Origin: Alphaproteobacteria bacterium
GTDB lineage: Bacteria > Pseudomonadota > Alphaproteobacteria > UBA7887
Direction of reading: 5' to 3'
Assembly (NCBI GenBank): GCA_965216755.1
Contig: CBDCGL010000011.1
Location: 2,880,001 to 2,944,000 of the forward strand
DNA: 64,000 bases
In this document: one piece after another, positions 1 to 64,000 of the stretch
Position numbering within the stretch: the stretch's first letter is position 1
Layout: each line of letters opens with the position of its first letter
Notes under the pieces: model-generated
What the model was told of the DNA's origin: nothing
Database searches by the model: none
The model's input: only the letters and a program-made list of their open reading frames with translations
Position numbers and translations under genes: made by a program

Positions 1-771
1 ACGCAGACATACATGCGTGCCGGCGACGGCGGCGATGGTCCATGGAAAACACCAGCCGTTGCAGTGAAACATCGGCAGGGTCCACAGATAGACCGCGTGA
101 TGGGGCAGGCTCCACGCCAAGATATTGCCTATGGCGGTGAGAAACGCGCCGCGATGGTGGTAGACCACGCCCTTGGGATTACCGGTCGTGCCAGAGGTAT
201 AGTTGAGCGCGATAGCGTCCCATTCGTCGGCCGGTCCGTCACTGGCGAAGTCGGCGTCACCGGACGCCAGAAAGGCTTCATATTCAAGCGCGCCAAGACG
301 TTCGCCAGGACCGTCATAGGTCACGTCATCATAGTCGATAAGCTCCGGCGGATTATCGAGGCCGGCGCGCGCCTCGCGCATGATCGGCGCGAATTCGCGA
401 TCCGAGATCACCAGCTTGGCTTCGCCATGTTTCAAAATGAACCCGATCGTCGCCGCGTCGAGGCGCGTATTGAGCGCATTCAATACGGCGCCCGCCATGG
501 GCACAGCATAGTGCGCTTCCAACAAGGGCGGCGTGTTTTGGGCCATCACCGCAACCGTGTCGCCGGGGCCGATACCGCGCTTTCGCAGCGCGCTGGCAAA
601 GCGCTGGCAGCGTTCCCCAAAATTGCGATAGTCCATGTGCTGTGCGCCATGGATCCAGGCGGTGTGGTTGGGATAGACGGCCACCGCGCGCGACAAAAAG
701 CTCAGCGGGGTCATCGGCTGATGGTTGGCGGCGACTTTGTCCAAGCCTGAGGCATAGGGATTTGGGCTCAT
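1..771 (-). CDS. Acyl-CoA synthetase (AMP-binding family), 5' part; runs off the window edge
   Basis: Not in the ORF track because no stop lies in the window. Manual reverse-strand translation from ATG at 771 gives MSPNPYASGLDKVAANHQPMTPLSFLSRAVAVYP..., with the AMP-binding signature NYTSGTTGNPKGVVYHHRGA near 150-210. Confidence 0.9.
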   Translation of the reverse strand, partial: MSPNPYASGLDKVAANHQPMTPLSFLSRAVAVYPNHTAWIHGAQHMDYRNFGERCQRFASALRKRGIGPGDTVAVMAQNTPPLLEAHYAVPMAGAVLNALNTRLDAATIGFILKHGEAKLVISDREFAPIMREARAGLDNPPELIDYDDVTYDGPGERLGALEYEAFLASGDADFASDGPADEWDAIALNYTSGTTGNPKGVVYHHRGAFLTAIGNILAWSLPHHAVYLWTLPMFHCNGWCFPWTIAAVAGTHVCLR

Positions 772-790
772 CGTCAAACGTCCTCGATCG

Positions 791-1660
791 TCAAGACTCA
801 GCAAATCCATAGAGCCGCGCCGGGTTGTCAACTAAAATGGCCCGCACCTGCGCCGAATCCGACGTGTAGTCCGCCAGCGCGTCGAGCAAATCGCCATCGT
901 TCGGCATCGGCCCCGTCACCGCCGGATGCGGCCAATCGGTGCCCCACACCACCCCGTCGGGTGCCGCAGCGATCAATGCCTGGGCAAACGGGACAGCGTC
1001 GGCATAGGGCGGCCCAGCAACTGAGACCCGATAGTTTCCCGACAATTTGGCCCAACATCGGCCCGCAGCCATCATGCCCAACAGTGCTTGGAACCCCGGG
1101 TCGTCAAGCCCCCGGTCGGTCGGCATATGCCCCATATGGTCGACGACCACATCGACCGGCAGCGCAGACAATTTACCCGCCAGGTCCGGCAGAGTTCGCA
1201 AGTCCATCAGAAATTGCAAGTGCCAGCCGCGCGCCGCCAAGCGCGGGGCGAGACGATCCATGGTCGCGAGCGGCAAACCGGCGCCGAACAACAGGTTGAG
1301 GCGCACGCCGCGCATGCCCACCTCATGCATGGCATCGAGGTCGCGATCGCTGACCTCAGGATCGACCACAGCAATACCGCGCGCCGCGCCCCCCAGCGCC
1401 ACCATGGCATCCAGCGTCGCGCGATTGTCGGTACCATAGACACTCGGCTGCACGATGACGGCGCGATCGATGCCCAGGGTCGCCAAAACGTGGCGATAGG
1501 ATTCGAGCGATGCTTCGGGCGGGGTGTAGCTGCGCCCCCCGGCAAAAGGGTAGCGCGCCGCAGGACCAAAGATATGGGCATGGCAATCGCACGCGTGCGG
1601 CGGCGTTTTCAGTTTCGGGGTTCGCGGCCGCGGATCGGGCGCTTGGCAAAGGTCGGTCAT
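791..1660 (-). CDS. Amidohydrolase_2 family protein, 2-pyrone-4,6-dicarboxylate lactonase (LigI)-like
   Basis: DCHAH, VQPSVYGTDN, DHMG and WGTDWPHP motifs; start placed at MTDLCQAPDP. Confidence 0.85.
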   Translation of the reverse strand: MTDLCQAPDPRPRTPKLKTPPHACDCHAHIFGPAARYPFAGGRSYTPPEASLESYRHVLATLGIDRAVIVQPSVYGTDNRATLDAMVALGGAARGIAVVDPEVSDRDLDAMHEVGMRGVRLNLLFGAGLPLATMDRLAPRLAARGWHLQFLMDLRTLPDLAGKLSALPVDVVVDHMGHMPTDRGLDDPGFQALLGMMAAGRCWAKLSGNYRVSVAGPPYADAVPFAQALIAAAPDGVVWGTDWPHPAVTGPMPNDGDLLDALADYTSDSAQVRAILVDNPARLYGFAES

Positions 1661-1814
1661 GATCGTGGCTCGGTCCGGGTGACGTGGTCGTGTCCTTTCG
1701 GGCTGAAATGCCCTCAACCCGCGCCATGTTATATCAAGATCCAGAGCGGTCGTGTTTTTGTGAAGGGCGGTCGACCTGGTTTACCGCACGCGACCCGAGG
1801 GGAATGACACGACA

Positions 1815-3095
1815 ATGCCGATGACGAAAAAGATGGCTTGGCCGGATGTCGGTCACGATCTACGGGTATTCGTGGGTTATCTGGCGCGCCGCGCGCTGGC
1901 GGTCCAGGTGCCGCGTGTCGCCGCCGCGCTGACATATACCTCGCTTCTGGCGCTGGTCCCGACCGCGACAATTGTTCTCGCCATGATGGCGATGTTTCCG
2001 GCCTTCGCCGGCGTGCGTGAGCAATTCAACAGTTTCGCCTTCGACAATCTGCTACCCAATGCCGGTGATGATTTGCGCGCCGCGTTTGACAGCTTTGTCG
2101 CCAATGCCGGTGAACTGACGGCGGTCGGTCTGCTGTTTCTGATTGTCGCCTCGATCATGTTGCTGTCGACGGTCGAGGGCACCATGAACACGATATTTCG
2201 GGTCCGCCAACGGCGCGCGCTGATCGCGCGCCTTCTCGTCTATTGGGCGTTCCTGACCGTTGGCCCACTGGTGTTGGCGTCGAGCTTGTCGCTCTACTCC
2301 TATTTGATCGCGTCGGCGCAATGGGGCAACGACAGTGCGTTGCGCGGCTTTGGCGGATTTCTGGTTTCGTTGGCGCCAACCGCGCTGATCGTGCTCGGTT
2401 TGGTGTTTTTGTATCTGGTGATGCCGAACCGCCGAGTGCCGCCGCGCCATGCGTTGATAGGCGGCCTGGTGGCCGGCCTGTTGTTTGCTGCCCTGAGACG
2501 CGGTTTTGCACTCTATTTGATCTATTTCCCTACCTATGAAGCGATTTATGGTGCCCTTTCGGCCGTGCCGATCCTGCTCGTATGGATGTACCTGTCGTGG
2601 CTGGTTGTGCTGTTCGGCGCCGTGCTTGCGGCCGCGTGTAGCGAATGGCGCACCGAAGGCCGCGCGGAACGGCCCGGTGAACCGGCCAGTCAATTCTCTT
2701 TGGGGGTTTGTCTACTGGCGCTTCTCGCGGACAAGCAGCGGCGCGGCGAAACCGGATCGGTGCGCAGTCTGGCGCGCGATGCCGGCCGCGCGGTCGGCGC
2801 GGTCGAGTCGACGCTGGTGCGGCTGCGCAAAGCCGGTTTTGTCGAAAGCACCGCCAAACGGCGCTGGTTGCTGTCTCGACACCCCGACGACATCCGCATT
2901 TACGATCTCTTCGACGTGTTCGGCCTACAACCACGCGAACCGGCGCTGGCCGGCGACGCGCCATGGCAAGCCCGGTTGCGCGCCGCCTTGGGCGCCGCAG
3001 CCGAGAACAACCGGCAGACCTTGGCCCTGTCGCTGGCGGAGCTTGTCGTCGATCCGCCGCCCGGCCCGCGAGTGGTGCCGCGCGAAGCCGGCTAG
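1815..3095 (+). CDS. YihY/BrkB (UPF0761) inner-membrane protein with C-terminal Rrf2-like winged helix
   Basis: AAALTYTSLLALVP and YEAIYGALSAVPILLVWMYLSW motifs; C-terminal LRKAGFVES...WLLSRHPDDI. Confidence 0.85.
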   Translation: MPMTKKMAWPDVGHDLRVFVGYLARRALAVQVPRVAAALTYTSLLALVPTATIVLAMMAMFPAFAGVREQFNSFAFDNLLPNAGDDLRAAFDSFVANAGELTAVGLLFLIVASIMLLSTVEGTMNTIFRVRQRRALIARLLVYWAFLTVGPLVLASSLSLYSYLIASAQWGNDSALRGFGGFLVSLAPTALIVLGLVFLYLVMPNRRVPPRHALIGGLVAGLLFAALRRGFALYLIYFPTYEAIYGALSAVPILLVWMYLSWLVVLFGAVLAAACSEWRTEGRAERPGEPASQFSLGVCLLALLADKQRRGETGSVRSLARDAGRAVGAVESTLVRLRKAGFVESTAKRRWLLSRHPDDIRIYDLFDVFGLQPREPALAGDAPWQARLRAALGAAAENNRQTLALSLAELVVDPPPGPRVVPREAG

Positions 3096-3110
3096 CGCGG
3101 CGACAGCGCC

Positions 3111-5315
3111 ATGAGCGCCGCGGCCCCGCACACGCCGGCACCGGCCAGCGACGACATTGCCACTGCCTGGCAACTCTATCAGGGTGGGAGAGCACAGCAC
3201 GCCCTGCGCCTTTGTGCCGCGGTCTTGGCTCGCGCCCCCAACGACAAGGACGCGTTGCAGTTGCGCGCGGTTATCGCACTCGACGAAAACGACTTGGCAC
3301 GCGCCCACGAGGCCGCGGCGCGCTTGGTGGCCATCGCGCCGGACGACGCCACGGCGCACAACACGCGCGGTTTGGTCTTGCATCGCACCGGCGACCACGT
3401 TGGCGCCATCGCCGCCTTCGAAACCGCTTGCGCCCGCGATCCACGCCATGCCCAGGCCGCCAACAATTTGGGGGCCGCATTGCTGGAGCAAGGCCATTGT
3501 GTCGACGCTCAAACCCATTTCGAGCGCGCTTTGGCGGGCAAGCCCGACTTTGTTCAAGCCCAGGCCAATCTGGGCACCGCCTTGCTCGGCCAAAATCGCC
3601 ATGCGCACGCGGCACAGGCGCTAGAAACGGCCGCGCGCGGCTTGCCGCAATCAAGTCGGGTCCACAGCGACCTGATCCGCGCGCTGTTCGGCACCGGCGA
3701 CATCGCGGGCGCGGTTGCCGCTTACGGCCGCAGCCAAGCGACGCTGCCCGACGACGCGCGCTGTGCGACGGCACTTGTTGACGGCTTGCGGAGAATCGAC
3801 GCGCGCCAGCTGGGTCCGGCCGGTCTTCCACTCTTACGCCATGTCTTGACCCTGCCGACGGTGCGCCACCAGGCCATTGAACCATTGGCCCGTGCACTGC
3901 TCAGCGCAACACCGTGCTTTGCCGCCACGCTGGCGGACCCGAACGCCGCGCCGATCCCCGACTTGGTCAGCGAGCCGGTATTTGTCGGCCTACTGACACA
4001 CAGCGTCGTGACCGATGACAACTTCGAACGGCTTATCGTGCAGCTGCGGCGTCGATTGGCAACGGCCGCGTTCGACGGTACCGCCTGGTCGGTGGACGAA
4101 CTCAAACTCGCCTGCGCCGTGGCGTTGCAAGCTTTTCACACCGACTATGCCGGCGATCTGGGCGCCGGCGAAGTCGAGATTTCAGAGACCAGCCGGGTAG
4201 CCGCCGAATCCGCGCTACGCGAATTGGCGCCACGGGCGGCGCTGCCCGCCGCCGTTTGGGCAGCCCTGTATCGGCCGCTTCATCGGTTGGCTGGCGCCGA
4301 GGCTCTTGACACACTCGGCGCGAACGACCTGCCGGTCGCCGTCACCGAGCTGTTGGATCAGACCTTGCGCGCCCCCTTGCAGGAACGCGAAATCGCGGCC
4401 AACTTGTCCACCTTCGCGCCCATCGACGACGCCATGTCGCGGCGGGTGAAAGACCAGTATGAACACAATCCCTACCCGCGCTGGCTGACATTGCCGACGC
4501 CGATGGTTGACCGGCCATCGGCGCATATGCGCGCCGCCCTGCCCGGTTTCCAGCCGCCTGCCTTCATCGACGGCCCGCTATCGGCCCTGATCGCCGGCTG
4601 CGGCACCGGCCAAGACGGTTTGTTTTTGGCCCGCTTGTTTCGCCAAGCCCAATTCATCGCCATCGATCTGAGTCGGGCCAGTCTGGCCTATGCCCACCGC
4701 CAGGCCAAACGACGCGGCATCGCCAATATCGCCTTCTTCGAGGGCGATATCCTTGACGCCGCCGCGATGGGTCAGACATTCGATGTGATCAGCTGTAGCG
4801 GCGTGTTGCACCACATGGATGCCCCCGATGCCGGTTTGCGGGCGTTGGTCGGCGTGCTACGGCCGCGTGGCCTGATTCATATCGCGCTTTACAGCCGCCG
4901 CGCGCGCCACGCGGTGACCGCTGCGCGCGCCCATATCATGGCCCAAAACCTGGCCACCGACACCGCGTCGTTACGCGCGTTTCGCGCTTATGTGCGGGTC
5001 CTGCCCGCCGATCATGGTTTGGCCTGGCTGACCCGCTGCGCCGATTTTTATTATTTGAGCGGTCTGCGCGATTTGGTCTTCCACGCGTGCGAACATCAAT
5101 ATGACTGGCCGGAAGTCGCCGCCCTGGTCAAATCGGTCGGCCTGGAGCCCATCGGCGCAGTCATTGAGCCCAAGTTTGCCGCCCGCTACGCCACCTTTGC
5201 ACCACACGATCGCAACCGTTGCGATTTTGGCGCCCTTGACCGATTCGAAAGAACCCACAGCGACGCCTTCGCAACCATGTTCAGCCTGTGGTGCCGAAAG
5301 CCCGTACCGCTCTAG
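3111..5315 (+). CDS. TPR-repeat protein fused to a class I SAM-dependent methyltransferase
   Basis: N-terminal TPRs ([27 protein letters not shown]), [36 protein letters not shown]. Confidence 0.85.
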
Positions 5316-5436
5316 AAACAAACCAGCACCGCCCCGCGCGCATTCGCGCCACAACGCTTGTTGTGCTACCGTTCGCGGTGTCATGGCAAGCGTGGCCATT
5401 GCAAGTGGCATTAGTACAAAAGATGGGGTGGGCGGA

Positions 5437-5880
5437 ATGCTGAAGGAATTCAAAGAATTCGCCATGCGCGGCAATGTCGTCGACATGGCGGTCGGTATCA
5501 TTATCGGGGCGGCGTTCGGCAAGATTGTCAGCTCGCTGGTCAACGACATCATCATGCCGCCAATCGGCACCTTGCTGGGCGGTGTCGATTTCAGCGATTT
5601 GTTTATCAACTTGACGGGCGGCGACTACGGGTCTTTGGCCGAGGCCCAGGAAGCCGGCGCCGCGACGATCAATTACGGCATATTTATCAACACCGTGCTC
5701 GATTTCGTTATCGTCGCCTTCGCGATTTTCATCGTGATCAAGCAGATGAACCGGCTCAAGCGCGAAGAACCGAAGGCGCCTGCCGAAGCGACCACCAAGG
5801 ACTGCCCGCATTGTCTGTCAACGATTCCGATCAAGGCGACGCGCTGCGCCCATTGCACGGCTGAGTTGGGCAACGCCTAG
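5437..5880 (+). CDS. mscL: Large-conductance mechanosensitive channel with C-terminal CxxC-CxxC zinc ribbon
   Basis: [31 protein letters not shown] signature; tail CPHC...RCAHC. Confidence 0.95.
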
Positions 5881-5927
5881 ACGCCGCGCGGGCGCGCCGG
5901 CCAACGCTGGCGCTGTTCGAAGTGGCT

Positions 5928-7277
5928 TTAAAGCGGTAGCGTCGCCGTGGCGCGCAAACCGCCGTCGGCGTGATTTTGCAGGCAAACGTCGCCACCATGG
6001 CCACGAAACACCGACCGTGCGACGGCCAGCCCCAAGCCGGCACCCGCATGGTCGGCCGTGCCCGCCGTATTGAGGCGATAGAACGGCTCGAAGACACGGT
6101 CGAGTTCCGCCGCGGCAATGCCCGGACCGGCGTCATCGACCGTGATCACCGCGTGGCCATCAACCTCAAACAAAGAGACTTTGGCCTCGACCCCATACTT
6201 GACCGCATTCGCGACCAAATTGCTGATACCGCGTTTCAAAGCCAACGGGCGCGCACGTACCGGCTTCGAAACACCGCCCCGGCAAACGACATGACCACCG
6301 GCGTCGGCGGCGTCATTGCAGACACTCTCAACCAGGGCCGTCAAGTCGACCGGTTGCGGCCGTTCGGTGCTGGCTTCGTCGCGCACGAATGCAAGCGCGC
6401 CGTCGATCATGCGTTCCATGTCGTCGAGGTCGGCCAGCATCTTGTTTTGCTGTACCGCGTCATCGACGAATTCAGCGCGCAGGCGCAGGCGGGTGATCGG
6501 CGTACGCAAGTCATGAGAGATCGCACCCAGCATCTGGGTGCGGTCATCGATGAAACGCCTCAGGCGCGCCTGCATGTCGTTGAACGCGCCCGCCACCGAT
6601 CTAATCTCGGCCGGACCGGTGCGATCGACTTCTGGCGCGTGCAAATCGCGTCCCAAGCGCTGCGCCGCCTCAGCCAGCGTCGTCAGCGGGCGCGTCAGCC
6701 AGCGGCCGGCCCACACGGCAAGCACGGCGATCCCCGCCACCATCACGGCCATTTCCAAAACCATGCGCACCACCATGGAACGGTCGGCGCCGCCAAGCGA
6801 CGCCAGCATGACGATTTGCTGACCATCGGACAAGGTGACGGCCGCGCGGACCGTGTCACTGTCGTTTTCGCATGGTGGCGATGTCCGGCTGGGACGGTCG
6901 GAATGCAGCACGCATAGCGACTGCGCAACCACGGTAACGTCAGTGGGCCCGGCAACGACCGCATCGACCTGATCGCCGATCAGGCGCGCCCGCCAATCGT
7001 TCGCGCCAGCGTGTCCGATTGCGGGGTCCGCACCGACCAAAAACCCCGGGCCGCTCAGCCGGGCCATGATCTGATCGCGCGCCGGTGCCGGCACGGCCAT
7101 CAAAGCTTCACGAGCCGCAATAATTTGTGCGGCAATGGTCTGGCCGCCAAACAACGACAATCGATGACTGCGATCACCATAGTGAATGGCCATGCTGAGC
7201 CCATGGGAAAGCCCCAACCCCAAGACCAACACCAGAACCGCCCGGCCAAACAGGCTTTGGGGGACAATGTGGCTCAT
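5928..7277 (-). CDS. Sensor histidine kinase (HAMP-HisKA-HATPase)
   Basis: Two TM segments, AISHDLRTPITR H-box, NAVKYG, DDAGPG, GAGLGLA. Confidence 0.95.
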   Translation of the reverse strand: MSHIVPQSLFGRAVLVLVLGLGLSHGLSMAIHYGDRSHRLSLFGGQTIAAQIIAAREALMAVPAPARDQIMARLSGPGFLVGADPAIGHAGANDWRARLIGDQVDAVVAGPTDVTVVAQSLCVLHSDRPSRTSPPCENDSDTVRAAVTLSDGQQIVMLASLGGADRSMVVRMVLEMAVMVAGIAVLAVWAGRWLTRPLTTLAEAAQRLGRDLHAPEVDRTGPAEIRSVAGAFNDMQARLRRFIDDRTQMLGAISHDLRTPITRLRLRAEFVDDAVQQNKMLADLDDMERMIDGALAFVRDEASTERPQPVDLTALVESVCNDAADAGGHVVCRGGVSKPVRARPLALKRGISNLVANAVKYGVEAKVSLFEVDGHAVITVDDAGPGIAAAELDRVFEPFYRLNTAGTADHAGAGLGLAVARSVFRGHGGDVCLQNHADGGLRATATLPL

Positions 7278-7993
7278 GCCCGTTCCACGGCCGCCGCGAA
7301 AATATAGCCGCCACCGCGCACGGTCTTGACCAATTGGGGCGCCTTGGTATCGGCCTCAATCCGCCGTCGCAAGCGCCCCACTTGCACATCAATGCTGCGA
7401 TCGAAGGGCGTCGCGTCGCGGCCACGGGTCAGATCCAGCAGTTGCTCGCGACTGAGCACACGCTGCGGATGCTCGACAAAAGTCGCCAAAAGGTCGAACT
7501 CGCCAGCGGTCAATGGCACGTTGACTTGGTCCGGGGAATAGAGTTCGCGGCTCGCCAGATCCAGCGTCCAACCGGCAAACCGCAGCCGCGCCGGGCCGCG
7601 ATCGGTCGCTCGGCGGGGCAGAGTATGAGCGCGCCGCAACACCGTCTTGATCCGCGCCAACAATTCACGCGGATTGAACGGCTTGGCCAGATAGTCGTCG
7701 GCCCCCATTTCGAGACCGACAATGCGATCGGTATCGTCACCGCGCGCCGTCAACATGATCACCGGCAAATCCGACCGTGCCCGCACGTCGCGTGTGATTT
7801 CAAGGCCGTCCTTGCCCGGCAACATAATGTCCAGCACGACCAAATCGACTCGCTGTCGGTCGCACACCCGGCGCATTTCGGCCCCATCGGCGGCGGTCAC
7901 GACGTCATAACCATGCTCGGTTAGATATTGAGCCAACAAGTCGCGAATATCGCGATCGTCGTCGACGACCAAAAGGCGGTTTCTCGGTTTCAA
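7274..7993 (-). CDS. OmpR-family response regulator (start uncertain; TTG at 7993 assumed)
   Basis: LLVVDDD, LDIMLPG, GADDYLAKPF, RSIDVQVGRLRR, KTVRGGGY; 4-bp overlap with the kinase. Confidence 0.92.
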   Translation of the reverse strand: MKPRNRLLVVDDDRDIRDLLAQYLTEHGYDVVTAADGAEMRRVCDRQRVDLVVLDIMLPGKDGLEITRDVRARSDLPVIMLTARGDDTDRIVGLEMGADDYLAKPFNPRELLARIKTVLRRAHTLPRRATDRGPARLRFAGWTLDLASRELYSPDQVNVPLTAGEFDLLATFVEHPQRVLSREQLLDLTRGRDATPFDRSIDVQVGRLRRRIEADTKAPQLVKTVRGGGYIFAAAVERA

Positions 7994-8086
7994 GTCTCGC
8001 TGGTTCAAGAATTCGCGCCTCCGCAGTTTGCCGACCGCCACCTTATCGCTCCGGCTCGCCGCCGCGCGATCAAATTGGTGAGGTAT

Positions 8087-8102
8087 TGTAACGCAATGTA
8101 AC
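8087..8102. promoter_or_regulatory. Direct repeat TGTAAC-N4-TGTAAC, putative OmpR-family operator between the response regulator and the MCO operon
   Basis: TGTAAC at 8087 and 8097 (10-bp period) in an AT-richer divergent intergenic region; related GTTAC/TGTCAC motifs further right. Confidence 0.45.
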
Positions 8103-8232
8103 AAATCCACATCGAGCAACAATCAGTTACCGGCCTGGTCCCGATTGTCACATTTTTTGCGCCGGGCGACATGGTCGTGTTACCCGGGCGTGATCGGCTG
8201 CCGGCGTCGACGATTTGCGATGCGGAGGCAGC

Positions 8233-9480
8233 ATGGACACTTCCCCGAAAAAACCAACCGTTGCCGCGGCGGACGCGCGGCCGAGCCGGCGTGCGTTCTT
8301 GACCGCGGCCGCGGCGAGCGCGGGTGGCGCGGCGGCGGCCGTGACAACGCCAACCGCCGCCCCGGCCCAAAGCTATGGCGGCGGTCACGGGTCGATGATG
8401 TTTCTGCCGGGTCACAGCATGATCGGCGCCACATCATCGCCGCCGGGCGCGCCCGCCGATGATGCGGTGAACTATCGGGAGTTCGACATCAGCTTCGACA
8501 TCATGGAACACGAGCTGGTGCCGCGCGTGACGTTTCCAGTGTTTGCGTTCAACGGCCAAGTGCCGGGGCCGGTTTTCCGAGTCAACGAATATGACTGGGT
8601 CAAGGTGAACGCGACCAACAAAACCGAAGTGATGCATACCATTCATTGGCACGGTATTGATTTGATCTACACAATGGACGGTGTGCCCATGGTCACGCAA
8701 GACCCGATCCATCCCGAAGAAACCTTTGTGTATCGATTTCAGGCGCGCCCTGCCGGCACACGATTCTACCACTGCCACTGGTCGACGCCGATGCACATGA
8801 TGTCGGCGCTACACGGCGCGTTCATCATCGATTCACCAGACGATCCGATTCGCGAAGCCTTCCCATATCAACGCGACTATGTGCTGGTGCTGGAGAGCTT
8901 CGACACGGTGTTCTCACGCAATCACATGAATGCAGCATTGGCCGGCATGAAACGTGTCAACAAACTGATGGCGATGGGCCAGTTGGACCCGGCCACGCAT
9001 GGCTTTTTTCGCGACTATGGCGAATTTGTCGCCGCCATCGATGCCGGATTTCGCCCGCCCTATGGCGCCGGTAACGCGGAACGGGTGCGGCCCGACCCCA
9101 ACTTTTTCGCCATCAACGGAAAATCCTATCCCGCGACTGAGAAAATCGGCATTCGCAAGGGTGAATATATTCGCGTGCGCCTGATCAATGGCGGCGTTTT
9201 GACGCACCATATGCACCTGCACGGCCATCAGTTCTGGCAAGTCGCCGAAGACGGCAACACCCTGCCCCAGCCGATTCGGCTCAACACCATCGCCGTGGGT
9301 CCCGGCAAGACCCATGACATCATCATCTACGGCGACAATCCGGGCTATTGGACCTTTCACGATCATGACGTGCGGCGGGTGACCAACAATGGCGTCTATC
9401 CCGGCGGCATGTTGACCGTGCTGGTCTATGAAGACCTCGACAATCCGCCCTATGTGCCATCGATTGCAATCAATGAGTAG
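8233..9480 (+). CDS. Tat-exported two-domain multicopper oxidase (type C arrangement)
   Basis: GGAGG RBS at 8224; SRRAFL Tat motif; HTIHWHG, YHCH-x5-H, HHMHLHGH and FHDH copper motifs. Confidence 0.9.
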   Translation: MDTSPKKPTVAAADARPSRRAFLTAAAASAGGAAAAVTTPTAAPAQSYGGGHGSMMFLPGHSMIGATSSPPGAPADDAVNYREFDISFDIMEHELVPRVTFPVFAFNGQVPGPVFRVNEYDWVKVNATNKTEVMHTIHWHGIDLIYTMDGVPMVTQDPIHPEETFVYRFQARPAGTRFYHCHWSTPMHMMSALHGAFIIDSPDDPIREAFPYQRDYVLVLESFDTVFSRNHMNAALAGMKRVNKLMAMGQLDPATHGFFRDYGEFVAAIDAGFRPPYGAGNAERVRPDPNFFAINGKSYPATEKIGIRKGEYIRVRLINGGVLTHHMHLHGHQFWQVAEDGNTLPQPIRLNTIAVGPGKTHDIIIYGDNPGYWTFHDHDVRRVTNNGVYPGGMLTVLVYEDLDNPPYVPSIAINE

Positions 9481-9484
9481 ACTT

Positions 9485-10735
9485 ATGAATATTCAACATG
9501 TCAAATCATTGGCACTGGCCGGCGCCGTGCTGACAAGCGCAGGCGGCGCACTCGCGCTAGAGGTCGATCCGCCCGTACTGCCGGAAATCAATATCGGCGG
9601 GCGCGCGGTCGCGACAGTCAACATGTTCAACAAGGATCAAATTGCCGGTGGCGACGACGACGGCACGGAATTTGAAATTGCCGATTCCAGCTTGCTGCTG
9701 GGCTTTGCCAAGCACCTCTACAACGACGTCGACTTCGGTTTCGCCAATATCGGCATCAAGTTGCCGGAAGACGACAGCGACCTGCGCGACGACATCTTCA
9801 TCCATGAGCTGAATTTGGGGGTGGGAGCGCCATCTTGGGAAGCCAAACTTGGGCGCAGCCGTCTGCCCAACACGCTGATCCAGTTTCCGACCGTTCGCGA
9901 CGACGATCTCCTGGACTACACCCATGTGCTTAACGGGTCGTCCAACGCGGAAGCCGAGGAAGACGTGATCTATGGCGGCTTGCTGGCGGGCCGCTATTTT
10001 TTGACCGACTCGCGCGTGGCGCTGTCAGCTGCTCTGACCGCACGCACCGAAACACGCGCGACAGCATTGTCCGACACAGACCGGCAAGCGCGCTTCAATC
10101 TGAACGGACTGAGCGTTGGCGCCGCCTATGACGTGCCCGAAGACCTGAAATTCGATCGCGGTTTGCGCTTTGCCGGCATCACCGTGGATGCGCAGCGCGT
10201 CGAGAACACCAACGGCATCGGCAAAACCAACATTGCCGCGCTGATCGCGGGCGCGACCTATAATCTGAGTGAAAACCCCGAGCAAAGCTGGGCGGTCGAC
10301 GCGCAGGCGATTTACAGTTTCGGCGACAGCGTGCCGTCTTTGGCCGGGCATCTATTTCGCGCCCGGGCCGAAAGCGTCGCCGTGGTGGGCGCCGTGCGCT
10401 ATGCCAGTCGGCCGTTCCTGCAAACTCGTTGGCAAGCGGCACTGACCGTGGCCTATAAAGACTACACGGATTTCGACGACGCGGGATCGTTCGCGCTGGC
10501 CCCCAGTTTCGCCTGGCGGCTGGGCAGTGGTGTCGAACTGGTCGCCCAATATCGCTATCGCGTCAATGGCGACCGGCTGGCCGCCGATACCGGGCTTGAC
10601 AGCGACCACACGATCTTGATCGGCGGCACCTTTGCGTTTGACTATACTTTGAACGAATCGGTGAGCCAACGCGGTTCCATTTTGAGCTTGGAACACGACA
10701 TGCTCGATATTGGACCGATTGGAGGAGGACATTGA
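9485..10735 (+). CDS. Putative outer-membrane beta-barrel (porin-like) protein
   Basis: Sec signal peptide (SLALAGAVLTSAGGALA); alternating amphipathic aromatic-rich strands; alternative start at 9473. Confidence 0.6.
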   Translation: MNIQHVKSLALAGAVLTSAGGALALEVDPPVLPEINIGGRAVATVNMFNKDQIAGGDDDGTEFEIADSSLLLGFAKHLYNDVDFGFANIGIKLPEDDSDLRDDIFIHELNLGVGAPSWEAKLGRSRLPNTLIQFPTVRDDDLLDYTHVLNGSSNAEAEEDVIYGGLLAGRYFLTDSRVALSAALTARTETRATALSDTDRQARFNLNGLSVGAAYDVPEDLKFDRGLRFAGITVDAQRVENTNGIGKTNIAALIAGATYNLSENPEQSWAVDAQAIYSFGDSVPSLAGHLFRARAESVAVVGAVRYASRPFLQTRWQAALTVAYKDYTDFDDAGSFALAPSFAWRLGSGVELVAQYRYRVNGDRLAADTGLDSDHTILIGGTFAFDYTLNESVSQRGSILSLEHDMLDIGPIGGGH

Positions 10736-11367
10736 TGAACTTGCATTGGATCATGGCCGCGGCCGTGAGTGGCGGTGTTCTGGCGGCCGTGATGCTCGCC
10801 CAGACAAGCCGGGCGGACGACCAAGACATGGATCACGGCGAGCATGGCGGCATGCACGAAATGGCGGACGACGCGGTGACGGCGGTCGGGGTGCTGCATC
10901 ATGTCGACGTGGACGGGCGGATGGTCAATCTGACCCACGAGCCGATCGCCGATATCGGCTGGCCGCAAATGACCATGGACATGGCGGTCTCCGACAAAGT
11001 TGATCTGAACATGCTGGGCGCCGACACGAAAGTTGATTTCACCCTGACCAAAGGACCAGACGGGATCTATATGATCGATACCATGCGGCCCGCCGGCGAT
11101 CACATGATGGACGGTGACGACATGGGTGCCCATCACGGTGACGAAGGTGCCGCCATCACGCCAACGGAATCCTGGGCTTACACGGGGCGTGAAGCGGTTG
11201 CCGCGCGTGATGACGCCCATTGGGAAATGGTTCCCGGCAATGCCGGTGGCCAGGAATGGGTTGCAGCCGGCGTGCTGGATGGCAGCGCGCGGTGTGCCGC
11301 ATTGGCCGACAATCCGGCGGTGATGGTTGACCGCGCCACGCAGCAAATGTGTGCGGCGAACAATTAA
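10735..11367 (+). CDS. CusF-like periplasmic Cu(I)/Ag(I)-binding protein with His/Met-rich linkers and an unknown C-terminal domain
   Basis: Signal peptide; VNLTHEPIADIGWPQMTMDM carries the CusF H...W.xMxM site; GGAGGAGG RBS, TGATG coupling. Confidence 0.85.
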   Translation: MNLHWIMAAAVSGGVLAAVMLAQTSRADDQDMDHGEHGGMHEMADDAVTAVGVLHHVDVDGRMVNLTHEPIADIGWPQMTMDMAVSDKVDLNMLGADTKVDFTLTKGPDGIYMIDTMRPAGDHMMDGDDMGAHHGDEGAAITPTESWAYTGREAVAARDDAHWEMVPGNAGGQEWVAAGVLDGSARCAALADNPAVMVDRATQQMCAANN

Positions 11368-11452
11368 AGATCTGTTGCCTCTTTTGAAGTTCCGACATCA
11401 AATTACGTGATGAGCAAGAGTGCACAACCGGAACCGAAGGGAGAACAGGAAC

Positions 11453-12076
11453 ATGAAAGCAAGCCATCTATTGCGCGGTATTTTGGTCAGCGCCTGGTCC
11501 ATGACCGGTTTCGGGATCGCCTTGGCCCAGGACTCGACCGACAGCGCGCAATCCGGTGCGGGCGACATGCCGATGGCGCACCACGGCGGTGCAGACAGCC
11601 GATCGAAAGCAACCGGCGGGATGCAAATGCAGGGTGGTGGTGGCCACATGATGAGGGGCGACAGTCCGGGCGGCATGATGGCGCATCACCAAGCCATGAT
11701 GGGCAGTGGTGCCCCGACGGTTGTGATCAACATCTATCCCGGCGGCGGCGTGTCCATGCAACAGATGCCGATGGCGGGGCGACACGGTGGCAGCGGCCCC
11801 ATGGGGGGCATGATGGGTCAAATGGGCCATGGCCGCATGATGAGCCACGGCGGAATGATGGAAGAGAGCGCGCAGCACGATCCCGTCACGGTCGATAGCG
11901 TTCGTGAACGGTTGACGGCGCGTCTCGGTGCGATGCCACAACACGGCCATCACGTCGGCGAGATCACCGCGTTGGACGATGATTTGATCAACGCCGAAAT
12001 TGTCGACGATGACGGTGCCGTCGTGCGGCGGATCATTTTTAACCGCCATACCGGCGAATCGATGCGGGTGCGCTGA
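11453..12076 (+). CDS. Periplasmic Met/His/Gly-rich protein with C-terminal PepSY-like domain
   Basis: Signal peptide, long low-complexity M/H/G tract, C-terminal INAEIVDDDGAVVRRIIFNRHTG. Confidence 0.7.
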   Translation: MKASHLLRGILVSAWSMTGFGIALAQDSTDSAQSGAGDMPMAHHGGADSRSKATGGMQMQGGGGHMMRGDSPGGMMAHHQAMMGSGAPTVVINIYPGGGVSMQQMPMAGRHGGSGPMGGMMGQMGHGRMMSHGGMMEESAQHDPVTVDSVRERLTARLGAMPQHGHHVGEITALDDDLINAEIVDDDGAVVRRIIFNRHTGESMRVR

Positions 12077-12098
12077 TTGCCTGGCAGGGTCGTTTGAC

Positions 12099-12359
12099 AT
12101 GGCTGATGGGACGGACCCGGTCTTTTGGCATATGCCCCCAGGTTGGGGATGGGGCATGACGGCGATGCATGGCTTCGGTTGGTTGTTCTTTTTGCTGATC
12201 GTCGTCGTGCTGGTATTGATGGTCGCCCGCGCAGCCGGCGGCCCCAGCCCGCTAGGCGGGACCAAGACCAAGTCGGCGCGAGACATTTTGGACGCGCGTT
12301 ACGCCGCCGGTGAGATCGATCGATCTGAGTATCTCGAGAAAAAGAAAGATCTCACCTGA
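12099..12359 (+). CDS. Small membrane protein with SHOCT domain
   Basis: GWGWGM, one TM helix, ARDILDARYAAGEIDRSEY. Confidence 0.8.
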   Translation: MADGTDPVFWHMPPGWGWGMTAMHGFGWLFFLLIVVVLVLMVARAAGGPSPLGGTKTKSARDILDARYAAGEIDRSEYLEKKKDLT

Positions 12360-12412
12360 AGCAGCCATGCCGCGCCAAGGCCAGTCCGGCGCCGACAGAA
12401 GGGGTGTTTGAT

Positions 12413-13123
12413 ATGTTCAACAAAACCGCCATCGTCCTTGCGCTTACCGCCGTGCCACTATGTGCGGCGGCGATAGCCCATGCACACAGCGTCGAGAAGG
12501 GCAGCGTGCAAGTCATCCATCCGTGGGCCGATCCGGCCACCACCGGCGACAGCCGCGCCTATCCGACGCTGTCCAATGAAGGCATGCAGCCGTTGGTGCT
12601 GACCGGTGCCGAGTCGCCCCTGTTTGACCATATCGATATTATCGTTGGCGGCATGACCGTTGCGCAGCTCACCATTCCAGCTGAAGATGTCGTCAACTTG
12701 GATTCAGCGGACAGTCATTTGCGCCTGGTCGGCGTGCAATCGCCCCTGCAAGAAGGCGGTCATTTTCCCATGACCCTGAATTTTGAAAACCATGAACCGG
12801 TGGCGGTGGATGTGGTGATTGGCGAATTAACAGCTATGCCCACGGCCGTGCCGGCTGATCAAGCAGCGGTCAACCTGACCCACGCGCCCATCGCAGCGAT
12901 CGGCTGGCCGCAAATGACCATGGATTTGCCGCTGCTAAAGTCCGCCGATGCGACTGGGTTGGCCGCCGGTGACAAAGTCTACTTCGAACTGGAAATGGGT
13001 GCGGACGGTTTTTATGCGATTTCGCGCATCGTGCCGTGGGACCAGCGGCCGGCAGCCGACGCCGATGACGCCATCTCTGGAACGGGTGTCGTCAACGGCT
13101 TGACGCCCCAGTCTGGATCCTAG
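12413..13123 (+). CDS. PCuAC-like copper chaperone fused to a CusF-like domain
   Basis: Signal peptide; VIHPWA...AYPTLSN...LQEGGHFPMTLNFE (PCuAC fold); VNLTHAPIAAIGWPQMTMDL (CusF). Confidence 0.8.
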   Translation: MFNKTAIVLALTAVPLCAAAIAHAHSVEKGSVQVIHPWADPATTGDSRAYPTLSNEGMQPLVLTGAESPLFDHIDIIVGGMTVAQLTIPAEDVVNLDSADSHLRLVGVQSPLQEGGHFPMTLNFENHEPVAVDVVIGELTAMPTAVPADQAAVNLTHAPIAAIGWPQMTMDLPLLKSADATGLAAGDKVYFELEMGADGFYAISRIVPWDQRPAADADDAISGTGVVNGLTPQSGS

Positions 13124-14250
13124 GCCGTGGCGGGAACCTGGGCGGTGTCGCTTTGCTTGGTCAGTTGCGCCAGCAAGTAGTCCACATCGTCGGCTTCGAT
13201 CTCGCCGTTATAGCGCGTCAAAATCGCTTCCAGCAGGCAGCGCTCATAGTGGGCACGGTCATACATGCCGAGGTCGATATCGGTGCTGTCCAAATAGTCG
13301 ATCGCGGTTTCGATCGCCGGCAACATGGCGCGTGGCAAGCGCGCCGCCAAGCATAACCCGCGCAGACCGCGCCGGCCGGCATCATGAGCCAGCTTTTGCG
13401 CGTTTTCGACCGGAATGCCGGCACGCTGCGCCGTGCTGACTTCGAAGAAACAAACGTCCGCCATGCACAAAGCACGCAATATGATGGAGGGTGTCAGACG
13501 GTCGTGATCATGAAGTTGCTTCACTAAGCGTTGCACTTCGGCCAATTCCGCATCGAGCGACAGCAAGCCAATCGTCGCCCGTTCGCGTGCCTGCAAGATC
13601 AGGTCGGTGGCCATGTCGCGGCCGATTTCATGGTGCACAACCAAATGGTCGCGCAAATGATCGGCAACCATCACCACAAGCCGTTCGGCGACCGTGACCG
13701 GCAGCGTGGTGCGATGGACCATACGATCCTTGACCTGGTCGTTTTCGCCATATTGGTCGAGCACACGCTGCATGGCGGGCTCGCTGATCTCAGCGCCGTC
13801 ATTGCCGACCAAAGTCGCCACTGCGGTATCGTCGCCGCTGTCGATCAGGACATCGGCCACCGCCGCCGACACTTGCCCGCGCCGGGCGATGGCTGTGCGC
13901 TTGGAGGAGCCTTGGTCCTGAACCAAGGCGATCAAGTCTGCGTCGGTCAGAGCCTGCGAAAATTCCAGCACCGGCAGCGCCACCGCGTCGACATCGCGGG
14001 CCAAAGCGACCGCCACATCATGGGGCATGTCCGCGCTGGTTTTAAGATGTTCGGAGAGGGTGCGGCGGACCCGCTCGGCCGTATCGCGCACCATGACCCG
14101 AAAGATGTCCTCGGCAATACGACGTTCCGAATCGCTGAGCCCGCCGGCGGAAAATGCCGTCGCGAGCTTTTCCGCCGTCGATTCGCGGTTTTGCGGCGAA
14201 TTCTCGTGCAGCAAGCGGTTTACATCATCATGGCTAAGGGGCACTGTCAT
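13120..14250 (-). CDS. DUF2336 family protein
   Basis: VALPVLEFSQALTDADLIALV, AIARRGQVSAAV and LVGNDGAEIS are typical of alphaproteobacterial DUF2336; alternative GTG start at 14259. Confidence 0.8.
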   Translation of the reverse strand: MTVPLSHDDVNRLLHENSPQNRESTAEKLATAFSAGGLSDSERRIAEDIFRVMVRDTAERVRRTLSEHLKTSADMPHDVAVALARDVDAVALPVLEFSQALTDADLIALVQDQGSSKRTAIARRGQVSAAVADVLIDSGDDTAVATLVGNDGAEISEPAMQRVLDQYGENDQVKDRMVHRTTLPVTVAERLVVMVADHLRDHLVVHHEIGRDMATDLILQARERATIGLLSLDAELAEVQRLVKQLHDHDRLTPSIILRALCMADVCFFEVSTAQRAGIPVENAQKLAHDAGRRGLRGLCLAARLPRAMLPAIETAIDYLDSTDIDLGMYDRAHYERCLLEAILTRYNGEIEADDVDYLLAQLTKQSDTAQVPATA

Positions 14251-14344
14251 CTGCGTCACGTCAGTTGATTGGGCCGCCGCCGGCGCATGAGTCAGCGTCC
14301 GGACAAAACATCTTCCGATACCCGATGCACGCTAGGTGGCGGCG

Positions 14345-14360
14345 GTTAACAGCTTGTTAA
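14345..14360 (-). promoter_or_regulatory. CtrA-binding box upstream of the DUF2336 gene
   Basis: Minus strand reads TTAA-CAAGCTG-TTAAC, a perfect TTAA-N7-TTAAC; GANTC site at 14289. Confidence 0.7.
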
Positions 14361-14437
14361 TCTGCAGCCGGCACGAGATGCTTAACCGGCGAAAGCGTGA
14401 CGACGCGCACAAAAGACCATGGAAAGGCGGCCCGCCC

Positions 14438-15268
14438 ATGCAAAACTTTGTTGTTTATCAGTCTCTTTGGGCCATGGAGCGGCGGCGCCCGGACGGCCTG
14501 GAATGGTCGTTGGACGAGAAATTGACGATGATCCGCGATGCTGGGTTCGATGGCGCCGGCGTGCGTTTTGCCGACTACGACTATGCCAAGCAGGTCACCG
14601 ATTTTCTGCGCGCCCACGACATGACCTGGCAAGCGCAATGTTATCCGCAGTCGGTCGACGACCTGAAGCCGATCATTGAACATGTCCAGGAGCTGGGCGC
14701 CGATCACATCAATCTGCAACCCAATGTGCGGCCGTATACGCTCGAAGAATGCATTCCCTATCTCGATGGCTGGCAGCGATTGGCGGCGGATGCGGGGCTT
14801 GCGCTCCATATCGAAACCCATCGCGACCGCATGACCACAGATTTGTATTTCACCCTGCATTTGCTCGACTGTTTTCCGGATCTCAAGCTGACCGGGGATC
14901 TATCCCACTATGTGGTCGGCCGCGAGTTCGCCTGGCCGATCGACGAGACCAACCAGGCCCTGATGCTACGGATCATTGACAATTGCTGGGGCTTTCATGG
15001 CCGCGTGGCCAGCCGTGAACAAGTACAGATCCAGATCGAATTCGCCCAGCATCAGGATTGGGTCGATCTGTTCATGGGCTGGTGGGACTACGGCATCCGT
15101 TCTTGGCGGCGGCGCGCGCCCGACGACGCGACGCTGACCTTCTTATGTGAGCTTGGCCCGCCCGAATATGCCATCACCGGCGCCGACGGCTATGAGCTGT
15201 CGGATCGCTGGCATGAAGCACAAATCCTGAAAGACCGTGTGCGCGCGCTGTGGGCGGCTTCGGGTTAG
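14438..15268 (+). CDS. Xylose-isomerase-like TIM-barrel protein (sugar phosphate isomerase/epimerase family)
   Basis: IETHRDRMT, DLSHYVVGRE, FHGRVA and ELGPP motifs. Confidence 0.75.
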   Translation: MQNFVVYQSLWAMERRRPDGLEWSLDEKLTMIRDAGFDGAGVRFADYDYAKQVTDFLRAHDMTWQAQCYPQSVDDLKPIIEHVQELGADHINLQPNVRPYTLEECIPYLDGWQRLAADAGLALHIETHRDRMTTDLYFTLHLLDCFPDLKLTGDLSHYVVGREFAWPIDETNQALMLRIIDNCWGFHGRVASREQVQIQIEFAQHQDWVDLFMGWWDYGIRSWRRRAPDDATLTFLCELGPPEYAITGADGYELSDRWHEAQILKDRVRALWAASG

Positions 15269-15271
15269 CGA

Positions 15272-15319
15272 GATCAAGCTTCGATCGAACAGAATCGTTT
15301 GAACGAAGATAAGTTGATC
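15272..15319. repeat. Imperfect palindrome centred on GAATC between convergent genes
   Basis: GATCAA..TTCGATCGAAC-AGAATC-GTTTGAACGAA..TTGATC. Confidence 0.4.
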
Positions 15320-15371
15320 GATATCAAAAGGATGGAGCATGACACGCGATCGTAGGCGAGCGTGAAACGCG

Positions 15372-15914
15372 CTAGCAACGCGGATATTTCTTCATGCCCG
15401 GCGGCAGAATTGCGCCACAGCTATAGGCGTCGTGGATAAAGGCCCCCGTCAAACTCGTTTCGGTGAAGTCGAGCCCCTGAATATGGGCGCCGACCAAATT
15501 CACGTCGGTCATGTCAGCACCCGCGATCACGGCGCCAACCAATATAGCGTTGGCCAGGGTCGCGCGGACCAAGCTGGCGGCGGTCAGATCTGCGCCGGTC
15601 AAGTCGGCGCCAAACAAATTGGCACCATCAAGACGCACCCCCGAAAGGTCTGCGCCGACCAAGCGCGCCCCTTGAAGCTTCGCTTTGGACAGGTCGGCAC
15701 CGGCAAGTTTGGCACCGGTCAAATCGGCGTGAGACAGCCGCGCACCGGCTAGATCGCACGCCGTGCAATGCACGGGCTGTTGCGCGGCCAGCGCCCGCGT
15801 CACGCGCTCTGTGTCGGGCGCGTCGGCGCCGGCCGGCGCACCGCCTGAAGCAATGAACAGCAGCACCAGGCCGAACACGGCACGTCGTTGCGAACTTTTG
15901 CGACACGTGTCCAT
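15372..15914 (-). CDS. Secreted pentapeptide-repeat protein (start uncertain)
   Basis: Hydrophobic signal-like stretch, CxxC, then A(D/N)LxG repeats (ADLTG AKLAG ADLSK ...). Confidence 0.8.
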   Translation of the reverse strand: MDTCRKSSQRRAVFGLVLLFIASGGAPAGADAPDTERVTRALAAQQPVHCTACDLAGARLSHADLTGAKLAGADLSKAKLQGARLVGADLSGVRLDGANLFGADLTGADLTAASLVRATLANAILVGAVIAGADMTDVNLVGAHIQGLDFTETSLTGAFIHDAYSCGAILPPGMKKYPRC

Positions 15915-15960
15915 CGCCCAGTATTGTACATGGACCACGAACACCACGCGGGAGGACACG

Positions 15961-17037
15961 ATGAAACGACGTTCCTTCTTGGCCGGCACGGCCGCCGCGA
16001 CCGCCGGAGCGCTCGCCGCACCGGCGATCGCCCAAGGCTTGACCCAATGGAAGATGCTTACCCTGTGGCCACGCGGCTTTCCCGGCCTCGGCACCAGCTC
16101 GGCGCGATTGGCCGCGGCCGTAAACACCATGTCGGACGGTCGCCTGACGATCAAAATCTACAGTGCCGGCGAGCTGGTCCCGGCTTACGAAACTTTCGAC
16201 GCCGTACGCGGAGGCACGGCCGAATGCGCCCATGAGGCGCCCTATATCTGGACCGGCAAACACCCCGCCATGGCCTTTTTCTGTTCGGTACCGGGCGGGC
16301 TCGCGCCGCAAGAACACAATGCCTGGATTTACCATGGCGGCGGCCAAGCCCTATGGGACGAGCTTTATGGCGCCTTTGGTCTGCGATCTTTCCTGGCTGG
16401 CAACAGCAGCGCCAATATGGGTGGCTGGTACCGCAAACCCATCGACAGCGTCGACGACTTTAGGGGCCTCAAAATGCGCATCCCGGGGTTGGGCGCCGAG
16501 GTTTTGACGCGGCTGGGGGCCACCACCGTCAACCTGTCAGGCGGCGAAATCGTGCCGGCGCTGCAAACCGGCACGATCGACGCGGCGGAATGGATCGCGC
16601 CCTATGCCGACCTGGCGTTCGGGTTTCACAAGGTCGCGGACTATTACTATGGACCCGGGGTGCACGAACCGGGCCCCGCCGCCGCGTTCACGGTCAATCT
16701 GGCCGCCTACCAGGCGTTGCCGCCCGACTTGCAGGCGATCTTGCGCCAAGCGGCGGCCGCCGAGGTCGGGCAAATGCATGCCGAGATGCTGGCCGGCAAC
16801 GCCGTGGCCTTGGAAACGCTGATTGCGCGCCATGGGGTCGACGTGCGCCATTTCTCAGACGACATCATTCGCCGTCTGCACCAGGTGTCCGCCGACGTGG
16901 TCGCCGACGTCGCGCAGGAAGATGATCTGGCCCGGCGGATCGGCGCGAATTGGTCCAGTTTCCGCAAAAAAGCCATGGCGTTTGCCCCCTATAGCGGCCA
17001 TGGCTACATCGTCGGACGCGCCTTGGCCACATCGTAA
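15961..17037 (+). CDS. dctP: TRAP transporter substrate-binding protein (TakP/keto-acid-binding subfamily), Tat signal
   Basis: GGAGG RBS; MKRRSFL; GLKMRIPGLG; TIDAAEW; no dctQM nearby. Confidence 0.9.
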   Translation: MKRRSFLAGTAAATAGALAAPAIAQGLTQWKMLTLWPRGFPGLGTSSARLAAAVNTMSDGRLTIKIYSAGELVPAYETFDAVRGGTAECAHEAPYIWTGKHPAMAFFCSVPGGLAPQEHNAWIYHGGGQALWDELYGAFGLRSFLAGNSSANMGGWYRKPIDSVDDFRGLKMRIPGLGAEVLTRLGATTVNLSGGEIVPALQTGTIDAAEWIAPYADLAFGFHKVADYYYGPGVHEPGPAAAFTVNLAAYQALPPDLQAILRQAAAAEVGQMHAEMLAGNAVALETLIARHGVDVRHFSDDIIRRLHQVSADVVADVAQEDDLARRIGANWSSFRKKAMAFAPYSGHGYIVGRALATS

Positions 17038-17059
17038 CCAACAGCATCACGGAGCCTCC

Positions 17060-18073
17060 ATGCCGGTAGACGCGCAATGGCTCGCCCAGGTTGAGGAAAC
17101 CCCGCTGGATCCTGACCTGCCAACCATCGACCCGCACCATCATTTGTGGGACCGGCCGGGCGACCGTTATATGCTCGACGAATTGTTGGGCGACACCAAT
17201 GCCGGCCACAATATCGTCGCGACCGTGTTCGTCGAATGCATGTCGATGTATCGCGCACGCGGACGGCGAGCCCTGCGGCCGATCGGCGAAACGGAATTCG
17301 TCAACGGCATCGCCGCGCAAAGCGCCAGTGGCATCTATGGCGACAGTCGTATTTGCGACGGCATCGTCGGCTTTGCCGATCTGACGCTTGGCGCCGCGGT
17401 CGACGAGGTTCTTGACGCACATTTGACCGCCGCGCCGGCCCGGTTTCGCGGCATTCGCCACGCGGCCGGTTGGGACGCCGATGAGCGAGTGCGCAACTCG
17501 CACACAAAACCGATCGCCGGCCTGTTCAAGACCGACAGCTTTCGCGCCGGTTTCCAACGATTGGCGCGCTATGGGTTGAGCTTCGAGGCCTGGCTCTATC
17601 ACCACCAAATTGGTGATGTGGTCGACTTGGCGACGCGCCACCCGGACACGACGATCATACTCAATCATTTTGGCGGCCCGCTGGGCATTGGCCCCTATGA
17701 AGGCCAGCGTGCGGCGATTGTCGATCGCTGGCGGCACGACATCGAACAACTCGCCGCGTGTCCGAACGTGTTTGCCAAACTGGGCGGACTCAACATGCCG
17801 ATCAACGGCTTCGATTGGCACAAACAATCGCAGCCGCCGACGTCCGACATGCTTGTCATGGCAACGCAGGACTATTATCACCACACCATTGCGTGCTTCG
17901 GTCCGAACCGGTGCATGTTCGAAAGCAATTTTCCGGTCGACAAGCAATCCTGCAGCTATGTCGTGTTGTGGAACGCGTTCAAGAAAATCGCCGCCCGGCA
18001 TTCGGCGGCCGATAAAACGGCGATGTTCCATGACACGGCCGCGCGGGTTTACCGCTTGACCGCCGAAACCTGA
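17060..18073 (+). CDS. Amidohydrolase_2 family protein (lactonase-like)
   Basis: IDPHHHLWD, FRGIRH, LNHFGGP, CMFESNFPVDK. Confidence 0.85.
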   Translation: MPVDAQWLAQVEETPLDPDLPTIDPHHHLWDRPGDRYMLDELLGDTNAGHNIVATVFVECMSMYRARGRRALRPIGETEFVNGIAAQSASGIYGDSRICDGIVGFADLTLGAAVDEVLDAHLTAAPARFRGIRHAAGWDADERVRNSHTKPIAGLFKTDSFRAGFQRLARYGLSFEAWLYHHQIGDVVDLATRHPDTTIILNHFGGPLGIGPYEGQRAAIVDRWRHDIEQLAACPNVFAKLGGLNMPINGFDWHKQSQPPTSDMLVMATQDYYHHTIACFGPNRCMFESNFPVDKQSCSYVVLWNAFKKIAARHSAADKTAMFHDTAARVYRLTAET

Positions 18074-18098
18074 TCGATCGCAAAACGGGGGCACATGG

Positions 18099-18848
18099 AT
18101 GGACTGGGTCGCGAACCCTGAGATATGGGCAAGCCTGCTGAGCCTGACCTTGCTGGAAGTGGTACTGGGCATCGACAATCTGGTGTTTTTGTCGGTCGCC
18201 ACCAGTCGCTTGCCGGATGCGCAACGCCAAGTGGCGCAACGTATCGGCCTATTGCTCGCGCTCGGCATGCGTATCGCCCTGCTGGCCAGCATCGTCTGGC
18301 TGACCGGGCTGACGGCCAATGCGTTCGTCATCTTCGGCCACGAAGTTTCGTGGCGCGATCTGATTTTGCTGGGCGGTGGTCTGTTCTTGCTCGCCAAAGG
18401 GACTTCTGAGATCCACGCGGCGGTCGAAGGTGACGGCCATGGCGAAGGCCGCAAGGGGCAAGCAAGTTTCGCCATGGTCATTGCCCAAATCGTCGTTCTT
18501 GATTTGGTGTTCTCGCTTGACTCCGTGATCACCGCGGTCGGCATGACGCGCTTTCTGCCGGTCATGATCGCGGCGGTGACCATCGCCATCGCCGTGATGA
18601 TGTTCGCCGCCCAACCGGTCAGCGATTTTGTTCACCGCCACCCAACCACCAAGATGTTGGCGCTGAGTTTTCTGTTGCTGGTGGGTGTGGCGCTGATTGC
18701 CGACGGCCTGCATTTCCACATTCCACGCGGCTATCTGTATTTCGCCATCGCCTTCTCGATGTTGGTGGAGGTGCTCAATCTGCTCGCCGCCGGGCGCCGG
18801 AAACGGCGGCGGGAAGCCGCAAGCGGTGCGCCGCCGGCCAATTTGTAA
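18099..18848 (+). CDS. TerC family membrane protein
   Basis: LEVVLGIDNL, DLVFSLDSVITAVG, HIPRGYLYFAIAFS. Confidence 0.93.
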   Translation: MDWVANPEIWASLLSLTLLEVVLGIDNLVFLSVATSRLPDAQRQVAQRIGLLLALGMRIALLASIVWLTGLTANAFVIFGHEVSWRDLILLGGGLFLLAKGTSEIHAAVEGDGHGEGRKGQASFAMVIAQIVVLDLVFSLDSVITAVGMTRFLPVMIAAVTIAIAVMMFAAQPVSDFVHRHPTTKMLALSFLLLVGVALIADGLHFHIPRGYLYFAIAFSMLVEVLNLLAAGRRKRRREAASGAPPANL

Positions 18849-18920
18849 TCGGGAGTCGCGCGGCGAAAATGTAAACATGGGTTATAGGCCGGGCGCGCCG
18901 GGGCGTGCACAGTGACGCAC

Positions 18921-19481
18921 ATGCATCAGATTCGCATTCACGGCCGGGGTGGACAAGGGGTCGTGTCAGCCGCGGAAATGTTGTCGATCGCGGCGTTCGC
19001 AGACGGCGAACATGCCCAGGCCATACCCAGCTTCGGATCGGAACGCATGGGCGCACCGGTGGCCGCGTATGTGCGCATTGACGATCGCGAAATCGAGCTC
19101 CGTGAACCGGTTTTGGAACCGGATATTCTGATCGTCCAAGATCCGACCTTGTTTGCCGCGATCGACGTGTTCGCCGGCTTGCGCGACGACGGCTATGTGC
19201 TCGTCAACAGCATGAAGAGCGCCGAAGAACTGGGCCTGGCCGAAATGGTCGCGAAATTGCCGGCGCGCCATTTCGCCGTGGTGCCCGGGACCAACTTGGC
19301 GATGGAGTTCATCAATCGACCGACGCCGAACACTGTCATGCTCGGCGCCTTTACCGCGCTCACCGATGTGGTCCGCTTGGAGTCGGTGTTTCAGGCTATC
19401 CGGCAGAAATTCCCGGGCGAAATTGGTGAAAGGAATGTGGCGGCGGCGCAAGCCGCGCACGACGCCACGCGTCTTTCATAA
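18921..19481 (+). CDS. 2-oxoacid:acceptor (pyruvate:ferredoxin-type) oxidoreductase gamma subunit
   Basis: IRIHGRGGQGVV, PSFGSERMGAPV, NTVMLGA. Confidence 0.92.
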   Translation: MHQIRIHGRGGQGVVSAAEMLSIAAFADGEHAQAIPSFGSERMGAPVAAYVRIDDREIELREPVLEPDILIVQDPTLFAAIDVFAGLRDDGYVLVNSMKSAEELGLAEMVAKLPARHFAVVPGTNLAMEFINRPTPNTVMLGAFTALTDVVRLESVFQAIRQKFPGEIGERNVAAAQAAHDATRLS

Positions 19482-19509
19482 CCCATGTTGTGCTGAGGAC
19501 GCTGCGTTC

Positions 19510-20766
19510 ATGTTGAAACAAATCGAGGGCGCCCACGCCGTTGCCGAAGCCGTCGCCTGCTGTCGGCCCGAAGTGATCGCGGCGTATCCGATCACGCCGC
19601 AAACACACATCGTCGAGACCCTGGGCACCATGGTGCGCAAGGGTGAGATCGGCCGCTGCGAGTTCCTCAATGTCGAATCCGAATTCGGCGCGATGAGCGT
19701 GTGCATCGGCGCATCGGCCACCGGGGCGCGCACCTATACCGCCACCGCCAGCCAGGGCATGCTGTTCATGATGGAAGCGGTCTACAACGCCTCCGGCATG
19801 GGGCTGCCGATCGTTATGACCGTCGGCAACCGTGCCATCGGTGCGCCGATCAACATTTGGAACGACTGGAGCGATTCGATGGCGGCGCGCGACGCCGGTT
19901 GGATCCAATTGTTCGTGGAAAGTAACCAGCAAGCCGCCGATGTCCATGTGCAGGCGTTTCGCCTGGCCGAAGAAGTGAGTCTGCCGGTAATGGTGTGCAT
20001 GGATGGTTTCATCTTGACCCATGCCTATGAGCGGGTCGACGTGCCGGAACCGGCAGACGTCGATCGTTTTCTGCCGCCGTTCCAGCCGCGCCAAGTGCTT
20101 GACCCGGCGGCGCCGTTGTCGATGGGGGCCATGGTCGGCCCCGAGGCGTTCACCGAGGTCCGCTTTCTCGCCCATTTCAAGCAACTCGAGGCTTTGGCAC
20201 TGATTCCGGAGCATGCCGCCGCCTTCAAAGAGATTTTCGGCCGCGATTCGGGCGGATTGATCAAGAGCCACGACGCCGAAGGGGCGGAGACCGTGGTCAT
20301 TACCATGGGCTCGGTGATCGGCACGATCAAAGAGGTGCTGCGCGACATGCGCGCCGACGGCGTATCCATCGGCGCAGTCACAATTCGCAGTTTTCGCCCG
20401 TTCCCCAGCGCCGCCTTGCGCGCCGCCGTCGCAAACGCCAAACGGGTGATCGTGTTTGAAAAGAGCTTGGCGGTCGGCATTGGCGGCATTCTGGCGACCG
20501 ACGTCCGGACCGCGCTCCACAATCAACCGATCGCCATCCACTCGGCCATCGGCGGCCTTGGCGGTCGGTCGATCACGCGCGAGAATCTGCGCCGTATGTT
20601 CGACAAGGGCGTCAGTGATCAAATGGAAGACCCGCATTTTCACGATGTCCGCATGGATGTCATCCAGCGCCAGTTGGCCCGCGAACGCGACGAGCGGCGG
20701 TCCGGCGCGGCAGCTGAAAACATCCTGCAGGATTTGGGTGTCGTGGCGGCGGCCAAGGCAAACTAG
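19510..20766 (+). CDS. 2-oxoacid:acceptor oxidoreductase alpha subunit
   Basis: AYPITPQTHIVE, VESEFGAM, TATASQG. Confidence 0.93.
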   Translation: MLKQIEGAHAVAEAVACCRPEVIAAYPITPQTHIVETLGTMVRKGEIGRCEFLNVESEFGAMSVCIGASATGARTYTATASQGMLFMMEAVYNASGMGLPIVMTVGNRAIGAPINIWNDWSDSMAARDAGWIQLFVESNQQAADVHVQAFRLAEEVSLPVMVCMDGFILTHAYERVDVPEPADVDRFLPPFQPRQVLDPAAPLSMGAMVGPEAFTEVRFLAHFKQLEALALIPEHAAAFKEIFGRDSGGLIKSHDAEGAETVVITMGSVIGTIKEVLRDMRADGVSIGAVTIRSFRPFPSAALRAAVANAKRVIVFEKSLAVGIGGILATDVRTALHNQPIAIHSAIGGLGGRSITRENLRRMFDKGVSDQMEDPHFHDVRMDVIQRQLARERDERRSGAAAENILQDLGVVAAAKAN

Positions 20767-20781
20767 CAAGGCGTGGCACCA

Positions 20782-21801
20782 ATGGCGCATCACCCGGAAA
20801 GCACGCAAAAAATCAAATTTTACCAAACCGGAACGTTCACGGTTGGCAACCGGTTGCTGATCTCTCAGCATCGGGCGGTGCAAGCCAGCCGCGACCGGTC
20901 GAACTCGCTCGACTCCGGGCACCGGGCATGTCAGGGCTGCGGCGAGGCGCTGGGGGCGCGCTATGCCATCGATGCGGCCATGCGCGCAACCGACAACCAA
21001 CTGATCGCGGTCAACGCCACCGGTTGTTTGGAAGTGTTCACGACACCCTATCCGGAAACCGCTTGGTCGGTGCCGTGGATCCATTCCTTGTTCGGCAACG
21101 CCGCGGCGGTCGGCGCCGGCGTCGCGGCCGCGCTGCGGGCGAAGGGCCGCACCGAGACCCGGGTCGTCGCACAAGGCGGGGACGGCGGCACTTTTGATAT
21201 TGGCATGGGCTGCCTTTCCGGCATGTTCGACCGCAACGATGACGTGCTTTATATTTGTTACAATAATGAAGCTTACATGAACACGGGCGTGCAGCGATCA
21301 AGCGCCACGCCTGGCGGTGCGCGCACCAACACGACCATGCCGGTCGGCCAGGAACCGGGTAACCCATTCCATTCCGGCAAGAGCGTGCCGCTGATTGCCA
21401 TGGCACATAATATACCGTATGTCGCGACGGCATCGGTCCATGACCTTCACGACCTGGAGCATAAGGTCGAAAAAGCGATGGCGATTCATGGTGCCCGATA
21501 CGTCGAAGTGTTTGTGCCATGCCCGTTGGGCTGGGGATCGCAACCGGCCGAGACCATCCATATCGCCCGCTTGGCCGTGGAGACTGGTATCTATCCTTTG
21601 TTCGAAGCGGAGCATGGCGAGGTGACCCATGTTACGAAAATCCGATCACGGCAACCGGTGGCAGCCTACCTGAAACCGCAACGTCGATTCGCGCATGTTT
21701 TCAAGCCAGAAAATGCCGACGAATTGGCGGCGCTGCAAGCCATCGCCGACGCCAACATGCGCAAATTCGGCCTCCTGCCGTCTGAGGACTCGGCGCCATG
21801 A
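20782..21801 (+). CDS. 2-oxoacid:acceptor oxidoreductase beta subunit (TPP-binding)
   Basis: HRACQGCG, ATGCLEV, GGDG...YNNEAYMNTG, PCP. Confidence 0.93.
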   Translation: MAHHPESTQKIKFYQTGTFTVGNRLLISQHRAVQASRDRSNSLDSGHRACQGCGEALGARYAIDAAMRATDNQLIAVNATGCLEVFTTPYPETAWSVPWIHSLFGNAAAVGAGVAAALRAKGRTETRVVAQGGDGGTFDIGMGCLSGMFDRNDDVLYICYNNEAYMNTGVQRSSATPGGARTNTTMPVGQEPGNPFHSGKSVPLIAMAHNIPYVATASVHDLHDLEHKVEKAMAIHGARYVEVFVPCPLGWGSQPAETIHIARLAVETGIYPLFEAEHGEVTHVTKIRSRQPVAAYLKPQRRFAHVFKPENADELAALQAIADANMRKFGLLPSEDSAP

Positions 21802-23453
21802 CGACGGAGAACCGGCCGCAATCTGCGTCGAAACCGTTCGCTATCACCCTTGATGCCGGATCGAGCTTGCTCAACAAAACCGGTAGCTGGCGCACGGAGC
21901 GGCCGGTCTATGTGGATCGCCTGCCGCCGTGCAATCACGCTTGCCCCGCCGGTGAGAATATCCAAGCCTGGCTTTTTCATGCCGAGGAGGGTGATTATCT
22001 GGGCGCGTGGCAAGAAATCATGCGCAACAACCCACTGCCCGCGATCATGGGTCGCGCTTGCTACCATCCCTGCCAAACCGCCTGCAACCGTGTCCAGCTT
22101 GATAGCGCGGTCAATATCCACGCTGTTGAACGTTTTCTGGGTGATCTAGCGATTGAATCGGGTTGGTCGGTCACGGCCGACGGCGCCCCCAGCGGCAAGC
22201 AAGTGCTGGTCATAGGGGCCGGCCCGAGTGGGCTATCGGCCGCCTATCACCTGGCCCGCGCCGGCCATACAGTGACAATTCGCGAAGCCGGGCCGGTGGC
22301 CGGTGGCATGATGCGCTTCGGCATTCCCAAATATCGCTTGCCACGCGACATCGTCGACGCCGAAGTCGCGCGCATAGTGGCGCTCGGTGTCACGTTGAGC
22401 TTGAACGACAAAGTCGACGATATTCCGGCCGCCATGTCCGAGGGCGGCTTTGATGCCTGTTTCGTCGCCATTGGCGCCCATCTCGCCAAACGCGTCGATA
22501 TCCCAACCCCGGACGCGGGGCGGATCTTGGATGCCGCCACCGTGTTGCGCCAGATCGAAACCGGCGATGCACCGCCGCAGCTCGGCCGCCGCGTGGTGGT
22601 CTATGGCGGCGGCAATACCGCCATGGACATGGCGCGCACCGCCAAACGACTGGGCGCCGACGAAACGGTGATCGTCTATCGCCGCACCCGCGCCCAAATG
22701 CCCGCTCATGATTTCGAGGTCGACGAGGCGATCGAGGAAGGCGTGGTGATGAATTGGCTGACCACCATTAAAGAAGCGGGCGACGAAGGCTTTGTGGTCG
22801 AAAAGATGGCGCTTGACGATGATGGCTGGCCGCAGCCGACCGGCGAGTTTGAAACTATCGAAGCCGATACTTTGGTGCTGGCGCTGGGGCAGAACGTCGA
22901 TACCACGATTCTGCGGAATTTGCCCGGCGTGACCATCGACGACGGTGTCGTTCAGGTTGGCCCCGACATGATGACCGGCTATGCGGGCGTGTTTGCCGGC
23001 GGCGACATGGTCCCGTCGGAGCGCACGGTCACGGTCGCGGTCGGCCACGGCAAAAAGGCGGCCCGCCATATCGATGCCTATTTGCGTGGAACGCGCCACG
23101 CGCCACCACCAAAGCACGAGCTGGTCGGTTTCGAACAGCTCAATCCCTGGTACTACTCCGATGCCGCCGCGACCGAACAGCCGATGCTTGATGCCATCCG
23201 CCGGCAAACCACGTTCGAAGAGGTTCAGGGCGGACTCACGGAACGTAACGCGTTGTTCGAAGCCCGTCGTTGCCTGTCGTGCGGCAATTGCTTTGAATGT
23301 GACAATTGCTATGGCATGTGCCCAGACAACGCCATTACCAAGCTCGGCCCCGGCAAGCGCTTTGCGTTCAAATACGATTTCTGCAAGGGCTGTGGAATCT
23401 GTGCCGTCGAATGCCCTTGCGGCGCGATTAAGATGGTACCGGAAGACATCTAA
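21798..23453 (+). CDS. GltD/NfnB-like FAD/NAD(P) oxidoreductase with PFOR-delta-like N-terminus and C-terminal 2x[4Fe-4S] ferredoxin
   Basis: KTGSWRTERP, PCNHACPAG, GRACYHPCQTACNR, IGAGPSG, GGGNTAMD, CFECDNCYGMCP, CKGCGICAVECP. Confidence 0.9.
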   Translation: MTTENRPQSASKPFAITLDAGSSLLNKTGSWRTERPVYVDRLPPCNHACPAGENIQAWLFHAEEGDYLGAWQEIMRNNPLPAIMGRACYHPCQTACNRVQLDSAVNIHAVERFLGDLAIESGWSVTADGAPSGKQVLVIGAGPSGLSAAYHLARAGHTVTIREAGPVAGGMMRFGIPKYRLPRDIVDAEVARIVALGVTLSLNDKVDDIPAAMSEGGFDACFVAIGAHLAKRVDIPTPDAGRILDAATVLRQIETGDAPPQLGRRVVVYGGGNTAMDMARTAKRLGADETVIVYRRTRAQMPAHDFEVDEAIEEGVVMNWLTTIKEAGDEGFVVEKMALDDDGWPQPTGEFETIEADTLVLALGQNVDTTILRNLPGVTIDDGVVQVGPDMMTGYAGVFAGGDMVPSERTVTVAVGHGKKAARHIDAYLRGTRHAPPPKHELVGFEQLNPWYYSDAAATEQPMLDAIRRQTTFEEVQGGLTERNALFEARRCLSCGNCFECDNCYGMCPDNAITKLGPGKRFAFKYDFCKGCGICAVECPCGAIKMVPEDI

Positions 23454-23474
23454 GCGCGCGTACTGCGAAAGGAA

Positions 23475-24191
23475 GTGAAAGTGTCGCCGTCTTTGAACGA
23501 TATTGAAAGCGCGATCCGTGCCGCAGGCTTGACCCCGCGCGGCGCGTTCTATCCCACGGCCGATGACCAAGTACCCGATTTGGCCGACGACCAACCCGCG
23601 CGCACTGTGATCCTGGTTGGCAATGCCGGACCCGCGATGTGGCAAGCCTTTTCGGCGGCGCCCCAATCCGCGCAACATCCGCTCGATCAGTGGTGCGACA
23701 CCGTCATTTCCGATCTGGCGATCGATCTCGGTGCCGAGGCTCTGTTTCCCTTTACGCGCCCGCCGATGCCGTTTCAGCGCTGGGCACGTCGTGCCGAGCC
23801 ATGCTATTCGTCGCCGCTCGGCATTTTGGTTCATCCGCGCCATGGTCTGTGGCACGCATATCGTGGCGCCTTGGCGTTTGCCGCCATTATAGACGTACCG
23901 CAGCCGCGCACGGCCGAGAACCCATGCCACAGTTGCGCTGACAAGCCATGCCTCGACACCTGCCCCGTCGACGCGTTTGATGGAAATGGGTATGACGTGC
24001 CGGCATGTGTCGCCCACGTCGAAACCCGCGCCGGCGCCGATTGTATGACCTATGGCTGCCGGGCCCGGCGCGCTTGTCCGGTCGGCCGAGAGTCGGTTTA
24101 TGACCCGGCCCAAGCCGCGTTTCACATGCGCGCTTTTTTGCGCGCCCGCCAGGCGGCGCGGCGCGCCGAGAATACGGCCAAAGGCGCCTAA
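23475..24191 (+). CDS. CblC/QueG-fold protein with C-terminal [4Fe-4S] cysteine clusters
   Basis: LVGNAGPAMW, VHPRHGLWHAYRGAL, CHSCADKPCLDTCPV, C..C...CRARRACPVG. Confidence 0.7.
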   Translation: MKVSPSLNDIESAIRAAGLTPRGAFYPTADDQVPDLADDQPARTVILVGNAGPAMWQAFSAAPQSAQHPLDQWCDTVISDLAIDLGAEALFPFTRPPMPFQRWARRAEPCYSSPLGILVHPRHGLWHAYRGALAFAAIIDVPQPRTAENPCHSCADKPCLDTCPVDAFDGNGYDVPACVAHVETRAGADCMTYGCRARRACPVGRESVYDPAQAAFHMRAFLRARQAARRAENTAKGA

Positions 24192-24311
24192 CCTGCGTTA
24201 ATGCCTTGTTCGGCGAATCGGCAGTTCTTAAGTGTGGCATAGACCGTTTGGGCGGATCGACAACGCGCTGGCGTAACGGGTCCGAGGTGACGACTAACGG
24301 GGATCGCGGCG

Positions 24312-24950
24312 ATGTCTGTCGATGATATCTACGATGCAGTGTTGGCCTATGACGAAGAGCGGGTCGCCGACCTGGTCAAGGCGGAGCTTGACGCGGGTAC
24401 CGCAGTGAAGGAAATCCTCGACAGCGGCATGGTCGCCGCGCTCGACGATATCGGCGAACAATTCAGCGATGGCACGTTGTTCGTGCCCGAAATGCTGATG
24501 GCCGCCGAAGCCGTGCAAGCCGGGATGGATCTGCTACGCCCGATTCTGGCCCGCACCGGTGCCAAACCGATCGGCACGGTCGTGATCGGCACTGCCAAGG
24601 GCGACCTGCACGACATTGGCAAGAATCTCGTCGGCATGCTGCTTGAGGGCGCCGGCTTCCGGGTGATCGACCTCGGAACCGATGTTGACGTCGAAGACTT
24701 CATAACGACCGCCCAAGGGAACGAGGCGGACATCATTGCCGTATCCGGCTTGTTGACGACCTCGATGGCGGAAATGGAACGCGCCGCGGCAGCCATCCTT
24801 GACGCCAATCGGACGCGCAATTTGAACGTCAAGGTCATGGTCGGTGGGCCGCCGGTGAACAATGACTTCGCAACGCGGATTGGCGCTCATGGCTATGGCG
24901 ACGATGCGCCTGCCGCCGTCGATATGGCAAGGTCTTTGGTTGAGACATAA
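24312..24950 (+). CDS. Corrinoid (B12-binding) protein of a methyltransferase system
   Basis: Cap domain FVPEMLMAA; GDLHDIGKNLV (DxHxxG); SGLLTT; VMVGG. Confidence 0.95.
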   Translation: MSVDDIYDAVLAYDEERVADLVKAELDAGTAVKEILDSGMVAALDDIGEQFSDGTLFVPEMLMAAEAVQAGMDLLRPILARTGAKPIGTVVIGTAKGDLHDIGKNLVGMLLEGAGFRVIDLGTDVDVEDFITTAQGNEADIIAVSGLLTTSMAEMERAAAAILDANRTRNLNVKVMVGGPPVNNDFATRIGAHGYGDDAPAAVDMARSLVET

Positions 24951-24990
24951 AGCGCGCTGAGGTGAGCATGGCGCCACAAGGAATGCGATC

Positions 24991-26148
24991 ATGAGCTGGA
25001 CACATCGGGAACGACTGCTGGCCGCCCTCAATCACGAACAACCCGATCGAGTACCGATCGATTTCGGCAGCGCCGGGCCGACCAGCATCACATTGGATGC
25101 GTACGAAAATCTAAAGGGATTGCTGGGCGTCAGCGCCGAAACCGCGGTGATGTCAAAAATGGCGTCGGTGGCGTGGCCGGATGAATCGATCTTGCAACGC
25201 TTTGCGGTCGACACGCGCGGGGTGCAGCCGGCAGGCTATGGTGGTGGCCGCGAAAAAAATATCGACGAGAACACATTCCTCGACGCGTTCGGCGTCACAT
25301 GGAAACGGACGATCGGCACCGAGGACGTCCATTTCCTGCACGTCGACGGGCCTTTTCACGGCGGCAAGCCTTCGATCGATGCGGTCGAGGCCTTTGACTG
25401 GCCCGATCCCGACAACCCGACGCTGATGGACGGTGTGCGTGAACGCGTGGCGGAAATCAAAGGCTATGGCCAGAACCACGCGCTGGTCCTGCATTTGCCG
25501 GGCGGAGTCATTCACCGCGGCTACGCCATGCGCGGATTTGAGCCTTATCTGAAAGATCTGTACAAGAACCGCGAATTCGTGACCCGGCTTATGGATAAGC
25601 TTGCGGATTTCTGGGTTGGTGTGGCGGAAAATATGATGCGCGCCGTCGGCCCCGAGAATGTCGATGTCGCGTTTTTCGGCGAAGATCTCGGCACCCAAGA
25701 CGGCTGCATGTTCGACCCGGCCATGTATGCGGAACTGATCAAGCCGCGTCACCGGCGGATGGTCGAAACCATCAAAAGCCAGACAGACGCAAAGGTCTGT
25801 TTTCACTGCTGTGGGTCTGCCTACCATTTCATCGACCATTTGATTGATATCGGCGTCGACGCACTGAACCCGGTCCAGGTCAGCGCCAAGGACATGGAGC
25901 CCGAGCGGCTCAAAGAAGCGTTCGGCGACCGTATCGCGTTTTGGGGTGGCATCAACTCGCAGCGGATTCTGCCTTACGGCACACCGGAAGACGTGCGTGC
26001 GGAAACGCAGCATATTATTGACACTCTCGGCGCCGGTGGCGGCTATGTGCTCAACAGCGTTCATAATATCCAGCCGGAAGTGCCACCGGAGAACGTCGTC
26101 GCCATGTTTGATGCCGGCCGCGATCACACTTATCAGCGGGCCGCATGA
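24991..26148 (+). CDS. UroD/MtaA-CmuA family corrinoid methyltransferase (copy 1)
   Basis: RERLLAALNHEQPDRVPID, GEDLGTQ, FHCCG, DALNPVQ, FWGGI, LNSVHNIQ. Confidence 0.85.
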   Translation: MSWTHRERLLAALNHEQPDRVPIDFGSAGPTSITLDAYENLKGLLGVSAETAVMSKMASVAWPDESILQRFAVDTRGVQPAGYGGGREKNIDENTFLDAFGVTWKRTIGTEDVHFLHVDGPFHGGKPSIDAVEAFDWPDPDNPTLMDGVRERVAEIKGYGQNHALVLHLPGGVIHRGYAMRGFEPYLKDLYKNREFVTRLMDKLADFWVGVAENMMRAVGPENVDVAFFGEDLGTQDGCMFDPAMYAELIKPRHRRMVETIKSQTDAKVCFHCCGSAYHFIDHLIDIGVDALNPVQVSAKDMEPERLKEAFGDRIAFWGGINSQRILPYGTPEDVRAETQHIIDTLGAGGGYVLNSVHNIQPEVPPENVVAMFDAGRDHTYQRAA

Positions 26149-26768
26149 CAACGGACAACGGCGGCCCCCGGCCGCGCACGTTGCTGATCAGCTGCGGTGC
26201 TTTGGCCCGCGAAATTGTCATTCTGGTGCGCGAGAACAGGTGGGACAATATGCGGGTACAGTGTCTGCCCGCCCATTTGCACAACACACCGGAGAAGATT
26301 CCGGATTTGGTGCGCGGCCTGATTCAGCAAGCTCGCAAAAACTATGACCAGGTTCTGGTGCTGTACGGCGATTGTGGTACCGGCGGCAAGCTGGATGCGG
26401 TGCTCGATGAAGAACGAGTTGAGCGAATCTATGGCACCCATTGCTACGAGGCCTACGCGGGCCAACACGCGTACGAAGCGTTGATGCGCGCTGAGCCCGG
26501 CAGCTTTTTTTTAACCGATTTTCTCGCGCGCCATTTCGAGCGCCTGATCGTGCGGGGCATGGCGCTGGATCGCTTTCCGAAGCTGCGCGATGTTTACTTC
26601 GGCAACTATAAGAAGGTGGTCTATCTGGCCCAGACAGACGATGAGGCACTGACGGAAAAGGCGCAAGCGGCCGCCGCGACCCTGGACCTCGCATTTGAGC
26701 GGCGCTTCACGGGCCTTGGCGACTATGAGAGGTTCCTTACCGCACGCCAAAACCATGCACCCGATTGA
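26145..26768 (+). CDS. DUF1638 family protein
   Basis: LISCGALARE, LPAHLHN, YGDCGTGG, HCYE, FFLTDFL, YFGNY. Confidence 0.88.
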   Translation: MTTDNGGPRPRTLLISCGALAREIVILVRENRWDNMRVQCLPAHLHNTPEKIPDLVRGLIQQARKNYDQVLVLYGDCGTGGKLDAVLDEERVERIYGTHCYEAYAGQHAYEALMRAEPGSFFLTDFLARHFERLIVRGMALDRFPKLRDVYFGNYKKVVYLAQTDDEALTEKAQAAAATLDLAFERRFTGLGDYERFLTARQNHAPD

Positions 26769-26811
26769 CAGGATGGCGACACCGGAACGCGCGCAAACGG
26801 GCCCCTAGCAA

Positions 26812-28797
26812 ATGCCGAAGATGGACCGAGCCTCCGATGACGCCTTGATCGTCTTCACGCCTTCGGGCCGGCGGGGTCGTTTTCCGGTCGGCACCGGCGT
26901 GCTGGACGCGGCGCGCGGGCTCGGTGTTGACATCGATTCGGTATGTGGCGGGCGCGGCCTGTGTGGTCACTGCCAGATCGCGGTCAGCGCTGGTGCCTTT
27001 CCGAAATTCGGATTGACGTCGGCCGCGGAACACCTGTCGCCCAAGGGCGACGTCGAAACGACGTTCGCGGATAGAAACGGGCTAGCCCCTGAACGGCGCT
27101 TGGCATGCGTTGCGGCGGCACTTGCCGATGTTGTGATCGACGTGCCGCAGGAAAGCCAAGTCCATAAGCAGGTGGTGCGCAAGCGGGCCGAAGCGCGCGC
27201 GATCGACATCGACCCCGTGATGCGTCTGCACTTTGTTACGCTGAAACCGCCGCGCCTCGACGACCAGGCGAGCGACAGGGCGCGGCTGGAAAACGCGCTC
27301 GCGGCAGACTGGGGGCTGACCGACCTTGATTGGGACCTCTCGGCCCTACACGCCCTATCTGCCGCTTTGCGTGAGGACAACTGGCAAGCGACCGTCTTGG
27401 TGCGCAACAGCCGGCAGGTCGTCGGTGTGTTGCCGGGGCTTCGTGACCGGCTGTTCGGTCTGGCGATCGATGTCGGCACGACCACCATCGCCGTTCATTT
27501 GTGCGATCTGGCTTCCGGTAGCGTCGAAGCGGCGATCGGCGCCATGAACCCGCAAATCCGGTTCGGCGAAGATGTGATGAGCCGGATCTCGTTTGTTCAG
27601 CTCAATCCGGATCAAGCAGCCGCGCCGACATCGATCGTGCGCGACGCCATCAATCAGCTCGCTAAACAAGCGGCGACGGCCGCCGGCGTTACGCCGGCGG
27701 ATATCGTCGAAGCGACCTTTGTTGGCAACCCGACCATGCATCACTTGCTGTTGGGGCTCAATCCGTTGCAGCTGGGCAGCGTGCCGTTTCCGTTGGTGAC
27801 CGATTCGGCGGTGACGGTGTCTGCGCATGCTCTCGATCTGGATCTTCATCCGGGCGCGCGCTGCTATGTGCTGCCCTGCATCGCTGGCCATGTAGGCGCC
27901 GATACCGCCGGTGTCATCCTGTCCGAGGCACCGCACCAATCGGATGCGTTGATGCTGACTGTCGATATCGGCACCAATGCGGAAATCGTGTTGGGCGACA
28001 AACGCGGCCTGGTCGCCTGTTCCTGTCCGACCGGGCCGGCTTTCGAAGGCGCGCAAATCAGTTGCGGACAAAGGGCCGCACCCGGCGCCATCGAACGCGT
28101 ACGGATTGATCGTGACACGCTGGTGCCGCGCTTCAAGGTCATTGGCTGCGACTTGTGGTCCGACGACCCGGCGTTCGCCGAGGCGGTCGCGACGCTTGGC
28201 GTCACCGGCATCTGTGGCTCCGGCATAGTCGAAGCCGTCGCCGAGATGGTTCTGGCCGGCATTGTCGCGCCGAGCGGCCTGGTCGACGGTCGGGGGCGGC
28301 AAGATCACCCGCACATCGTCCCGACCGGCCGCAGCTTCGCCTATCGCCTGCACGACGGCCCGCCGGCAATGCTGATCACCCAGCATGACGTGCGCGCCAT
28401 CCAGCTCGCCAAAGCCGCCCTGCAGGCCAGCATTCGCCTGCTGATGGAGCAGATCGGCGCGACGGTGGTCGACCGCATCGTGCTGACCGGCGCATTCGGC
28501 ACCTATATCGATCCGTTCCACGCCATGGTGCTGGGAATGATCCCTGAGTGCGATCCGACGCGGGTTGATGCAGCTGGCAACGCAGCCGGCACCGGTGCCC
28601 GCATCGCGCTGCTCAATCGCGCGGCACGCGGCGAGATCGAAACCCTGGCCCGGGCGGTGGAAAAAGTCGAAACCGCCGCCGCGCCACAATTTCAGGACTA
28701 TTTCGTGGCCGCCATGGCCTTTGCCCCAACGGTCGTGGCGGTGGAACGCGACAATGCAGGCGCGGAATCGCCGGCGCCAGCATCCATGAGGACGTAA
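26812..28797 (+). CDS. ASKHA-domain ATP-dependent reductive activator of corrinoid proteins (RamA/RACo, DUF4445) with N-terminal [2Fe-2S]
   Basis: CGGRGLCGHC...RLAC; AIDVGTTT; FGEDVMSR; DIGTNAE; GPAFEG; GICGSG; GNAAG. Confidence 0.93.
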   Translation: MPKMDRASDDALIVFTPSGRRGRFPVGTGVLDAARGLGVDIDSVCGGRGLCGHCQIAVSAGAFPKFGLTSAAEHLSPKGDVETTFADRNGLAPERRLACVAAALADVVIDVPQESQVHKQVVRKRAEARAIDIDPVMRLHFVTLKPPRLDDQASDRARLENALAADWGLTDLDWDLSALHALSAALREDNWQATVLVRNSRQVVGVLPGLRDRLFGLAIDVGTTTIAVHLCDLASGSVEAAIGAMNPQIRFGEDVMSRISFVQLNPDQAAAPTSIVRDAINQLAKQAATAAGVTPADIVEATFVGNPTMHHLLLGLNPLQLGSVPFPLVTDSAVTVSAHALDLDLHPGARCYVLPCIAGHVGADTAGVILSEAPHQSDALMLTVDIGTNAEIVLGDKRGLVACSCPTGPAFEGAQISCGQRAAPGAIERVRIDRDTLVPRFKVIGCDLWSDDPAFAEAVATLGVTGICGSGIVEAVAEMVLAGIVAPSGLVDGRGRQDHPHIVPTGRSFAYRLHDGPPAMLITQHDVRAIQLAKAALQASIRLLMEQIGATVVDRIVLTGAFGTYIDPFHAMVLGMIPECDPTRVDAAGNAAGTGARIALLNRAARGEIETLARAVEKVETAAAPQFQDYFVAAMAFAPTVVAVERDNAGAESPAPASMRT

Positions 28798-28800
28798 GCG

Positions 28801-29940
28801 ATGACGACGATTACCGGCAAGGACCGCGTGCTTGCCGCCCTGGATCACCAGCAAGCCGATCGGATCCCCATCGACTTTGGCGGCACCTATGCGACGACGA
28901 TCTATTACACCGCCTACGAACGTCTCAAAAAAATACTCAACCTAGACCACGAAACCGTAATCCTGTCCAAGATCAGACGGTTGGCGATTCCAGACGAGTC
29001 AATCCTCGATCGCTTTGATGTCGATACACGTTACTTGGCGCTGGGTGTCTACGAAGGCGATCAAAAGGATCTCGACCAAGACACGTATTTGGACGAGTGG
29101 GGCACGACGTGGCGGACCACCGGCGACGGCCATTATCTGTACGTTGACGGCCCGTTCTTCGGCACCAAACGGCCCCATATCGAAGAATTGGACAACCATG
29201 ACTGGCCTGATCCTGACAATCCCGGCTATTGCCGCGGGCTGGCCGATCGCGCAGCCGCGCTGCGGGCACGCAGCGACAGCGCGATCATCCTCAACCTGCC
29301 ACCAGGGATCGTCCACCAAACCCAGTTCGTGCGCGGCTTCGCCGATTCCCTGAAAGACCTTTATCGCAACCGCGACTTCGCCGCGCGCCTGATGACCATA
29401 ATCGCCGACCTTTGGATCCGCATTGCCGAAAACGCCCTTGAGGCGGTGGGCAACAATGTCGACATCGTGTTTTTCGGCGATGACTTAGCGACACAGCAAG
29501 CCCCGTTATTTAGCCCGGACATATATCGCGAGCTGATTAAACCCCATCATCGGCGCATGGTCGCGGCGCTAAAGGCGCATGATGTGGCGGTCATTTATCA
29601 CAGTTGCGGTGCGGTCTCGTCGCTCATCCAGGACTTAATCGACATTGACATCGATGCCATCAATCCGGTTCAAGTCGGCGCCAAACATATGGATCCAGGG
29701 GCGTTGAAGGACGCTTTCGGCGATCGGGTGACTTTTTGGGGCGGCATCGATACCCAAGGCGTGTTGCCGTTCGGCAGCACGAACGACGTCCGTGCCGAGG
29801 TCGATCGCATGATCGATTGCCTGGGTGCCGGCGGCGGTTACGTGCTCAACAGTGTCCACAACATCCAAGACGACGTGCCGGCCGAGAACATTGTCGCGAT
29901 GTTCGACGAAGCCCGCACATATCGCCCTCGTTGGGCGTGA
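28801..29940 (+). CDS. UroD/MtaA-CmuA family corrinoid methyltransferase (copy 2)
   Basis: DRVLAALDHQQADRIPIDFGG, GDDLATQ, YHSCG, FWGGIDTQ, LNSVHNIQ; clear paralog of 24991-26148. Confidence 0.85.
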   Translation: MTTITGKDRVLAALDHQQADRIPIDFGGTYATTIYYTAYERLKKILNLDHETVILSKIRRLAIPDESILDRFDVDTRYLALGVYEGDQKDLDQDTYLDEWGTTWRTTGDGHYLYVDGPFFGTKRPHIEELDNHDWPDPDNPGYCRGLADRAAALRARSDSAIILNLPPGIVHQTQFVRGFADSLKDLYRNRDFAARLMTIIADLWIRIAENALEAVGNNVDIVFFGDDLATQQAPLFSPDIYRELIKPHHRRMVAALKAHDVAVIYHSCGAVSSLIQDLIDIDIDAINPVQVGAKHMDPGALKDAFGDRVTFWGGIDTQGVLPFGSTNDVRAEVDRMIDCLGAGGGYVLNSVHNIQDDVPAENIVAMFDEARTYRPRWA

Positions 29941-29970
29941 CCGGCAACGGTCGCTGCGAGAGAGGTGGAC

Positions 29971-30984
29971 ATGACGAATTGCTTGCAGGCCTTATTGGCA
30001 ACCAAGTCGGTGATCATCGCCGACGGCGCCATGGGCACCAGTCTTATGGCGTTGGGGTTCGATTCGCGCGGCGCGACCGAGCTGTGGAACCGTGACCATC
30101 CCGACCAGGTCCGCGCGGTACACGCCGAGTTTCTGGCCGCCGGATCCGATATTATCCTCACCAACAGTTTTGGTGCTAATCGTATGCGCCTCGGGTCGCA
30201 TGGCGCCGCCGATCAAGTTGCGGCCTTGAATGGTGCGGCCGCGGCCCTGGCGCGCGAAGCCGCAGACATATCGGATCGGCCCGTTTTGGTCGCCGGGTCA
30301 ATCGGGCCGACGGGAAAGTTGCCCCGGCCTTACGGCCCCCTCTCCGACGAGGAGGCCTACGATGTTTTCACCGAGCAAGCGGCGGCCCTGGTTGCGGGCG
30401 GCGTCGACCTCCTCTGGCTGGAAACCTTCGCTGCTATCGAGGAGCTGGGGGCCGCGCTCGCCGCAGCGGCGCAAACCGGCATGCCGGTGGTCGCCACCAT
30501 GACATTTGACACCCATGGCCGCACCATGATGGGGGTTACACCGGCAAAGGCACGGCACGCAATCCACGACCAACCCGCGCCGCCAGCCGCGTTTGGCGCC
30601 AATTGCGGTATCGGTCCGGCACCACTTGTCGATAGCCTGCTGGGATTGGCCGCCGCCTCCGGTCCCGACGATGCGATCGTCGCCAAAAGCAACTGCGGCG
30701 TCCCCACCTATCGCGATGGCACGGTCGTCTATGACGGTACGCCGGCAGTCATGGGCCGGTATGCCTGCCTGGCCCGCGATGCCGGAGCGCGCGTGATCGG
30801 GGGGTGCTGTGGCACTACGCCAGAACATATTCAGGCAATGGTTGACGCGTTGGCGGCGGAGCCACGCGCGGCAGCGCCGGACCGCGCCAAGATCGAAATG
30901 GAACTCGGCCCACTGCCGGCGCCGCCGGCCACCGCCCGGCGCGCGCGGGGCGCCCGGCACCGACGCTCGACAAGCGGCTCCTGA
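29971..30984 (+). CDS. bmt: Homocysteine S-methyltransferase domain protein (Bmt / split methionine synthase Hcy-binding subunit)
   Basis: DGAMGT, TNSFGAN, GSIGPTG, GRTMMG, GANCG and GGCCGT (Zn ligands intact). Confidence 0.88.
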   Translation: MTNCLQALLATKSVIIADGAMGTSLMALGFDSRGATELWNRDHPDQVRAVHAEFLAAGSDIILTNSFGANRMRLGSHGAADQVAALNGAAAALAREAADISDRPVLVAGSIGPTGKLPRPYGPLSDEEAYDVFTEQAAALVAGGVDLLWLETFAAIEELGAALAAAAQTGMPVVATMTFDTHGRTMMGVTPAKARHAIHDQPAPPAAFGANCGIGPAPLVDSLLGLAAASGPDDAIVAKSNCGVPTYRDGTVVYDGTPAVMGRYACLARDAGARVIGGCCGTTPEHIQAMVDALAAEPRAAAPDRAKIEMELGPLPAPPATARRARGARHRRSTSGS

Positions 30985-30992
30985 CCCGCGCC

Positions 30993-31021
30993 TTGCCGTT
31001 GCCGAACAGCCGCCGTATAAG
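30993..31021 (+). promoter_or_regulatory. Putative sigma70 promoter for the ilvD-like gene
   Basis: TTGCCG-N17-TATAAG. Confidence 0.5.
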
Positions 31022-31074
31022 CGGTGGGATCGGATTCCATCCGTGCTGTTATCCAGGAAAAGAGGGTTTCACTT

Positions 31075-32925
31075 ATGCCGGCATATCGGTCTCATCGCAC
31101 AACCCAGGGCGACACCCAGGCCGCCGCGCGCGCGCTGTGGCGCGCGACCGGTACGGCGGAAGCCGACCTGGCCAAGCCGATCGTCGCCATCGCCAATTCG
31201 TTCACGCAATTCGTGCCCGGACACGTGCATCTGAAGGATTTAGGCCAGCTGGTCGCGAAAGAAGTGCAAGCCGCCGGCGCTGTCGCGAAGGAATTCAATA
31301 CCATTGCCGTCGATGACGGCATCGCCATGGGTCATGACGGCATGTTGTACAGCCTGCCGTCGCGTGAGCTGATCGCCGACGCCGTCGAATATATGGTGGA
31401 GGCCCACTGTGCCGACGCGTTGGTCTGCATTTCCAATTGCGACAAGATCACGCCCGGCATGCTGATGGCCGCCATGCGTTTGAACATTCCGACTATTTTC
31501 GTGTCCGGCGGCCCAATGGAAGCCGGCAAGGCGGTGATCGGCCAGGAAGAACAGAAGCTCGACGCGGTTTCAGCGCTGGTCGCCGGTGGCGATCCCAACA
31601 TGGCGGCCGACACGCGTACGGAGATCGAGCGCATCGCCTGCCCCACCTGCGGCTCGTGCGCCGGCATGTTTACCGCCAATTCGATGAATTGCTTGGCCGA
31701 GGCACTTGGGCTGGCATTGCCCGGCAACGGCACCCTGGTCGCCACCCATGCCCATCGGCGCGCGCTGTTCGTGCAAGCCGGCCAGCGCATCGTCGATCTG
31801 CTACGCAGCTACTACGATCAAGACGACAGCAGCGTGCTGCCGCGTCATATCGCCACACGGCAAGCGTTTAAGAACGCCATGACCATGGACATTGCCATGG
31901 GCGGATCCACCAACACCGTACTGCATTTGTTGGCGGCGGCATTCGAGGGTGAAATCGATTTCACCATGGCCGACATTGACCGCATGTCGCGCGAAGTCCC
32001 CAATCTGTGCAAAGTCTCGCCGGCGGTCGCCCACTATCACGTCGAAGACGTGCATCGGGCCGGCGGGGTCATCGGCATTTTGGGCGAGCTTGACCGGGCC
32101 GGGCTACTGGACGCAAGCGTTCGCAATATCATGGGCGAGACGCTCGCCGAGACCCTCGACAAGTGGGATGTGCGGCGCGCCAATTCACCTGAGGTCGAAG
32201 CGTTTTATCGGGCGGCGCCGGGCCGCGTGCGCAGCATTCAAGCGTTCAGCCAAAACGCGACGTACGATGCCTTGGACCTGGATCGCACGGCGGGCTGCGT
32301 CCGCGATGTCGCGCACGCCTATAGCCAAGATGGCGGTTTGGCGGTTTTGTTCGGCAACATCGCCGGGGATGGCTGCATCGTGAAAACCGCCGGCGTCGAC
32401 GAAAGTATCCTCAGGTTTCGCGGGCCGGCGATTGTTTTTGAAAGCCAAGATGCCGCCGTCGCCGGCATTTTGGGCGGCGACGTCAAAGCCGGCGACGTGG
32501 TCGTGATCCGCTATGAGGGACCGCGCGGTGGCCCGGGCATGCAGGAAATGCTGATGCCGACCAGCATGCTGAAAGCGGTCGGCCTGGGTACGGTCTGCGC
32601 GTTGATCACCGACGGTCGGTTTTCGGGCGCGACATCCGGTCTGTCGATCGGCCACATTTCACCCGAAGCGGGCGAAGGCGGTGCGATCGCCTTGATCGCG
32701 CCGGGCGACAAGATCGTCATTGACATTCCCGCGCGCCGGATCGACGTGGCGATTGGCGAGGCCGAGATGACCCAGCGCCGCGCCGCCATGGATGCTCGCG
32801 AAGACGGCGGTTGGCGCCCCGAGAACCGCGATCGGACCGTCTCGCGGGCGCTGCGCGCTTATGGAGCGTTGGCGCGCAGTGCCGCTTTTGGCGCGGTCCG
32901 TGACCCATCTCTGGTCGGTCACTAG
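31075..32925 (+). CDS. ilvD: Dihydroxy-acid dehydratase (IlvD/Edd family; possibly a divergent paralog)
   Basis: [51 protein letters not shown]. Confidence 0.9.
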
Positions 32926-32956
32926 TCGTATTGAGTTCCGTGAGGGAGAGCTTGCC

Positions 32957-33727
32957 ATGAGACTTGAAAACAAAGTTGCCATGATCAGCGCCGCCGCGTC
33001 AGGCATGGGGCGTGCCGGCGCGCTGCTTTTCGCCAAGGAAGGCGCAAAGGTGGTCGCCGTCGATATCGACGAACAGCGAGTCAACGCGGTCGCGCAAGCG
33101 GTCAAGGACCAAGGCGGCGAGGCCATCGCCGTGGTCGCGGACTTGACCAAGGACGACGAATCGAAGCGCATTGTCCACGCCGCCGTTGACGGCTTCGGCG
33201 GCCTTGACGTTCTATGGAATCATGTCGGCCATCCCGGTCCGGGACGCATCGAGGGCGTCGACATGGGTGATTATGCGCTGGCTATGGATTTGAACGTTCG
33301 CTCCGTTTTGGTGACCACGGCGGAAGCTTTGCCGGCCCTGCGCGCCCGCGGCGGCGGCAATATCCTTTTTACCGCCTCGATCGCCGGCTTGGCCGGCTCA
33401 CCATTTAGCCCCATCTATTCGGCCGCCAAGTTCGGTGTGGTCGGCCTGATGCAATCGATGGCGTGCCGGTATGCGCCGGAAAACATTCGTGTCAATGCGG
33501 TTTGCCCGGCGCCCATCGACACACCTATGTTGGACATTTTCATGAAGCGGCCGGATACCCAGGGCAATCGTGAGGAGAACGAAGCGCGCATGAAACAGGC
33601 GATTCCGCTCGGCCGCGTCGGACGCCCCGAGGAGGTCGCCGCCGCAGCCTTGTTCCTGTGTTCAGACGAATCGTCGTTTATTACCGGCGTGGCGCTGCCG
33701 ATCGACGGCGGCTATACCGCGCGCTAA
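32957..33727 (+). CDS. Short-chain dehydrogenase/reductase
   Basis: SAAASGMG (variant of TGxxxGxG), YSAAK, IRVNAVCP, DGG. Confidence 0.9.
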   Translation: MRLENKVAMISAAASGMGRAGALLFAKEGAKVVAVDIDEQRVNAVAQAVKDQGGEAIAVVADLTKDDESKRIVHAAVDGFGGLDVLWNHVGHPGPGRIEGVDMGDYALAMDLNVRSVLVTTAEALPALRARGGGNILFTASIAGLAGSPFSPIYSAAKFGVVGLMQSMACRYAPENIRVNAVCPAPIDTPMLDIFMKRPDTQGNREENEARMKQAIPLGRVGRPEEVAAAALFLCSDESSFITGVALPIDGGYTAR

Positions 33728-33757
33728 ACAAATCTCCGGCCAGAAGCATTGCGCGTC

Positions 33758-34564
33758 GTGAGCACGCAAAAAAGGAGCGATCTGGCCGCGCCGATCATCG
33801 CCACGAAACAGTATCACGCGCAGCCCGTGTTCCGCCCGGAGAACCTGCTGCGCGAGGCACGTCGGCAAAAAGGACTTCAAACCGGCAAGGTGCCGCCTTT
33901 GTGCGTGCTTGACCCAGACGGCGATATCGTTCGCTATCTAATTGCCACCAAGGCCGCGCAACGGGATGCCCGGTGGCCCTGTTATCATTCCGAGTTGTTC
34001 CAATTCGTCCGCAATGAATGGAAAATCGGCATTATCGGTTGTGCCGTGGGCGCGCCCTACGCTGTGTTATTAGCGGAGCAACTTTTTGCGTCGGGCTGTC
34101 AGCTGCTGGTCAGCATCACGTCCGCCGGGCAGCTTATGCCGTTGGGACCAACCCCCTATTTTGTCCTGGTGGAAAAGGCGCTGCGGGATGAAGGCACCAG
34201 CTATCATTATCTGCCACCGGCGGAGTTCGCGGAAGCCGATCCGCGCTTGATTGAACGCGTCACGCCCTTGTTGTCAGTTGCCGCGCCGGTTGTCGTGCGC
34301 GGCGCGACATGGACGACCGACGCGCCATTTCGCGAAACCGAATCCGTGATCGCGGCGGGTCGCAACCGAGGACTGGCCGCAATCGAGATGGAATGCGCGG
34401 CGCTTTACGCCTTTGCCCGCGCGCGCGGCAAACCGGTCGTCTGTTTGGCCCATGTGACGAACACCATGGCGGTGACAGAAGGCGATTTCGAAAAAGGCAG
34501 CCACCAAGGGGCGCTCGACGCGCTGGCCCTGGTTGACGCGCTCGTGCCACATGTCGCGGAATGA
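33758..34564 (+). CDS. Nucleoside phosphorylase (PNP/UDP family)
   Basis: VGAPYA, RDEGTSYHY, TWTTDAPFRET, IEME. Confidence 0.85.
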   Translation: MSTQKRSDLAAPIIATKQYHAQPVFRPENLLREARRQKGLQTGKVPPLCVLDPDGDIVRYLIATKAAQRDARWPCYHSELFQFVRNEWKIGIIGCAVGAPYAVLLAEQLFASGCQLLVSITSAGQLMPLGPTPYFVLVEKALRDEGTSYHYLPPAEFAEADPRLIERVTPLLSVAAPVVVRGATWTTDAPFRETESVIAAGRNRGLAAIEMECAALYAFARARGKPVVCLAHVTNTMAVTEGDFEKGSHQGALDALALVDALVPHVAE

Positions 34565-34650
34565 CGCGCGCGCCATGTGTGTGTGATACCTTTTTTGCTT
34601 CGAAGAGATTGGGCACCGATCCACATAACCGAGCTTGGCCCTAAGGCCGG

Positions 34651-34761
34651 GCTGATGCCGTGGCTGTCTCGGCCGTGTCCGATGACGACGCCAAGGCCAA
34701 ATATCCCGACGGCTGGAAAGCCCCGCTGCCTTGTTTGCGGACCGTTCCACAGCCGCAGTAG
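34651..34761 (+). pseudogene. C-terminal remnant of a 1-Cys peroxiredoxin (Prx6)
   Basis: Frame reads ADAVAVSAVSDDDAKAKYPDGWKAPLPCLRTVPQPQ*, resembling the Prx6 tail (VSDEEAKxxxPxGWxxPxPYLRxVPQP); in-frame TAA at 34642 and no thioredoxin domain. Confidence 0.65.
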
Positions 34762-34982
34762 GCAGGCATTTGGCGACGTCGGTCGATTCGCTGGACCGAC
34801 AATGCCCAAGGCGTCTCATTCAGTAAGGGCCAGCGCACGCGCGCGCCGGCCGCTTTGCTTGTGGTATAAATCGACGCAGTCCATCATGCGGGCGCAACAC
34901 GCGCGAGAGGACGTCGCGGCCGACCGTTGAAGTCATCGGGCGGTCCGTCTGACGCCACATGGCGCAAACGGGGGAATGCGAC

Positions 34983-35546
34983 ATGTCACTGTTACTGCTG
35001 GGGCTGCTGCTGTGGTGTGTGGTGCACTTGACACCCGGTCTCGCGCCGGGACTGCGCACCAACGTGATCGCGCGCACAAGCGAGGCGACATGGAAGGGCG
35101 GATTTGCCTTGCTGGTCGTGTTGTCAATTGTGCTCATGGTGTTCGGATGGCGCGCGACCACGGTCACGACGCTCTACGACCCGCCGCTTTGGGGTCCGGG
35201 CGCAACGCGATTTTTGGTATTGGTCAGTTTCGTCCTGTTCGCAGCGGCCAATATGAAAACCAACATCAAGCGCATCATCCGCCACCCGCAGCTGTCTGGC
35301 TTGATCATTTGGGCGATCGGCCATTTGTTGGCCAATGGTGAGAACCGGTCGGTGCTGCTGTTCGCCGTGCTTGGAATTTGGGCCGCGGTTGAGATTGCCG
35401 TGATCAACCGCCGCGATGGGCCACGCACGGTGCCGGCAGCTGTACCCATCGCCAAAGATATCATTCCGATCGCCGGCGGCGCGGTTGTCTATGTCGTGTT
35501 TGTTTTATTGCACCCCTATTTGTTCGGTGTATCGCCGCTTGGCTAG
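34983..35546 (+). CDS. nnrU: NnrU family membrane protein
   Basis: LGLLLWCVVHL, IIRHPQL, WAIGHLLANG, LHPYLFGVSP. Confidence 0.88.
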   Translation: MSLLLLGLLLWCVVHLTPGLAPGLRTNVIARTSEATWKGGFALLVVLSIVLMVFGWRATTVTTLYDPPLWGPGATRFLVLVSFVLFAAANMKTNIKRIIRHPQLSGLIIWAIGHLLANGENRSVLLFAVLGIWAAVEIAVINRRDGPRTVPAAVPIAKDIIPIAGGAVVYVVFVLLHPYLFGVSPLG

Positions 35547-35697
35547 TCGCCGCGGCATGCCCCCGCCGACAGTATGGTTTTTTGGTCGTGTGGCCCAGGT
35601 TCGGTGGTTGCGCGCGTGTGCCCGTTGTCAATTGTCGTTTGACATTGCCAAATGACGCGCGTCAGCCGCGACACCGTGTAAAGATGGTGGCGAACCG

Positions 35698-36336
35698 ATG
35701 GTGTTGACGAAGGAAACATTGAAGCGATGGCGCCAGCAATGGCGCGAACGCCAATGGGAAAAAGAACACGACCGCGAACGTGTGCGGTTTGTGGAGAAGA
35801 TGCTGCCCAAGAATGGCGTCGGCGCCGAACTCGGCGTGTTCAAAGGCCAATTCACGCCGTTCCTGCTGCGCCATGCCACGCCCGTCAAGCTGCATCTGAT
35901 CGATCCTTGGTACATGCTCACCGACTATTGGCATTGGGGGACCGGCAACCGCAGCACGGTCGAAGCGGTGGTCGAGCTTCTCAAGACCTGGAAAAAAGAA
36001 ATCGAGCGTCAGCAGATCGTCGTCCACATCGGCGATGACAGAGATATTCTGCCGACGTTTCCCGATCAATATTTTGACTGGGTCTATGTCGACTCAAGCC
36101 ACGACTATGACCACACCGCGGCCGAGCTCGCCGTGCTGAAATCCAAGGTCAAGGCGGATGGTATCATCGCCGGCGACGATTGGCGGCCCGATCCCGCCAA
36201 TCGGCATCACGGAGTCTATAAGGCGGTGAACGAATTTGTTCGCGATCACGCCTATGAAATCATCTACGAGAGCGCCGAGGATGGTCAGTGGGCCATCGCC
36301 ACCTCGGCTTTTGACGGGCGCGTGCGGCTGCCGTAG
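35698..36336 (+). CDS. Class I SAM-dependent methyltransferase (Methyltransf_24-like)
   Basis: GAELGVFKG, LIDPW, DWVYVDSSHDY, IAGDD. Confidence 0.85.
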   Translation: MVLTKETLKRWRQQWRERQWEKEHDRERVRFVEKMLPKNGVGAELGVFKGQFTPFLLRHATPVKLHLIDPWYMLTDYWHWGTGNRSTVEAVVELLKTWKKEIERQQIVVHIGDDRDILPTFPDQYFDWVYVDSSHDYDHTAAELAVLKSKVKADGIIAGDDWRPDPANRHHGVYKAVNEFVRDHAYEIIYESAEDGQWAIATSAFDGRVRLP

Positions 36337-36400
36337 ACACGCGGTCGACGCATCAATTGTGTGTCAACGTATCAACGAAGATTGAGGCTGTAACGTCACC

Positions 36401-37027
36401 ATGACCTTAAGCGTCATCGGCACCGGGTTTGGCCGCACCGGGACATTGTCGATGAAAGCGGCACTGGAACAACTCGGGTTTGGCCCCTGCCACCACATGA
36501 TGGAAGTGCGCCAAAATCCCGATCAAATCGCCCATTGGGAGGCCGCGGCCGATGACCGACCGGTGAATTGGAGTGCCGTGTTCGCAAAGTATCGATCGGC
36601 GGTAGACTGGCCGAGCGCACGCTACTGGCGTGCCTTGGTGGACCATTATCCTGACGCGAAGGTGATCTTGACCGCGCGCGACCCAGAGAGCTGGTATCGA
36701 AGCATCTGCAAGACGATCTTTGTGGTCATGAAAGAGCGCGCGAACATCGACGATCCGGCGCGTCGGCGGGTAATGAATATGGCCTATCGTACGATCGTTG
36801 AGCAAACCTTTGATGATCGTCTTGACGATCGCGACCATGCGATCGCGGTATATAAACGCCATGTCGAGGCGGTGATCGCCACCGTGCCTCGGGAACGATT
36901 GTTGGTGATGGAGGTGGCCGAAGGCTGGGCACCGTTGTGCCGACATCTGGGCTGCGCCGTGCCCGATGGGCCGTTTCCGCGCAGCAACAGTACGGAAGAG
37001 TTCTGGGAACGGTTGGCGCCGCGATGA
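36401..37027 (+). CDS. Sulfotransferase-like P-loop protein (Sulfotransfer_4)
   Basis: IGTGFGRTGTLS, CHHM, AVDWP, RDPESWYRS, GWAPLCRHLG. Confidence 0.88.
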   Translation: MTLSVIGTGFGRTGTLSMKAALEQLGFGPCHHMMEVRQNPDQIAHWEAAADDRPVNWSAVFAKYRSAVDWPSARYWRALVDHYPDAKVILTARDPESWYRSICKTIFVVMKERANIDDPARRRVMNMAYRTIVEQTFDDRLDDRDHAIAVYKRHVEAVIATVPRERLLVMEVAEGWAPLCRHLGCAVPDGPFPRSNSTEEFWERLAPR

Positions 37028-37425
37028 GTGTCGCATTCGCGATCGAGCCGACCCTTGACGTCGATGAAATGATCGACGTGTTCCGGCGTTCCGGTTTGGC
37101 GGAACGACGGCCCATGGATCAACCGGAATTGTTGGCGCGCATGGCGGCGGGCGGCAATTTGATCGTCACCGCCCGAGATCAAGGGAGACTTGTGGGCCTC
37201 GCCCGCTCGGTGACCGATTTCGCTTATTGCGTTTATCTCTCGGATCTCGCCACCGACACCGCCTATCAGGGCCGAGGGATCGGCACGCGTTTGATCGCCA
37301 TGACCCAAGACGCGGCTGGACCCGATGCCAATCTGGTTTTGATATCCGCGCCCGATGCGATGGTGTTTTACCGCCGTATCGGATTGGAGAATACCCCGGC
37401 CGCCTGGATCAAGCGGGTCCGCTGA
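37024..37425 (+). CDS. GNAT family N-acetyltransferase
   Basis: ARSVTDFAYCVYLSDLA, YQGRGIG, FYRRIG; ATGA overlap with the upstream gene. Confidence 0.9.
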   Translation: MSVAFAIEPTLDVDEMIDVFRRSGLAERRPMDQPELLARMAAGGNLIVTARDQGRLVGLARSVTDFAYCVYLSDLATDTAYQGRGIGTRLIAMTQDAAGPDANLVLISAPDAMVFYRRIGLENTPAAWIKRVR

Positions 37426-37580
37426 TCTTTTGCCAACGGCAGGGTTCGTCATGCCGACTTATGAGCGAATGGCGCCTAAGCCCCCGAAAATCGTCGCACG
37501 ACAGACATACCCGGCCGTGTAATCTCGCATGATCGGGCGCCTGAGACGCATCGCGATCGCCCGACAGGAAGGATGCCATC

Positions 37581-37865
37581 GTGAAAGTAATTGTCATCGC
37601 GCATCGCAAAGACGCCGGTCCGAACGCGTTCGCGCCCCATTTGGCGGCGGAAGCGACCCATGCCCTCGGTTTGTATCGCGACGAAGTGGTGCGCGAAATC
37701 TACTCGCGCCGAGATGGGAAGGGCGCCGTTCTGGTGCTGGAATGCAAAGACGAAGACGAAGCGCTGGCCATCGTCTCTGAATTGCCGTTAGCCAAAGCTG
37801 GGCTGCTGACGTTCGACGTCTATGGCACCAAACCGTTCCGGGGCATTGTCGAAATTCTCAACTGA
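37581..37865 (+). CDS. Small dimeric alpha/beta-barrel (muconolactone isomerase-like) protein
   Basis: GAAGGA RBS plus GTG; VREIYSRRDGKGAVLVLEC...LPLAKAGLL. Confidence 0.65.
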   Translation: MKVIVIAHRKDAGPNAFAPHLAAEATHALGLYRDEVVREIYSRRDGKGAVLVLECKDEDEALAIVSELPLAKAGLLTFDVYGTKPFRGIVEILN

Positions 37866-37897
37866 CACGCCACTGACCACGCGTGAAGGAGTCCGTC

Positions 37898-38674
37898 ATG
37901 TATCGAAAAAACCCGCTAAAGGCCCGTTTGGCGGCGGGCGGCAAGTGCTTGGGCGCGTGGACGTCACTGGCAAGCCCGGCGGTGGCCGAGATTCTGGCCT
38001 TGGCCGGTTTCGATTTCTTGATCATCGACTATGAGCATGGGCCGGCGGATCAACAAAATCTGGTCAACCAGCTGCGTGCCATGACAGCCACCGCCGCGAC
38101 CGCGATTTTGCGCGTGCCAAGCCACGATCCGAATTATCTCAAGACGGTTCTTGATCACGGCATCGAAGGGGTGATGGTGCCGAACGTCAAGACAGCCGAT
38201 GAGGCGCGCGCCATTGCCGCCGCCTGCCGCTATCCACCCGCGGGCATTCGAGGGTCGGCCTATCCGATCGCGCGCGGCGCCAGCTATGGCATCGATGCCG
38301 AGGATTATCTGCGCACCATCAACGACAATCTGGTGATCATGTGCCAGATCGAATCGAACACGGGCGTCGAAAATATCGATGCGATCGCGGCAGTCGACGG
38401 CATCGATGTGCTGTTCATGGGAGTCAACGATCTGGCCGGCAGCGTTGGTCGACTCGGCAGTTTAGACCATCCGGAGGTCCTCGGCCTGATCGAAAGGTTC
38501 GAAGCCGGCGTACGCAAATCAGGTAAATATTTGGGTAGCATTCCGCAGCCAGGCCGCAGCTATCAAGACTTGTTCGATGCAGGCTACAGCGTCGCGGCCG
38601 CCTTTTCCGATAGCTACACGTTGATGGATGCGGCCCGCGGCGCTGTCAAAACACATCGGGAGGCCAATGGTTAG
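37898..38674 (+). CDS. HpcH/HpaI class II aldolase
   Basis: GFDFLIIDYEHG, RYPPAGIRG, QIES, DLAGS. Confidence 0.9.
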   Translation: MYRKNPLKARLAAGGKCLGAWTSLASPAVAEILALAGFDFLIIDYEHGPADQQNLVNQLRAMTATAATAILRVPSHDPNYLKTVLDHGIEGVMVPNVKTADEARAIAAACRYPPAGIRGSAYPIARGASYGIDAEDYLRTINDNLVIMCQIESNTGVENIDAIAAVDGIDVLFMGVNDLAGSVGRLGSLDHPEVLGLIERFEAGVRKSGKYLGSIPQPGRSYQDLFDAGYSVAAAFSDSYTLMDAARGAVKTHREANG

Positions 38675-38686
38675 GCTGCGCCCCGT

Positions 38687-40345
38687 CTAAGACGCGACGC
38701 GGGCACGATCGATAATTTCGTCGTAGGCGAGGCCGGCGGGCAAACTGCCATAGCTGCGCCCCCAATCGCCGGCCAGCCGTGACGCCAAGAAACCCTCGGC
38801 CACCGCGCTCGGCGCATGTTGCACAAGTAGCGCGCCTTGCAGGGTGAGGGCCATCATTTCGGTCAACCGACGCGCCCGGACTTCGCGCTCGCCCGGCAAA
38901 TCGAGCGCGTTTTTGAGCTGGTCGGCGGCGGCATCGAGCCGCGGATCGGTCCCCCGCGCGGCGTCGATTTCAGCCAAGAACGCCGCCAATGAACTTGGTT
39001 CGCGGCTCATGGCACGCAAGACATCCAGACAAATCACATTGCCTGAGCCTTCCCAGATGCTGTTGACGGGTGCTTCGCGATAAAGCCGCGGCAGCATTGA
39101 GTCTTCAACATAGCCGCCACCCCCAAGACATTCCATCGCTTCATAAACATGGTTCGGCAAGCGTTTGTTGACCCAATATTTGGCGACCGCGACGGCAATC
39201 CGTGCAAATAGCGTCTGATCGGGGTCGCGGGTGGCCTCGTCATAGCCGCGCGCCACGCGCATGGTCAGCATTGTGGCCGCTTCGGATTCGATCACAAGAT
39301 CGGCCAAAACGTTACGCATGAGCGGATGCTGGGTCAGGCGGCGCTGGAACGTGGTGCGATGATCGGCGTGATGGACGGCTTGGACGGTGGCCTGGCGCAT
39401 CATGCCGGCCGGCGCGACGGCCGTATCCAAGCGGGTGTGTTGCACCATGTCCATGATGGTTGCGATGCCGCGCCCCTCCTCGCCGATCAGGCGCGCCCAG
39501 GTGCCGTCATATTCGATCTCGGCGGATGCATTCGATCGGTTGCCAAGCTTATCCTTGAGCCGCTGAATCAGAAACGGGTTGCGGCTGCCATCGGGCTGCC
39601 AGCGCGGCACCAAGAAACACGACGGCCCTTTGTCGGTGACCGCCAACGTTAGAAACGCGTCCGACATGGGCGCCGAACAAAACCATTTATGGCCGCGCAG
39701 CGCATAGGCGCCATTGGCGCCAAGCGCTTCCGCCCGCGTGGTATTGGTCCGCACGTCCGAGCCACCTTGTTTTTCGGTCATTGCCATGCCGATCGTGGCG
39801 CCCGCTTTTTCCGCCGCCGGCACACAGGCCGGGTCATAGTGGCTCGACAGTGCGCGGGGTTCCCAAACGGCGGCAACGTTCGGTTGGTGACGCAATGCCG
39901 CAACCGAAGCATAAGTCATGGTGATCGGGCAGCACACGCCCGCTTCCACCTGGGTCAGCAGATATTCCAGCGACGCGTGGGCGACATGGCCGCCGGGTCG
40001 GTCCGCCGTCCAGCCAAGCGCGTGGACTTCGTGGTTGATGGCCAACGCCATGAGTTCGTGGTAGGCGGGGTGAAACACAACCTCGTCAATGCGCTGTCCA
40101 AAGCGATCAAAAGCTCTCAGTTCCGGTGGCTGGCGATTGGCGGTCGCGCCGAGCTCAAGCACGTGCTCGGTCGCCAGCAGCGCGCCAAATCGGCGCAGGC
40201 GGTCGACGGCCCAACCTGCGCCTTCGCGCTTGACCGCCTCGACCAATGCTGGATCGCGATCAAACAAATTATAGTCCGCCAGGATCGGCGGCTGGTTGGT
40301 CACCTCGTGGGTGGCGAGTTCGGTGCGCGGGGCGCGCGGCGCCAT
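38687..40345 (-). CDS. aidB: AidB-like acyl-CoA dehydrogenase
   Basis: THEVTNQPP, CPITMT, MTEKQGGSDVR, GHKWFCSAP, PVNSIWEGSGN. Confidence 0.9.
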   Translation of the reverse strand: MAPRAPRTELATHEVTNQPPILADYNLFDRDPALVEAVKREGAGWAVDRLRRFGALLATEHVLELGATANRQPPELRAFDRFGQRIDEVVFHPAYHELMALAINHEVHALGWTADRPGGHVAHASLEYLLTQVEAGVCCPITMTYASVAALRHQPNVAAVWEPRALSSHYDPACVPAAEKAGATIGMAMTEKQGGSDVRTNTTRAEALGANGAYALRGHKWFCSAPMSDAFLTLAVTDKGPSCFLVPRWQPDGSRNPFLIQRLKDKLGNRSNASAEIEYDGTWARLIGEEGRGIATIMDMVQHTRLDTAVAPAGMMRQATVQAVHHADHRTTFQRRLTQHPLMRNVLADLVIESEAATMLTMRVARGYDEATRDPDQTLFARIAVAVAKYWVNKRLPNHVYEAMECLGGGGYVEDSMLPRLYREAPVNSIWEGSGNVICLDVLRAMSREPSSLAAFLAEIDAARGTDPRLDAAADQLKNALDLPGEREVRARRLTEMMALTLQGALLVQHAPSAVAEGFLASRLAGDWGRSYGSLPAGLAYDEIIDRARVAS

Positions 40346-40348
40346 GGA

Positions 40349-42769
40349 CTACCCTTTCAAATCTCGGTAAGGCCCGGCGTCGAAAGCGTCGACCTGAATC
40401 GCGTCATGGCGGGCCGCGTTTGCTGCCGTCAACAACGTCAGATCGTCGTCGCTGATCAGGCCTTTGGCATGGGCGTCGGCAACGTGTTCCGCTTCGGTGG
40501 CCCCGTTCACTTGACCGGTGCGCGCGGCGTCGCGAGTCTTGCGCCGGATCGGCGCTGCGCGCACGACCAAATCCAAAGTCGCTTCAAGGCGACCCAACCC
40601 CTCTTCCTGGCTGGCCGGAACATAGACATCGGGGGTCAGCCGCAGACGTCCGGCGCTGCCATCGAGCATGCCTTGGGCCACGCGCGCGCCCAGGCGATCG
40701 CTGGGTGGTTTCATGCGCGCGCCCAGCGGCATGGCCAAAAGCCGCGTGGTCCGTGCCACCGCACGGTTCGGTAAATTAGTGAGCACACCATCCAATGCCT
40801 GCTCCACTTGCCACGCCGCATGGGTGCACGCCCAATCGAGCATATCGCGATCGGCGGTCGGTGCCCCCTCATCGTGAAAGCGTTTGACCGCCGCCGAACC
40901 AAGGTAAAGCCAAGCCAGCGCATCGGCCAGGCGGCCGGTAATCTTTTCGCGTCGCTTCAGCGCGCCGCCCAGAGTGGCCATGGCAGTGTCGGAGGTCAGC
41001 GCAAAGGCCGCACTGAGGCGATCGAAATTTCTGACATGGGGCGCCACAAGGCCATTGACCGAAGATTGCGCCAAACGCCCGCCACTGAGCCCCAGCGCGC
41101 CGGCACGGACCGCGTTGCGGGCGACAAGATTGACATGACCAAAAATCGCGCGATCGAACCGCGTCACGTCGCCTGCCGCCAAGGCAGCCATTTCGTCCTG
41201 CACAAAGGGATGGCAGCGCACGGCGCCTTGCCCGTAGATGATCATCGAGCGCGTGAGAATGTTGGCACCTTCGACCGTGATGCCGATCGGCACGGCGACA
41301 AAGCCGCGCCCCAATATGTTCTTTGGTCCACGACAAATGCCGGCGCCACCTTGAATATCCATGGCATCGTTCAGATCGCTGCGCATGGTATCGGTCAAAT
41401 AGGCCTTGGCGATCGCCGACAGTACGGCCGGCTTTTCGCCGGCGTCGACCGCGCCGCAGGTGAGCCGGCGTGCCGCATCCATCAAATAGGTATGGCCACC
41501 GATCCGGGCCAAAGGTTCTTCGATACCTTCGAAGCGCCCGATTGGCAGGTTGAATTGCTCACGAATCGTTGCATAGGCACCGACGGTTCGTGTCGCCAGC
41601 TGGGAACCGGCGGCGGCCAGCGACGGCAGCGAGATCGAGCGCCCGGCCGCCAAACAATCCATCAGCATATGCCAACCCTGGCCGACCCCTGCCCGGCCGC
41701 CAATGATGAAATCGAGCGGCACGAATACATCGCGGCCGATAATCGGGCCGTTTTGAAACGGGACCCCCATGGGGTCGTGGCGCCGGCCGATGTCGATGCC
41801 AGGCAGATCGCGCGGGATCAGCGCGCAGGTGATGCCCAAGTCCTCTCGGTCGCCCAACAAGCCGTCCGGGTCCAAAAGCCGAAACGCGAGGCCGATTACC
41901 GTCGCCACCGGTGCCAGGGTGATATAGCGCTTTTCCCAATTCAAGCGCATGCCGAGCACGTCTTCGCCGTTAAAATCGCCCCGACAGACCACGCCAGTGC
42001 TGCGCGGCGACGCGGCGTCACTGCCGGCCTCGGGCTCGGTCAAGGCAAAGCACGGAATTTCCTCGCCACGGGCCAGACGTGGCAGATAATGATCTTTTTG
42101 CGCGTCGGTCCCATAGTGGAGCAACAATTCGGACGGCCCCAGAGAATTTGGCACCATCACGGTAACCGCCGTGGTGATGCTGCGAGTCGACAATTTCGCG
42201 ATCACCGCCGAATGGCCAATCGCGGAGAATCCCAAGCCCCCGTAATCTTCCGGGATGATCATGCCGAGGAAGCGTTTGTCCTTCAGATACGCCCATACCG
42301 CGGGCGGCAGGTCGCGCTCTTGCTGGATCTGCCAGTCATCGACCATGGCGCACAGTTCTTCGACCGGCCCATCCAGAAACGCCTGTTCGGCGTCGGACAA
42401 TGGCCTGGCCTTAAAGTCGAACAGCTTGGCCCAGTCGGGCTTCCCGGAAAACAATTCGCCGTCCCACCAAACGGTGCCGGCCTCTAGGGCGATCCGCTCG
42501 GTCTCGCCCATCACCGGCATGGCGTTGCGGAGGCGGCGCATCAAAGGCGCGGAGACCAGGCGGGCGCGCAGTGGCCGAATGCCGAACAACCCCGCGGCAA
42601 TAATGGCAATTACCGTCGAAGCCCAGAACAATACCGGGGCACCGGGGCCTGCCAGCCACCAGGCGATCAGCAACACGCCGGCCGCCGCCACCCAGGCCCC
42701 ATAGCCCCGCCCCCGAAACACCAGGATCAAGAGGACGGCAATAGCCAAAACGAATGCAAAAACTGTCAT
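40349..42769 (-). CDS. fadE: Long-chain acyl-CoA dehydrogenase FadE (with DUF1974 tail)
   Basis: ALEAGTVWWDGELFSG, VMVPNSLGP, ALTEPEAGSDA, ITVEGANILTR. Confidence 0.93.
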   Translation of the reverse strand: MTVFAFVLAIAVLLILVFRGRGYGAWVAAAGVLLIAWWLAGPGAPVLFWASTVIAIIAAGLFGIRPLRARLVSAPLMRRLRNAMPVMGETERIALEAGTVWWDGELFSGKPDWAKLFDFKARPLSDAEQAFLDGPVEELCAMVDDWQIQQERDLPPAVWAYLKDKRFLGMIIPEDYGGLGFSAIGHSAVIAKLSTRSITTAVTVMVPNSLGPSELLLHYGTDAQKDHYLPRLARGEEIPCFALTEPEAGSDAASPRSTGVVCRGDFNGEDVLGMRLNWEKRYITLAPVATVIGLAFRLLDPDGLLGDREDLGITCALIPRDLPGIDIGRRHDPMGVPFQNGPIIGRDVFVPLDFIIGGRAGVGQGWHMLMDCLAAGRSISLPSLAAAGSQLATRTVGAYATIREQFNLPIGRFEGIEEPLARIGGHTYLMDAARRLTCGAVDAGEKPAVLSAIAKAYLTDTMRSDLNDAMDIQGGAGICRGPKNILGRGFVAVPIGITVEGANILTRSMIIYGQGAVRCHPFVQDEMAALAAGDVTRFDRAIFGHVNLVARNAVRAGALGLSGGRLAQSSVNGLVAPHVRNFDRLSAAFALTSDTAMATLGGALKRREKITGRLADALAWLYLGSAAVKRFHDEGAPTADRDMLDWACTHAAWQVEQALDGVLTNLPNRAVARTTRLLAMPLGARMKPPSDRLGARVAQGMLDGSAGRLRLTPDVYVPASQEEGLGRLEATLDLVVRAAPIRRKTRDAARTGQVNGATEAEHVADAHAKGLISDDDLTLLTAANAARHDAIQVDAFDAGPYRDLKG

Positions 42770-42772
42770 GGC

Positions 42773-45100
42773 TCAATTCCTGAGCGGTTTGCCGGTGCGC
42801 AGCATGTGCCCGATGCGGGCGATCGACGCCGGATGCTTGGCCAAATTGACGAACGCCTCACGTTCCAGCCGCAGGAGAGTGTCTTCGTCGGTCGGCGCGG
42901 TGATATCGGCCGTACCACCGCTGACCACGTTGGCCAAGGCGCGGCCCACCACCACGTCATGCGGGGTCGCCTTGCCGGTGCGGCGATAGCCATCGACCAC
43001 CATGCCGATGGCCACGGCCGCGGTTTCACCGGGCAAGGGAATGGCGGTTTCTTGAGGGCGCTGATAGCCGGCGACGCGCGCCAAGGCCTTGGCCTTGGCA
43101 TCAGCCAGCAACCGATCGCGATTCATGGTGATGCCATCGTCGGGGCGCAGAAATAGGGAATCACGCGCCTCCTCGGCCGACCGCGCAACGGTTGCCAAGC
43201 CAATCGTTTCGAACACCTTGATCACCGGCGGCATCGGACCGCCGGGCCGATCCGGATGGGCGAACCAACGCAACAGCAATTCCTTGCAGCCACCCCAGCC
43301 GGGAATGACACCGACGCCGGTTTCGACCAAGCCAGTATAGGTTTCGCTATGAGCTTGGACCGCGTCCGCATGCAGCATGATCTCACAGCCGCCACCCAGC
43401 GCCATACCCGCGGGCGCAACGACGACCGGAAAAGGCGCATATTTCAGGCCTCTGTAGATTTTCTGGCCGCGTCCGACCATCCGGCGCACGACAAAACTAA
43501 GGCGCAGCTTGGCCGCAATCAGGAGTAATCCGATGTTGGCGCCGACGGAAAAGTTGCTGGCTTCGTTGTAGACCACCAGCGCCTTATGGCCGCGCGGCAC
43601 TGTGGCGATGGCGGTTTTGACCATGGCCAGGCCGCCTGGCCCGAGCGCGTTCATCTTGCTGTGGAATTCGAGGCACAGAACACCATCGCCGATATCCCAC
43701 AGGCTGGCGGCACGATTTTTTGCGACGGGGCGGCTGCGACGCTTGATGTCCGCCAGCAGCAATATGCCGGGCGCGCGCGGCACATCGCGATAGGTGCCGT
43801 CAAACGTAAAACATTGACGCCTGCCGCCCAAGGTTCGGTAAAAGGTGCGGTCGCCCACCTGGCGTAGCAGCGCCGGTACGGGCCGGCCTTCATTTTCGAA
43901 CCGCGCGCAAAGCCATGCCGGCCCCAGCTGATCCATCAATTCGAAGGGGCCATACTTCCAGTTGTAGCCAAGGCGCATCGCCGCGTCGACAGACGCGATA
44001 TCGTCAGCGATCTCATTGGCCAGCGCGGCGGCGTAAGACAAAGTGCCGGCGAGCACCCGCCAGGCATAGCGGCCGCCCTTGTCGGCGTGAGACACGAGCG
44101 CGCGCAGCCCACCCTTTTTGGCCGCCGCGACGCTCGCCAGCTTGGGGCGCGCCGCGTCTTTGTACACACCCGTGGTCAGATCGCGGGCTTGCTTGACCCG
44201 CCGACCATCCGTGGTATCGAGCCGATAAAACCCGCCCTTGCCCTTACGGCCGGTATACCCCGCGGCGATCATCTCCTCGATCATTGTGGGGGCCCGGTAA
44301 ATCGCGTGAAATGGATCATCGGCCGGCAAGGCATCGGCCATGCTGTTGAGCACATGTGGCATCAGGTCCAAGCCGACCATATCCAGTAGGCCGAACACGC
44401 CGGATTTGGGAATGCCCATCGGCCGGCCACCCACCGCATCAGCTTCTTCGATCGTGAGCCCATCGTCGAGTGCCGCGACCACAGCGCATTGCAACCAATA
44501 GGTACCTATGCGATTGGCGATAAAGCCGGGCGTGTCCTTGGCGTCGATCACCGTTTTGCCCATGGCGCGGTCCATAAACGTGCGCACCCCGGCGACCGCG
44601 TCGGCGCGCGTGTCGGGCCCGGCGACCAGCTCCACCAAACGCATGTAGCGCGGCGGATTGAAAAAATGGGTGATCAAAAAATCTTCGCGAAAGCGCGACG
44701 GCATGCCTTCGGTCAACGTCGCGAGCGGCAAGGTCGATGTATTTGAAGACACAATCGTACCGTCGCGGCGCACCGCCTCCACGCGGCGATACAGATCGCG
44801 TTTGATATCGGCGCGCTCGACCACCGCCTCGATGATCCAATCGCAATCGCCGGCGCGCGCCAGGTCATCTTCGATATTGCCGGCTGTGATGCGCGCCGCA
44901 AAGCGCTTGTGCATCAAAGGCGCCGGATCGGTTTTCAGCAATTTCGCGATCGCGCCCGTGGCCAGCACGTTGCGGTCGTCCGCGCCGTCCTGCACGATAT
45001 CCAGCAACAACACCGACGCGCCGGCATTGGCCAAGTGGGCGGCGATGCCCGCGCCCATGACGCCGGCACCGATCACCGCCACCCTGTCGATCAGGGTCAC
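42773..45100 (-). CDS. 3-hydroxyacyl-CoA dehydrogenase/enoyl-CoA hydratase (FadN-type)
   Basis: VIGAGVMG, SSNTS, HFFNPPRYM, ALGGGCE, GKPLRN; GTG start overlaps the thiolase stop. Confidence 0.93.
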   Translation of the reverse strand: MTLIDRVAVIGAGVMGAGIAAHLANAGASVLLLDIVQDGADDRNVLATGAIAKLLKTDPAPLMHKRFAARITAGNIEDDLARAGDCDWIIEAVVERADIKRDLYRRVEAVRRDGTIVSSNTSTLPLATLTEGMPSRFREDFLITHFFNPPRYMRLVELVAGPDTRADAVAGVRTFMDRAMGKTVIDAKDTPGFIANRIGTYWLQCAVVAALDDGLTIEEADAVGGRPMGIPKSGVFGLLDMVGLDLMPHVLNSMADALPADDPFHAIYRAPTMIEEMIAAGYTGRKGKGGFYRLDTTDGRRVKQARDLTTGVYKDAARPKLASVAAAKKGGLRALVSHADKGGRYAWRVLAGTLSYAAALANEIADDIASVDAAMRLGYNWKYGPFELMDQLGPAWLCARFENEGRPVPALLRQVGDRTFYRTLGGRRQCFTFDGTYRDVPRAPGILLLADIKRRSRPVAKNRAASLWDIGDGVLCLEFHSKMNALGPGGLAMVKTAIATVPRGHKALVVYNEASNFSVGANIGLLLIAAKLRLSFVVRRMVGRGQKIYRGLKYAPFPVVVAPAGMALGGGCEIMLHADAVQAHSETYTGLVETGVGVIPGWGGCKELLLRWFAHPDRPGGPMPPVIKVFETIGLATVARSAEEARDSLFLRPDDGITMNRDRLLADAKAKALARVAGYQRPQETAIPLPGETAAVAIGMVVDGYRRTGKATPHDVVVGRALANVVSGGTADITAPTDEDTLLRLEREAFVNLAKHPASIARIGHMLRTGKPLRN

Positions 45101-46236
45101 GACACGGCTTCCAGGATTGTCGCGATGCCCTGGCCACCACCGATACATTGCGTCGCCAACGCATAGCGGCCGCCATTGCGCGCCAGCAGTGCCGACGCCT
45201 TGCCAGTGATACGCGCGCCGGTCGCCCCGAGCGGGTGCCCGAACGCGATCGCCCCACCATCAACGTTGACCTTGTCCGCAGGCAAGCCCAAATCGCCGAT
45301 GCAGGCGAGCGCCTGGGAGGCAAAGGCCTCGTTGAGCTCGATCAGATCCAGATCGCCGACCGTCAACGCGGCCCGCGCCAACGCTTTGCGCGTGGCATGG
45401 ACCGGGCCGATACCCATGATCTCCGGTTCGCAGCCGGCCACGGCGATGCTTTTCAGGCGCGCCATCGGTGTCAGCCCCGTCCGTGCCGCGTAGTCGGCGC
45501 TGCAGATTAGAGTCGCCGCCGCGCCATCGGTCAGCGGCGACGACGTGCCCGCCGTGACCGTGCCGTCTTGATCAAATGCCGGCTTCAGCCCGGCCAGGTC
45601 CTCGGCGGTGGTCTCGGGACGCAAGCAGCCGTCGGCCGCAATCCGTGTGTCACCATGGCTGACCGCGACCACTTCGTCGTCGAGCCAACCGGCCGCCCGC
45701 GCCTTGGCAGCCTTGGCCTGGCTTTCCACCGCAAACGCGTCTTGGGCGGCACGGCCAATCTGATACCGCTTGGCAACGTTCTCGGCGGTATCGCCCATGG
45801 CCGCGTAGGCTTCCGGATAGCTCTCATACAGCGCCGGGTTGGGCATCGGGTTATAGCCGCCCATCGGCACCCGGGTCATGGACTCGACGCCGGCACAAAT
45901 GAACGCCTCGCCAGCCTGCATACGGATCGCGCCTGCCGCCATGTGGATGGCATACATGGACGAGCCGCAAAACCGATTGACGGTGGCGCCGGCGACGGAA
46001 ATCGGCAACCCCGCCCTGAGCGCCACGTAGCGCGCCATATTGAGCCCTTGTTCGGCCTCCGGAAACGCACAACCGATGATCAGATCCTCGATGTCGGCGG
46101 GCGTAACACCGGTCTTCGCCACCAAGGCCTGAACCACCTGGGCCGCCAAATCGTCGGGCCGCATGGGAGCCAGGGCGCCCTTATGGGCGAATGCAAAGGG
46201 AGAGCGGACATAGCCGGCGACAACCACATCCGTCAT
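45097..46236 (-). CDS. fadA: Acetyl-CoA C-acyltransferase (thiolase)
   Basis: VNRFCGSS, NEAFA, GHPLGATG, CIGGGQG. Confidence 0.93.
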   Translation of the reverse strand: MTDVVVAGYVRSPFAFAHKGALAPMRPDDLAAQVVQALVAKTGVTPADIEDLIIGCAFPEAEQGLNMARYVALRAGLPISVAGATVNRFCGSSMYAIHMAAGAIRMQAGEAFICAGVESMTRVPMGGYNPMPNPALYESYPEAYAAMGDTAENVAKRYQIGRAAQDAFAVESQAKAAKARAAGWLDDEVVAVSHGDTRIAADGCLRPETTAEDLAGLKPAFDQDGTVTAGTSSPLTDGAAATLICSADYAARTGLTPMARLKSIAVAGCEPEIMGIGPVHATRKALARAALTVGDLDLIELNEAFASQALACIGDLGLPADKVNVDGGAIAFGHPLGATGARITGKASALLARNGGRYALATQCIGGGQGIATILEAVS

Positions 46237-46269
46237 GGACGGCGCCCTCGGGTTGACGCAGGCCTCCGG

Positions 46270-48597
46270 CTAGCTATCGACCAAATTGGCTGTCGCGGCC
46301 GGGTCCAGGCTGTCGGCCAAACGGCACCCATCCCGGATGGCGCCCAAATAGGAAACGACTGTGTCATGTGTCCCACCGATATTCTCGGTCACGATACCGT
46401 GTCGATTGGCGTCGATCATGCGCACCGCTTTGTCGATCGACCCAATACCTTTGAATATGGTATCGGCGCTCTTCGGATCGACGACTTGATCGCCGGTGGC
46501 CTGAATAAGACCGACCGGGCAAGTGATTTCCGTCAATTGGCGCCTGAGTGCATCGACCACCAGGCGCAGCTCATAGAGCCCACGAATCGGCATATTGCGG
46601 TAGTTGATCGCCGGATGTTCGGAGTCATTGAGGCGAAAGGGCTTGACGCCTTCCATATTGGGGACCCATTCGGCCAATTTGTTGACGCCGTGGACCAAGG
46701 GCACGAACACCAGATTGCGGTTGCGGAAATGCACCGGCGCCGACACCGCGACGACACCGGCCAGGCCCGGCGGCCGCGCCGCGGCGCAAATCAAGGCCAA
46801 GCTGCCGCCGGTGGAAAATCCCACCACGCACACCCGCTTGGCCAGCGCCGCCATGATCGCATAACCGCGGTTGACCGAATCCAGCCAATCCTGCCAGCTG
46901 CGGTCGCGCAGATCCCAAGGCGACGTGCCGTGACCAGCCAGGCGAACACCGACCACCGGATGGCCTTCGTCGACCAAGGTTTCGCCCAGCCCGCGCACTT
47001 CGGCGGGCGACGCCAAGAAACCATGAACCAAAACCACGCCCAGGTCGTTTGACGCCCCGGGCAGCAGCAGGAATGGCGCGCCGCTTTCGGTCGCGGTTTC
47101 CTGGCCGTTAATGTCTTCGTGCCGCTCCTGGGTATAGAACTGCTTGCTCCACTCATGCATGCGGCACTCATCGTCAAACCGCAAACGCGCCACGGCGGCC
47201 GCGTCGATCTTTTGGGCATCGGTGACCGCGCGCGTGATCGCCGCCATGGCCGGTGCCACGGGCGCGACCTCGTTGGCATAGACAGCGACGGTGTTTTCCA
47301 AGCGGATTTCGTCGAAACCATGTTCGTCGCGCAACTTGGGCAAAAAGACATAATGGCCGTGGTCCATGCGCACCAAACCGCTGGCCTCGCCGGTCGCCCA
47401 GAACTCGTCGAGACCGCGGACATGGCCACGCGACGTGGCGACATAGTCTTCCGGATTGATCAAGCATTCATGCAGGTTCACGGCATCGGCGTTCTGGACA
47501 TACTTGATCGCCAAATACAACGCTTTGTTGAACAGGTCGAAAGGCACCTCGGTGCGCCCGGCATCGACATACTGATCGATCACCTGGGCCGCCAAATGAC
47601 TCAGATTGACCGTGACCCCACTATAAATGCGATGCATATAGGCATCGCGCAGGCGCCGCGTCTCACGAGTCAGAAATGTTGTGAACAGACTGTCGATCCA
47701 GCGTTCGGAACGATTGTTGAGCTCGAACAGTTCATCCAACGAAACCAAGCGCAAGAATAACTGGTCGATGAACTTCCGCTCCCACCAACTGCGGAACGGC
47801 CGCGGCGCGATCGTTTCCGCGAAGCGAACATCCATGTCGGTGTCCCTGAGCAGAATATTGCCTTCGATAAGCAGCTCCTCGGCAAAGCGTTCGGTCAGCC
47901 CACTGGCGAACAGCTCAACGCCTTTTTTCAGCATGTTCTCGGCCGCGCGAATCGGGTAAAAAGTGATGTTCGCTGGGACGATCAATGTCGGTTTGTGGGC
48001 CGCGGCGACCAATTCATCAACGCCGGCCAGCTCCAAGGACGATGCCCAGCGTTCCAGCCGCGCGGCGTCGCCCTTTTGTTCCAACGAACGAATCCGGGTC
48101 TTGAACACCTCCAGTGTTAGCGCGACCACGGCCGCGCCCTTGTGATGCTTTCGGCGTGCTAGCGCGGTTGGCGAAAAAACACTATAGCGGCCGCCCTCAT
48201 CCAACACGCGGCGGTCCTTGACCATGCCGCCTTCGGGAAAAATAACGATCTTGCGGCCACGCAAAATCTCAGCCGCCAAGAACGGCAACAGCCCCGGCAA
48301 GTCATTGGGCACCGCGCCAACCCCAAACAGGAACTTAGCGAGCCTATCATTGCCTTGAAATAGCTCGCTCGCCGCGACCGCACGGCAGTAGGCCTGCACC
48401 TCACGGTAGATCAGATATTGGGGGATGACGGTTTCGAAGCGGGCGAAATGGTTGAACAGGAAAATCTGGCCGGCCTCGACCTGGCCCTCGTCCTTGTGAA
48501 ATTTAATACTGACGCCAAGCCGGTTCTCGACCCGCGAAAAGACGCGGACGCACCAGTCATAGGTCTTTTTGATGTTCAGGTCGATATCGTCATACAT
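46270..48597 (-). CDS. Fusion protein: N-terminal glycerolipid acyltransferase (PlsB/PlsC-like) plus C-terminal alpha/beta-hydrolase
   Basis: FNHFARFE and IFPEGG; IVPANITFYP; LVHGF, GHGT, GFSTGG, DQVV, RHG. Confidence 0.75.
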   Translation of the reverse strand: MYDDIDLNIKKTYDWCVRVFSRVENRLGVSIKFHKDEGQVEAGQIFLFNHFARFETVIPQYLIYREVQAYCRAVAASELFQGNDRLAKFLFGVGAVPNDLPGLLPFLAAEILRGRKIVIFPEGGMVKDRRVLDEGGRYSVFSPTALARRKHHKGAAVVALTLEVFKTRIRSLEQKGDAARLERWASSLELAGVDELVAAAHKPTLIVPANITFYPIRAAENMLKKGVELFASGLTERFAEELLIEGNILLRDTDMDVRFAETIAPRPFRSWWERKFIDQLFLRLVSLDELFELNNRSERWIDSLFTTFLTRETRRLRDAYMHRIYSGVTVNLSHLAAQVIDQYVDAGRTEVPFDLFNKALYLAIKYVQNADAVNLHECLINPEDYVATSRGHVRGLDEFWATGEASGLVRMDHGHYVFLPKLRDEHGFDEIRLENTVAVYANEVAPVAPAMAAITRAVTDAQKIDAAAVARLRFDDECRMHEWSKQFYTQERHEDINGQETATESGAPFLLLPGASNDLGVVLVHGFLASPAEVRGLGETLVDEGHPVVGVRLAGHGTSPWDLRDRSWQDWLDSVNRGYAIMAALAKRVCVVGFSTGGSLALICAAARPPGLAGVVAVSAPVHFRNRNLVFVPLVHGVNKLAEWVPNMEGVKPFRLNDSEHPAINYRNMPIRGLYELRLVVDALRRQLTEITCPVGLIQATGDQVVDPKSADTIFKGIGSIDKAVRMIDANRHGIVTENIGGTHDTVVSYLGAIRDGCRLADSLDPAATANLVDS

Positions 48598-48702
48598 GAT
48601 GGACTCGCAGAGTCACGACCCCGGCGCCTGTCGGGCCACCAATCGTACCAAGAACGGGTTTGGCAGGGAAATTGATCTGCGCGCCGGCGCAACGGCGGCG
48701 CG

Positions 48703-49863
48703 TCAGCGGAGGTCCAGACCCCGGGCGATAATACCGCGCAGAACTTCGCGGGTGCCGCCCTGGATGGTCAGCTTGGGCGCGACCATTGTGGCGTGGTCGA
48801 TGACGTCTTGAAAATGCGGCCAATTGCCCGGTTCCGGCTCAACGAAAGCGGCCAAATCGCGGGCGCGGGCGGGCAAGGCCTGCTCCCAATTGGTGCCCAA
48901 ATCCTTGACCATGGAGGCTTCCAAAACAGGCTCTTTGCCATCGGCCAACATGCCCGCGACCGAGATCGACATGCGTCGCAGGGTGTTGAGTTGGGCAACC
49001 AGGCGGCCGACCCCTTCGGCGCCGCGGCGATCGGGCACCGCGCCCAAAACCCGCACCAGCTCGATCAGGACCTGGATCGTTTCAAGAAACCGCTCAGGTC
49101 CGCTGCGTTCATAGGCGAGTTCGCTGGTGGCCTGTTTCCACGCCATGTCGACCGATCCAAGTAGACTGGTCTCCGCTAAAATCGCGTCCTCGAATATGAC
49201 TTCGTTGAATTCATGACCACCAGTCATGAAACGAATTGGCTGCACCGTGATGCCGGGCGTCTTCATATCGACCAAAAACTGCGTCAGGCCGTGACGACGA
49301 TTTTCCTTGGTCGACGGCGAGGTCCGGAACAGGCCGATCATATAGTCAGCATTGTGCGCATAGCTGGTCCACACCTTGCGGCCATTGATCCGCCACCCAT
49401 TGTCGACTTTGTCGGCCTTGGTCTTGGCGGCGAACAGATCGGATCCGGACTCGGGCTCGCTCATGCCAATGCAAAACGTGCACTCGCCACGAATGATCCG
49501 TGGCAGAACCTCGCGCTTGACCGATTCGGCGCCGTGACGCAGCAGCATTGGGCCACTTTGCCGGTCGGCGACAAAATGGGCCTGGGTCGGTGCGTTGGCG
49601 ACCAGAAATTCCTCGGTCACGACATACCGTTCCAGGAAGCTGCGATCGCCACCACCATAGGCCTTGGGCCAAGTCATGCCGATCCAGCCGCGCGCGCCGA
49701 CTTTCCGGCTGAAAGCGCGATTAAACGATTTGCTGCCGTGGGCGGTGGCCGGATCAAAGGTACCGGCGGCGATCTCGTCGCGCAGAAACGCGCGGACCTC
49801 GGCGCGGAGCCGCTCAGCCGCCGACGGCAATTGGATCGGATCGAAGTGAATCGGGCCGGTCAT
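48703..49863 (-). CDS. Acyl-CoA dehydrogenase (catalytic partner of a tandem pair)
   Basis: GMSEPESGSDL, GRKVWTS, FNEV, ERSG, TIQGGT. Confidence 0.9.
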   Translation of the reverse strand: MTGPIHFDPIQLPSAAERLRAEVRAFLRDEIAAGTFDPATAHGSKSFNRAFSRKVGARGWIGMTWPKAYGGGDRSFLERYVVTEEFLVANAPTQAHFVADRQSGPMLLRHGAESVKREVLPRIIRGECTFCIGMSEPESGSDLFAAKTKADKVDNGWRINGRKVWTSYAHNADYMIGLFRTSPSTKENRRHGLTQFLVDMKTPGITVQPIRFMTGGHEFNEVIFEDAILAETSLLGSVDMAWKQATSELAYERSGPERFLETIQVLIELVRVLGAVPDRRGAEGVGRLVAQLNTLRRMSISVAGMLADGKEPVLEASMVKDLGTNWEQALPARARDLAAFVEPEPGNWPHFQDVIDHATMVAPKLTIQGGTREVLRGIIARGLDLR

Positions 49864-50960
49864 AACGATGGCTGATCCCTGTTGGAGCCGTCGACGACGG
49901 GATTCATGGTCAGTATCGGCCACAAGGCATCGGCGCCGTTGTGGCAAACCAGCGCACCCAGCCGCGCCGCCCATTGACTTTCGCTACCGAAATCATCCTG
50001 CCACGACCACAGGCGACGGGTGAACCGATGCAGAATGTACTCCTCGGTAAAGCCGATCGCCCCATGAACCTGATGGGCAATCGCCGCCCCTTCGCGCGCC
50101 GCCTCGCCTACCCGGATTTTGGCCGACGCAACCTCGACAAAGGCCCGCTCGTCAAGTTCGTCCGCCGCCCGGATCGCCGGCGCCAAGGCACCGCAGGCGG
50201 CAATCGCCGCCGCGATCTCACCGGCGAGCTTGGCGAGTTCATGCTGGATGACTTGAAACTTAGCGATCGGCCGCCCGAACGCGACCCGTTCGGTGGCGTA
50301 GCCGACCGCGATGTCCAATATCCGTTCCAGGGCCCCGGTCATTTGCGCTACGCGGACCGCGGCCCCCATCAACCCCAGTGCGCGGCGATCTAGGCCCGCC
50401 GGCGCCATGGTTGACGACAGCGTGGGCGCATCGTCGAACGCGACGGCATCGCGCGGATCGTTGGCCAGATCATGGCCCGGCGTGACCCCGCACGCCGCGC
50501 TTTCGACCAGGCACACGAAAATTTGGTCATCGCGCGCGGCCATCACCGCGATATGAGGCGCGACCGTCGCAAACGGAACCCGCCGCGCCGCCCCGGAAAG
50601 GCGCCCGTGGCTGTCGACCGTTATATGATCACGCTCGACGACGGGCGCCACGGTGATCGGCCCATCCGGCGGTCGCATGCCGGCGCGGCCCAGCAACCAC
50701 GCCGCCAACAAGGTCTCGGCGATGGGGATCGACGCGGCAAAGGTTCCGGCCACGCGCGCAACCGCCAGGCCATCGGCCACCGACGCACCCGCGCCACCCA
50801 GTTCATCCGTCAGCCACGTTCGCGTCAGACCGGACTCCTCCAAGGCCTGCCACAAGGCCGGCCGCCAGGAGTCGTCGGCCGCCGCATTGACCATTTGCGG
50901 ATCGCCAAGATCTTGAAAAATCTTGGTTGCCGTATCGATGATCAACGGATCGGGGGTCAT
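49860..50960 (-). CDS. Acyl-CoA dehydrogenase-like subunit (divergent partner)
   Basis: ERVAFGRPIAKFQVIQH and HQVHGAIGFTEE present; N-terminal TEP-x-x-GSD motif absent; overlaps the next gene by 4 bp. Confidence 0.85.
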   Translation of the reverse strand: MTPDPLIIDTATKIFQDLGDPQMVNAAADDSWRPALWQALEESGLTRTWLTDELGGAGASVADGLAVARVAGTFAASIPIAETLLAAWLLGRAGMRPPDGPITVAPVVERDHITVDSHGRLSGAARRVPFATVAPHIAVMAARDDQIFVCLVESAACGVTPGHDLANDPRDAVAFDDAPTLSSTMAPAGLDRRALGLMGAAVRVAQMTGALERILDIAVGYATERVAFGRPIAKFQVIQHELAKLAGEIAAAIAACGALAPAIRAADELDERAFVEVASAKIRVGEAAREGAAIAHQVHGAIGFTEEYILHRFTRRLWSWQDDFGSESQWAARLGALVCHNGADALWPILTMNPVVDGSNRDQPSL

Positions 50961-50982
50961 GGCGTCGGATCCACAGGGGCGC

Positions 50983-51783
50983 TCACCGACCCACGAAACG
51001 CGGCACACGCCGTTCGGCCATGGCCCGCACGCCTTCGGCGAAATCTTCGGTTTGGCGCAAGCGTTCTTGGATGGCGAGTTCGTGGTCCGTGGCCGCGGCG
51101 ATTTTGTCGGCGAGACCGGCGCGCAGGGTGGCGCGCGTTTCTTGAGTCCCGCGCGGTGATGATTCGGCGATTTCCGCGGCCAATCCGATCGCGGCGGCGC
51201 GCACCTGGTCTTGCGGGACCAAAAGATCGGCCAAGCCCATGTCAAAGGCTTCATCGCCCTTGAACCGGCGGCTGGTGTAAAACATCAGCGCCGCCTTGCT
51301 GATGCCAATGACGGCCGGCAAAGTGACGGTCAGGCCAAAGCCCGGATGAAAACCCAAGCGGGTGAAATTGGCGCAAAAGCGCGCCTCCGCACAGGTGACC
51401 CGAAAATCCGGCACCATGGCCACGCCCAAGCCACCGCCAACGGCCGCGCCGTGGATCGCGCCGACGATCGGTTTGCGGGTGCGGAACAAGCGCACGGCTT
51501 CCTGATAGAGGTGGGTGACCTGAAGCGGCCGCGCACCGCTGGCCCCGGCTTCGCCACCGCCGTCGTCATCGCGCGCGCTGAAATCGGCGCCGGCGCAGAA
51601 CGATTTTCCCTGTGCCGCCAACACCAAGGCCCGAATCTGGTCATGATCGTCCAGGCTTTCGAAGGCGTCGGCAATCTCTCGGATCAAGTCATGATCGAAA
51701 AAATTGTGCGGTGGCCGCCGAATTTCGACCACCGCCACCCGATCGATCAGCTCAACCGCAATGTCTTTGTATCCGTCGGCCAT
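50983..51783 (-). CDS. Enoyl-CoA hydratase/isomerase (crotonase family)
   Basis: FCAGADF, AVGGG, LGFHPGFG, DFAEG. Confidence 0.9.
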   Translation of the reverse strand: MADGYKDIAVELIDRVAVVEIRRPPHNFFDHDLIREIADAFESLDDHDQIRALVLAAQGKSFCAGADFSARDDDGGGEAGASGARPLQVTHLYQEAVRLFRTRKPIVGAIHGAAVGGGLGVAMVPDFRVTCAEARFCANFTRLGFHPGFGLTVTLPAVIGISKAALMFYTSRRFKGDEAFDMGLADLLVPQDQVRAAAIGLAAEIAESSPRGTQETRATLRAGLADKIAAATDHELAIQERLRQTEDFAEGVRAMAERRVPRFVGR

Positions 51784-51824
51784 TCGTCCTCCGTTGCGCT
51801 GGCATCACCAGCTTCCCACCCATG

Positions 51825-52610
51825 CTAGACCAGTGCCTTTTCCAACAGACAATCGTCGGCCAGCGGTTCGACCGGGGTGAATTCGCGTGCGGCAATGTAG
51901 TCGGGCCGGGTCGGCTTGCGAATGGCGTTCGACGCCGCGTTGGCGGTCAAATAGACGATATTACGGCTCCAAGGCGACATATTGGCCGGGCTGGCATGGA
52001 CCAGCGAGCAATGAAAGAACAGCACGGATCCGGCCGGACCCTTTGGCGCGATAATGCCATGTGCCCGGCCCAGCCGCGCGATCGTTGCATCGTCTATGGT
52101 CCACAGCCCATAGCTGGTGGTGTCGGTGTCATAGCTTGCTTCGATACGGCCATCCCGGTGCGAGCCCGGAATGAACATCAGCGGGCCGTTGAATTCGGTG
52201 ACGTCGTCCAAGAACAGCGCCACGTTGAGCGCGCGCGGCGCCGGCATGCCGTCATCGACCGCCCATGTGCCGTAATCCTGATGCCACTGCCACAAATCGC
52301 CGTGGAACGCGGCCTTTGGATTGACCTTGAATTGGTGGATGTAGATCGCCTCGCCGAGCAGATCCATCGCCGGCTCGACCAAACGCGGATGGCGGGCCAA
52401 GCGTCCAAAAAGCGGGTTGTAGGTATGCACGGCAAACGCGACGCGCACGGCGTCGCTGTCCTTTTCACGCCGAATCTCCGGGCGGCGTTGGGCGAGCAAT
52501 TCCGCCAGTTCGCCGGTCAGCCGCTGGGTTTCGGCCCGCGAGAACAGCGTGGGAAGGAACAAATAACCTTCATCGTGATACTGTTGGCATTGCTGCCTGT
52601 TCAAATGCAC
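51825..52610 (-). CDS. Fe(II)/2-oxoglutarate dioxygenase (PhyH family; proline/ectoine-hydroxylase-like)
   Basis: HQFKVNPK, WHQD, NGPLMFIPGSH, LVHAS..N....R; GGGAGG RBS plus GTG. Confidence 0.88.
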   Translation of the reverse strand: MHLNRQQCQQYHDEGYLFLPTLFSRAETQRLTGELAELLAQRRPEIRREKDSDAVRVAFAVHTYNPLFGRLARHPRLVEPAMDLLGEAIYIHQFKVNPKAAFHGDLWQWHQDYGTWAVDDGMPAPRALNVALFLDDVTEFNGPLMFIPGSHRDGRIEASYDTDTTSYGLWTIDDATIARLGRAHGIIAPKGPAGSVLFFHCSLVHASPANMSPWSRNIVYLTANAASNAIRKPTRPDYIAAREFTPVEPLADDCLLEKALV

Positions 52611-52801
52611 CGGGCCTTGGCCTCCCTATATCACGCACGCATGTGCACGCAGACGACTCTATCTTCTTCTACTTCACGCCGCAGGCGCGAGCAAGTTCGG
52701 CCCCTGCCGGCGATCCGACCGCGCAGCGTTAGCGCGCCGCGAACTTGTCTCAAGCGCCGTTTTGGGCGACGTTGTGACATGGGGTTGGCCGGAAAATCCG
52801 A

Positions 52802-54208
52802 ATGATTGAACAGATCTCGCTGCAGCGCGCGCGCGAACGCACGTGGGATGTGATCGTCGCCGGCAGCAGCTTCGCCAGCATGTTCTTTGTCGCCGGACTG
52901 CCGCGCCAATTGTCGGTTTTGTTCATCGAAAAGGGCCGCCTGCAAAGCCACGATGATCAGCTCAGCAATGGCTTGCAAGGCAGGGAAAAAATCTCACAGC
53001 AAAATGACTCGCCGTTCGACAAAAGATGGGTCGCGCACACCACATTCGGCGGCAATTCCAACTGTTGGTGGGCGCAGACACCCCGCCTACATCCGAACGA
53101 TTTCCGATTGCACAGCGCCTATGGTGTCGGCACGGATTGGCCGTTGACCTATGATGACCTGGAGCCATCCTATGTCGACGTGGAATCGATGATGGAGGTT
53201 GCCGGCGGCGGCGCCGATCACCTGTTGCCGCGCAGCCGGCCCTTTCCCTATCCGCCCCACGCGCCATCGCGATCGGACAAAGTTTTGCGTGCCCATGACG
53301 GCCACTGGATTGCCGCCCCGACCGCGCGCAGCCATGGCGGGGCACGCCCAGTTTGTTGCGCCAATGGAGTGTGCACGCTGTGCCCGATCGACTCGAAATT
53401 CACTATTCTCAACAGTATCGACCAATTCGATCGCCCAGGGCTCGCCATGGTGCTCGGTGCCGACGTGCGCGCGGTGACCATCGCCAATCAGACCGCGACC
53501 GGCGTGGTGGTGAGCCATCCGGAGGGTCAATCCGAACTCGACTCCACCCTTGTGGCGTTGGGCACGAACGCCGTTTTCAATGCCGCGATTTTGCTACGCA
53601 GTGGGTTGCAATCGCCGGCATTGGGCCGCTATCTTCACGAGCAGACCTCGCGCGCGGTGCTATTGGACGTGCCGATCCCGAACTATTTCGGCGGCACCTC
53701 GATCACCGGGCATAATTATGCGTTTTACGATGGCCCGCACCGATCCGAAGCGGCGGCTGTATTGATCGAAAATTTCAACGCGCCGCCATCGATCCGCCTG
53801 GAGCGCGGTCATTGGACCGACCGGCTGTGGCTGAACCTGATCGCCGAGGACCTGCCGCAAGCGGACAATCGAGTGGTGCTTGAAAACGACGAACCGAAGA
53901 TTCTTTGGCGCGGCCACGCGGCCTATGGCAGGGCGGGTGTTGACCGCGTCGTCGCGCGGCTCGCGGAGATTCTGCCGTTCGACATTGAAGCGATGGCGCT
54001 GCAAGACTACAAGCCGTCTGATGCCCACATTCAGGGCACAACCCGAATGGGCGACAACAAGGACACATCCGTGGTTGACGGGGGCCTAAAGACGCACGCG
54101 GTGCGTAATCTTTTGGCCTTGGGCGCGGGCGCGTTTCCCGCCTGTTCGCCGGCCAATCCGACCCTGACACTGTCGGCGCTGTCATTGCGCGCGGCGCGGT
54201 TGTTGTGA
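52802..54208 (+). CDS. GMC-family FAD oxidoreductase, large subunit
   Basis: FGGNSNCW, DWPLTYDDLEP, CCANGVCTLCP, AHIQGTTRMG, ANPTLT. Confidence 0.85.
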   Translation: MIEQISLQRARERTWDVIVAGSSFASMFFVAGLPRQLSVLFIEKGRLQSHDDQLSNGLQGREKISQQNDSPFDKRWVAHTTFGGNSNCWWAQTPRLHPNDFRLHSAYGVGTDWPLTYDDLEPSYVDVESMMEVAGGGADHLLPRSRPFPYPPHAPSRSDKVLRAHDGHWIAAPTARSHGGARPVCCANGVCTLCPIDSKFTILNSIDQFDRPGLAMVLGADVRAVTIANQTATGVVVSHPEGQSELDSTLVALGTNAVFNAAILLRSGLQSPALGRYLHEQTSRAVLLDVPIPNYFGGTSITGHNYAFYDGPHRSEAAAVLIENFNAPPSIRLERGHWTDRLWLNLIAEDLPQADNRVVLENDEPKILWRGHAAYGRAGVDRVVARLAEILPFDIEAMALQDYKPSDAHIQGTTRMGDNKDTSVVDGGLKTHAVRNLLALGAGAFPACSPANPTLTLSALSLRAARLL

Positions 54209-54630
54209 TGCGGCTGACCCGGCGCCGTTTGCTCGCCTTGATGGCGGCGACCGCCGTGGCCGGCGGGGGCGGCGTGGTGTTGAGCACCGGATTCATCAAC
54301 TGGATTCAGGCCCAGTTGGCATCGACGTTCGGGACCGATATCGCGGCACGCGCGGCGGCCGCAGGGTTCGTTGACGATTTCGCCGGATTTGTAAAGGGCG
54401 CCGAGCCCTATCACGCGTTCAGACTGCGCGCCTATTTCCGTTTGAACCCGCCGTGGGTGCCGCTGCGCACGGCCAAAGAGGCACGGATCAAAGACCAATT
54501 GCTGCGCCAATTCGTTCTGTCGACGAACATCGTTTTGGTCGAGGAAACCGGCGCCGATTTTTCCTATTTGGGCCTCTACGACCCCTATCGCACGCCTTGC
54601 GCCAACCCCCTCGCCGCCTCTTTCCAATAG
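54208..54630 (+). CDS. Small Tat-signal protein, probable partner subunit of the GMC oxidoreductase
   Basis: LTRRRLL Tat motif; FVLSTN...YDPY..PCANP tail; TGATG coupling. Confidence 0.7.
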   Translation: MRLTRRRLLALMAATAVAGGGGVVLSTGFINWIQAQLASTFGTDIAARAAAAGFVDDFAGFVKGAEPYHAFRLRAYFRLNPPWVPLRTAKEARIKDQLLRQFVLSTNIVLVEETGADFSYLGLYDPYRTPCANPLAASFQ

Positions 54631-54631
54631 C

Positions 54632-54733
54632 ACCCAATTACGGTGACAGTTTACTAAATATACTATATATTGACAACATCAATCAGAACATGCAATATGT
54701 GGTATATTTAGTAAACTGTCACTGTAATTGGGT
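54632..54733. repeat. AT-rich palindromic element, copy 1 (REPIN/MITE-like)
   Basis: 32-bp inverted arms ACCCAATTACGGTGACAGTTTACTAAATATAC (54632-54663) and 54702-54733, one mismatch. Confidence 0.85.
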
Positions 54734-54744
54734 AAACAACAGAC

Positions 54745-54821
54745 TGGCGACCCCGGCAGGATTCGAACCTGCGACCTACAGATTAGGAATCTGCCGCTCT
54801 ATCCAACTGAGCTACGGGGCC
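54745..54821 (-). tRNA. tRNA-Arg (anticodon CCT)
   Basis: Reverse complement GGCCCCGTAGCTCAGTTGGATAGAGCGGCAGATTCCTAATCTGTAGGTCGCAGGTTCGAATCCTGCCGGGGTCGCCA: 77 nt, cloverleaf, GTTCGAA T-loop, encoded CCA. Confidence 0.97.
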
Positions 54822-54898
54822 GTGGCGCGTTGCTTATCAAACGGCACGGCACGCCGCCAGTGAAATGCGTGACCGCGCTGGGCGCTCTGACCTGAACG

Positions 54899-55020
54899 GG
54901 TTACGGTGGTTACGGTGGTTACGGTGACAGTTTACTAAATATACCAAATATTATAGCATACTAGCATATGGCACAATATTTAGTATATTTAGTAAACTGT
55001 CACCGTAATGCACCGTAATG
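54899..55020. repeat. AT-rich palindromic element, copy 2, with reiterated termini
   Basis: Perfect 26-bp inverted arms TTACGGTGACAGTTTACTAAATATAC (54919-54944 and 54983-55008); (GGTTACGGT)x3 on the left, (CACCGTAATG)x2 on the right. Confidence 0.85.
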
Positions 55021-55429
55021 GCGCCAAAACCCGGCCCAGGGCGACGATTTCCGGGGTGGCCATGCGGCCCGTGGCGATGGCGTCGTCGGGGTGCCAAAAG
55101 GCGAGCTCCAGCGGTTCATGGTCGGGCGCCAGCGGTTCACCATCCGCCGCAACGCTATAGTATAGCGGTGTGTAGTTGCGCAGCGTCCACGGGCTCAGCA
55201 ATGTGCCCGGGCCATGCAGCAGGGTCAGCGGCGTAATGTTCAGCCCGCATTCTTCTTGAAATTCCCGCGCCAGCGCGCGCTCGGGCGTTTCGCCAGCCTC
55301 CACCGCGCCGCCGGGAAACTTCAATACATCGCGGCCACCAAAATGCTCCGCCGCCATCAGCACGCGGCCGTCGCGCACCAACAGGCCGTAGACACGTAAA
55401 TTACAGGGCCCGTCCGCCCGCCCGGTCAC
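54989..55429 (-). CDS. NUDIX hydrolase
   Basis: FPGGAVEAGETPERALAREFQEECGL Nudix box; GTG start overlaps the prpE stop. Confidence 0.88.
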   Translation of the reverse strand: MTGRADGPCNLRVYGLLVRDGRVLMAAEHFGGRDVLKFPGGAVEAGETPERALAREFQEECGLNITPLTLLHGPGTLLSPWTLRNYTPLYYSVAADGEPLAPDHEPLELAFWHPDDAIATGRMATPEIVALGRVLAPLRCITVTVY

Positions 55430-57327
55430 GATTTGGGATAGCCGATTGTTTTCAGGCTGTCGGCGATCTCGTCCAAAATCGCCGGGTCGTCGATGGTCGC
55501 CGGCATGCGATAGCCCTCGCCATTGGCGATCTTTTGCATGGTGCCGCGCAAGATCTTGCCGGAGCGTGTCTTGGGCAGCCGCTCGACCACGGTCGCGGTC
55601 TTGAATGCCGCCACCGGGCCGATCTTTTGGCGCACCATGGCGACCACCTCGGTAATGATTTCCTCGTGCGGCTTGTTGACGCCCGCTTTCAACACCAACA
55701 GGCCGAGCGGCACCTGGCCCTTGAGCGCGTCGTTCACCCCCATCACCGCGCATTCGGCGACGTCTTGGTGGGCGGCCAGCACCTCTTCCATGCCGCCGGT
55801 GGACAAGCGGTGGCCGGCGACGTTGATGATGTCGTCGGTGCGGGTCATGACGAAGACATAGCCGTCTTCGTCTATGTAACCGGCATCGCCGGTCTGGTAA
55901 TAGCCCGGAAACTCCGTGAGGTAGGACTCGACATAGCCTTGGTCGTTGTGCCACAGGGTGGGCAGGCAGCCCGGCGGCAGCGGCAGCTTGATCGCCAAAG
56001 CGCCGATCTCACCGGGCGCCACCGGGTGGCCGGTTTCATCCAACACATCGAGACGATAGCCGGGCGACGGCTTGGTCGACGAGCCGGCTTTTTCCGGCAG
56101 CAACCCAAGGCCGACAAAGTTGGCCGCGATCGCCCATGAGGTTTCGGTCTGCCACCAATGGTCGACCACCGGCCGCTGCAAATGCGCCTCCGCCCAGGCA
56201 AGGGTATCCGGATCGAGCCGCTCGCCAGCCAGGAACAAGGTGCGGAAAGCGCTCAAATCATAGCCGGCCAACAATTTCGCTTCGGGGTCGTCGCGGCGAA
56301 TGGCGCGAAACGCGGTCGGCGCGGTGAACAGCACGTTCACTTTGTGCTCTGCCAGCACCCGCCAAAACGCGCCGGCATCCGGTGTGCCGACCGGCTTGCC
56401 CTCATACAAAATCGTCGTGCACCCATGAATAAGCGGCGCATAAACGATGTAGGAATGGCCGACCACCCAGCCGACGTCGGACGCCGCCCAATAGACATCG
56501 CCGGGCGCGACGCCGTAGATATTGGTCATGGTCCAATTGAGCGCGACCATATGGCCGCCATGGTCGCGGACCACGCCCTTCGGGATACCCGTGGTGCCCG
56601 AGGTATACAGGATATAGAGCGGATCGGTGGCGGCGACGGGCACGCAGGCTTGTGGCTGGGCGTCGGCGATCGCGTCGACCCAGCTGACATCGCGGCCCGG
56701 CAGCAGCGCCGCCTCGGCCATCGGCCGCTGCGCAATGATGCAATGCGCCGGCTTGTGGTCGGCGATGTCGATCGCTTCATCGAGCAAGGGCTTGTATTCG
56801 ACGATCCGCCCCGGCTCGATGCCACAGCTGCCGGCGACAATGACCACCGGCTTGGCATCGTCGATGCGGGTTGCCAATTCGCGCGCGGCGAAACCGCCGA
56901 ACACCACCGAATGCACCGCGCCAATGCGCGCACAGGCGAACATGGCGATCAGCGCCTCTGGCACCATCGGCATATAGATCAGCACACGATCGCCCTTGCC
57001 AACGCCATGCCTGACCAGGGCGCCAGCAAAGGTAGCGACGTGGTCACGCAATTCGCGGTAGGTGAAGCTCTGCTTGGTGTCGGTAACCGGGCTGTCGTAG
57101 ATCAGTGCCGCTTGGTCGCCACGGCCCAAATCGTCCACGTGGCGGTCGAGCGCGTTATAACACGTGTTGGTCACACCACCCATGAACCAGCGGTAAAAGG
57201 GCGGGTTCGAATCGTCCAGAACCTTGTCCCACGGCTTGAACCAATGCAGTTGGTTGGCAGCTTCGGCCCAAAAGCCCTGTGGGTCTTCTGCCGCGCGGGC
57301 ATAGGTTTCCTGATAGCGGCTGGTCAT
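55426..57327 (-). CDS. prpE: Propionyl-CoA synthetase (acetate/propionate-CoA ligase)
   Basis: YILYTSGTTGIPKG, SDVGWVVGHSY, DHWWQTET, PKTRSGKILR. Confidence 0.9.
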   Translation of the reverse strand: MTSRYQETYARAAEDPQGFWAEAANQLHWFKPWDKVLDDSNPPFYRWFMGGVTNTCYNALDRHVDDLGRGDQAALIYDSPVTDTKQSFTYRELRDHVATFAGALVRHGVGKGDRVLIYMPMVPEALIAMFACARIGAVHSVVFGGFAARELATRIDDAKPVVIVAGSCGIEPGRIVEYKPLLDEAIDIADHKPAHCIIAQRPMAEAALLPGRDVSWVDAIADAQPQACVPVAATDPLYILYTSGTTGIPKGVVRDHGGHMVALNWTMTNIYGVAPGDVYWAASDVGWVVGHSYIVYAPLIHGCTTILYEGKPVGTPDAGAFWRVLAEHKVNVLFTAPTAFRAIRRDDPEAKLLAGYDLSAFRTLFLAGERLDPDTLAWAEAHLQRPVVDHWWQTETSWAIAANFVGLGLLPEKAGSSTKPSPGYRLDVLDETGHPVAPGEIGALAIKLPLPPGCLPTLWHNDQGYVESYLTEFPGYYQTGDAGYIDEDGYVFVMTRTDDIINVAGHRLSTGGMEEVLAAHQDVAECAVMGVNDALKGQVPLGLLVLKAGVNKPHEEIITEVVAMVRQKIGPVAAFKTATVVERLPKTRSGKILRGTMQKIANGEGYRMPATIDDPAILDEIADSLKTIGYPKS

Positions 57328-57391
57328 CGTCGGCGCCCTCCCGTTTGTGAACGGCAGTTTGCGCCAATCGCGCCCGCTTTTGAAGCGGGCC

Positions 57392-57427
57392 AAAAACAAA
57401 AGCGCCCGGTGTCACCACCGAGCGCTT
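57392..57427 (-). terminator. Rho-independent terminator downstream of yccA
   Basis: Minus strand AAGCGCTCGGTG-GTGA-CACCGGGCGCTT followed by TTGTTTTT. Confidence 0.75.
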
Positions 57428-57453
57428 GGGGCTTGTTCGACTGCGGCGCGCGC

Positions 57454-58164
57454 TTATTCGCGATTGCCCATCAAGTGCAGCAGAAACATGAACAGGTTAA
57501 GCAGATCCAGATACAGGGTCAATGCACCCATGATCGCCTTTTTCTCGGCGACTTGCGCGCCGTCCGCCGATTGATACATCAGCTTTAGCTTTTGCGTGTC
57601 ATAAGCGGTGAGACCGGTGAAGATCAGCACGCCAATGATCGAGATCGCGAAGTCCAGCGCCGAGGAAGCCATGAAGATATTGACCACCATGGCGATGATC
57701 AGGCCGATCAGGCCGACGATCAAAAACTGGCCGATCGACTGCAGCGAGCGTTGGGTGGTGTAGCCGTACAAGCTCATGGCGCCGAACACGGCGGCGGCCA
57801 AGAAGAACGCCCGCGCGATACTGGCGCCGGTGTAGATATGGAAGATCGAGGCCATCGACAGGCCCATGACCCCGGCGAAGGCCCAAAACAGCAACTGCGA
57901 GGCGCCAACGCTCAGTTTCTGGATGCCGAAGCTCAGCACCAAAATGAAACCCAGCGGCGCCAACGCGACAACCCAACGTAGGCCGCTGCCGTAAATGGTC
58001 GCCATGGCGGTATCGGACGACGCCACGGCGAACGCCACCACCCCGGTCAGGCCCATGGCGAGAGCCATGTAGTTATAGATCTTCAGCATATAGGCGCGCA
58101 GACCGGCATCGACGTCGGCACGCACACCGGTTGGTTGAATAACGCGTTCGCGCTCAAAGGCCAT
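57454..58164 (-). CDS. yccA: Bax inhibitor-1/YccA family membrane protein
   Basis: DAGLRAYMLKIYNYM, LTAYDTQKLK, GALTLYLD. Confidence 0.92.
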   Translation of the reverse strand: MAFERERVIQPTGVRADVDAGLRAYMLKIYNYMALAMGLTGVVAFAVASSDTAMATIYGSGLRWVVALAPLGFILVLSFGIQKLSVGASQLLFWAFAGVMGLSMASIFHIYTGASIARAFFLAAAVFGAMSLYGYTTQRSLQSIGQFLIVGLIGLIIAMVVNIFMASSALDFAISIIGVLIFTGLTAYDTQKLKLMYQSADGAQVAEKKAIMGALTLYLDLLNLFMFLLHLMGNRE

Positions 58165-58208
58165 CGGAAGCAATCCTCACATTCTGGGAATTCAGACCTA
58201 TGGGGTCT

Positions 58209-58237
58209 TATATGGTCGGTGGGCCGGTGACATCAAG
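58209..58237 (-). promoter_or_regulatory. Putative RpoH (sigma32)-type promoter for yccA
   Basis: Minus strand CTTG-N18-CCATATA, close to the alphaproteobacterial heat-shock consensus. Confidence 0.5.
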
Positions 58238-58343
58238 GCAAATGTCGCCCAACCGGCCAATGAAAAGCCCCCCTCAAAACCAAGGTTTCGGCCATTCTCG
58301 GCACTATTATCCGCGGTTCGCGCGGTATCGTCCATAGCAGCGG

Positions 58344-60854
58344 TTACAGCCCCCGTAATACCGCCATGGGCTTGCGCGTTAGCGCCCGCCAGGTGCCCAA
58401 GAAACCGACCAGCATTGTCAGACCGATGCCCAGCACGACGGTCGCCAACGCCTCGCGCGCCGTAAACACCCATGTCTCCTCCATAACGAAGGTGATGAAC
58501 GCCCAGGAGCCGCCAACACCGAGGGCCAGCGCGACCGCGCCGACCAAGACACCGAGCACGGCGAATTCAACCAGATAGTCACGCGCGATCTGGGCACGCG
58601 TCGCGCCCAGCACCTTGAATATCACCGCGTCGTATATGCGCCGGCGCCGATCGGCGGCCAACGCGCCACCCAGCACCAGGATACCGGCCAACACTGTGAC
58701 CCCGGCGGCGGCGCGCACGGCATCGGCGACCATTTCCACAACGCCGGCGACACTTTTCAGCAGGTCACGCACCGGAATCGCCGAAACATTGCTGAAGCCG
58801 TCGCCAATGGCGGCAACCAAGGGCACTTCCGCGGCGGGCGTCGCCTCGGCCGTGGCGACATGCGCATAGGGTGCGCCATCGAGCACGCCGGGGGACAAAA
58901 TGGCCAGAAAATTGATCCCCATTTCGCCCCAATCGATCCGCCGCAAGCTGGCGATTTCGGCGTCGATGGGTCGCCCCAACACGCTGAAGGTGATGCGATC
59001 GCCGACGGCCAAGCCCATGCCGGCGGCGCCTTCCTCACTGAACGAAACCAAGGGCGGACCATCATAGTCCGTGGGCCACCAATCGCCCGCGACCAGGCGC
59101 GCGCGTGGCGGTGGCGTCGCGGCAAAGGTCAGCCCGATATCGCCGCGCAGCATCCAACGCACGCCCGGGTCGACCGCGTCGACCGCCGCCGGGGCGCCGT
59201 TCAACGCCGTGACCCGACCGCGCAACATCGGCACCTGCTCGACCTTGCCGACGCCGTCGACGGCGCGTGCAATATTCATAAACTCGTCGATCTGGTCGCG
59301 TTGAATGTCGATGAAAAAGAACGCCGGGGCTTGGTCCGGCAACCGTTCGGTCAGGGTCCGCGCCAGATTGGCCTCGACCAGCGCGATCGCGACCAAAACG
59401 GTCAGGCCAACGCCGAGCGACGGCATGATTGTCGCCAGCGGACCGCCGGGACGGGCGAACCCGGCGACCACCCGCGACAAGGCCTTGCGGCGGTGGCGTA
59501 CCCGCCGGGCACCGCGACCCGTGGCCCACGCCACGGCGCGCAGGCACCCGAGCGAGACCACGATCGCCGCGACAAACCAAAGCGCCGCGACCGGGTCATT
59601 GGCGGTATCGATGGCGAGGGCAATGAGCGCGGCCAGCGCGACCCCGATCAGCACCAGCATCGGCCAGCGCGGGCGCGCCCGGTCGGTGGCCACCGGCCCC
59701 CGGAACAAGGTGGCCGCGCGTGTTTCACACGCCCGCGCCACCGGCCAAATAGTGAATACCAATGCGGTCAACAAGCCGAACGCCAAACCGCGCAAAACGG
59801 GCCCGGGGTAAATGCCGAACACCGGCTCGACCGGCAGCCGCGCGGCGACAAACGGCGCCAGGGCGATCGGCGCCAACGCGCCGATGGTGGCGCCCAAGAA
59901 ACATCCGACCGCCGCCACGATGGCGACCTGGATCAGATAGGCCCGAAATATCACCCGCCGGCTGGCACCAAGGCTCTTGAGAATGGCGATGGTCCGCGTA
60001 CGATCTTCCAAATGGGCGCGCACCGCCCCCGCGACGCCGATGCCGCCAACGATCAGGGCGGCCAAACCGACCAGCATCAAATACATGGTCAGGCGACTGA
60101 CGAAGCGCTGGAAACCGGGTTGGGCATTGCGGCTGTCGCGGATGCGCCATTCGGCCTCTGGAAATGTCGCGGTGACGTCTTCAACCCAGGCCGCCAAATC
60201 GGCGCCATCATTCAGCAAGACCCGGGCATAATAGCGAATCAGACTGCCCGGCTGGATCAGGCCGGTCGACTCCAAATCATCGCGGGCAATCATTAGGCGC
60301 GGGCCGAAGCTGAACGCGGTCGCAAGCCGGTCCGGTTCGCGTTCGATGACCGCGCGCACCACAAGGACGCGGTCGCCGACATCGATGCGGTCGCCGACGT
60401 CCAGATTCAGGCGGGTCAGCAGCGCCTGTTCGGCAACCGCGCCGCCGTCGGCCAGCGCGTCGGCGAGCGGCATGGCCGGCGCCAAGACCATGTTGCCGAC
60501 CAACGGGTAGAGCGAATCGACCGCTTTCAGCTCGGCCAGAACGCGCCGGTCGCCACCGCCACCGGATACCATGGTGCGCATGTGCGTGGTTTCGCTGACC
60601 GCCGCCACACGATCGCGCACCCATTCAAGACGCGCCGCCTCGATCGGCGCGTGGGTACGGCGCAGCTCGACATCGCCACCGAGCAAGGCGAGCGCGTCGG
60701 CGCGGAGGCCCTGCATCACCGACTCCGACACGGCGCCGACACCGGCAATCGCCGCCACGCCCAAGGCCAGGCAAGACAGTAAAACCGGCAAGGCGCGGAA
60801 ACCGCCGCGTAGCTCGCGCAGGGCGATGCGTGTGGCGATGGTCCAATCAGCCAT
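58344..60854 (-). CDS. ybbP: ABC transporter permease (YbbP/FtsX family)
   Basis: LLGGD, ELKAVDSLYPLVG, IAILKSLGA, APAFFFIDIQ, KVLGATR. Confidence 0.9.
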   Translation of the reverse strand: MADWTIATRIALRELRGGFRALPVLLSCLALGVAAIAGVGAVSESVMQGLRADALALLGGDVELRRTHAPIEAARLEWVRDRVAAVSETTHMRTMVSGGGGDRRVLAELKAVDSLYPLVGNMVLAPAMPLADALADGGAVAEQALLTRLNLDVGDRIDVGDRVLVVRAVIEREPDRLATAFSFGPRLMIARDDLESTGLIQPGSLIRYYARVLLNDGADLAAWVEDVTATFPEAEWRIRDSRNAQPGFQRFVSRLTMYLMLVGLAALIVGGIGVAGAVRAHLEDRTRTIAILKSLGASRRVIFRAYLIQVAIVAAVGCFLGATIGALAPIALAPFVAARLPVEPVFGIYPGPVLRGLAFGLLTALVFTIWPVARACETRAATLFRGPVATDRARPRWPMLVLIGVALAALIALAIDTANDPVAALWFVAAIVVSLGCLRAVAWATGRGARRVRHRRKALSRVVAGFARPGGPLATIMPSLGVGLTVLVAIALVEANLARTLTERLPDQAPAFFFIDIQRDQIDEFMNIARAVDGVGKVEQVPMLRGRVTALNGAPAAVDAVDPGVRWMLRGDIGLTFAATPPPRARLVAGDWWPTDYDGPPLVSFSEEGAAGMGLAVGDRITFSVLGRPIDAEIASLRRIDWGEMGINFLAILSPGVLDGAPYAHVATAEATPAAEVPLVAAIGDGFSNVSAIPVRDLLKSVAGVVEMVADAVRAAAGVTVLAGILVLGGALAADRRRRIYDAVIFKVLGATRAQIARDYLVEFAVLGVLVGAVALALGVGGSWAFITFVMEETWVFTAREALATVVLGIGLTMLVGFLGTWRALTRKPMAVLRGL

Positions 60855-61518
60855 CGACACCCTCGGCCAGACGGCCGTCGACCATGCGCACGACCCGATC
60901 GCAGCGGTCAACCACCGCCGGATCGTGGGTGATGATCAGCAACGTGCCGCCACCGGCATCGTGTAACGCGAACAATGTGTCCAGAACTTGGGCGCCGGTC
61001 GCCTGGTCCAAATTGCCGGTCGGCTCGTCGGCCAGCAGCAGGGCCGGTTGGGCGACCACCGCGCGCGCCAAGGCGACCCGCTGTTGTTCGCCGCCTGACA
61101 ATTGCGCCGGATAGTGTTCGGCGCGACCGTCCAGCCCCACGGCCGTCAACGCCGTCGTTGCCGCATCGTGCGCGTCGGCGCGCCCGGCCAGCTCAAGCGG
61201 GGTCGCGACATTGTCGCGCGCGGTCATGGTCGGGATCAGGTGAAAGGCCTGAAAAACGATACCGATTTTGTCGCGGCGAAACCTGGCGAGCTGATCTTCG
61301 TCCATGGCCGTCAGATCTTGGTCCGCGACCCGGACCGCACCGCGGGTCGGCCGCTCCAGGCCGGCAGTCACCGCCATCAGCGTCGACTTGCCCGACCCCG
61401 ACGGACCGACCACGCCCAGGCTTTGGCCTGCCGGGACCTGTAAATCGATACCGCGCAGCACCGGCACGGCACCGGCGGCACTGCCAAAGGTCAAGTGAAT
61501 GTCGTCTAGATCGATCAT
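60847..61518 (-). CDS. ybbA: ABC transporter ATP-binding protein (YbbA/LolD-like)
   Basis: GPSGSGKST, LSGGEQQR, ADEPTGNLD. Confidence 0.93.
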   Translation of the reverse strand: MIDLDDIHLTFGSAAGAVPVLRGIDLQVPAGQSLGVVGPSGSGKSTLMAVTAGLERPTRGAVRVADQDLTAMDEDQLARFRRDKIGIVFQAFHLIPTMTARDNVATPLELAGRADAHDAATTALTAVGLDGRAEHYPAQLSGGEQQRVALARAVVAQPALLLADEPTGNLDQATGAQVLDTLFALHDAGGGTLLIITHDPAVVDRCDRVVRMVDGRLAEGVDG

Positions 61519-61585
61519 CGAATATGCCGACTTTGTGGCGAGCGCGGGGCTGGACGCATTGGGCGTGGATCCCTATTCATGGGCT

Positions 61586-62275
61586 ATGTGGAGTTCTTAC
61601 GCAGCGCGACAAGCGGCGATCGCAGGGCGCGCCGCGACAAAGCGGTTTGTACACGCGCTATTGGTCGCCGCGGCCCTCGTCGCCGGGCTAGATGCCCGTG
61701 CCGATGACGGCCCGCGCATTGCCGTGTTGGGTGACAGCCTGACCGCCGGCTTCGGCCTGCTGGCCGAGCAAGCCTTTCCCGCGCTGTTGGAAGCACGCCT
61801 AAGAGAGGACGGCATTGCCGCAACCGTGTTGAACGCCGGCGTTTCGGGGGATACCACCGCCGGCGGTCTGGCCCGGCTTGACTGGGTGCTGGGGGACGAT
61901 GCGACCGCCGCGCCGGGTTACGTAATCGTGGCGTTGGGCGCCAACGACGCTTTGCGCGGCCTCGACCCCGACGCGGCGTACCAGAACCTCGCCGCCATCA
62001 TCGAGGAATTGCAGCGGCGCGGCATAGAAATCCTGCTGGCCGGCATGCGCGCGCCAGCCAGTATGGGCGCGGACTACGAAAACGCCTTCGTGGCGATCTT
62101 CCCGCGCTTGGCGCAGGCCTATGACGTGGCGCTGTATCCCTTTTTTCTCGATGGCGTCGCCACCGACCCGTCGCTCAACCAGGCCGATGGCATTCATCCC
62201 AACGAACTTGGCGTGACGATCATGGTCGACCGGATCCTGCCAACGGTCCGGGATTGGCTTGCCGCGCGCAACTGA
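61586..62275 (+). CDS. tesA: Arylesterase/acyl-CoA thioesterase I (SGNH family); start uncertain
   Basis: GDSL, NAGVSGDTT, LGAND, DGIHPN; divergent from ybbA as in the conserved locus. Confidence 0.9.
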   Translation: MWSSYAARQAAIAGRAATKRFVHALLVAAALVAGLDARADDGPRIAVLGDSLTAGFGLLAEQAFPALLEARLREDGIAATVLNAGVSGDTTAGGLARLDWVLGDDATAAPGYVIVALGANDALRGLDPDAAYQNLAAIIEELQRRGIEILLAGMRAPASMGADYENAFVAIFPRLAQAYDVALYPFFLDGVATDPSLNQADGIHPNELGVTIMVDRILPTVRDWLAARN

Positions 62276-62277
62276 TC

Positions 62278-62670
62278 TCACGGACCATCGCCGCGCCGTT
62301 CGATGGCGTCCATATCATCGTCGGAAAAGCCGAAATGGTGACCAATTTCGTGGATCAGCACGTGGCGGACGATCGCGTCGAGCGACTCATTGGTCTCGCA
62401 CCAATGATCCAAAATCGGCCGCCGATAGAGTGTGATCACATCGGGCCCGTCGCGGACATCGCCGACACTGCGTTCGGTCAACGCGACGCCATCATACAAA
62501 CCGAGCAAATCAAAGGGCGATTCGAGTCCCATATCGCGCTGCACCTGTTCGTCGGGGAACTCTTCGATGCGGATGACAACATCGCCGACATGGCCGCGCA
62601 ATGGCGCCGGAATCGTCGCCAGCGCCCGGTCGGCCATCTGTGCAATGTCGTTTGTTGATGGCGGATACAT
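62278..62670 (-). CDS. Zincin-like metallopeptidase family protein
   Basis: LLGLYDG, ITLYRRPI, HEIGHHFG. Confidence 0.88.
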   Translation of the reverse strand: MYPPSTNDIAQMADRALATIPAPLRGHVGDVVIRIEEFPDEQVQRDMGLESPFDLLGLYDGVALTERSVGDVRDGPDVITLYRRPILDHWCETNESLDAIVRHVLIHEIGHHFGFSDDDMDAIERRGDGP

Positions 62671-62707
62671 GGTGTGTACCACGCAAACATCCTATATTTG
62701 GGCGGTC

Positions 62708-63007
62708 ATGGTCAAAAAACTCACCGATGTGGAATTCGGCACGGCGTTGCGGTCATTGGCCGGTTGGGCGCCTGTCGCCGACCGCCACGCGATGACCAAG
62801 TCCTTCGTCTTCAACGATTTCAGCCAAGCGTTCGCCTGGATGGCGCGAGTCGCCTTGTTGGCCGAACGCATGGACCATCACCCGGAATGGTTCAATGTCT
62901 ACAATCGGGTTGATGTGACCCTGGCGACGCATGATGCCGGCGGCGTCAGCAGCCGTGATGTCGCCATGGCCGAGGCGATGGACGGCTACGCGGCGGGCGC
63001 ATCGTGA
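62708..63007 (+). CDS. phhB: Pterin-4-alpha-carbinolamine dehydratase
   Basis: DHHPEWFNVYNRV, THDAGG. Confidence 0.93.
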   Translation: MVKKLTDVEFGTALRSLAGWAPVADRHAMTKSFVFNDFSQAFAWMARVALLAERMDHHPEWFNVYNRVDVTLATHDAGGVSSRDVAMAEAMDGYAAGAS

Positions 63008-63369
63008 CCGATTTCGACCGCTGGTATTCGCGCTGGCGCGGCCGCCTGAGGGCAGTCGACGGCCGCACGCTGTTGCGAAAAGTGAAGGCGTTCGGCGCCA
63101 AAATTCCGTTCATCGAAGACGTTTTGGCTGCCTGGTACTGCGCGTTGGACCCGGCGACGCCAGCGCGGGTCAAAGCCGTTCTGATGGCTGCGATCGCCTA
63201 CTTCGTGCTGCCCGCCGATATGGTGCCCGACGTTGTGGTCGGGCTCGGCTTTACCGACGACGCCGCAGTGATGGCGGCCGCGATCACCGCGGTCAGCCGC
63301 CATATTCGGCCACGCCATCGACAGGCCGCGCGCGCTACCCTGCGAAATACCGTCCCAAATGCCCAATAA
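63004..63369 (+). CDS. YkvA/DUF1232 family protein
   Basis: IPFIED, AYFVLPADMVPD, GFTDDA. Confidence 0.88.
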   Translation: MTDFDRWYSRWRGRLRAVDGRTLLRKVKAFGAKIPFIEDVLAAWYCALDPATPARVKAVLMAAIAYFVLPADMVPDVVVGLGFTDDAAVMAAAITAVSRHIRPRHRQAARATLRNTVPNAQ

Positions 63370-63871
63370 GGCGCGCGGGCCCGCTGGGGCCGTGCGCCGG
63401 CCAGGCCTGATCGCGGGTCTGACCGAGGTGCCGACGCCGGCACTGATTTTGGGTCTGGCCGGACTGGCGCCGTTTCTATTGGGCGCCGGCGCCATGGCGC
63501 TCGGCAGTCCGACCGTGGTGGTCAACGCGTATCTGCATTTGTTGCGCTATGCGGCGATCATCCTGACCTATATCGGTGCGGTCCATTGGGGCTTGGCGGT
63601 CGCCGCCGGTGAAACCCGCTGGTGGTGGTACGCGGTTAGCATCCTACCGGCGCTGGTCGCATGGCTGGTGGTCAGCGTCGCCGGCCCGGTCTTTCAGTTC
63701 GGTGTGATGGCCATCGCCTATTTCGTCGTATTCATGGTCGATTTGCGCGCGGTCGAAGCCGGCTTGGCGCCGCGCTGGTATGCGAATCTGCGTAAGTTTC
63801 TGACCATCGCGGTGCTGCTGTGCTTCGGCGTGGTGCTGTGGGCGGTAACCCGATCCGCCAGCGGCGCCTAG
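63359..63871 (+). CDS. DUF3429 family membrane protein
   Basis: LGLAGLAPF, YAAIILTYIGAVHWG, PRWYANLR. Confidence 0.85.
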   Translation: MPNKARGPAGAVRRPGLIAGLTEVPTPALILGLAGLAPFLLGAGAMALGSPTVVVNAYLHLLRYAAIILTYIGAVHWGLAVAAGETRWWWYAVSILPALVAWLVVSVAGPVFQFGVMAIAYFVVFMVDLRAVEAGLAPRWYANLRKFLTIAVLLCFGVVLWAVTRSASGA

Positions 63872-64000
63872 GCGCGTGGCGGCATCACCACAACTAGAAC
63901 CTGAAAATTATCCAGAATAGGCCCTGACGATCGTGCCTCGCACGATCTATATCGAAAAATAATAGTTCTTTCGCGTAGGTCCGATCGTCATGCGTGTTCT

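Follow-up and report, generated by a model that had tools for sequence, protein, structure and literature searches.

Two UroD-fold proteins as probable methyl loaders in a corrinoid-dependent gene cluster of a marine-type alphaproteobacterium

A six-gene cluster in the window (the whole 64-kb stretch of DNA that was analyzed) probably encodes a corrinoid-dependent methyl-transfer system, in which two proteins of the UroD superfamily, UroD1 and UroD2, put a donor methyl group on a corrinoid protein as donor:corrinoid methyltransferases (MT1). What is new is the presence of candidate UroD-fold loaders of an uncharacterized clade in a B12 methyl-transfer cluster of such a host.

All six ORFs were confirmed on the + strand within 24312–30984, in the order given by an earlier note on this DNA, and the gene identities proposed there were correct according to Pfam and NCBIfam domain calls (Table 1). 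The host is a marine-type alphaproteobacterium. The genes were tightly packed, with successive spacings of 40, −4 (an overlap of UroD1 and DUF1638), 43, 3, and 24 bp, the last separating UroD2 from the Bmt-type gene. The co-oriented run begins upstream of these six genes, with a PorA/PorB/GltD-PorD block lying 21 bp from a gene of a 238-aa protein, which is followed after 120 bp by the corrinoid protein gene. Neither a pterin-binding nor an MttB-type gene was found in the cluster, as the earlier note had stated (tblastn; Pfam on 50 ORFs). The same searches revealed no pterin-binding, MTHFR, DUF5981, or MtaA-like genes in the 64-kb window, and every unscanned stretch of it was too short for a gene of MttB size (about 1.4 kb). 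Locus L014 contained genes of the 238-aa protein, corrinoid protein, UroD1, DUF1638, RACo, UroD2, and Bmt in identical order with 63–72% identity, and parts of this order were seen again in many loci of marine alphaproteobacterial MAGs. The arrangement is therefore not a matter of chance and is kept, wholly or in part, in other genomes.

Table 1. Features of the co-oriented gene run (window coordinates)
Feature	Coordinates	Strand	Basis
PorA-like alpha subunit, 2-oxoacid:ferredoxin oxidoreductase	19366..20766	+	POR_N + PFOR_II
PorB-like TPP-binding beta subunit	20773..21801	+	TPP_enzyme_C
GltD-like NAD(P)-binding flavoprotein fused to PorD-type 2x[4Fe-4S] delta domain	21798..23453	+	Pyr_redox_2, Fer4_20, Fer4_7
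238-aa Fe-S-like protein, CblC(MMACHC)/QueG/reductive-dehalogenase-type cobalamin-binding fold (predicted)	23475..24191	+	AF2 model + Foldseek
Corrinoid (B12) carrier protein, methyl hub	24312..24950	+	B12-binding_2 + B12-binding (Pfam)
UroD1, UroD-superfamily protein	24991..26148	+	URO-D, E 1.9e-30
DUF1638 protein	26145..26768	+	PF07796, E 3.8e-31; UroD1 overlap 4 bp
RACo/RamA-type ATP-dependent reductive activator of corrinoid proteins	26812..28797	+	Fer2 + RACo_linker + Raco_middle + RACo_C_ter
UroD2, UroD1 paralog	28801..29940	+	URO-D, E 4.6e-29
Homocysteine S-methyltransferase, Bmt/MtgE type	29965..30984	+	S-methyl_trans, E 3.5e-68; NF005718 421 bits vs cut-off 338

UroD1 and UroD2 shared 53% identity; in UroD1 the URO-D match was restricted to residues 176–378. 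Uroporphyrinogen decarboxylase was ruled out for both proteins, as the hemE model TIGR01464 gave 30 and 29 bits, respectively, against a cut-off of 303, in agreement with the earlier note. Its assignment to a "UroD/MtaA family" stood for the fold and failed for MtaA/CmuA membership: the MtaA/CmuA model gave only 67 of the required 235 bits, and the MtbA and MtaA cut-offs were not reached either. The AF2 model of UroD1 (pLDDT 96.2) had MtaA (4ay8/4ay7; E 4e-16, TM 0.65–0.68) as its top PDB folds, followed by HemE; identity to MtaA over the structural alignment was 17–18%. All 40 proteobacterial rows of the alignment had His272, Cys274, and His358, which form an H-x-C...His site. The first two aligned with the H-x-C of M. 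mazei MtaA, and His358 lay opposite an MtaA cysteine, which we take to be the third zinc ligand of that enzyme. Two site patterns have been described for methyltransferases of the UroD fold, His-Cys-Cys in those acting on S and a carboxylate-substituted site in those acting on O (bioRxiv 10.1101/2023.07.31.551370); the His-Cys-His set matches neither, which speaks against an MT1 function. In the phylogenetic tree, the UroD1 orthogroup of 21 rows had 100% SH-aLRT support. UroD2 grouped with orthologs from L014, L009, L011, L018, and L020 within a 19-row group that also included ten paralogs from L015; in relatives, UroD2 was placed after the pterin-binding gene, MTHFR, or RACo. By sequence, UroD1 and UroD2 are two conserved ortholog lines of an uncharacterized proteobacterial clade of the UroD superfamily, and all 120 close homologs listed bore generic names or none.

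Three kinds of data support the view that the UroD-like proteins work with the corrinoid protein, and a fourth, the ten tandem paralogs of one MAG, is described below. In 17 of 21 orthologs, UroD1 was preceded by the corrinoid protein gene at a distance of at most 102 bp, and two of the four remaining ones have less than 700 bp of upstream sequence. A natural fusion of a UroD-like part and B12 domains was found (P0216, 648 aa); its UroD-like part was 36% identical to UroD1, and its B12-binding_2/B12-binding part was 43% identical to the corrinoid protein of the window. The predicted complex of the corrinoid protein and UroD1 passed with an ipSAE of 0.66 (median of three runs), while the best of three controls had 0.00; the mark was attained by 116 of 157 solved complexes and 2 of 215 mismatched pairs, counts that hold roughly, our own alignments having been used. 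At least 89% of contacts agreed between the runs, the pLDDT of the partners was at least 90, and the predicted interface comprised conserved UroD1 residues 183–192 and 235–245 and the cap loop 54–66 of the corrinoid protein. The pass may come partly from likeness to known complexes of corrinoid proteins.

The D98-x-H100-x-x-G103, S145-x-L147, and G178-G179 residues of the corrinoid protein were invariant in the alignment of 29 rows. This protein may not be the housekeeping MtgC, because it fell under all NCBIfam equivalog cut-offs (e.g., MtgC_2, 175 bits vs. 370). It was 72–74% identical to the corrinoid proteins of loci with pterin-binding methyltransferase and MTHFR. The RACo gene product has an N-terminal [2Fe-2S] ferredoxin domain and scored 366 bits with the AcsV model, under its cut-off of 800. 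The DUF1638 gene followed UroD1 within 122 bp for 11 of the 21 orthologs; in Phaeobacter inhibens, split methionine synthase activity requires DUF1638 according to the genetics in the available text of PMC5764234. By analogy with MtgE, as its role is given in the accessible part of PMC12478193, we propose the Bmt-type protein to be a methyl-corrinoid:homocysteine methyltransferase (MT2) producing methionine.

The module reaches upstream and takes in a conserved CblC/QueG-fold Fe-S protein. In 9 of 23 proteobacterial loci, the gene of an ortholog of this 238-aa protein (45–59% identity) immediately preceded that of the corrinoid protein. It matched no Pfam or NCBIfam family and was labeled "ferredoxin family protein" in the Atlas (0.98). 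Its invariant cysteines 151, 154, 159, 163, 178, 190, 195, and 201 form two [4Fe-4S]-like motifs. The Foldseek PDB matches listed for its AF2 model (pLDDT 84.7) were MMACHC/CblC, QueG, and PceA only, with E-values from 1.9e-4 to 1.7e-2 (seven matches at or below 0.001) and TM-scores of 0.44–0.52. We propose a role in B12 processing or loading, or in electron relay. The 2-oxoacid oxidoreductase possibly belongs to the module as an electron source, its membership being uncertain. The PorA-like gene opens the co-oriented run 6 bp before the PorB-like gene, which the GltD-PorD gene overlaps by 4 bp. Both subunits scored under the cut-offs of their models (NF040682, 441 bits vs. 550; NF008819, 340 bits vs. 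405), whereas the GltD-like fusion passed NF009410 (762 bits, cut-off 516), with PorD models covering residues 492–549.

Related loci gave an indication of function. In 7 of 23 such loci, orthologs of UroD1, UroD2, the corrinoid protein, and DUF1638 had a pterin-binding methyltransferase and MTHFR beside them; the former is the methyl-THF:corrinoid methyltransferase of the relatives (NF005719, 348 bits vs. 259). Loci L003, L006, L007, L011, and L013 also contained DUF5981 with MTHFR and this methyltransferase, next to the corrinoid protein and RACo, so that the UroD-like proteins are the sole remaining candidates for the donor side there. The MT1 role ascribed to them in the earlier note is thus the best fit. 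A Bmt-type gene was in the cluster in only one of the 23 related loci (L014), in addition to the window itself. TRAP transporters were encoded in 5 of the 23 and GntR regulators in 9. Locus L015 contained ten tandem UroD-like paralogs, and L017 and L021 of the same MAG hold more; tandem expansion is reported for donor-specific MttB-type genes in the available text of PMC12478193.

We infer the following direction of methyl flow and roles. UroD1 and UroD2 would each move a methyl group from a small-molecule donor to Co(I) of the adjacent corrinoid protein, UroD2 acting as a further MT1 on a different donor or a different methyl group; the B12 carrier would then pass the methyl to homocysteine, yielding methionine. 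RACo would use ATP to return inactive Co(II) to the reduced state, DUF1638 and the CblC/QueG-fold protein would serve in cofactor loading or repair, and the upstream oxidoreductase could supply low-potential electrons. Analogy to the known MT1 enzymes of this fold, together with the transporters and regulators encoded nearby in relatives, points to a carboxylate bearing an S-methyl or O-methyl group as the most likely donor. In relatives with pterin-binding methyltransferase and MTHFR, the loaders would feed tetrahydrofolate; the homocysteine wiring of the window would therefore be a variant.

The earlier note had also inferred from the missing pterin-binding gene that the route would be folate-independent, a step that the data do not support. 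We regard as unlikely a self-contained route in which only donor methyls reach homocysteine and the organism has no methyl-THF methyltransferase. It agrees with the lack of pterin-binding, MTHFR, and DUF5981 genes in the window, with the Bmt-type gene next to UroD2, and with the same layout in the closest relative, L014, likewise free of those genes in its 21 kb. However, orthologous modules occur with pterin-binding methyltransferase and MTHFR in the 7 of 23 loci, the corrinoid protein closely resembles that of such loci, and the gene absence covers 64 kb of a 4,853,305-bp contig. In P. inhibens, the split methionine synthase has its pterin-binding subunit encoded apart from the other parts, as the accessible text of PMC5764234 has it, and a methyl-THF methyltransferase from elsewhere in the genome may well share this corrinoid protein. 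That unlinked subunit, together with a parts list of split methionine synthases in P. inhibens and Ruegeria pomeroyi equal to the four non-UroD genes (PMC5764234 and PMC12478193, available portions), would also suit a plain split B12-dependent methionine synthase with its pterin-binding subunit elsewhere and the UroD-like genes as passengers, e.g., decarboxylases or sugar-acid enzymes. Homologs with 35–47% identity outside the proteobacterial and sister clades were mostly located among sugar or sugar-acid genes without a nearby corrinoid protein (present in 10 of 54 loci), and the wider UroD-like family therefore need not be corrinoid-dependent. We nevertheless consider passengers very improbable in view of the adjacency in 17 of 21 orthologs, the natural fusion, the predicted complex, the 4-bp overlap of UroD1 with DUF1638, the 3 bp between RACo and UroD2, and the scores of the corrinoid protein under the MtgC cut-offs.

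It is somewhat unlikely, although deserving more weight, that UroD1, UroD2, or both are MT2 enzymes like MtaA, transferring methyl from the CH3-Co(III)-corrinoid protein to an acceptor such as a thiol; this includes a mixed form with one loader and one unloader. Methyl-THF would then be the source of the corrinoid-bound methyl, transferred by a pterin-binding methyltransferase whose gene lies within the cluster in relatives and would lie elsewhere in this genome; the methyltransferase and MTHFR of the relatives could run in that direction. Among solved folds and, by score, among curated families, MtaA comes closest, and its being an MT2 counts against an MT1 role; the H-x-C of the thiol-activating zinc motif is retained in 40 of 40 rows, and two separate conserved lines would suit two different jobs. 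On the other hand, the third site residue is His and not the Cys of thiol methyltransferases, and the tenfold tandem expansion and the TRAP and GntR neighbors are more easily explained by a range of donors being taken up and degraded than by a range of acceptors. In L001, L003, and L009, UroD1 also has beside it a separate MtaA-like gene with H-x-C...C; these loci thus encode the thiol-methyltransferase type independently of the UroD-like genes, and a second and third MT2 would be less needed. Moreover, the eleven-gene run of the window would have three unloading enzymes and no loaders. The direction of transfer is not readable from sequence, and MT1 is a predicted assignment for UroD1 and UroD2.

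Among known systems, the chloromethane pathway of Methylobacterium and Hyphomicrobium (CmuA/CmuB) likewise combines an alphaproteobacterial UroD-fold methyltransferase with a corrinoid domain. In CmuA the methyltransferase precedes the corrinoid domain, an order shared by P0216, and the site is H-x-C...C; the proteins of the window are unfused, miss the MtaA/CmuA cut-off, and have His as the third site residue. MtsA and MtpA of Methanosarcina, UroD-fold members of the MtaA family, transfer methyl from methylthiol/methylmercaptopropionate thioethers to a corrinoid, with CoM as the final acceptor; likened by description, they lend plausibility to S-methyl carboxylates as donors.

[quoted passage not shown] Their Mlps have a His-Cys-Cys site and more than 25% identity to CoM methyltransferases, in contrast to His-Cys-His and 17–18% to MtaA here, where homocysteine methyltransferase, DUF1638, and the CblC-like gene belong to the cluster.

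Anaerobes have three-component systems for O-demethylation and chloromethane use (OdmABCD, MtvABC, MtoABCD, and CdmBCA; available text of PMC13222342). Like our cluster, these combine a corrinoid protein and its RACo-type activator with a UroD-superfamily enzyme, an MT1 there and a proposed MT1 here, and they share a pterin-binding MT2 with the five relatives L003, L006, L007, L011, and L013. Their hosts are acetogens and archaea rather than marine proteobacteria, and the MT2 of the window is a homocysteine and not a THF methyltransferase. Similarity to the characterized MT1 CdmB (9rui) was not significant (E 0.98), and OdmB, VdmB, MtvB, and MtoB were compared by description only. CdmB is described in the same text as having no metal site, whereas a putative one is retained in UroD1 and UroD2.

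A close parallel in parts is MtgBCDE/split methionine synthase of R. pomeroyi and P. inhibens, as far as described in the available portions of PMC12478193 and PMC5764234. The loaders are MttB-fold (PF06253) there and UroD-fold here; the corrinoid protein of the window fails the MtgC cut-offs, a pterin-binding MtgD is missing from the window, and the conserved upstream CblC/QueG-fold gene is an addition. The available main text of PMC12478193 does not mention "uroporphyrinogen", UroD, or MtaA. Both systems have a free-standing corrinoid hub, a Bmt/MtgE-type homocysteine methyltransferase (NF005718 passed), a RamA/RACo-type activator, DUF1638, and marine Alphaproteobacteria as hosts, and in both, donor-specific loaders would be swappable on one hub.

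The cluster described in the earlier note as six co-oriented, tightly packed genes was confirmed. It comprised a corrinoid protein (the B12 carrier), two UroD-like proteins (UroD1 and UroD2), a DUF1638 protein, a reductive activator (RACo), and a Bmt/MtgE-type homocysteine methyltransferase; all six open reading frames were found on the forward strand, separated by 40, -4, 43, 3, and 24 bp, and their Pfam and NCBIfam families matched. The Bmt-type gene passed the NF005718 model (421 bits, cut-off 338). The subunits of a split methionine synthase encoded in the window included this Bmt/MtgE protein, the RamA/RACo activator, DUF1638, and a corrinoid subunit with cap and B12-binding domains and the D-x-H-x-x-G motif. 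In the corrinoid protein, D98-x-H100-x-x-G103, S-x-L, and G-G were invariant (29 rows); its scores with the equivalog models of the corrinoid hub MtgC were below the cut-offs (175 bits vs. 370 and 157 bits vs. 310).

The absence of pterin-binding and MttB-type genes, reported earlier for the cluster, extended to the whole window. Genes for pterin-binding proteins (PF00809, MtgD), MTHFR, DUF5981, and MtaA-like proteins were not found within the 64 kb, and no MttB-type gene was identified by Pfam among the 50 ORFs of the window, the remaining gaps being too short for one. The G+C content of the window was about 62%. Among B12 riboswitches and other RNAs searched for in the window, only a tRNA attained the gathering score. 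The scan for promoter-like (5 vs. 3.7 expected) and terminator-like sites (19 vs. 13.8) was not informative.

Coordinates of features in the window and in related loci (L numbers) from the genome-collection scan
Sequence	Position	Strand	Feature	Length (aa)	Details
Window	5928-8122	-	Two-component system		Upstream of the copper cluster
Window	8215-13123	+	Copper-handling cluster		Multicopper oxidase, two CusF-domain proteins, PCuAC
Window	15763-17037	+	Lone TRAP DctP-type solute-binding protein		No DctQ/DctM found within the window
Window	19366-23453	+	PorA-like, PorB-like, GltD-like flavoprotein fused to PorD domain		Followed after 21 bp by the 238-aa gene
Window	23475-24191	+	238-aa protein	238	No Pfam or NCBIfam family
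Window	24312-24950	+	Corrinoid protein	212	B12-binding_2 + B12-binding (PF02607 + PF02310; Pfam)
Window	24991-26148	+	UroD1	385	URO-D, PF01208, E 1.9e-30 (Pfam)
Window	26145-26768	+	DUF1638 protein	207	PF07796 (Pfam)
Window	26812-28797	+	RACo	661	[2Fe-2S] ferredoxin Fer2 + RACo linker, middle, and C-terminal domains (Pfam)
Window	28801-29940	+	UroD2	379	URO-D, PF01208, E 4.6e-29 (Pfam)
Window	29965-30984	+	Homocysteine S-methyltransferase (Bmt type)	339	PF02574, E 3.5e-68 (Pfam)
Window	38687-51254	-	Large block of fatty-acid beta-oxidation genes		Three acyl-CoA dehydrogenases (one AidB-like), 3-hydroxyacyl-CoA dehydrogenase/enoyl-CoA hydratase, thiolase, alpha/beta hydrolase
L001	5107-6285		Third UroD type		
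L001	14930-15778		HAD hydrolase		
L003	7104-8162		Third UroD type		
L003	16341-17030		Haloacid dehalogenase type II		Between RACo and UroD2; TIGR01428 202 bits vs. 125
L007	10336-11490		UroD2 ortholog with in-frame stop		Pseudogene or assembly error
L009	12910-13941	-	Third UroD type		
L014	6438-8429		Aldehyde:ferredoxin oxidoreductase		Same position as the Por-type genes of the window
L015	1988-14086		Ten tandem UroD-like paralogs		Identity to UroD1/UroD2 49-58%; DUF1638 and then DUF5981 come next
L017	1448-2584		UroD-like paralog		Same MAG as L015
L021	6184-7305		UroD-like paralog		Same MAG as L015
L022	4340-4789		Fluoroacetyl-CoA thioesterase-like gene		

UroD1 and UroD2 were 53% identical to each other and belonged to the UroD superfamily (PF01208 fold), the Pfam URO-D model covering their C-terminal halves only. 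Their earlier assignment to a "UroD/MtaA family" held for the fold and failed for the MtaA/CmuA family: UroD1 and UroD2 had 67.4 and 67.0 bits with TIGR01463 (cut-off 235.4), 59 and 47 bits with the MtaA model (cut-off 400), and 33 and 44 bits with the MtbA model (cut-off 600). The HMM comparison with HemE, suggested in the earlier note, indicated that neither is a true HemE; this identity was rejected because the hemE equivalog cut-off was missed by a wide margin (TIGR01464, 30.3 and 28.7 bits, cut-off 302.95). A sequence search of the PDB gave a HemE (E 7.9e-9) and Methanosarcina mazei MtaA (E about 1e-6) as the best matches. Comparison with the O-demethylase/CdmB clade covered the chloromethane methyltransferase CdmB alone (PDB 9rui); CdmB matched UroD1 at E 0.98 and was absent among the profile matches at E <= 0.01. 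The AlphaFold (AF2) model of UroD1, built from a 97-row alignment (pLDDT 96.2), matched MtaA and HemE structures (E 1e-12 to 4e-16, TM 0.63-0.69), MtaA being the nearest (E about 4e-16, TM 0.65-0.68), followed by HemE, with MetE far behind; the structural alignment with M. mazei MtaA had 17-18% identity.

The profile alignment placed His272 and Cys274 on the H-x-C motif of MtaA and His358 on an MtaA cysteine, which we take to be the third zinc ligand of that enzyme. The combination His/Cys/His was found in 40/40 rows of the proteobacterial clade; position 274 was occupied by Cys in 36 and by Asp in 12 of the 48 rows of other phyla. The His-Cys-Cys zinc triad of MtaA-type S-methyltransferases was absent from both UroD1 and UroD2. 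According to a preprint by Kountz and Balskus (bioRxiv 10.1101/2023.07.31.551370), UroD-fold S-methyltransferases carry His-Cys-Cys, and UroD-fold O-demethylases have carboxylate or non-ligand replacements at the site. As judged from the alignments, the putative His-Cys-His metal site fits neither the S-type nor the O-type published pattern. The same preprint characterizes type 1 mlp gene clusters by Mlps more than 25% identical to a characterised CoM methyltransferase and belonging to Mlp1/2/3 clades. The window resembles such clusters in layout but differs in its UroD proteins, only 17-18% identical to M. mazei MtaA and far below the cut-offs of the MtaA and MtbA models; membership was rejected because both identity and site disagreed.

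A word-index search yielded 3,203 proteins at E <= 1e-10, the best being 76% identical; the best 120 of the 3,203 had generic names or none, without exception. When the 50%-identity representatives were searched exhaustively with the profile, 15,342, 7,848, and 1,895 of them matched at E <= 1e-3, 1e-10, and 1e-30, respectively. The nearest homologs were encoded in Rhodospirillaceae and Thalassospiraceae MAGs. The genome-collection scan revealed at least 593 matching stretches, at least 431 of them encoding relatives; the 80 best were retained and fall into 77 loci, in which genes were called by a simple ORF and GC3 rule and may be missed or mis-started. In a quick IQ-TREE analysis of 97 rows, performed without characterised reference sequences and with the interrupted UroD2 ortholog of L007 excluded, a proteobacterial clade of 40 rows was obtained (SH-aLRT 100); the root and deeper order were not resolved. 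This clade split into the UroD1 orthogroup (21 rows, support 100) and a second branch (19 rows, support 88), to which UroD2 and its orthologs belong together with the ten paralogs arrayed in L015.

A corrinoid protein gene was located within 102 bp upstream of UroD1 in 17 of 21 orthologs, the window counted; two exceptions (L004 and L023) have just 681 and 256 bp of upstream sequence, respectively, and two (L005 and one L012 copy) are genuinely without it. DUF1638 lay within 122 bp downstream in 11/21. Neighbours were counted by tblastn over 23 proteobacterial loci, of which many are short contigs: corrinoid protein (15), DUF1638 (12), the 238-aa gene and GntR (9 each), RACo (8), pterin-binding gene, MTHFR, and DUF5981 (7 each), PhyH (6), TRAP DctP/DctM (5), PanB and an MtaA-like third UroD type (4 each), RraA-like aldolase (3), and Bmt type (1, L014). 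The pterin-binding genes of the relatives passed NF005719, the model of methyl-THF:corrinoid methyltransferase (348 bits vs. 259). The usual layout is therefore a folate-wired cluster: corrinoid protein, UroD1, DUF1638, DUF5981, MTHFR, pterin methyltransferase, and UroD2, in the vicinity of RACo and the 238-aa gene. It corresponds to the classical architecture of a donor:corrinoid methyltransferase (MT1), a carrier, an enzyme taking the methyl group off the carrier (MT2), and an activator, feeding tetrahydrofolate. In the window and in L014, its closest relative, a Bmt/MtgE-type gene replaces the folate branch within the cluster; L001 has a more distant S-methyl_trans gene. An apparent UroD-DUF1638 fusion in L015 (12308-14086) was dismissed, since its translation has a stop codon between the two genes.

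The association of this UroD clade with the corrinoid protein was also seen in a natural fusion from the representatives library, P0216 (648 aa), combining a UroD-like domain with corrinoid cap and B12-binding domains. Full-length identity of its UroD-like domain to UroD1 was 36%, with H-S-C-G and V-H-N-I-Q retained; its B12-binding_2 and B12-binding part was 43% identical to the corrinoid protein of the window. A search for fused forms of 675-2000 aa found none, which is weak evidence. In another protein, P0147 (447 aa), a fragment of DUF1638 (E 6.5e-5) may be joined to a UroD-like region; this is possibly a gene-calling artefact. Complex prediction for the corrinoid protein and UroD1 gave a median ipSAE of 0.66 over three runs, a mark attained by 116/157 solved complexes and 2/215 mismatched pairs, counts that hold only roughly because our own alignments were supplied; the best of three controls reached 0.00. 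The runs had at least 89% contact agreement and partner pLDDT of at least 90. This prediction supports binding between the two proteins and may owe something to known corrinoid-protein complexes. The predicted interface involved residues 183-192 and 235-245 of UroD1, with the clade-invariant Lys188, Asp189, and Gln236, and, in the corrinoid protein, the cap loop 54-66 and residues beside the D-x-H-x-x-G motif.

Outside the proteobacterial clade, a corrinoid protein was encoded near the homolog in 10/54 loci, and five of these ten (L045, L048, L050, L053, and L057) belonged to the clades nearest the proteobacterial one, which comprise eight loci. Homologs 35-47% identical and without a corrinoid protein nearby were found around position 10000 in L026, L032, L038, L039, L055, L063, L064, L068, L072, and L076, from Armatimonadota, Chloroflexota, Planctomycetota, Myxococcota, Acidobacteriota, and Lentisphaerota; their neighbours were sugar and sugar-acid genes (GFO_IDH_MocA, SDR, DHDPS, FAA hydrolase, GH5, RhaT, and Amidohydro_2). 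The function of these distant homologs may differ from that of the window clade. Thus, corrinoid dependence is well supported for the window subclade and not for the whole family.

On balance, we favour UroD1 and UroD2 as candidate MT1 enzymes, which would transfer methyl groups from a donor to the Co(I) corrinoid protein. Adjacency, the P0216 fusion, and the complex prediction support such a transfer indirectly. Complete sets of carrier, folate methyltransferase, MTHFR, and activator in the relatives hold no other donor-side enzyme, transporters and GntR regulators are frequent alongside, and the tandem expansion in the MAG of L015, L017, and L021 argues in the same direction; donor-specific MttB-type genes likewise expand in roseobacters, as described by Mausz et al. 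(PMC12478193). The rival explanation, that both are MT2-type enzymes, is consistent with the nearest solved structure to UroD1 being an MT2, and the conservation of two separate ortholog lines could reflect distinct functions. MT1 is nevertheless preferred, also because the third UroD type, present in the same clusters of L001, L003, and L009, is a separate near-canonical MtaA-like gene: it retained H-x-C...C and had 206-210 bits with TIGR01463 and 231-242 bits with PRK06252 (cut-off 244). Such CoM methyltransferase homologs are unexpected in marine alphaproteobacterial MAGs.

The folate-independent route proposed earlier was not supported. Orthologous parts are folate-wired in 7/23 loci, and the corrinoid protein of the window is 72-74% identical to those of folate-wired loci. 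Moreover, two papers provide precedents against it: in Phaeobacter inhibens, the gene for the pterin-binding subunit of the split methionine synthase stands apart from those for the corrinoid and homocysteine subunits and DUF1638 (Price et al., PMC5764234), and a single corrinoid hub is shared by methionine synthesis and catabolic demethylation (PMC12478193). As read from 64 kb of the 4,853,305-bp contig, a strictly folate-free system is improbable.

The 238-aa gene was kept just upstream of the corrinoid protein gene in its nine loci. Eight cysteines of the protein are invariant and fall into two clusters, C-x2-C-x4-C-x3-C-P and C-x11-C-x4-C-x5-C-P; its model (pLDDT 84.7) retrieved by Foldseek, among the matches listed, only CblC/MMACHC, QueG, and PceA (E 1.9e-4 to 1.7e-2, TM 0.44-0.52). 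The predicted structure agrees with the CblC/MMACHC-QueG-reductive dehalogenase fold, a cobalamin-binding nitroreductase-like core with two Fe-S motifs; sequence-level matches to MMACHC were not significant (PF16690, E 0.04-0.24; PDB MMACHC, E about 0.12). This putative bacterial Fe-S protein may process, reduce, or load the B12 cofactor. The Por-type genes upstream of it are separated from each other and from the 238-aa gene by 21 bp or less, and no gamma subunit of a 2-oxoacid oxidoreductase was seen beside them. That the window and L014 have distinct ferredoxin-reducing enzymes in corresponding positions hints, as a lead, at electron supply for RACo; homologs from a few other phyla likewise have PorA/B or AFOR genes in their vicinity.

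Aryl methyl ethers, methyl thioethers, and methyl halides are the substrates of known UroD-fold loaders (PMC13222342; bioRxiv 10.1101/2023.07.31.551370). CdmB has no metal (PMC13222342), whereas the UroD proteins of the window retain a putative metal-type site, which points to heteroatom activation over halide chemistry. TRAP transporters in the relatives point to carboxylates. Roughly apportioned, an S-methyl carboxylate such as methylmercaptopropionate or DMSP is a plausible but tentative donor, a methoxylated aromatic or aliphatic acid a rather doubtful one, and some other compound stands a slightly better chance than either, short of an even one. An acyl-CoA dehydrogenase was encoded in 4/23 loci, with acryloyl-CoA reductase (361 bits vs. 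640) and 3-sulfinopropanoyl-CoA desulfinase (291 vs. 600) as the best models. In L003, L008, L009, and L016, a cassette of PhyH-family dioxygenase, TRAP DctPQM, GntR/FCD regulator, and a bona fide PanB adjoins the methyltransferase cluster; TIGR00222 was passed in L016. The dehalogenase, HAD, and thioesterase neighbours in L003, L001, and L022 may hint at halogenated substrates. Taken with RraA-like, PhyH, PanB, acyl-CoA dehydrogenase, and TRAP genes, the neighbours give leads to methoxy-aromatic acids, S-methyl carboxylates, or halogenated acids, none of them decisive.

The boldest reading, in which all elements of the run 19366-30984 jointly form a self-sufficient folate-free methyl-salvage machine, is a long shot. 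The two His-Cys-His UroD-fold enzymes would demethylate marine methylated-sulfur carboxylates, possibly in successive steps from DMSP to methylmercaptopropionate and to 3-mercaptopropionate; to our knowledge, the enzyme of the latter step has never been identified in non-methanogens. Methyl groups would pass via the corrinoid protein directly to homocysteine without folate, and the 2-oxoacid (in L014, aldehyde) ferredoxin oxidoreductase and the CblC-like Fe-S protein would constitute a dedicated electron and cofactor line to RACo.

Only recently was B12-dependent demethylation via free-standing corrinoid proteins shown to be of importance in bacteria of the oxic ocean, and the loaders concerned were exclusively of the MttB fold, acting on glycine betaine (PMC12478193). 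The window cluster points to a second, structurally different loader class on the same kind of hub. The loader family is large (1,895 50%-identity clusters at E <= 1e-30, with up to tenfold expansion in single MAGs) and, by record titles, common in marine Rhodospirillales-type and oxygen-minimum-zone MAGs. Identified donors would add a route of methyl, perhaps also of sulfur or lignin-derived carbon, turnover and a further cobalamin demand in the sea. The homocysteine-wired variant would tie scavenged methyl groups directly to methionine synthesis, and the CblC-like Fe-S protein and DUF1638 offer handles on bacterial loading and repair of B12 carrier proteins. In the open-access literature, we failed to find a paper describing UroD-fold loaders on MtgC/MtgE-type systems, and term searches inside PMC12478193 and a December 2025 preprint (10.64898/2025.12.19.695462) gave no such description. 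New here are the uncharacterised loader clade, its unusual putative metal site, the conserved accessory protein, and the homocysteine wiring in the window. The kind of system is already known: it is a variant of the corrinoid three-component methyltransferases.
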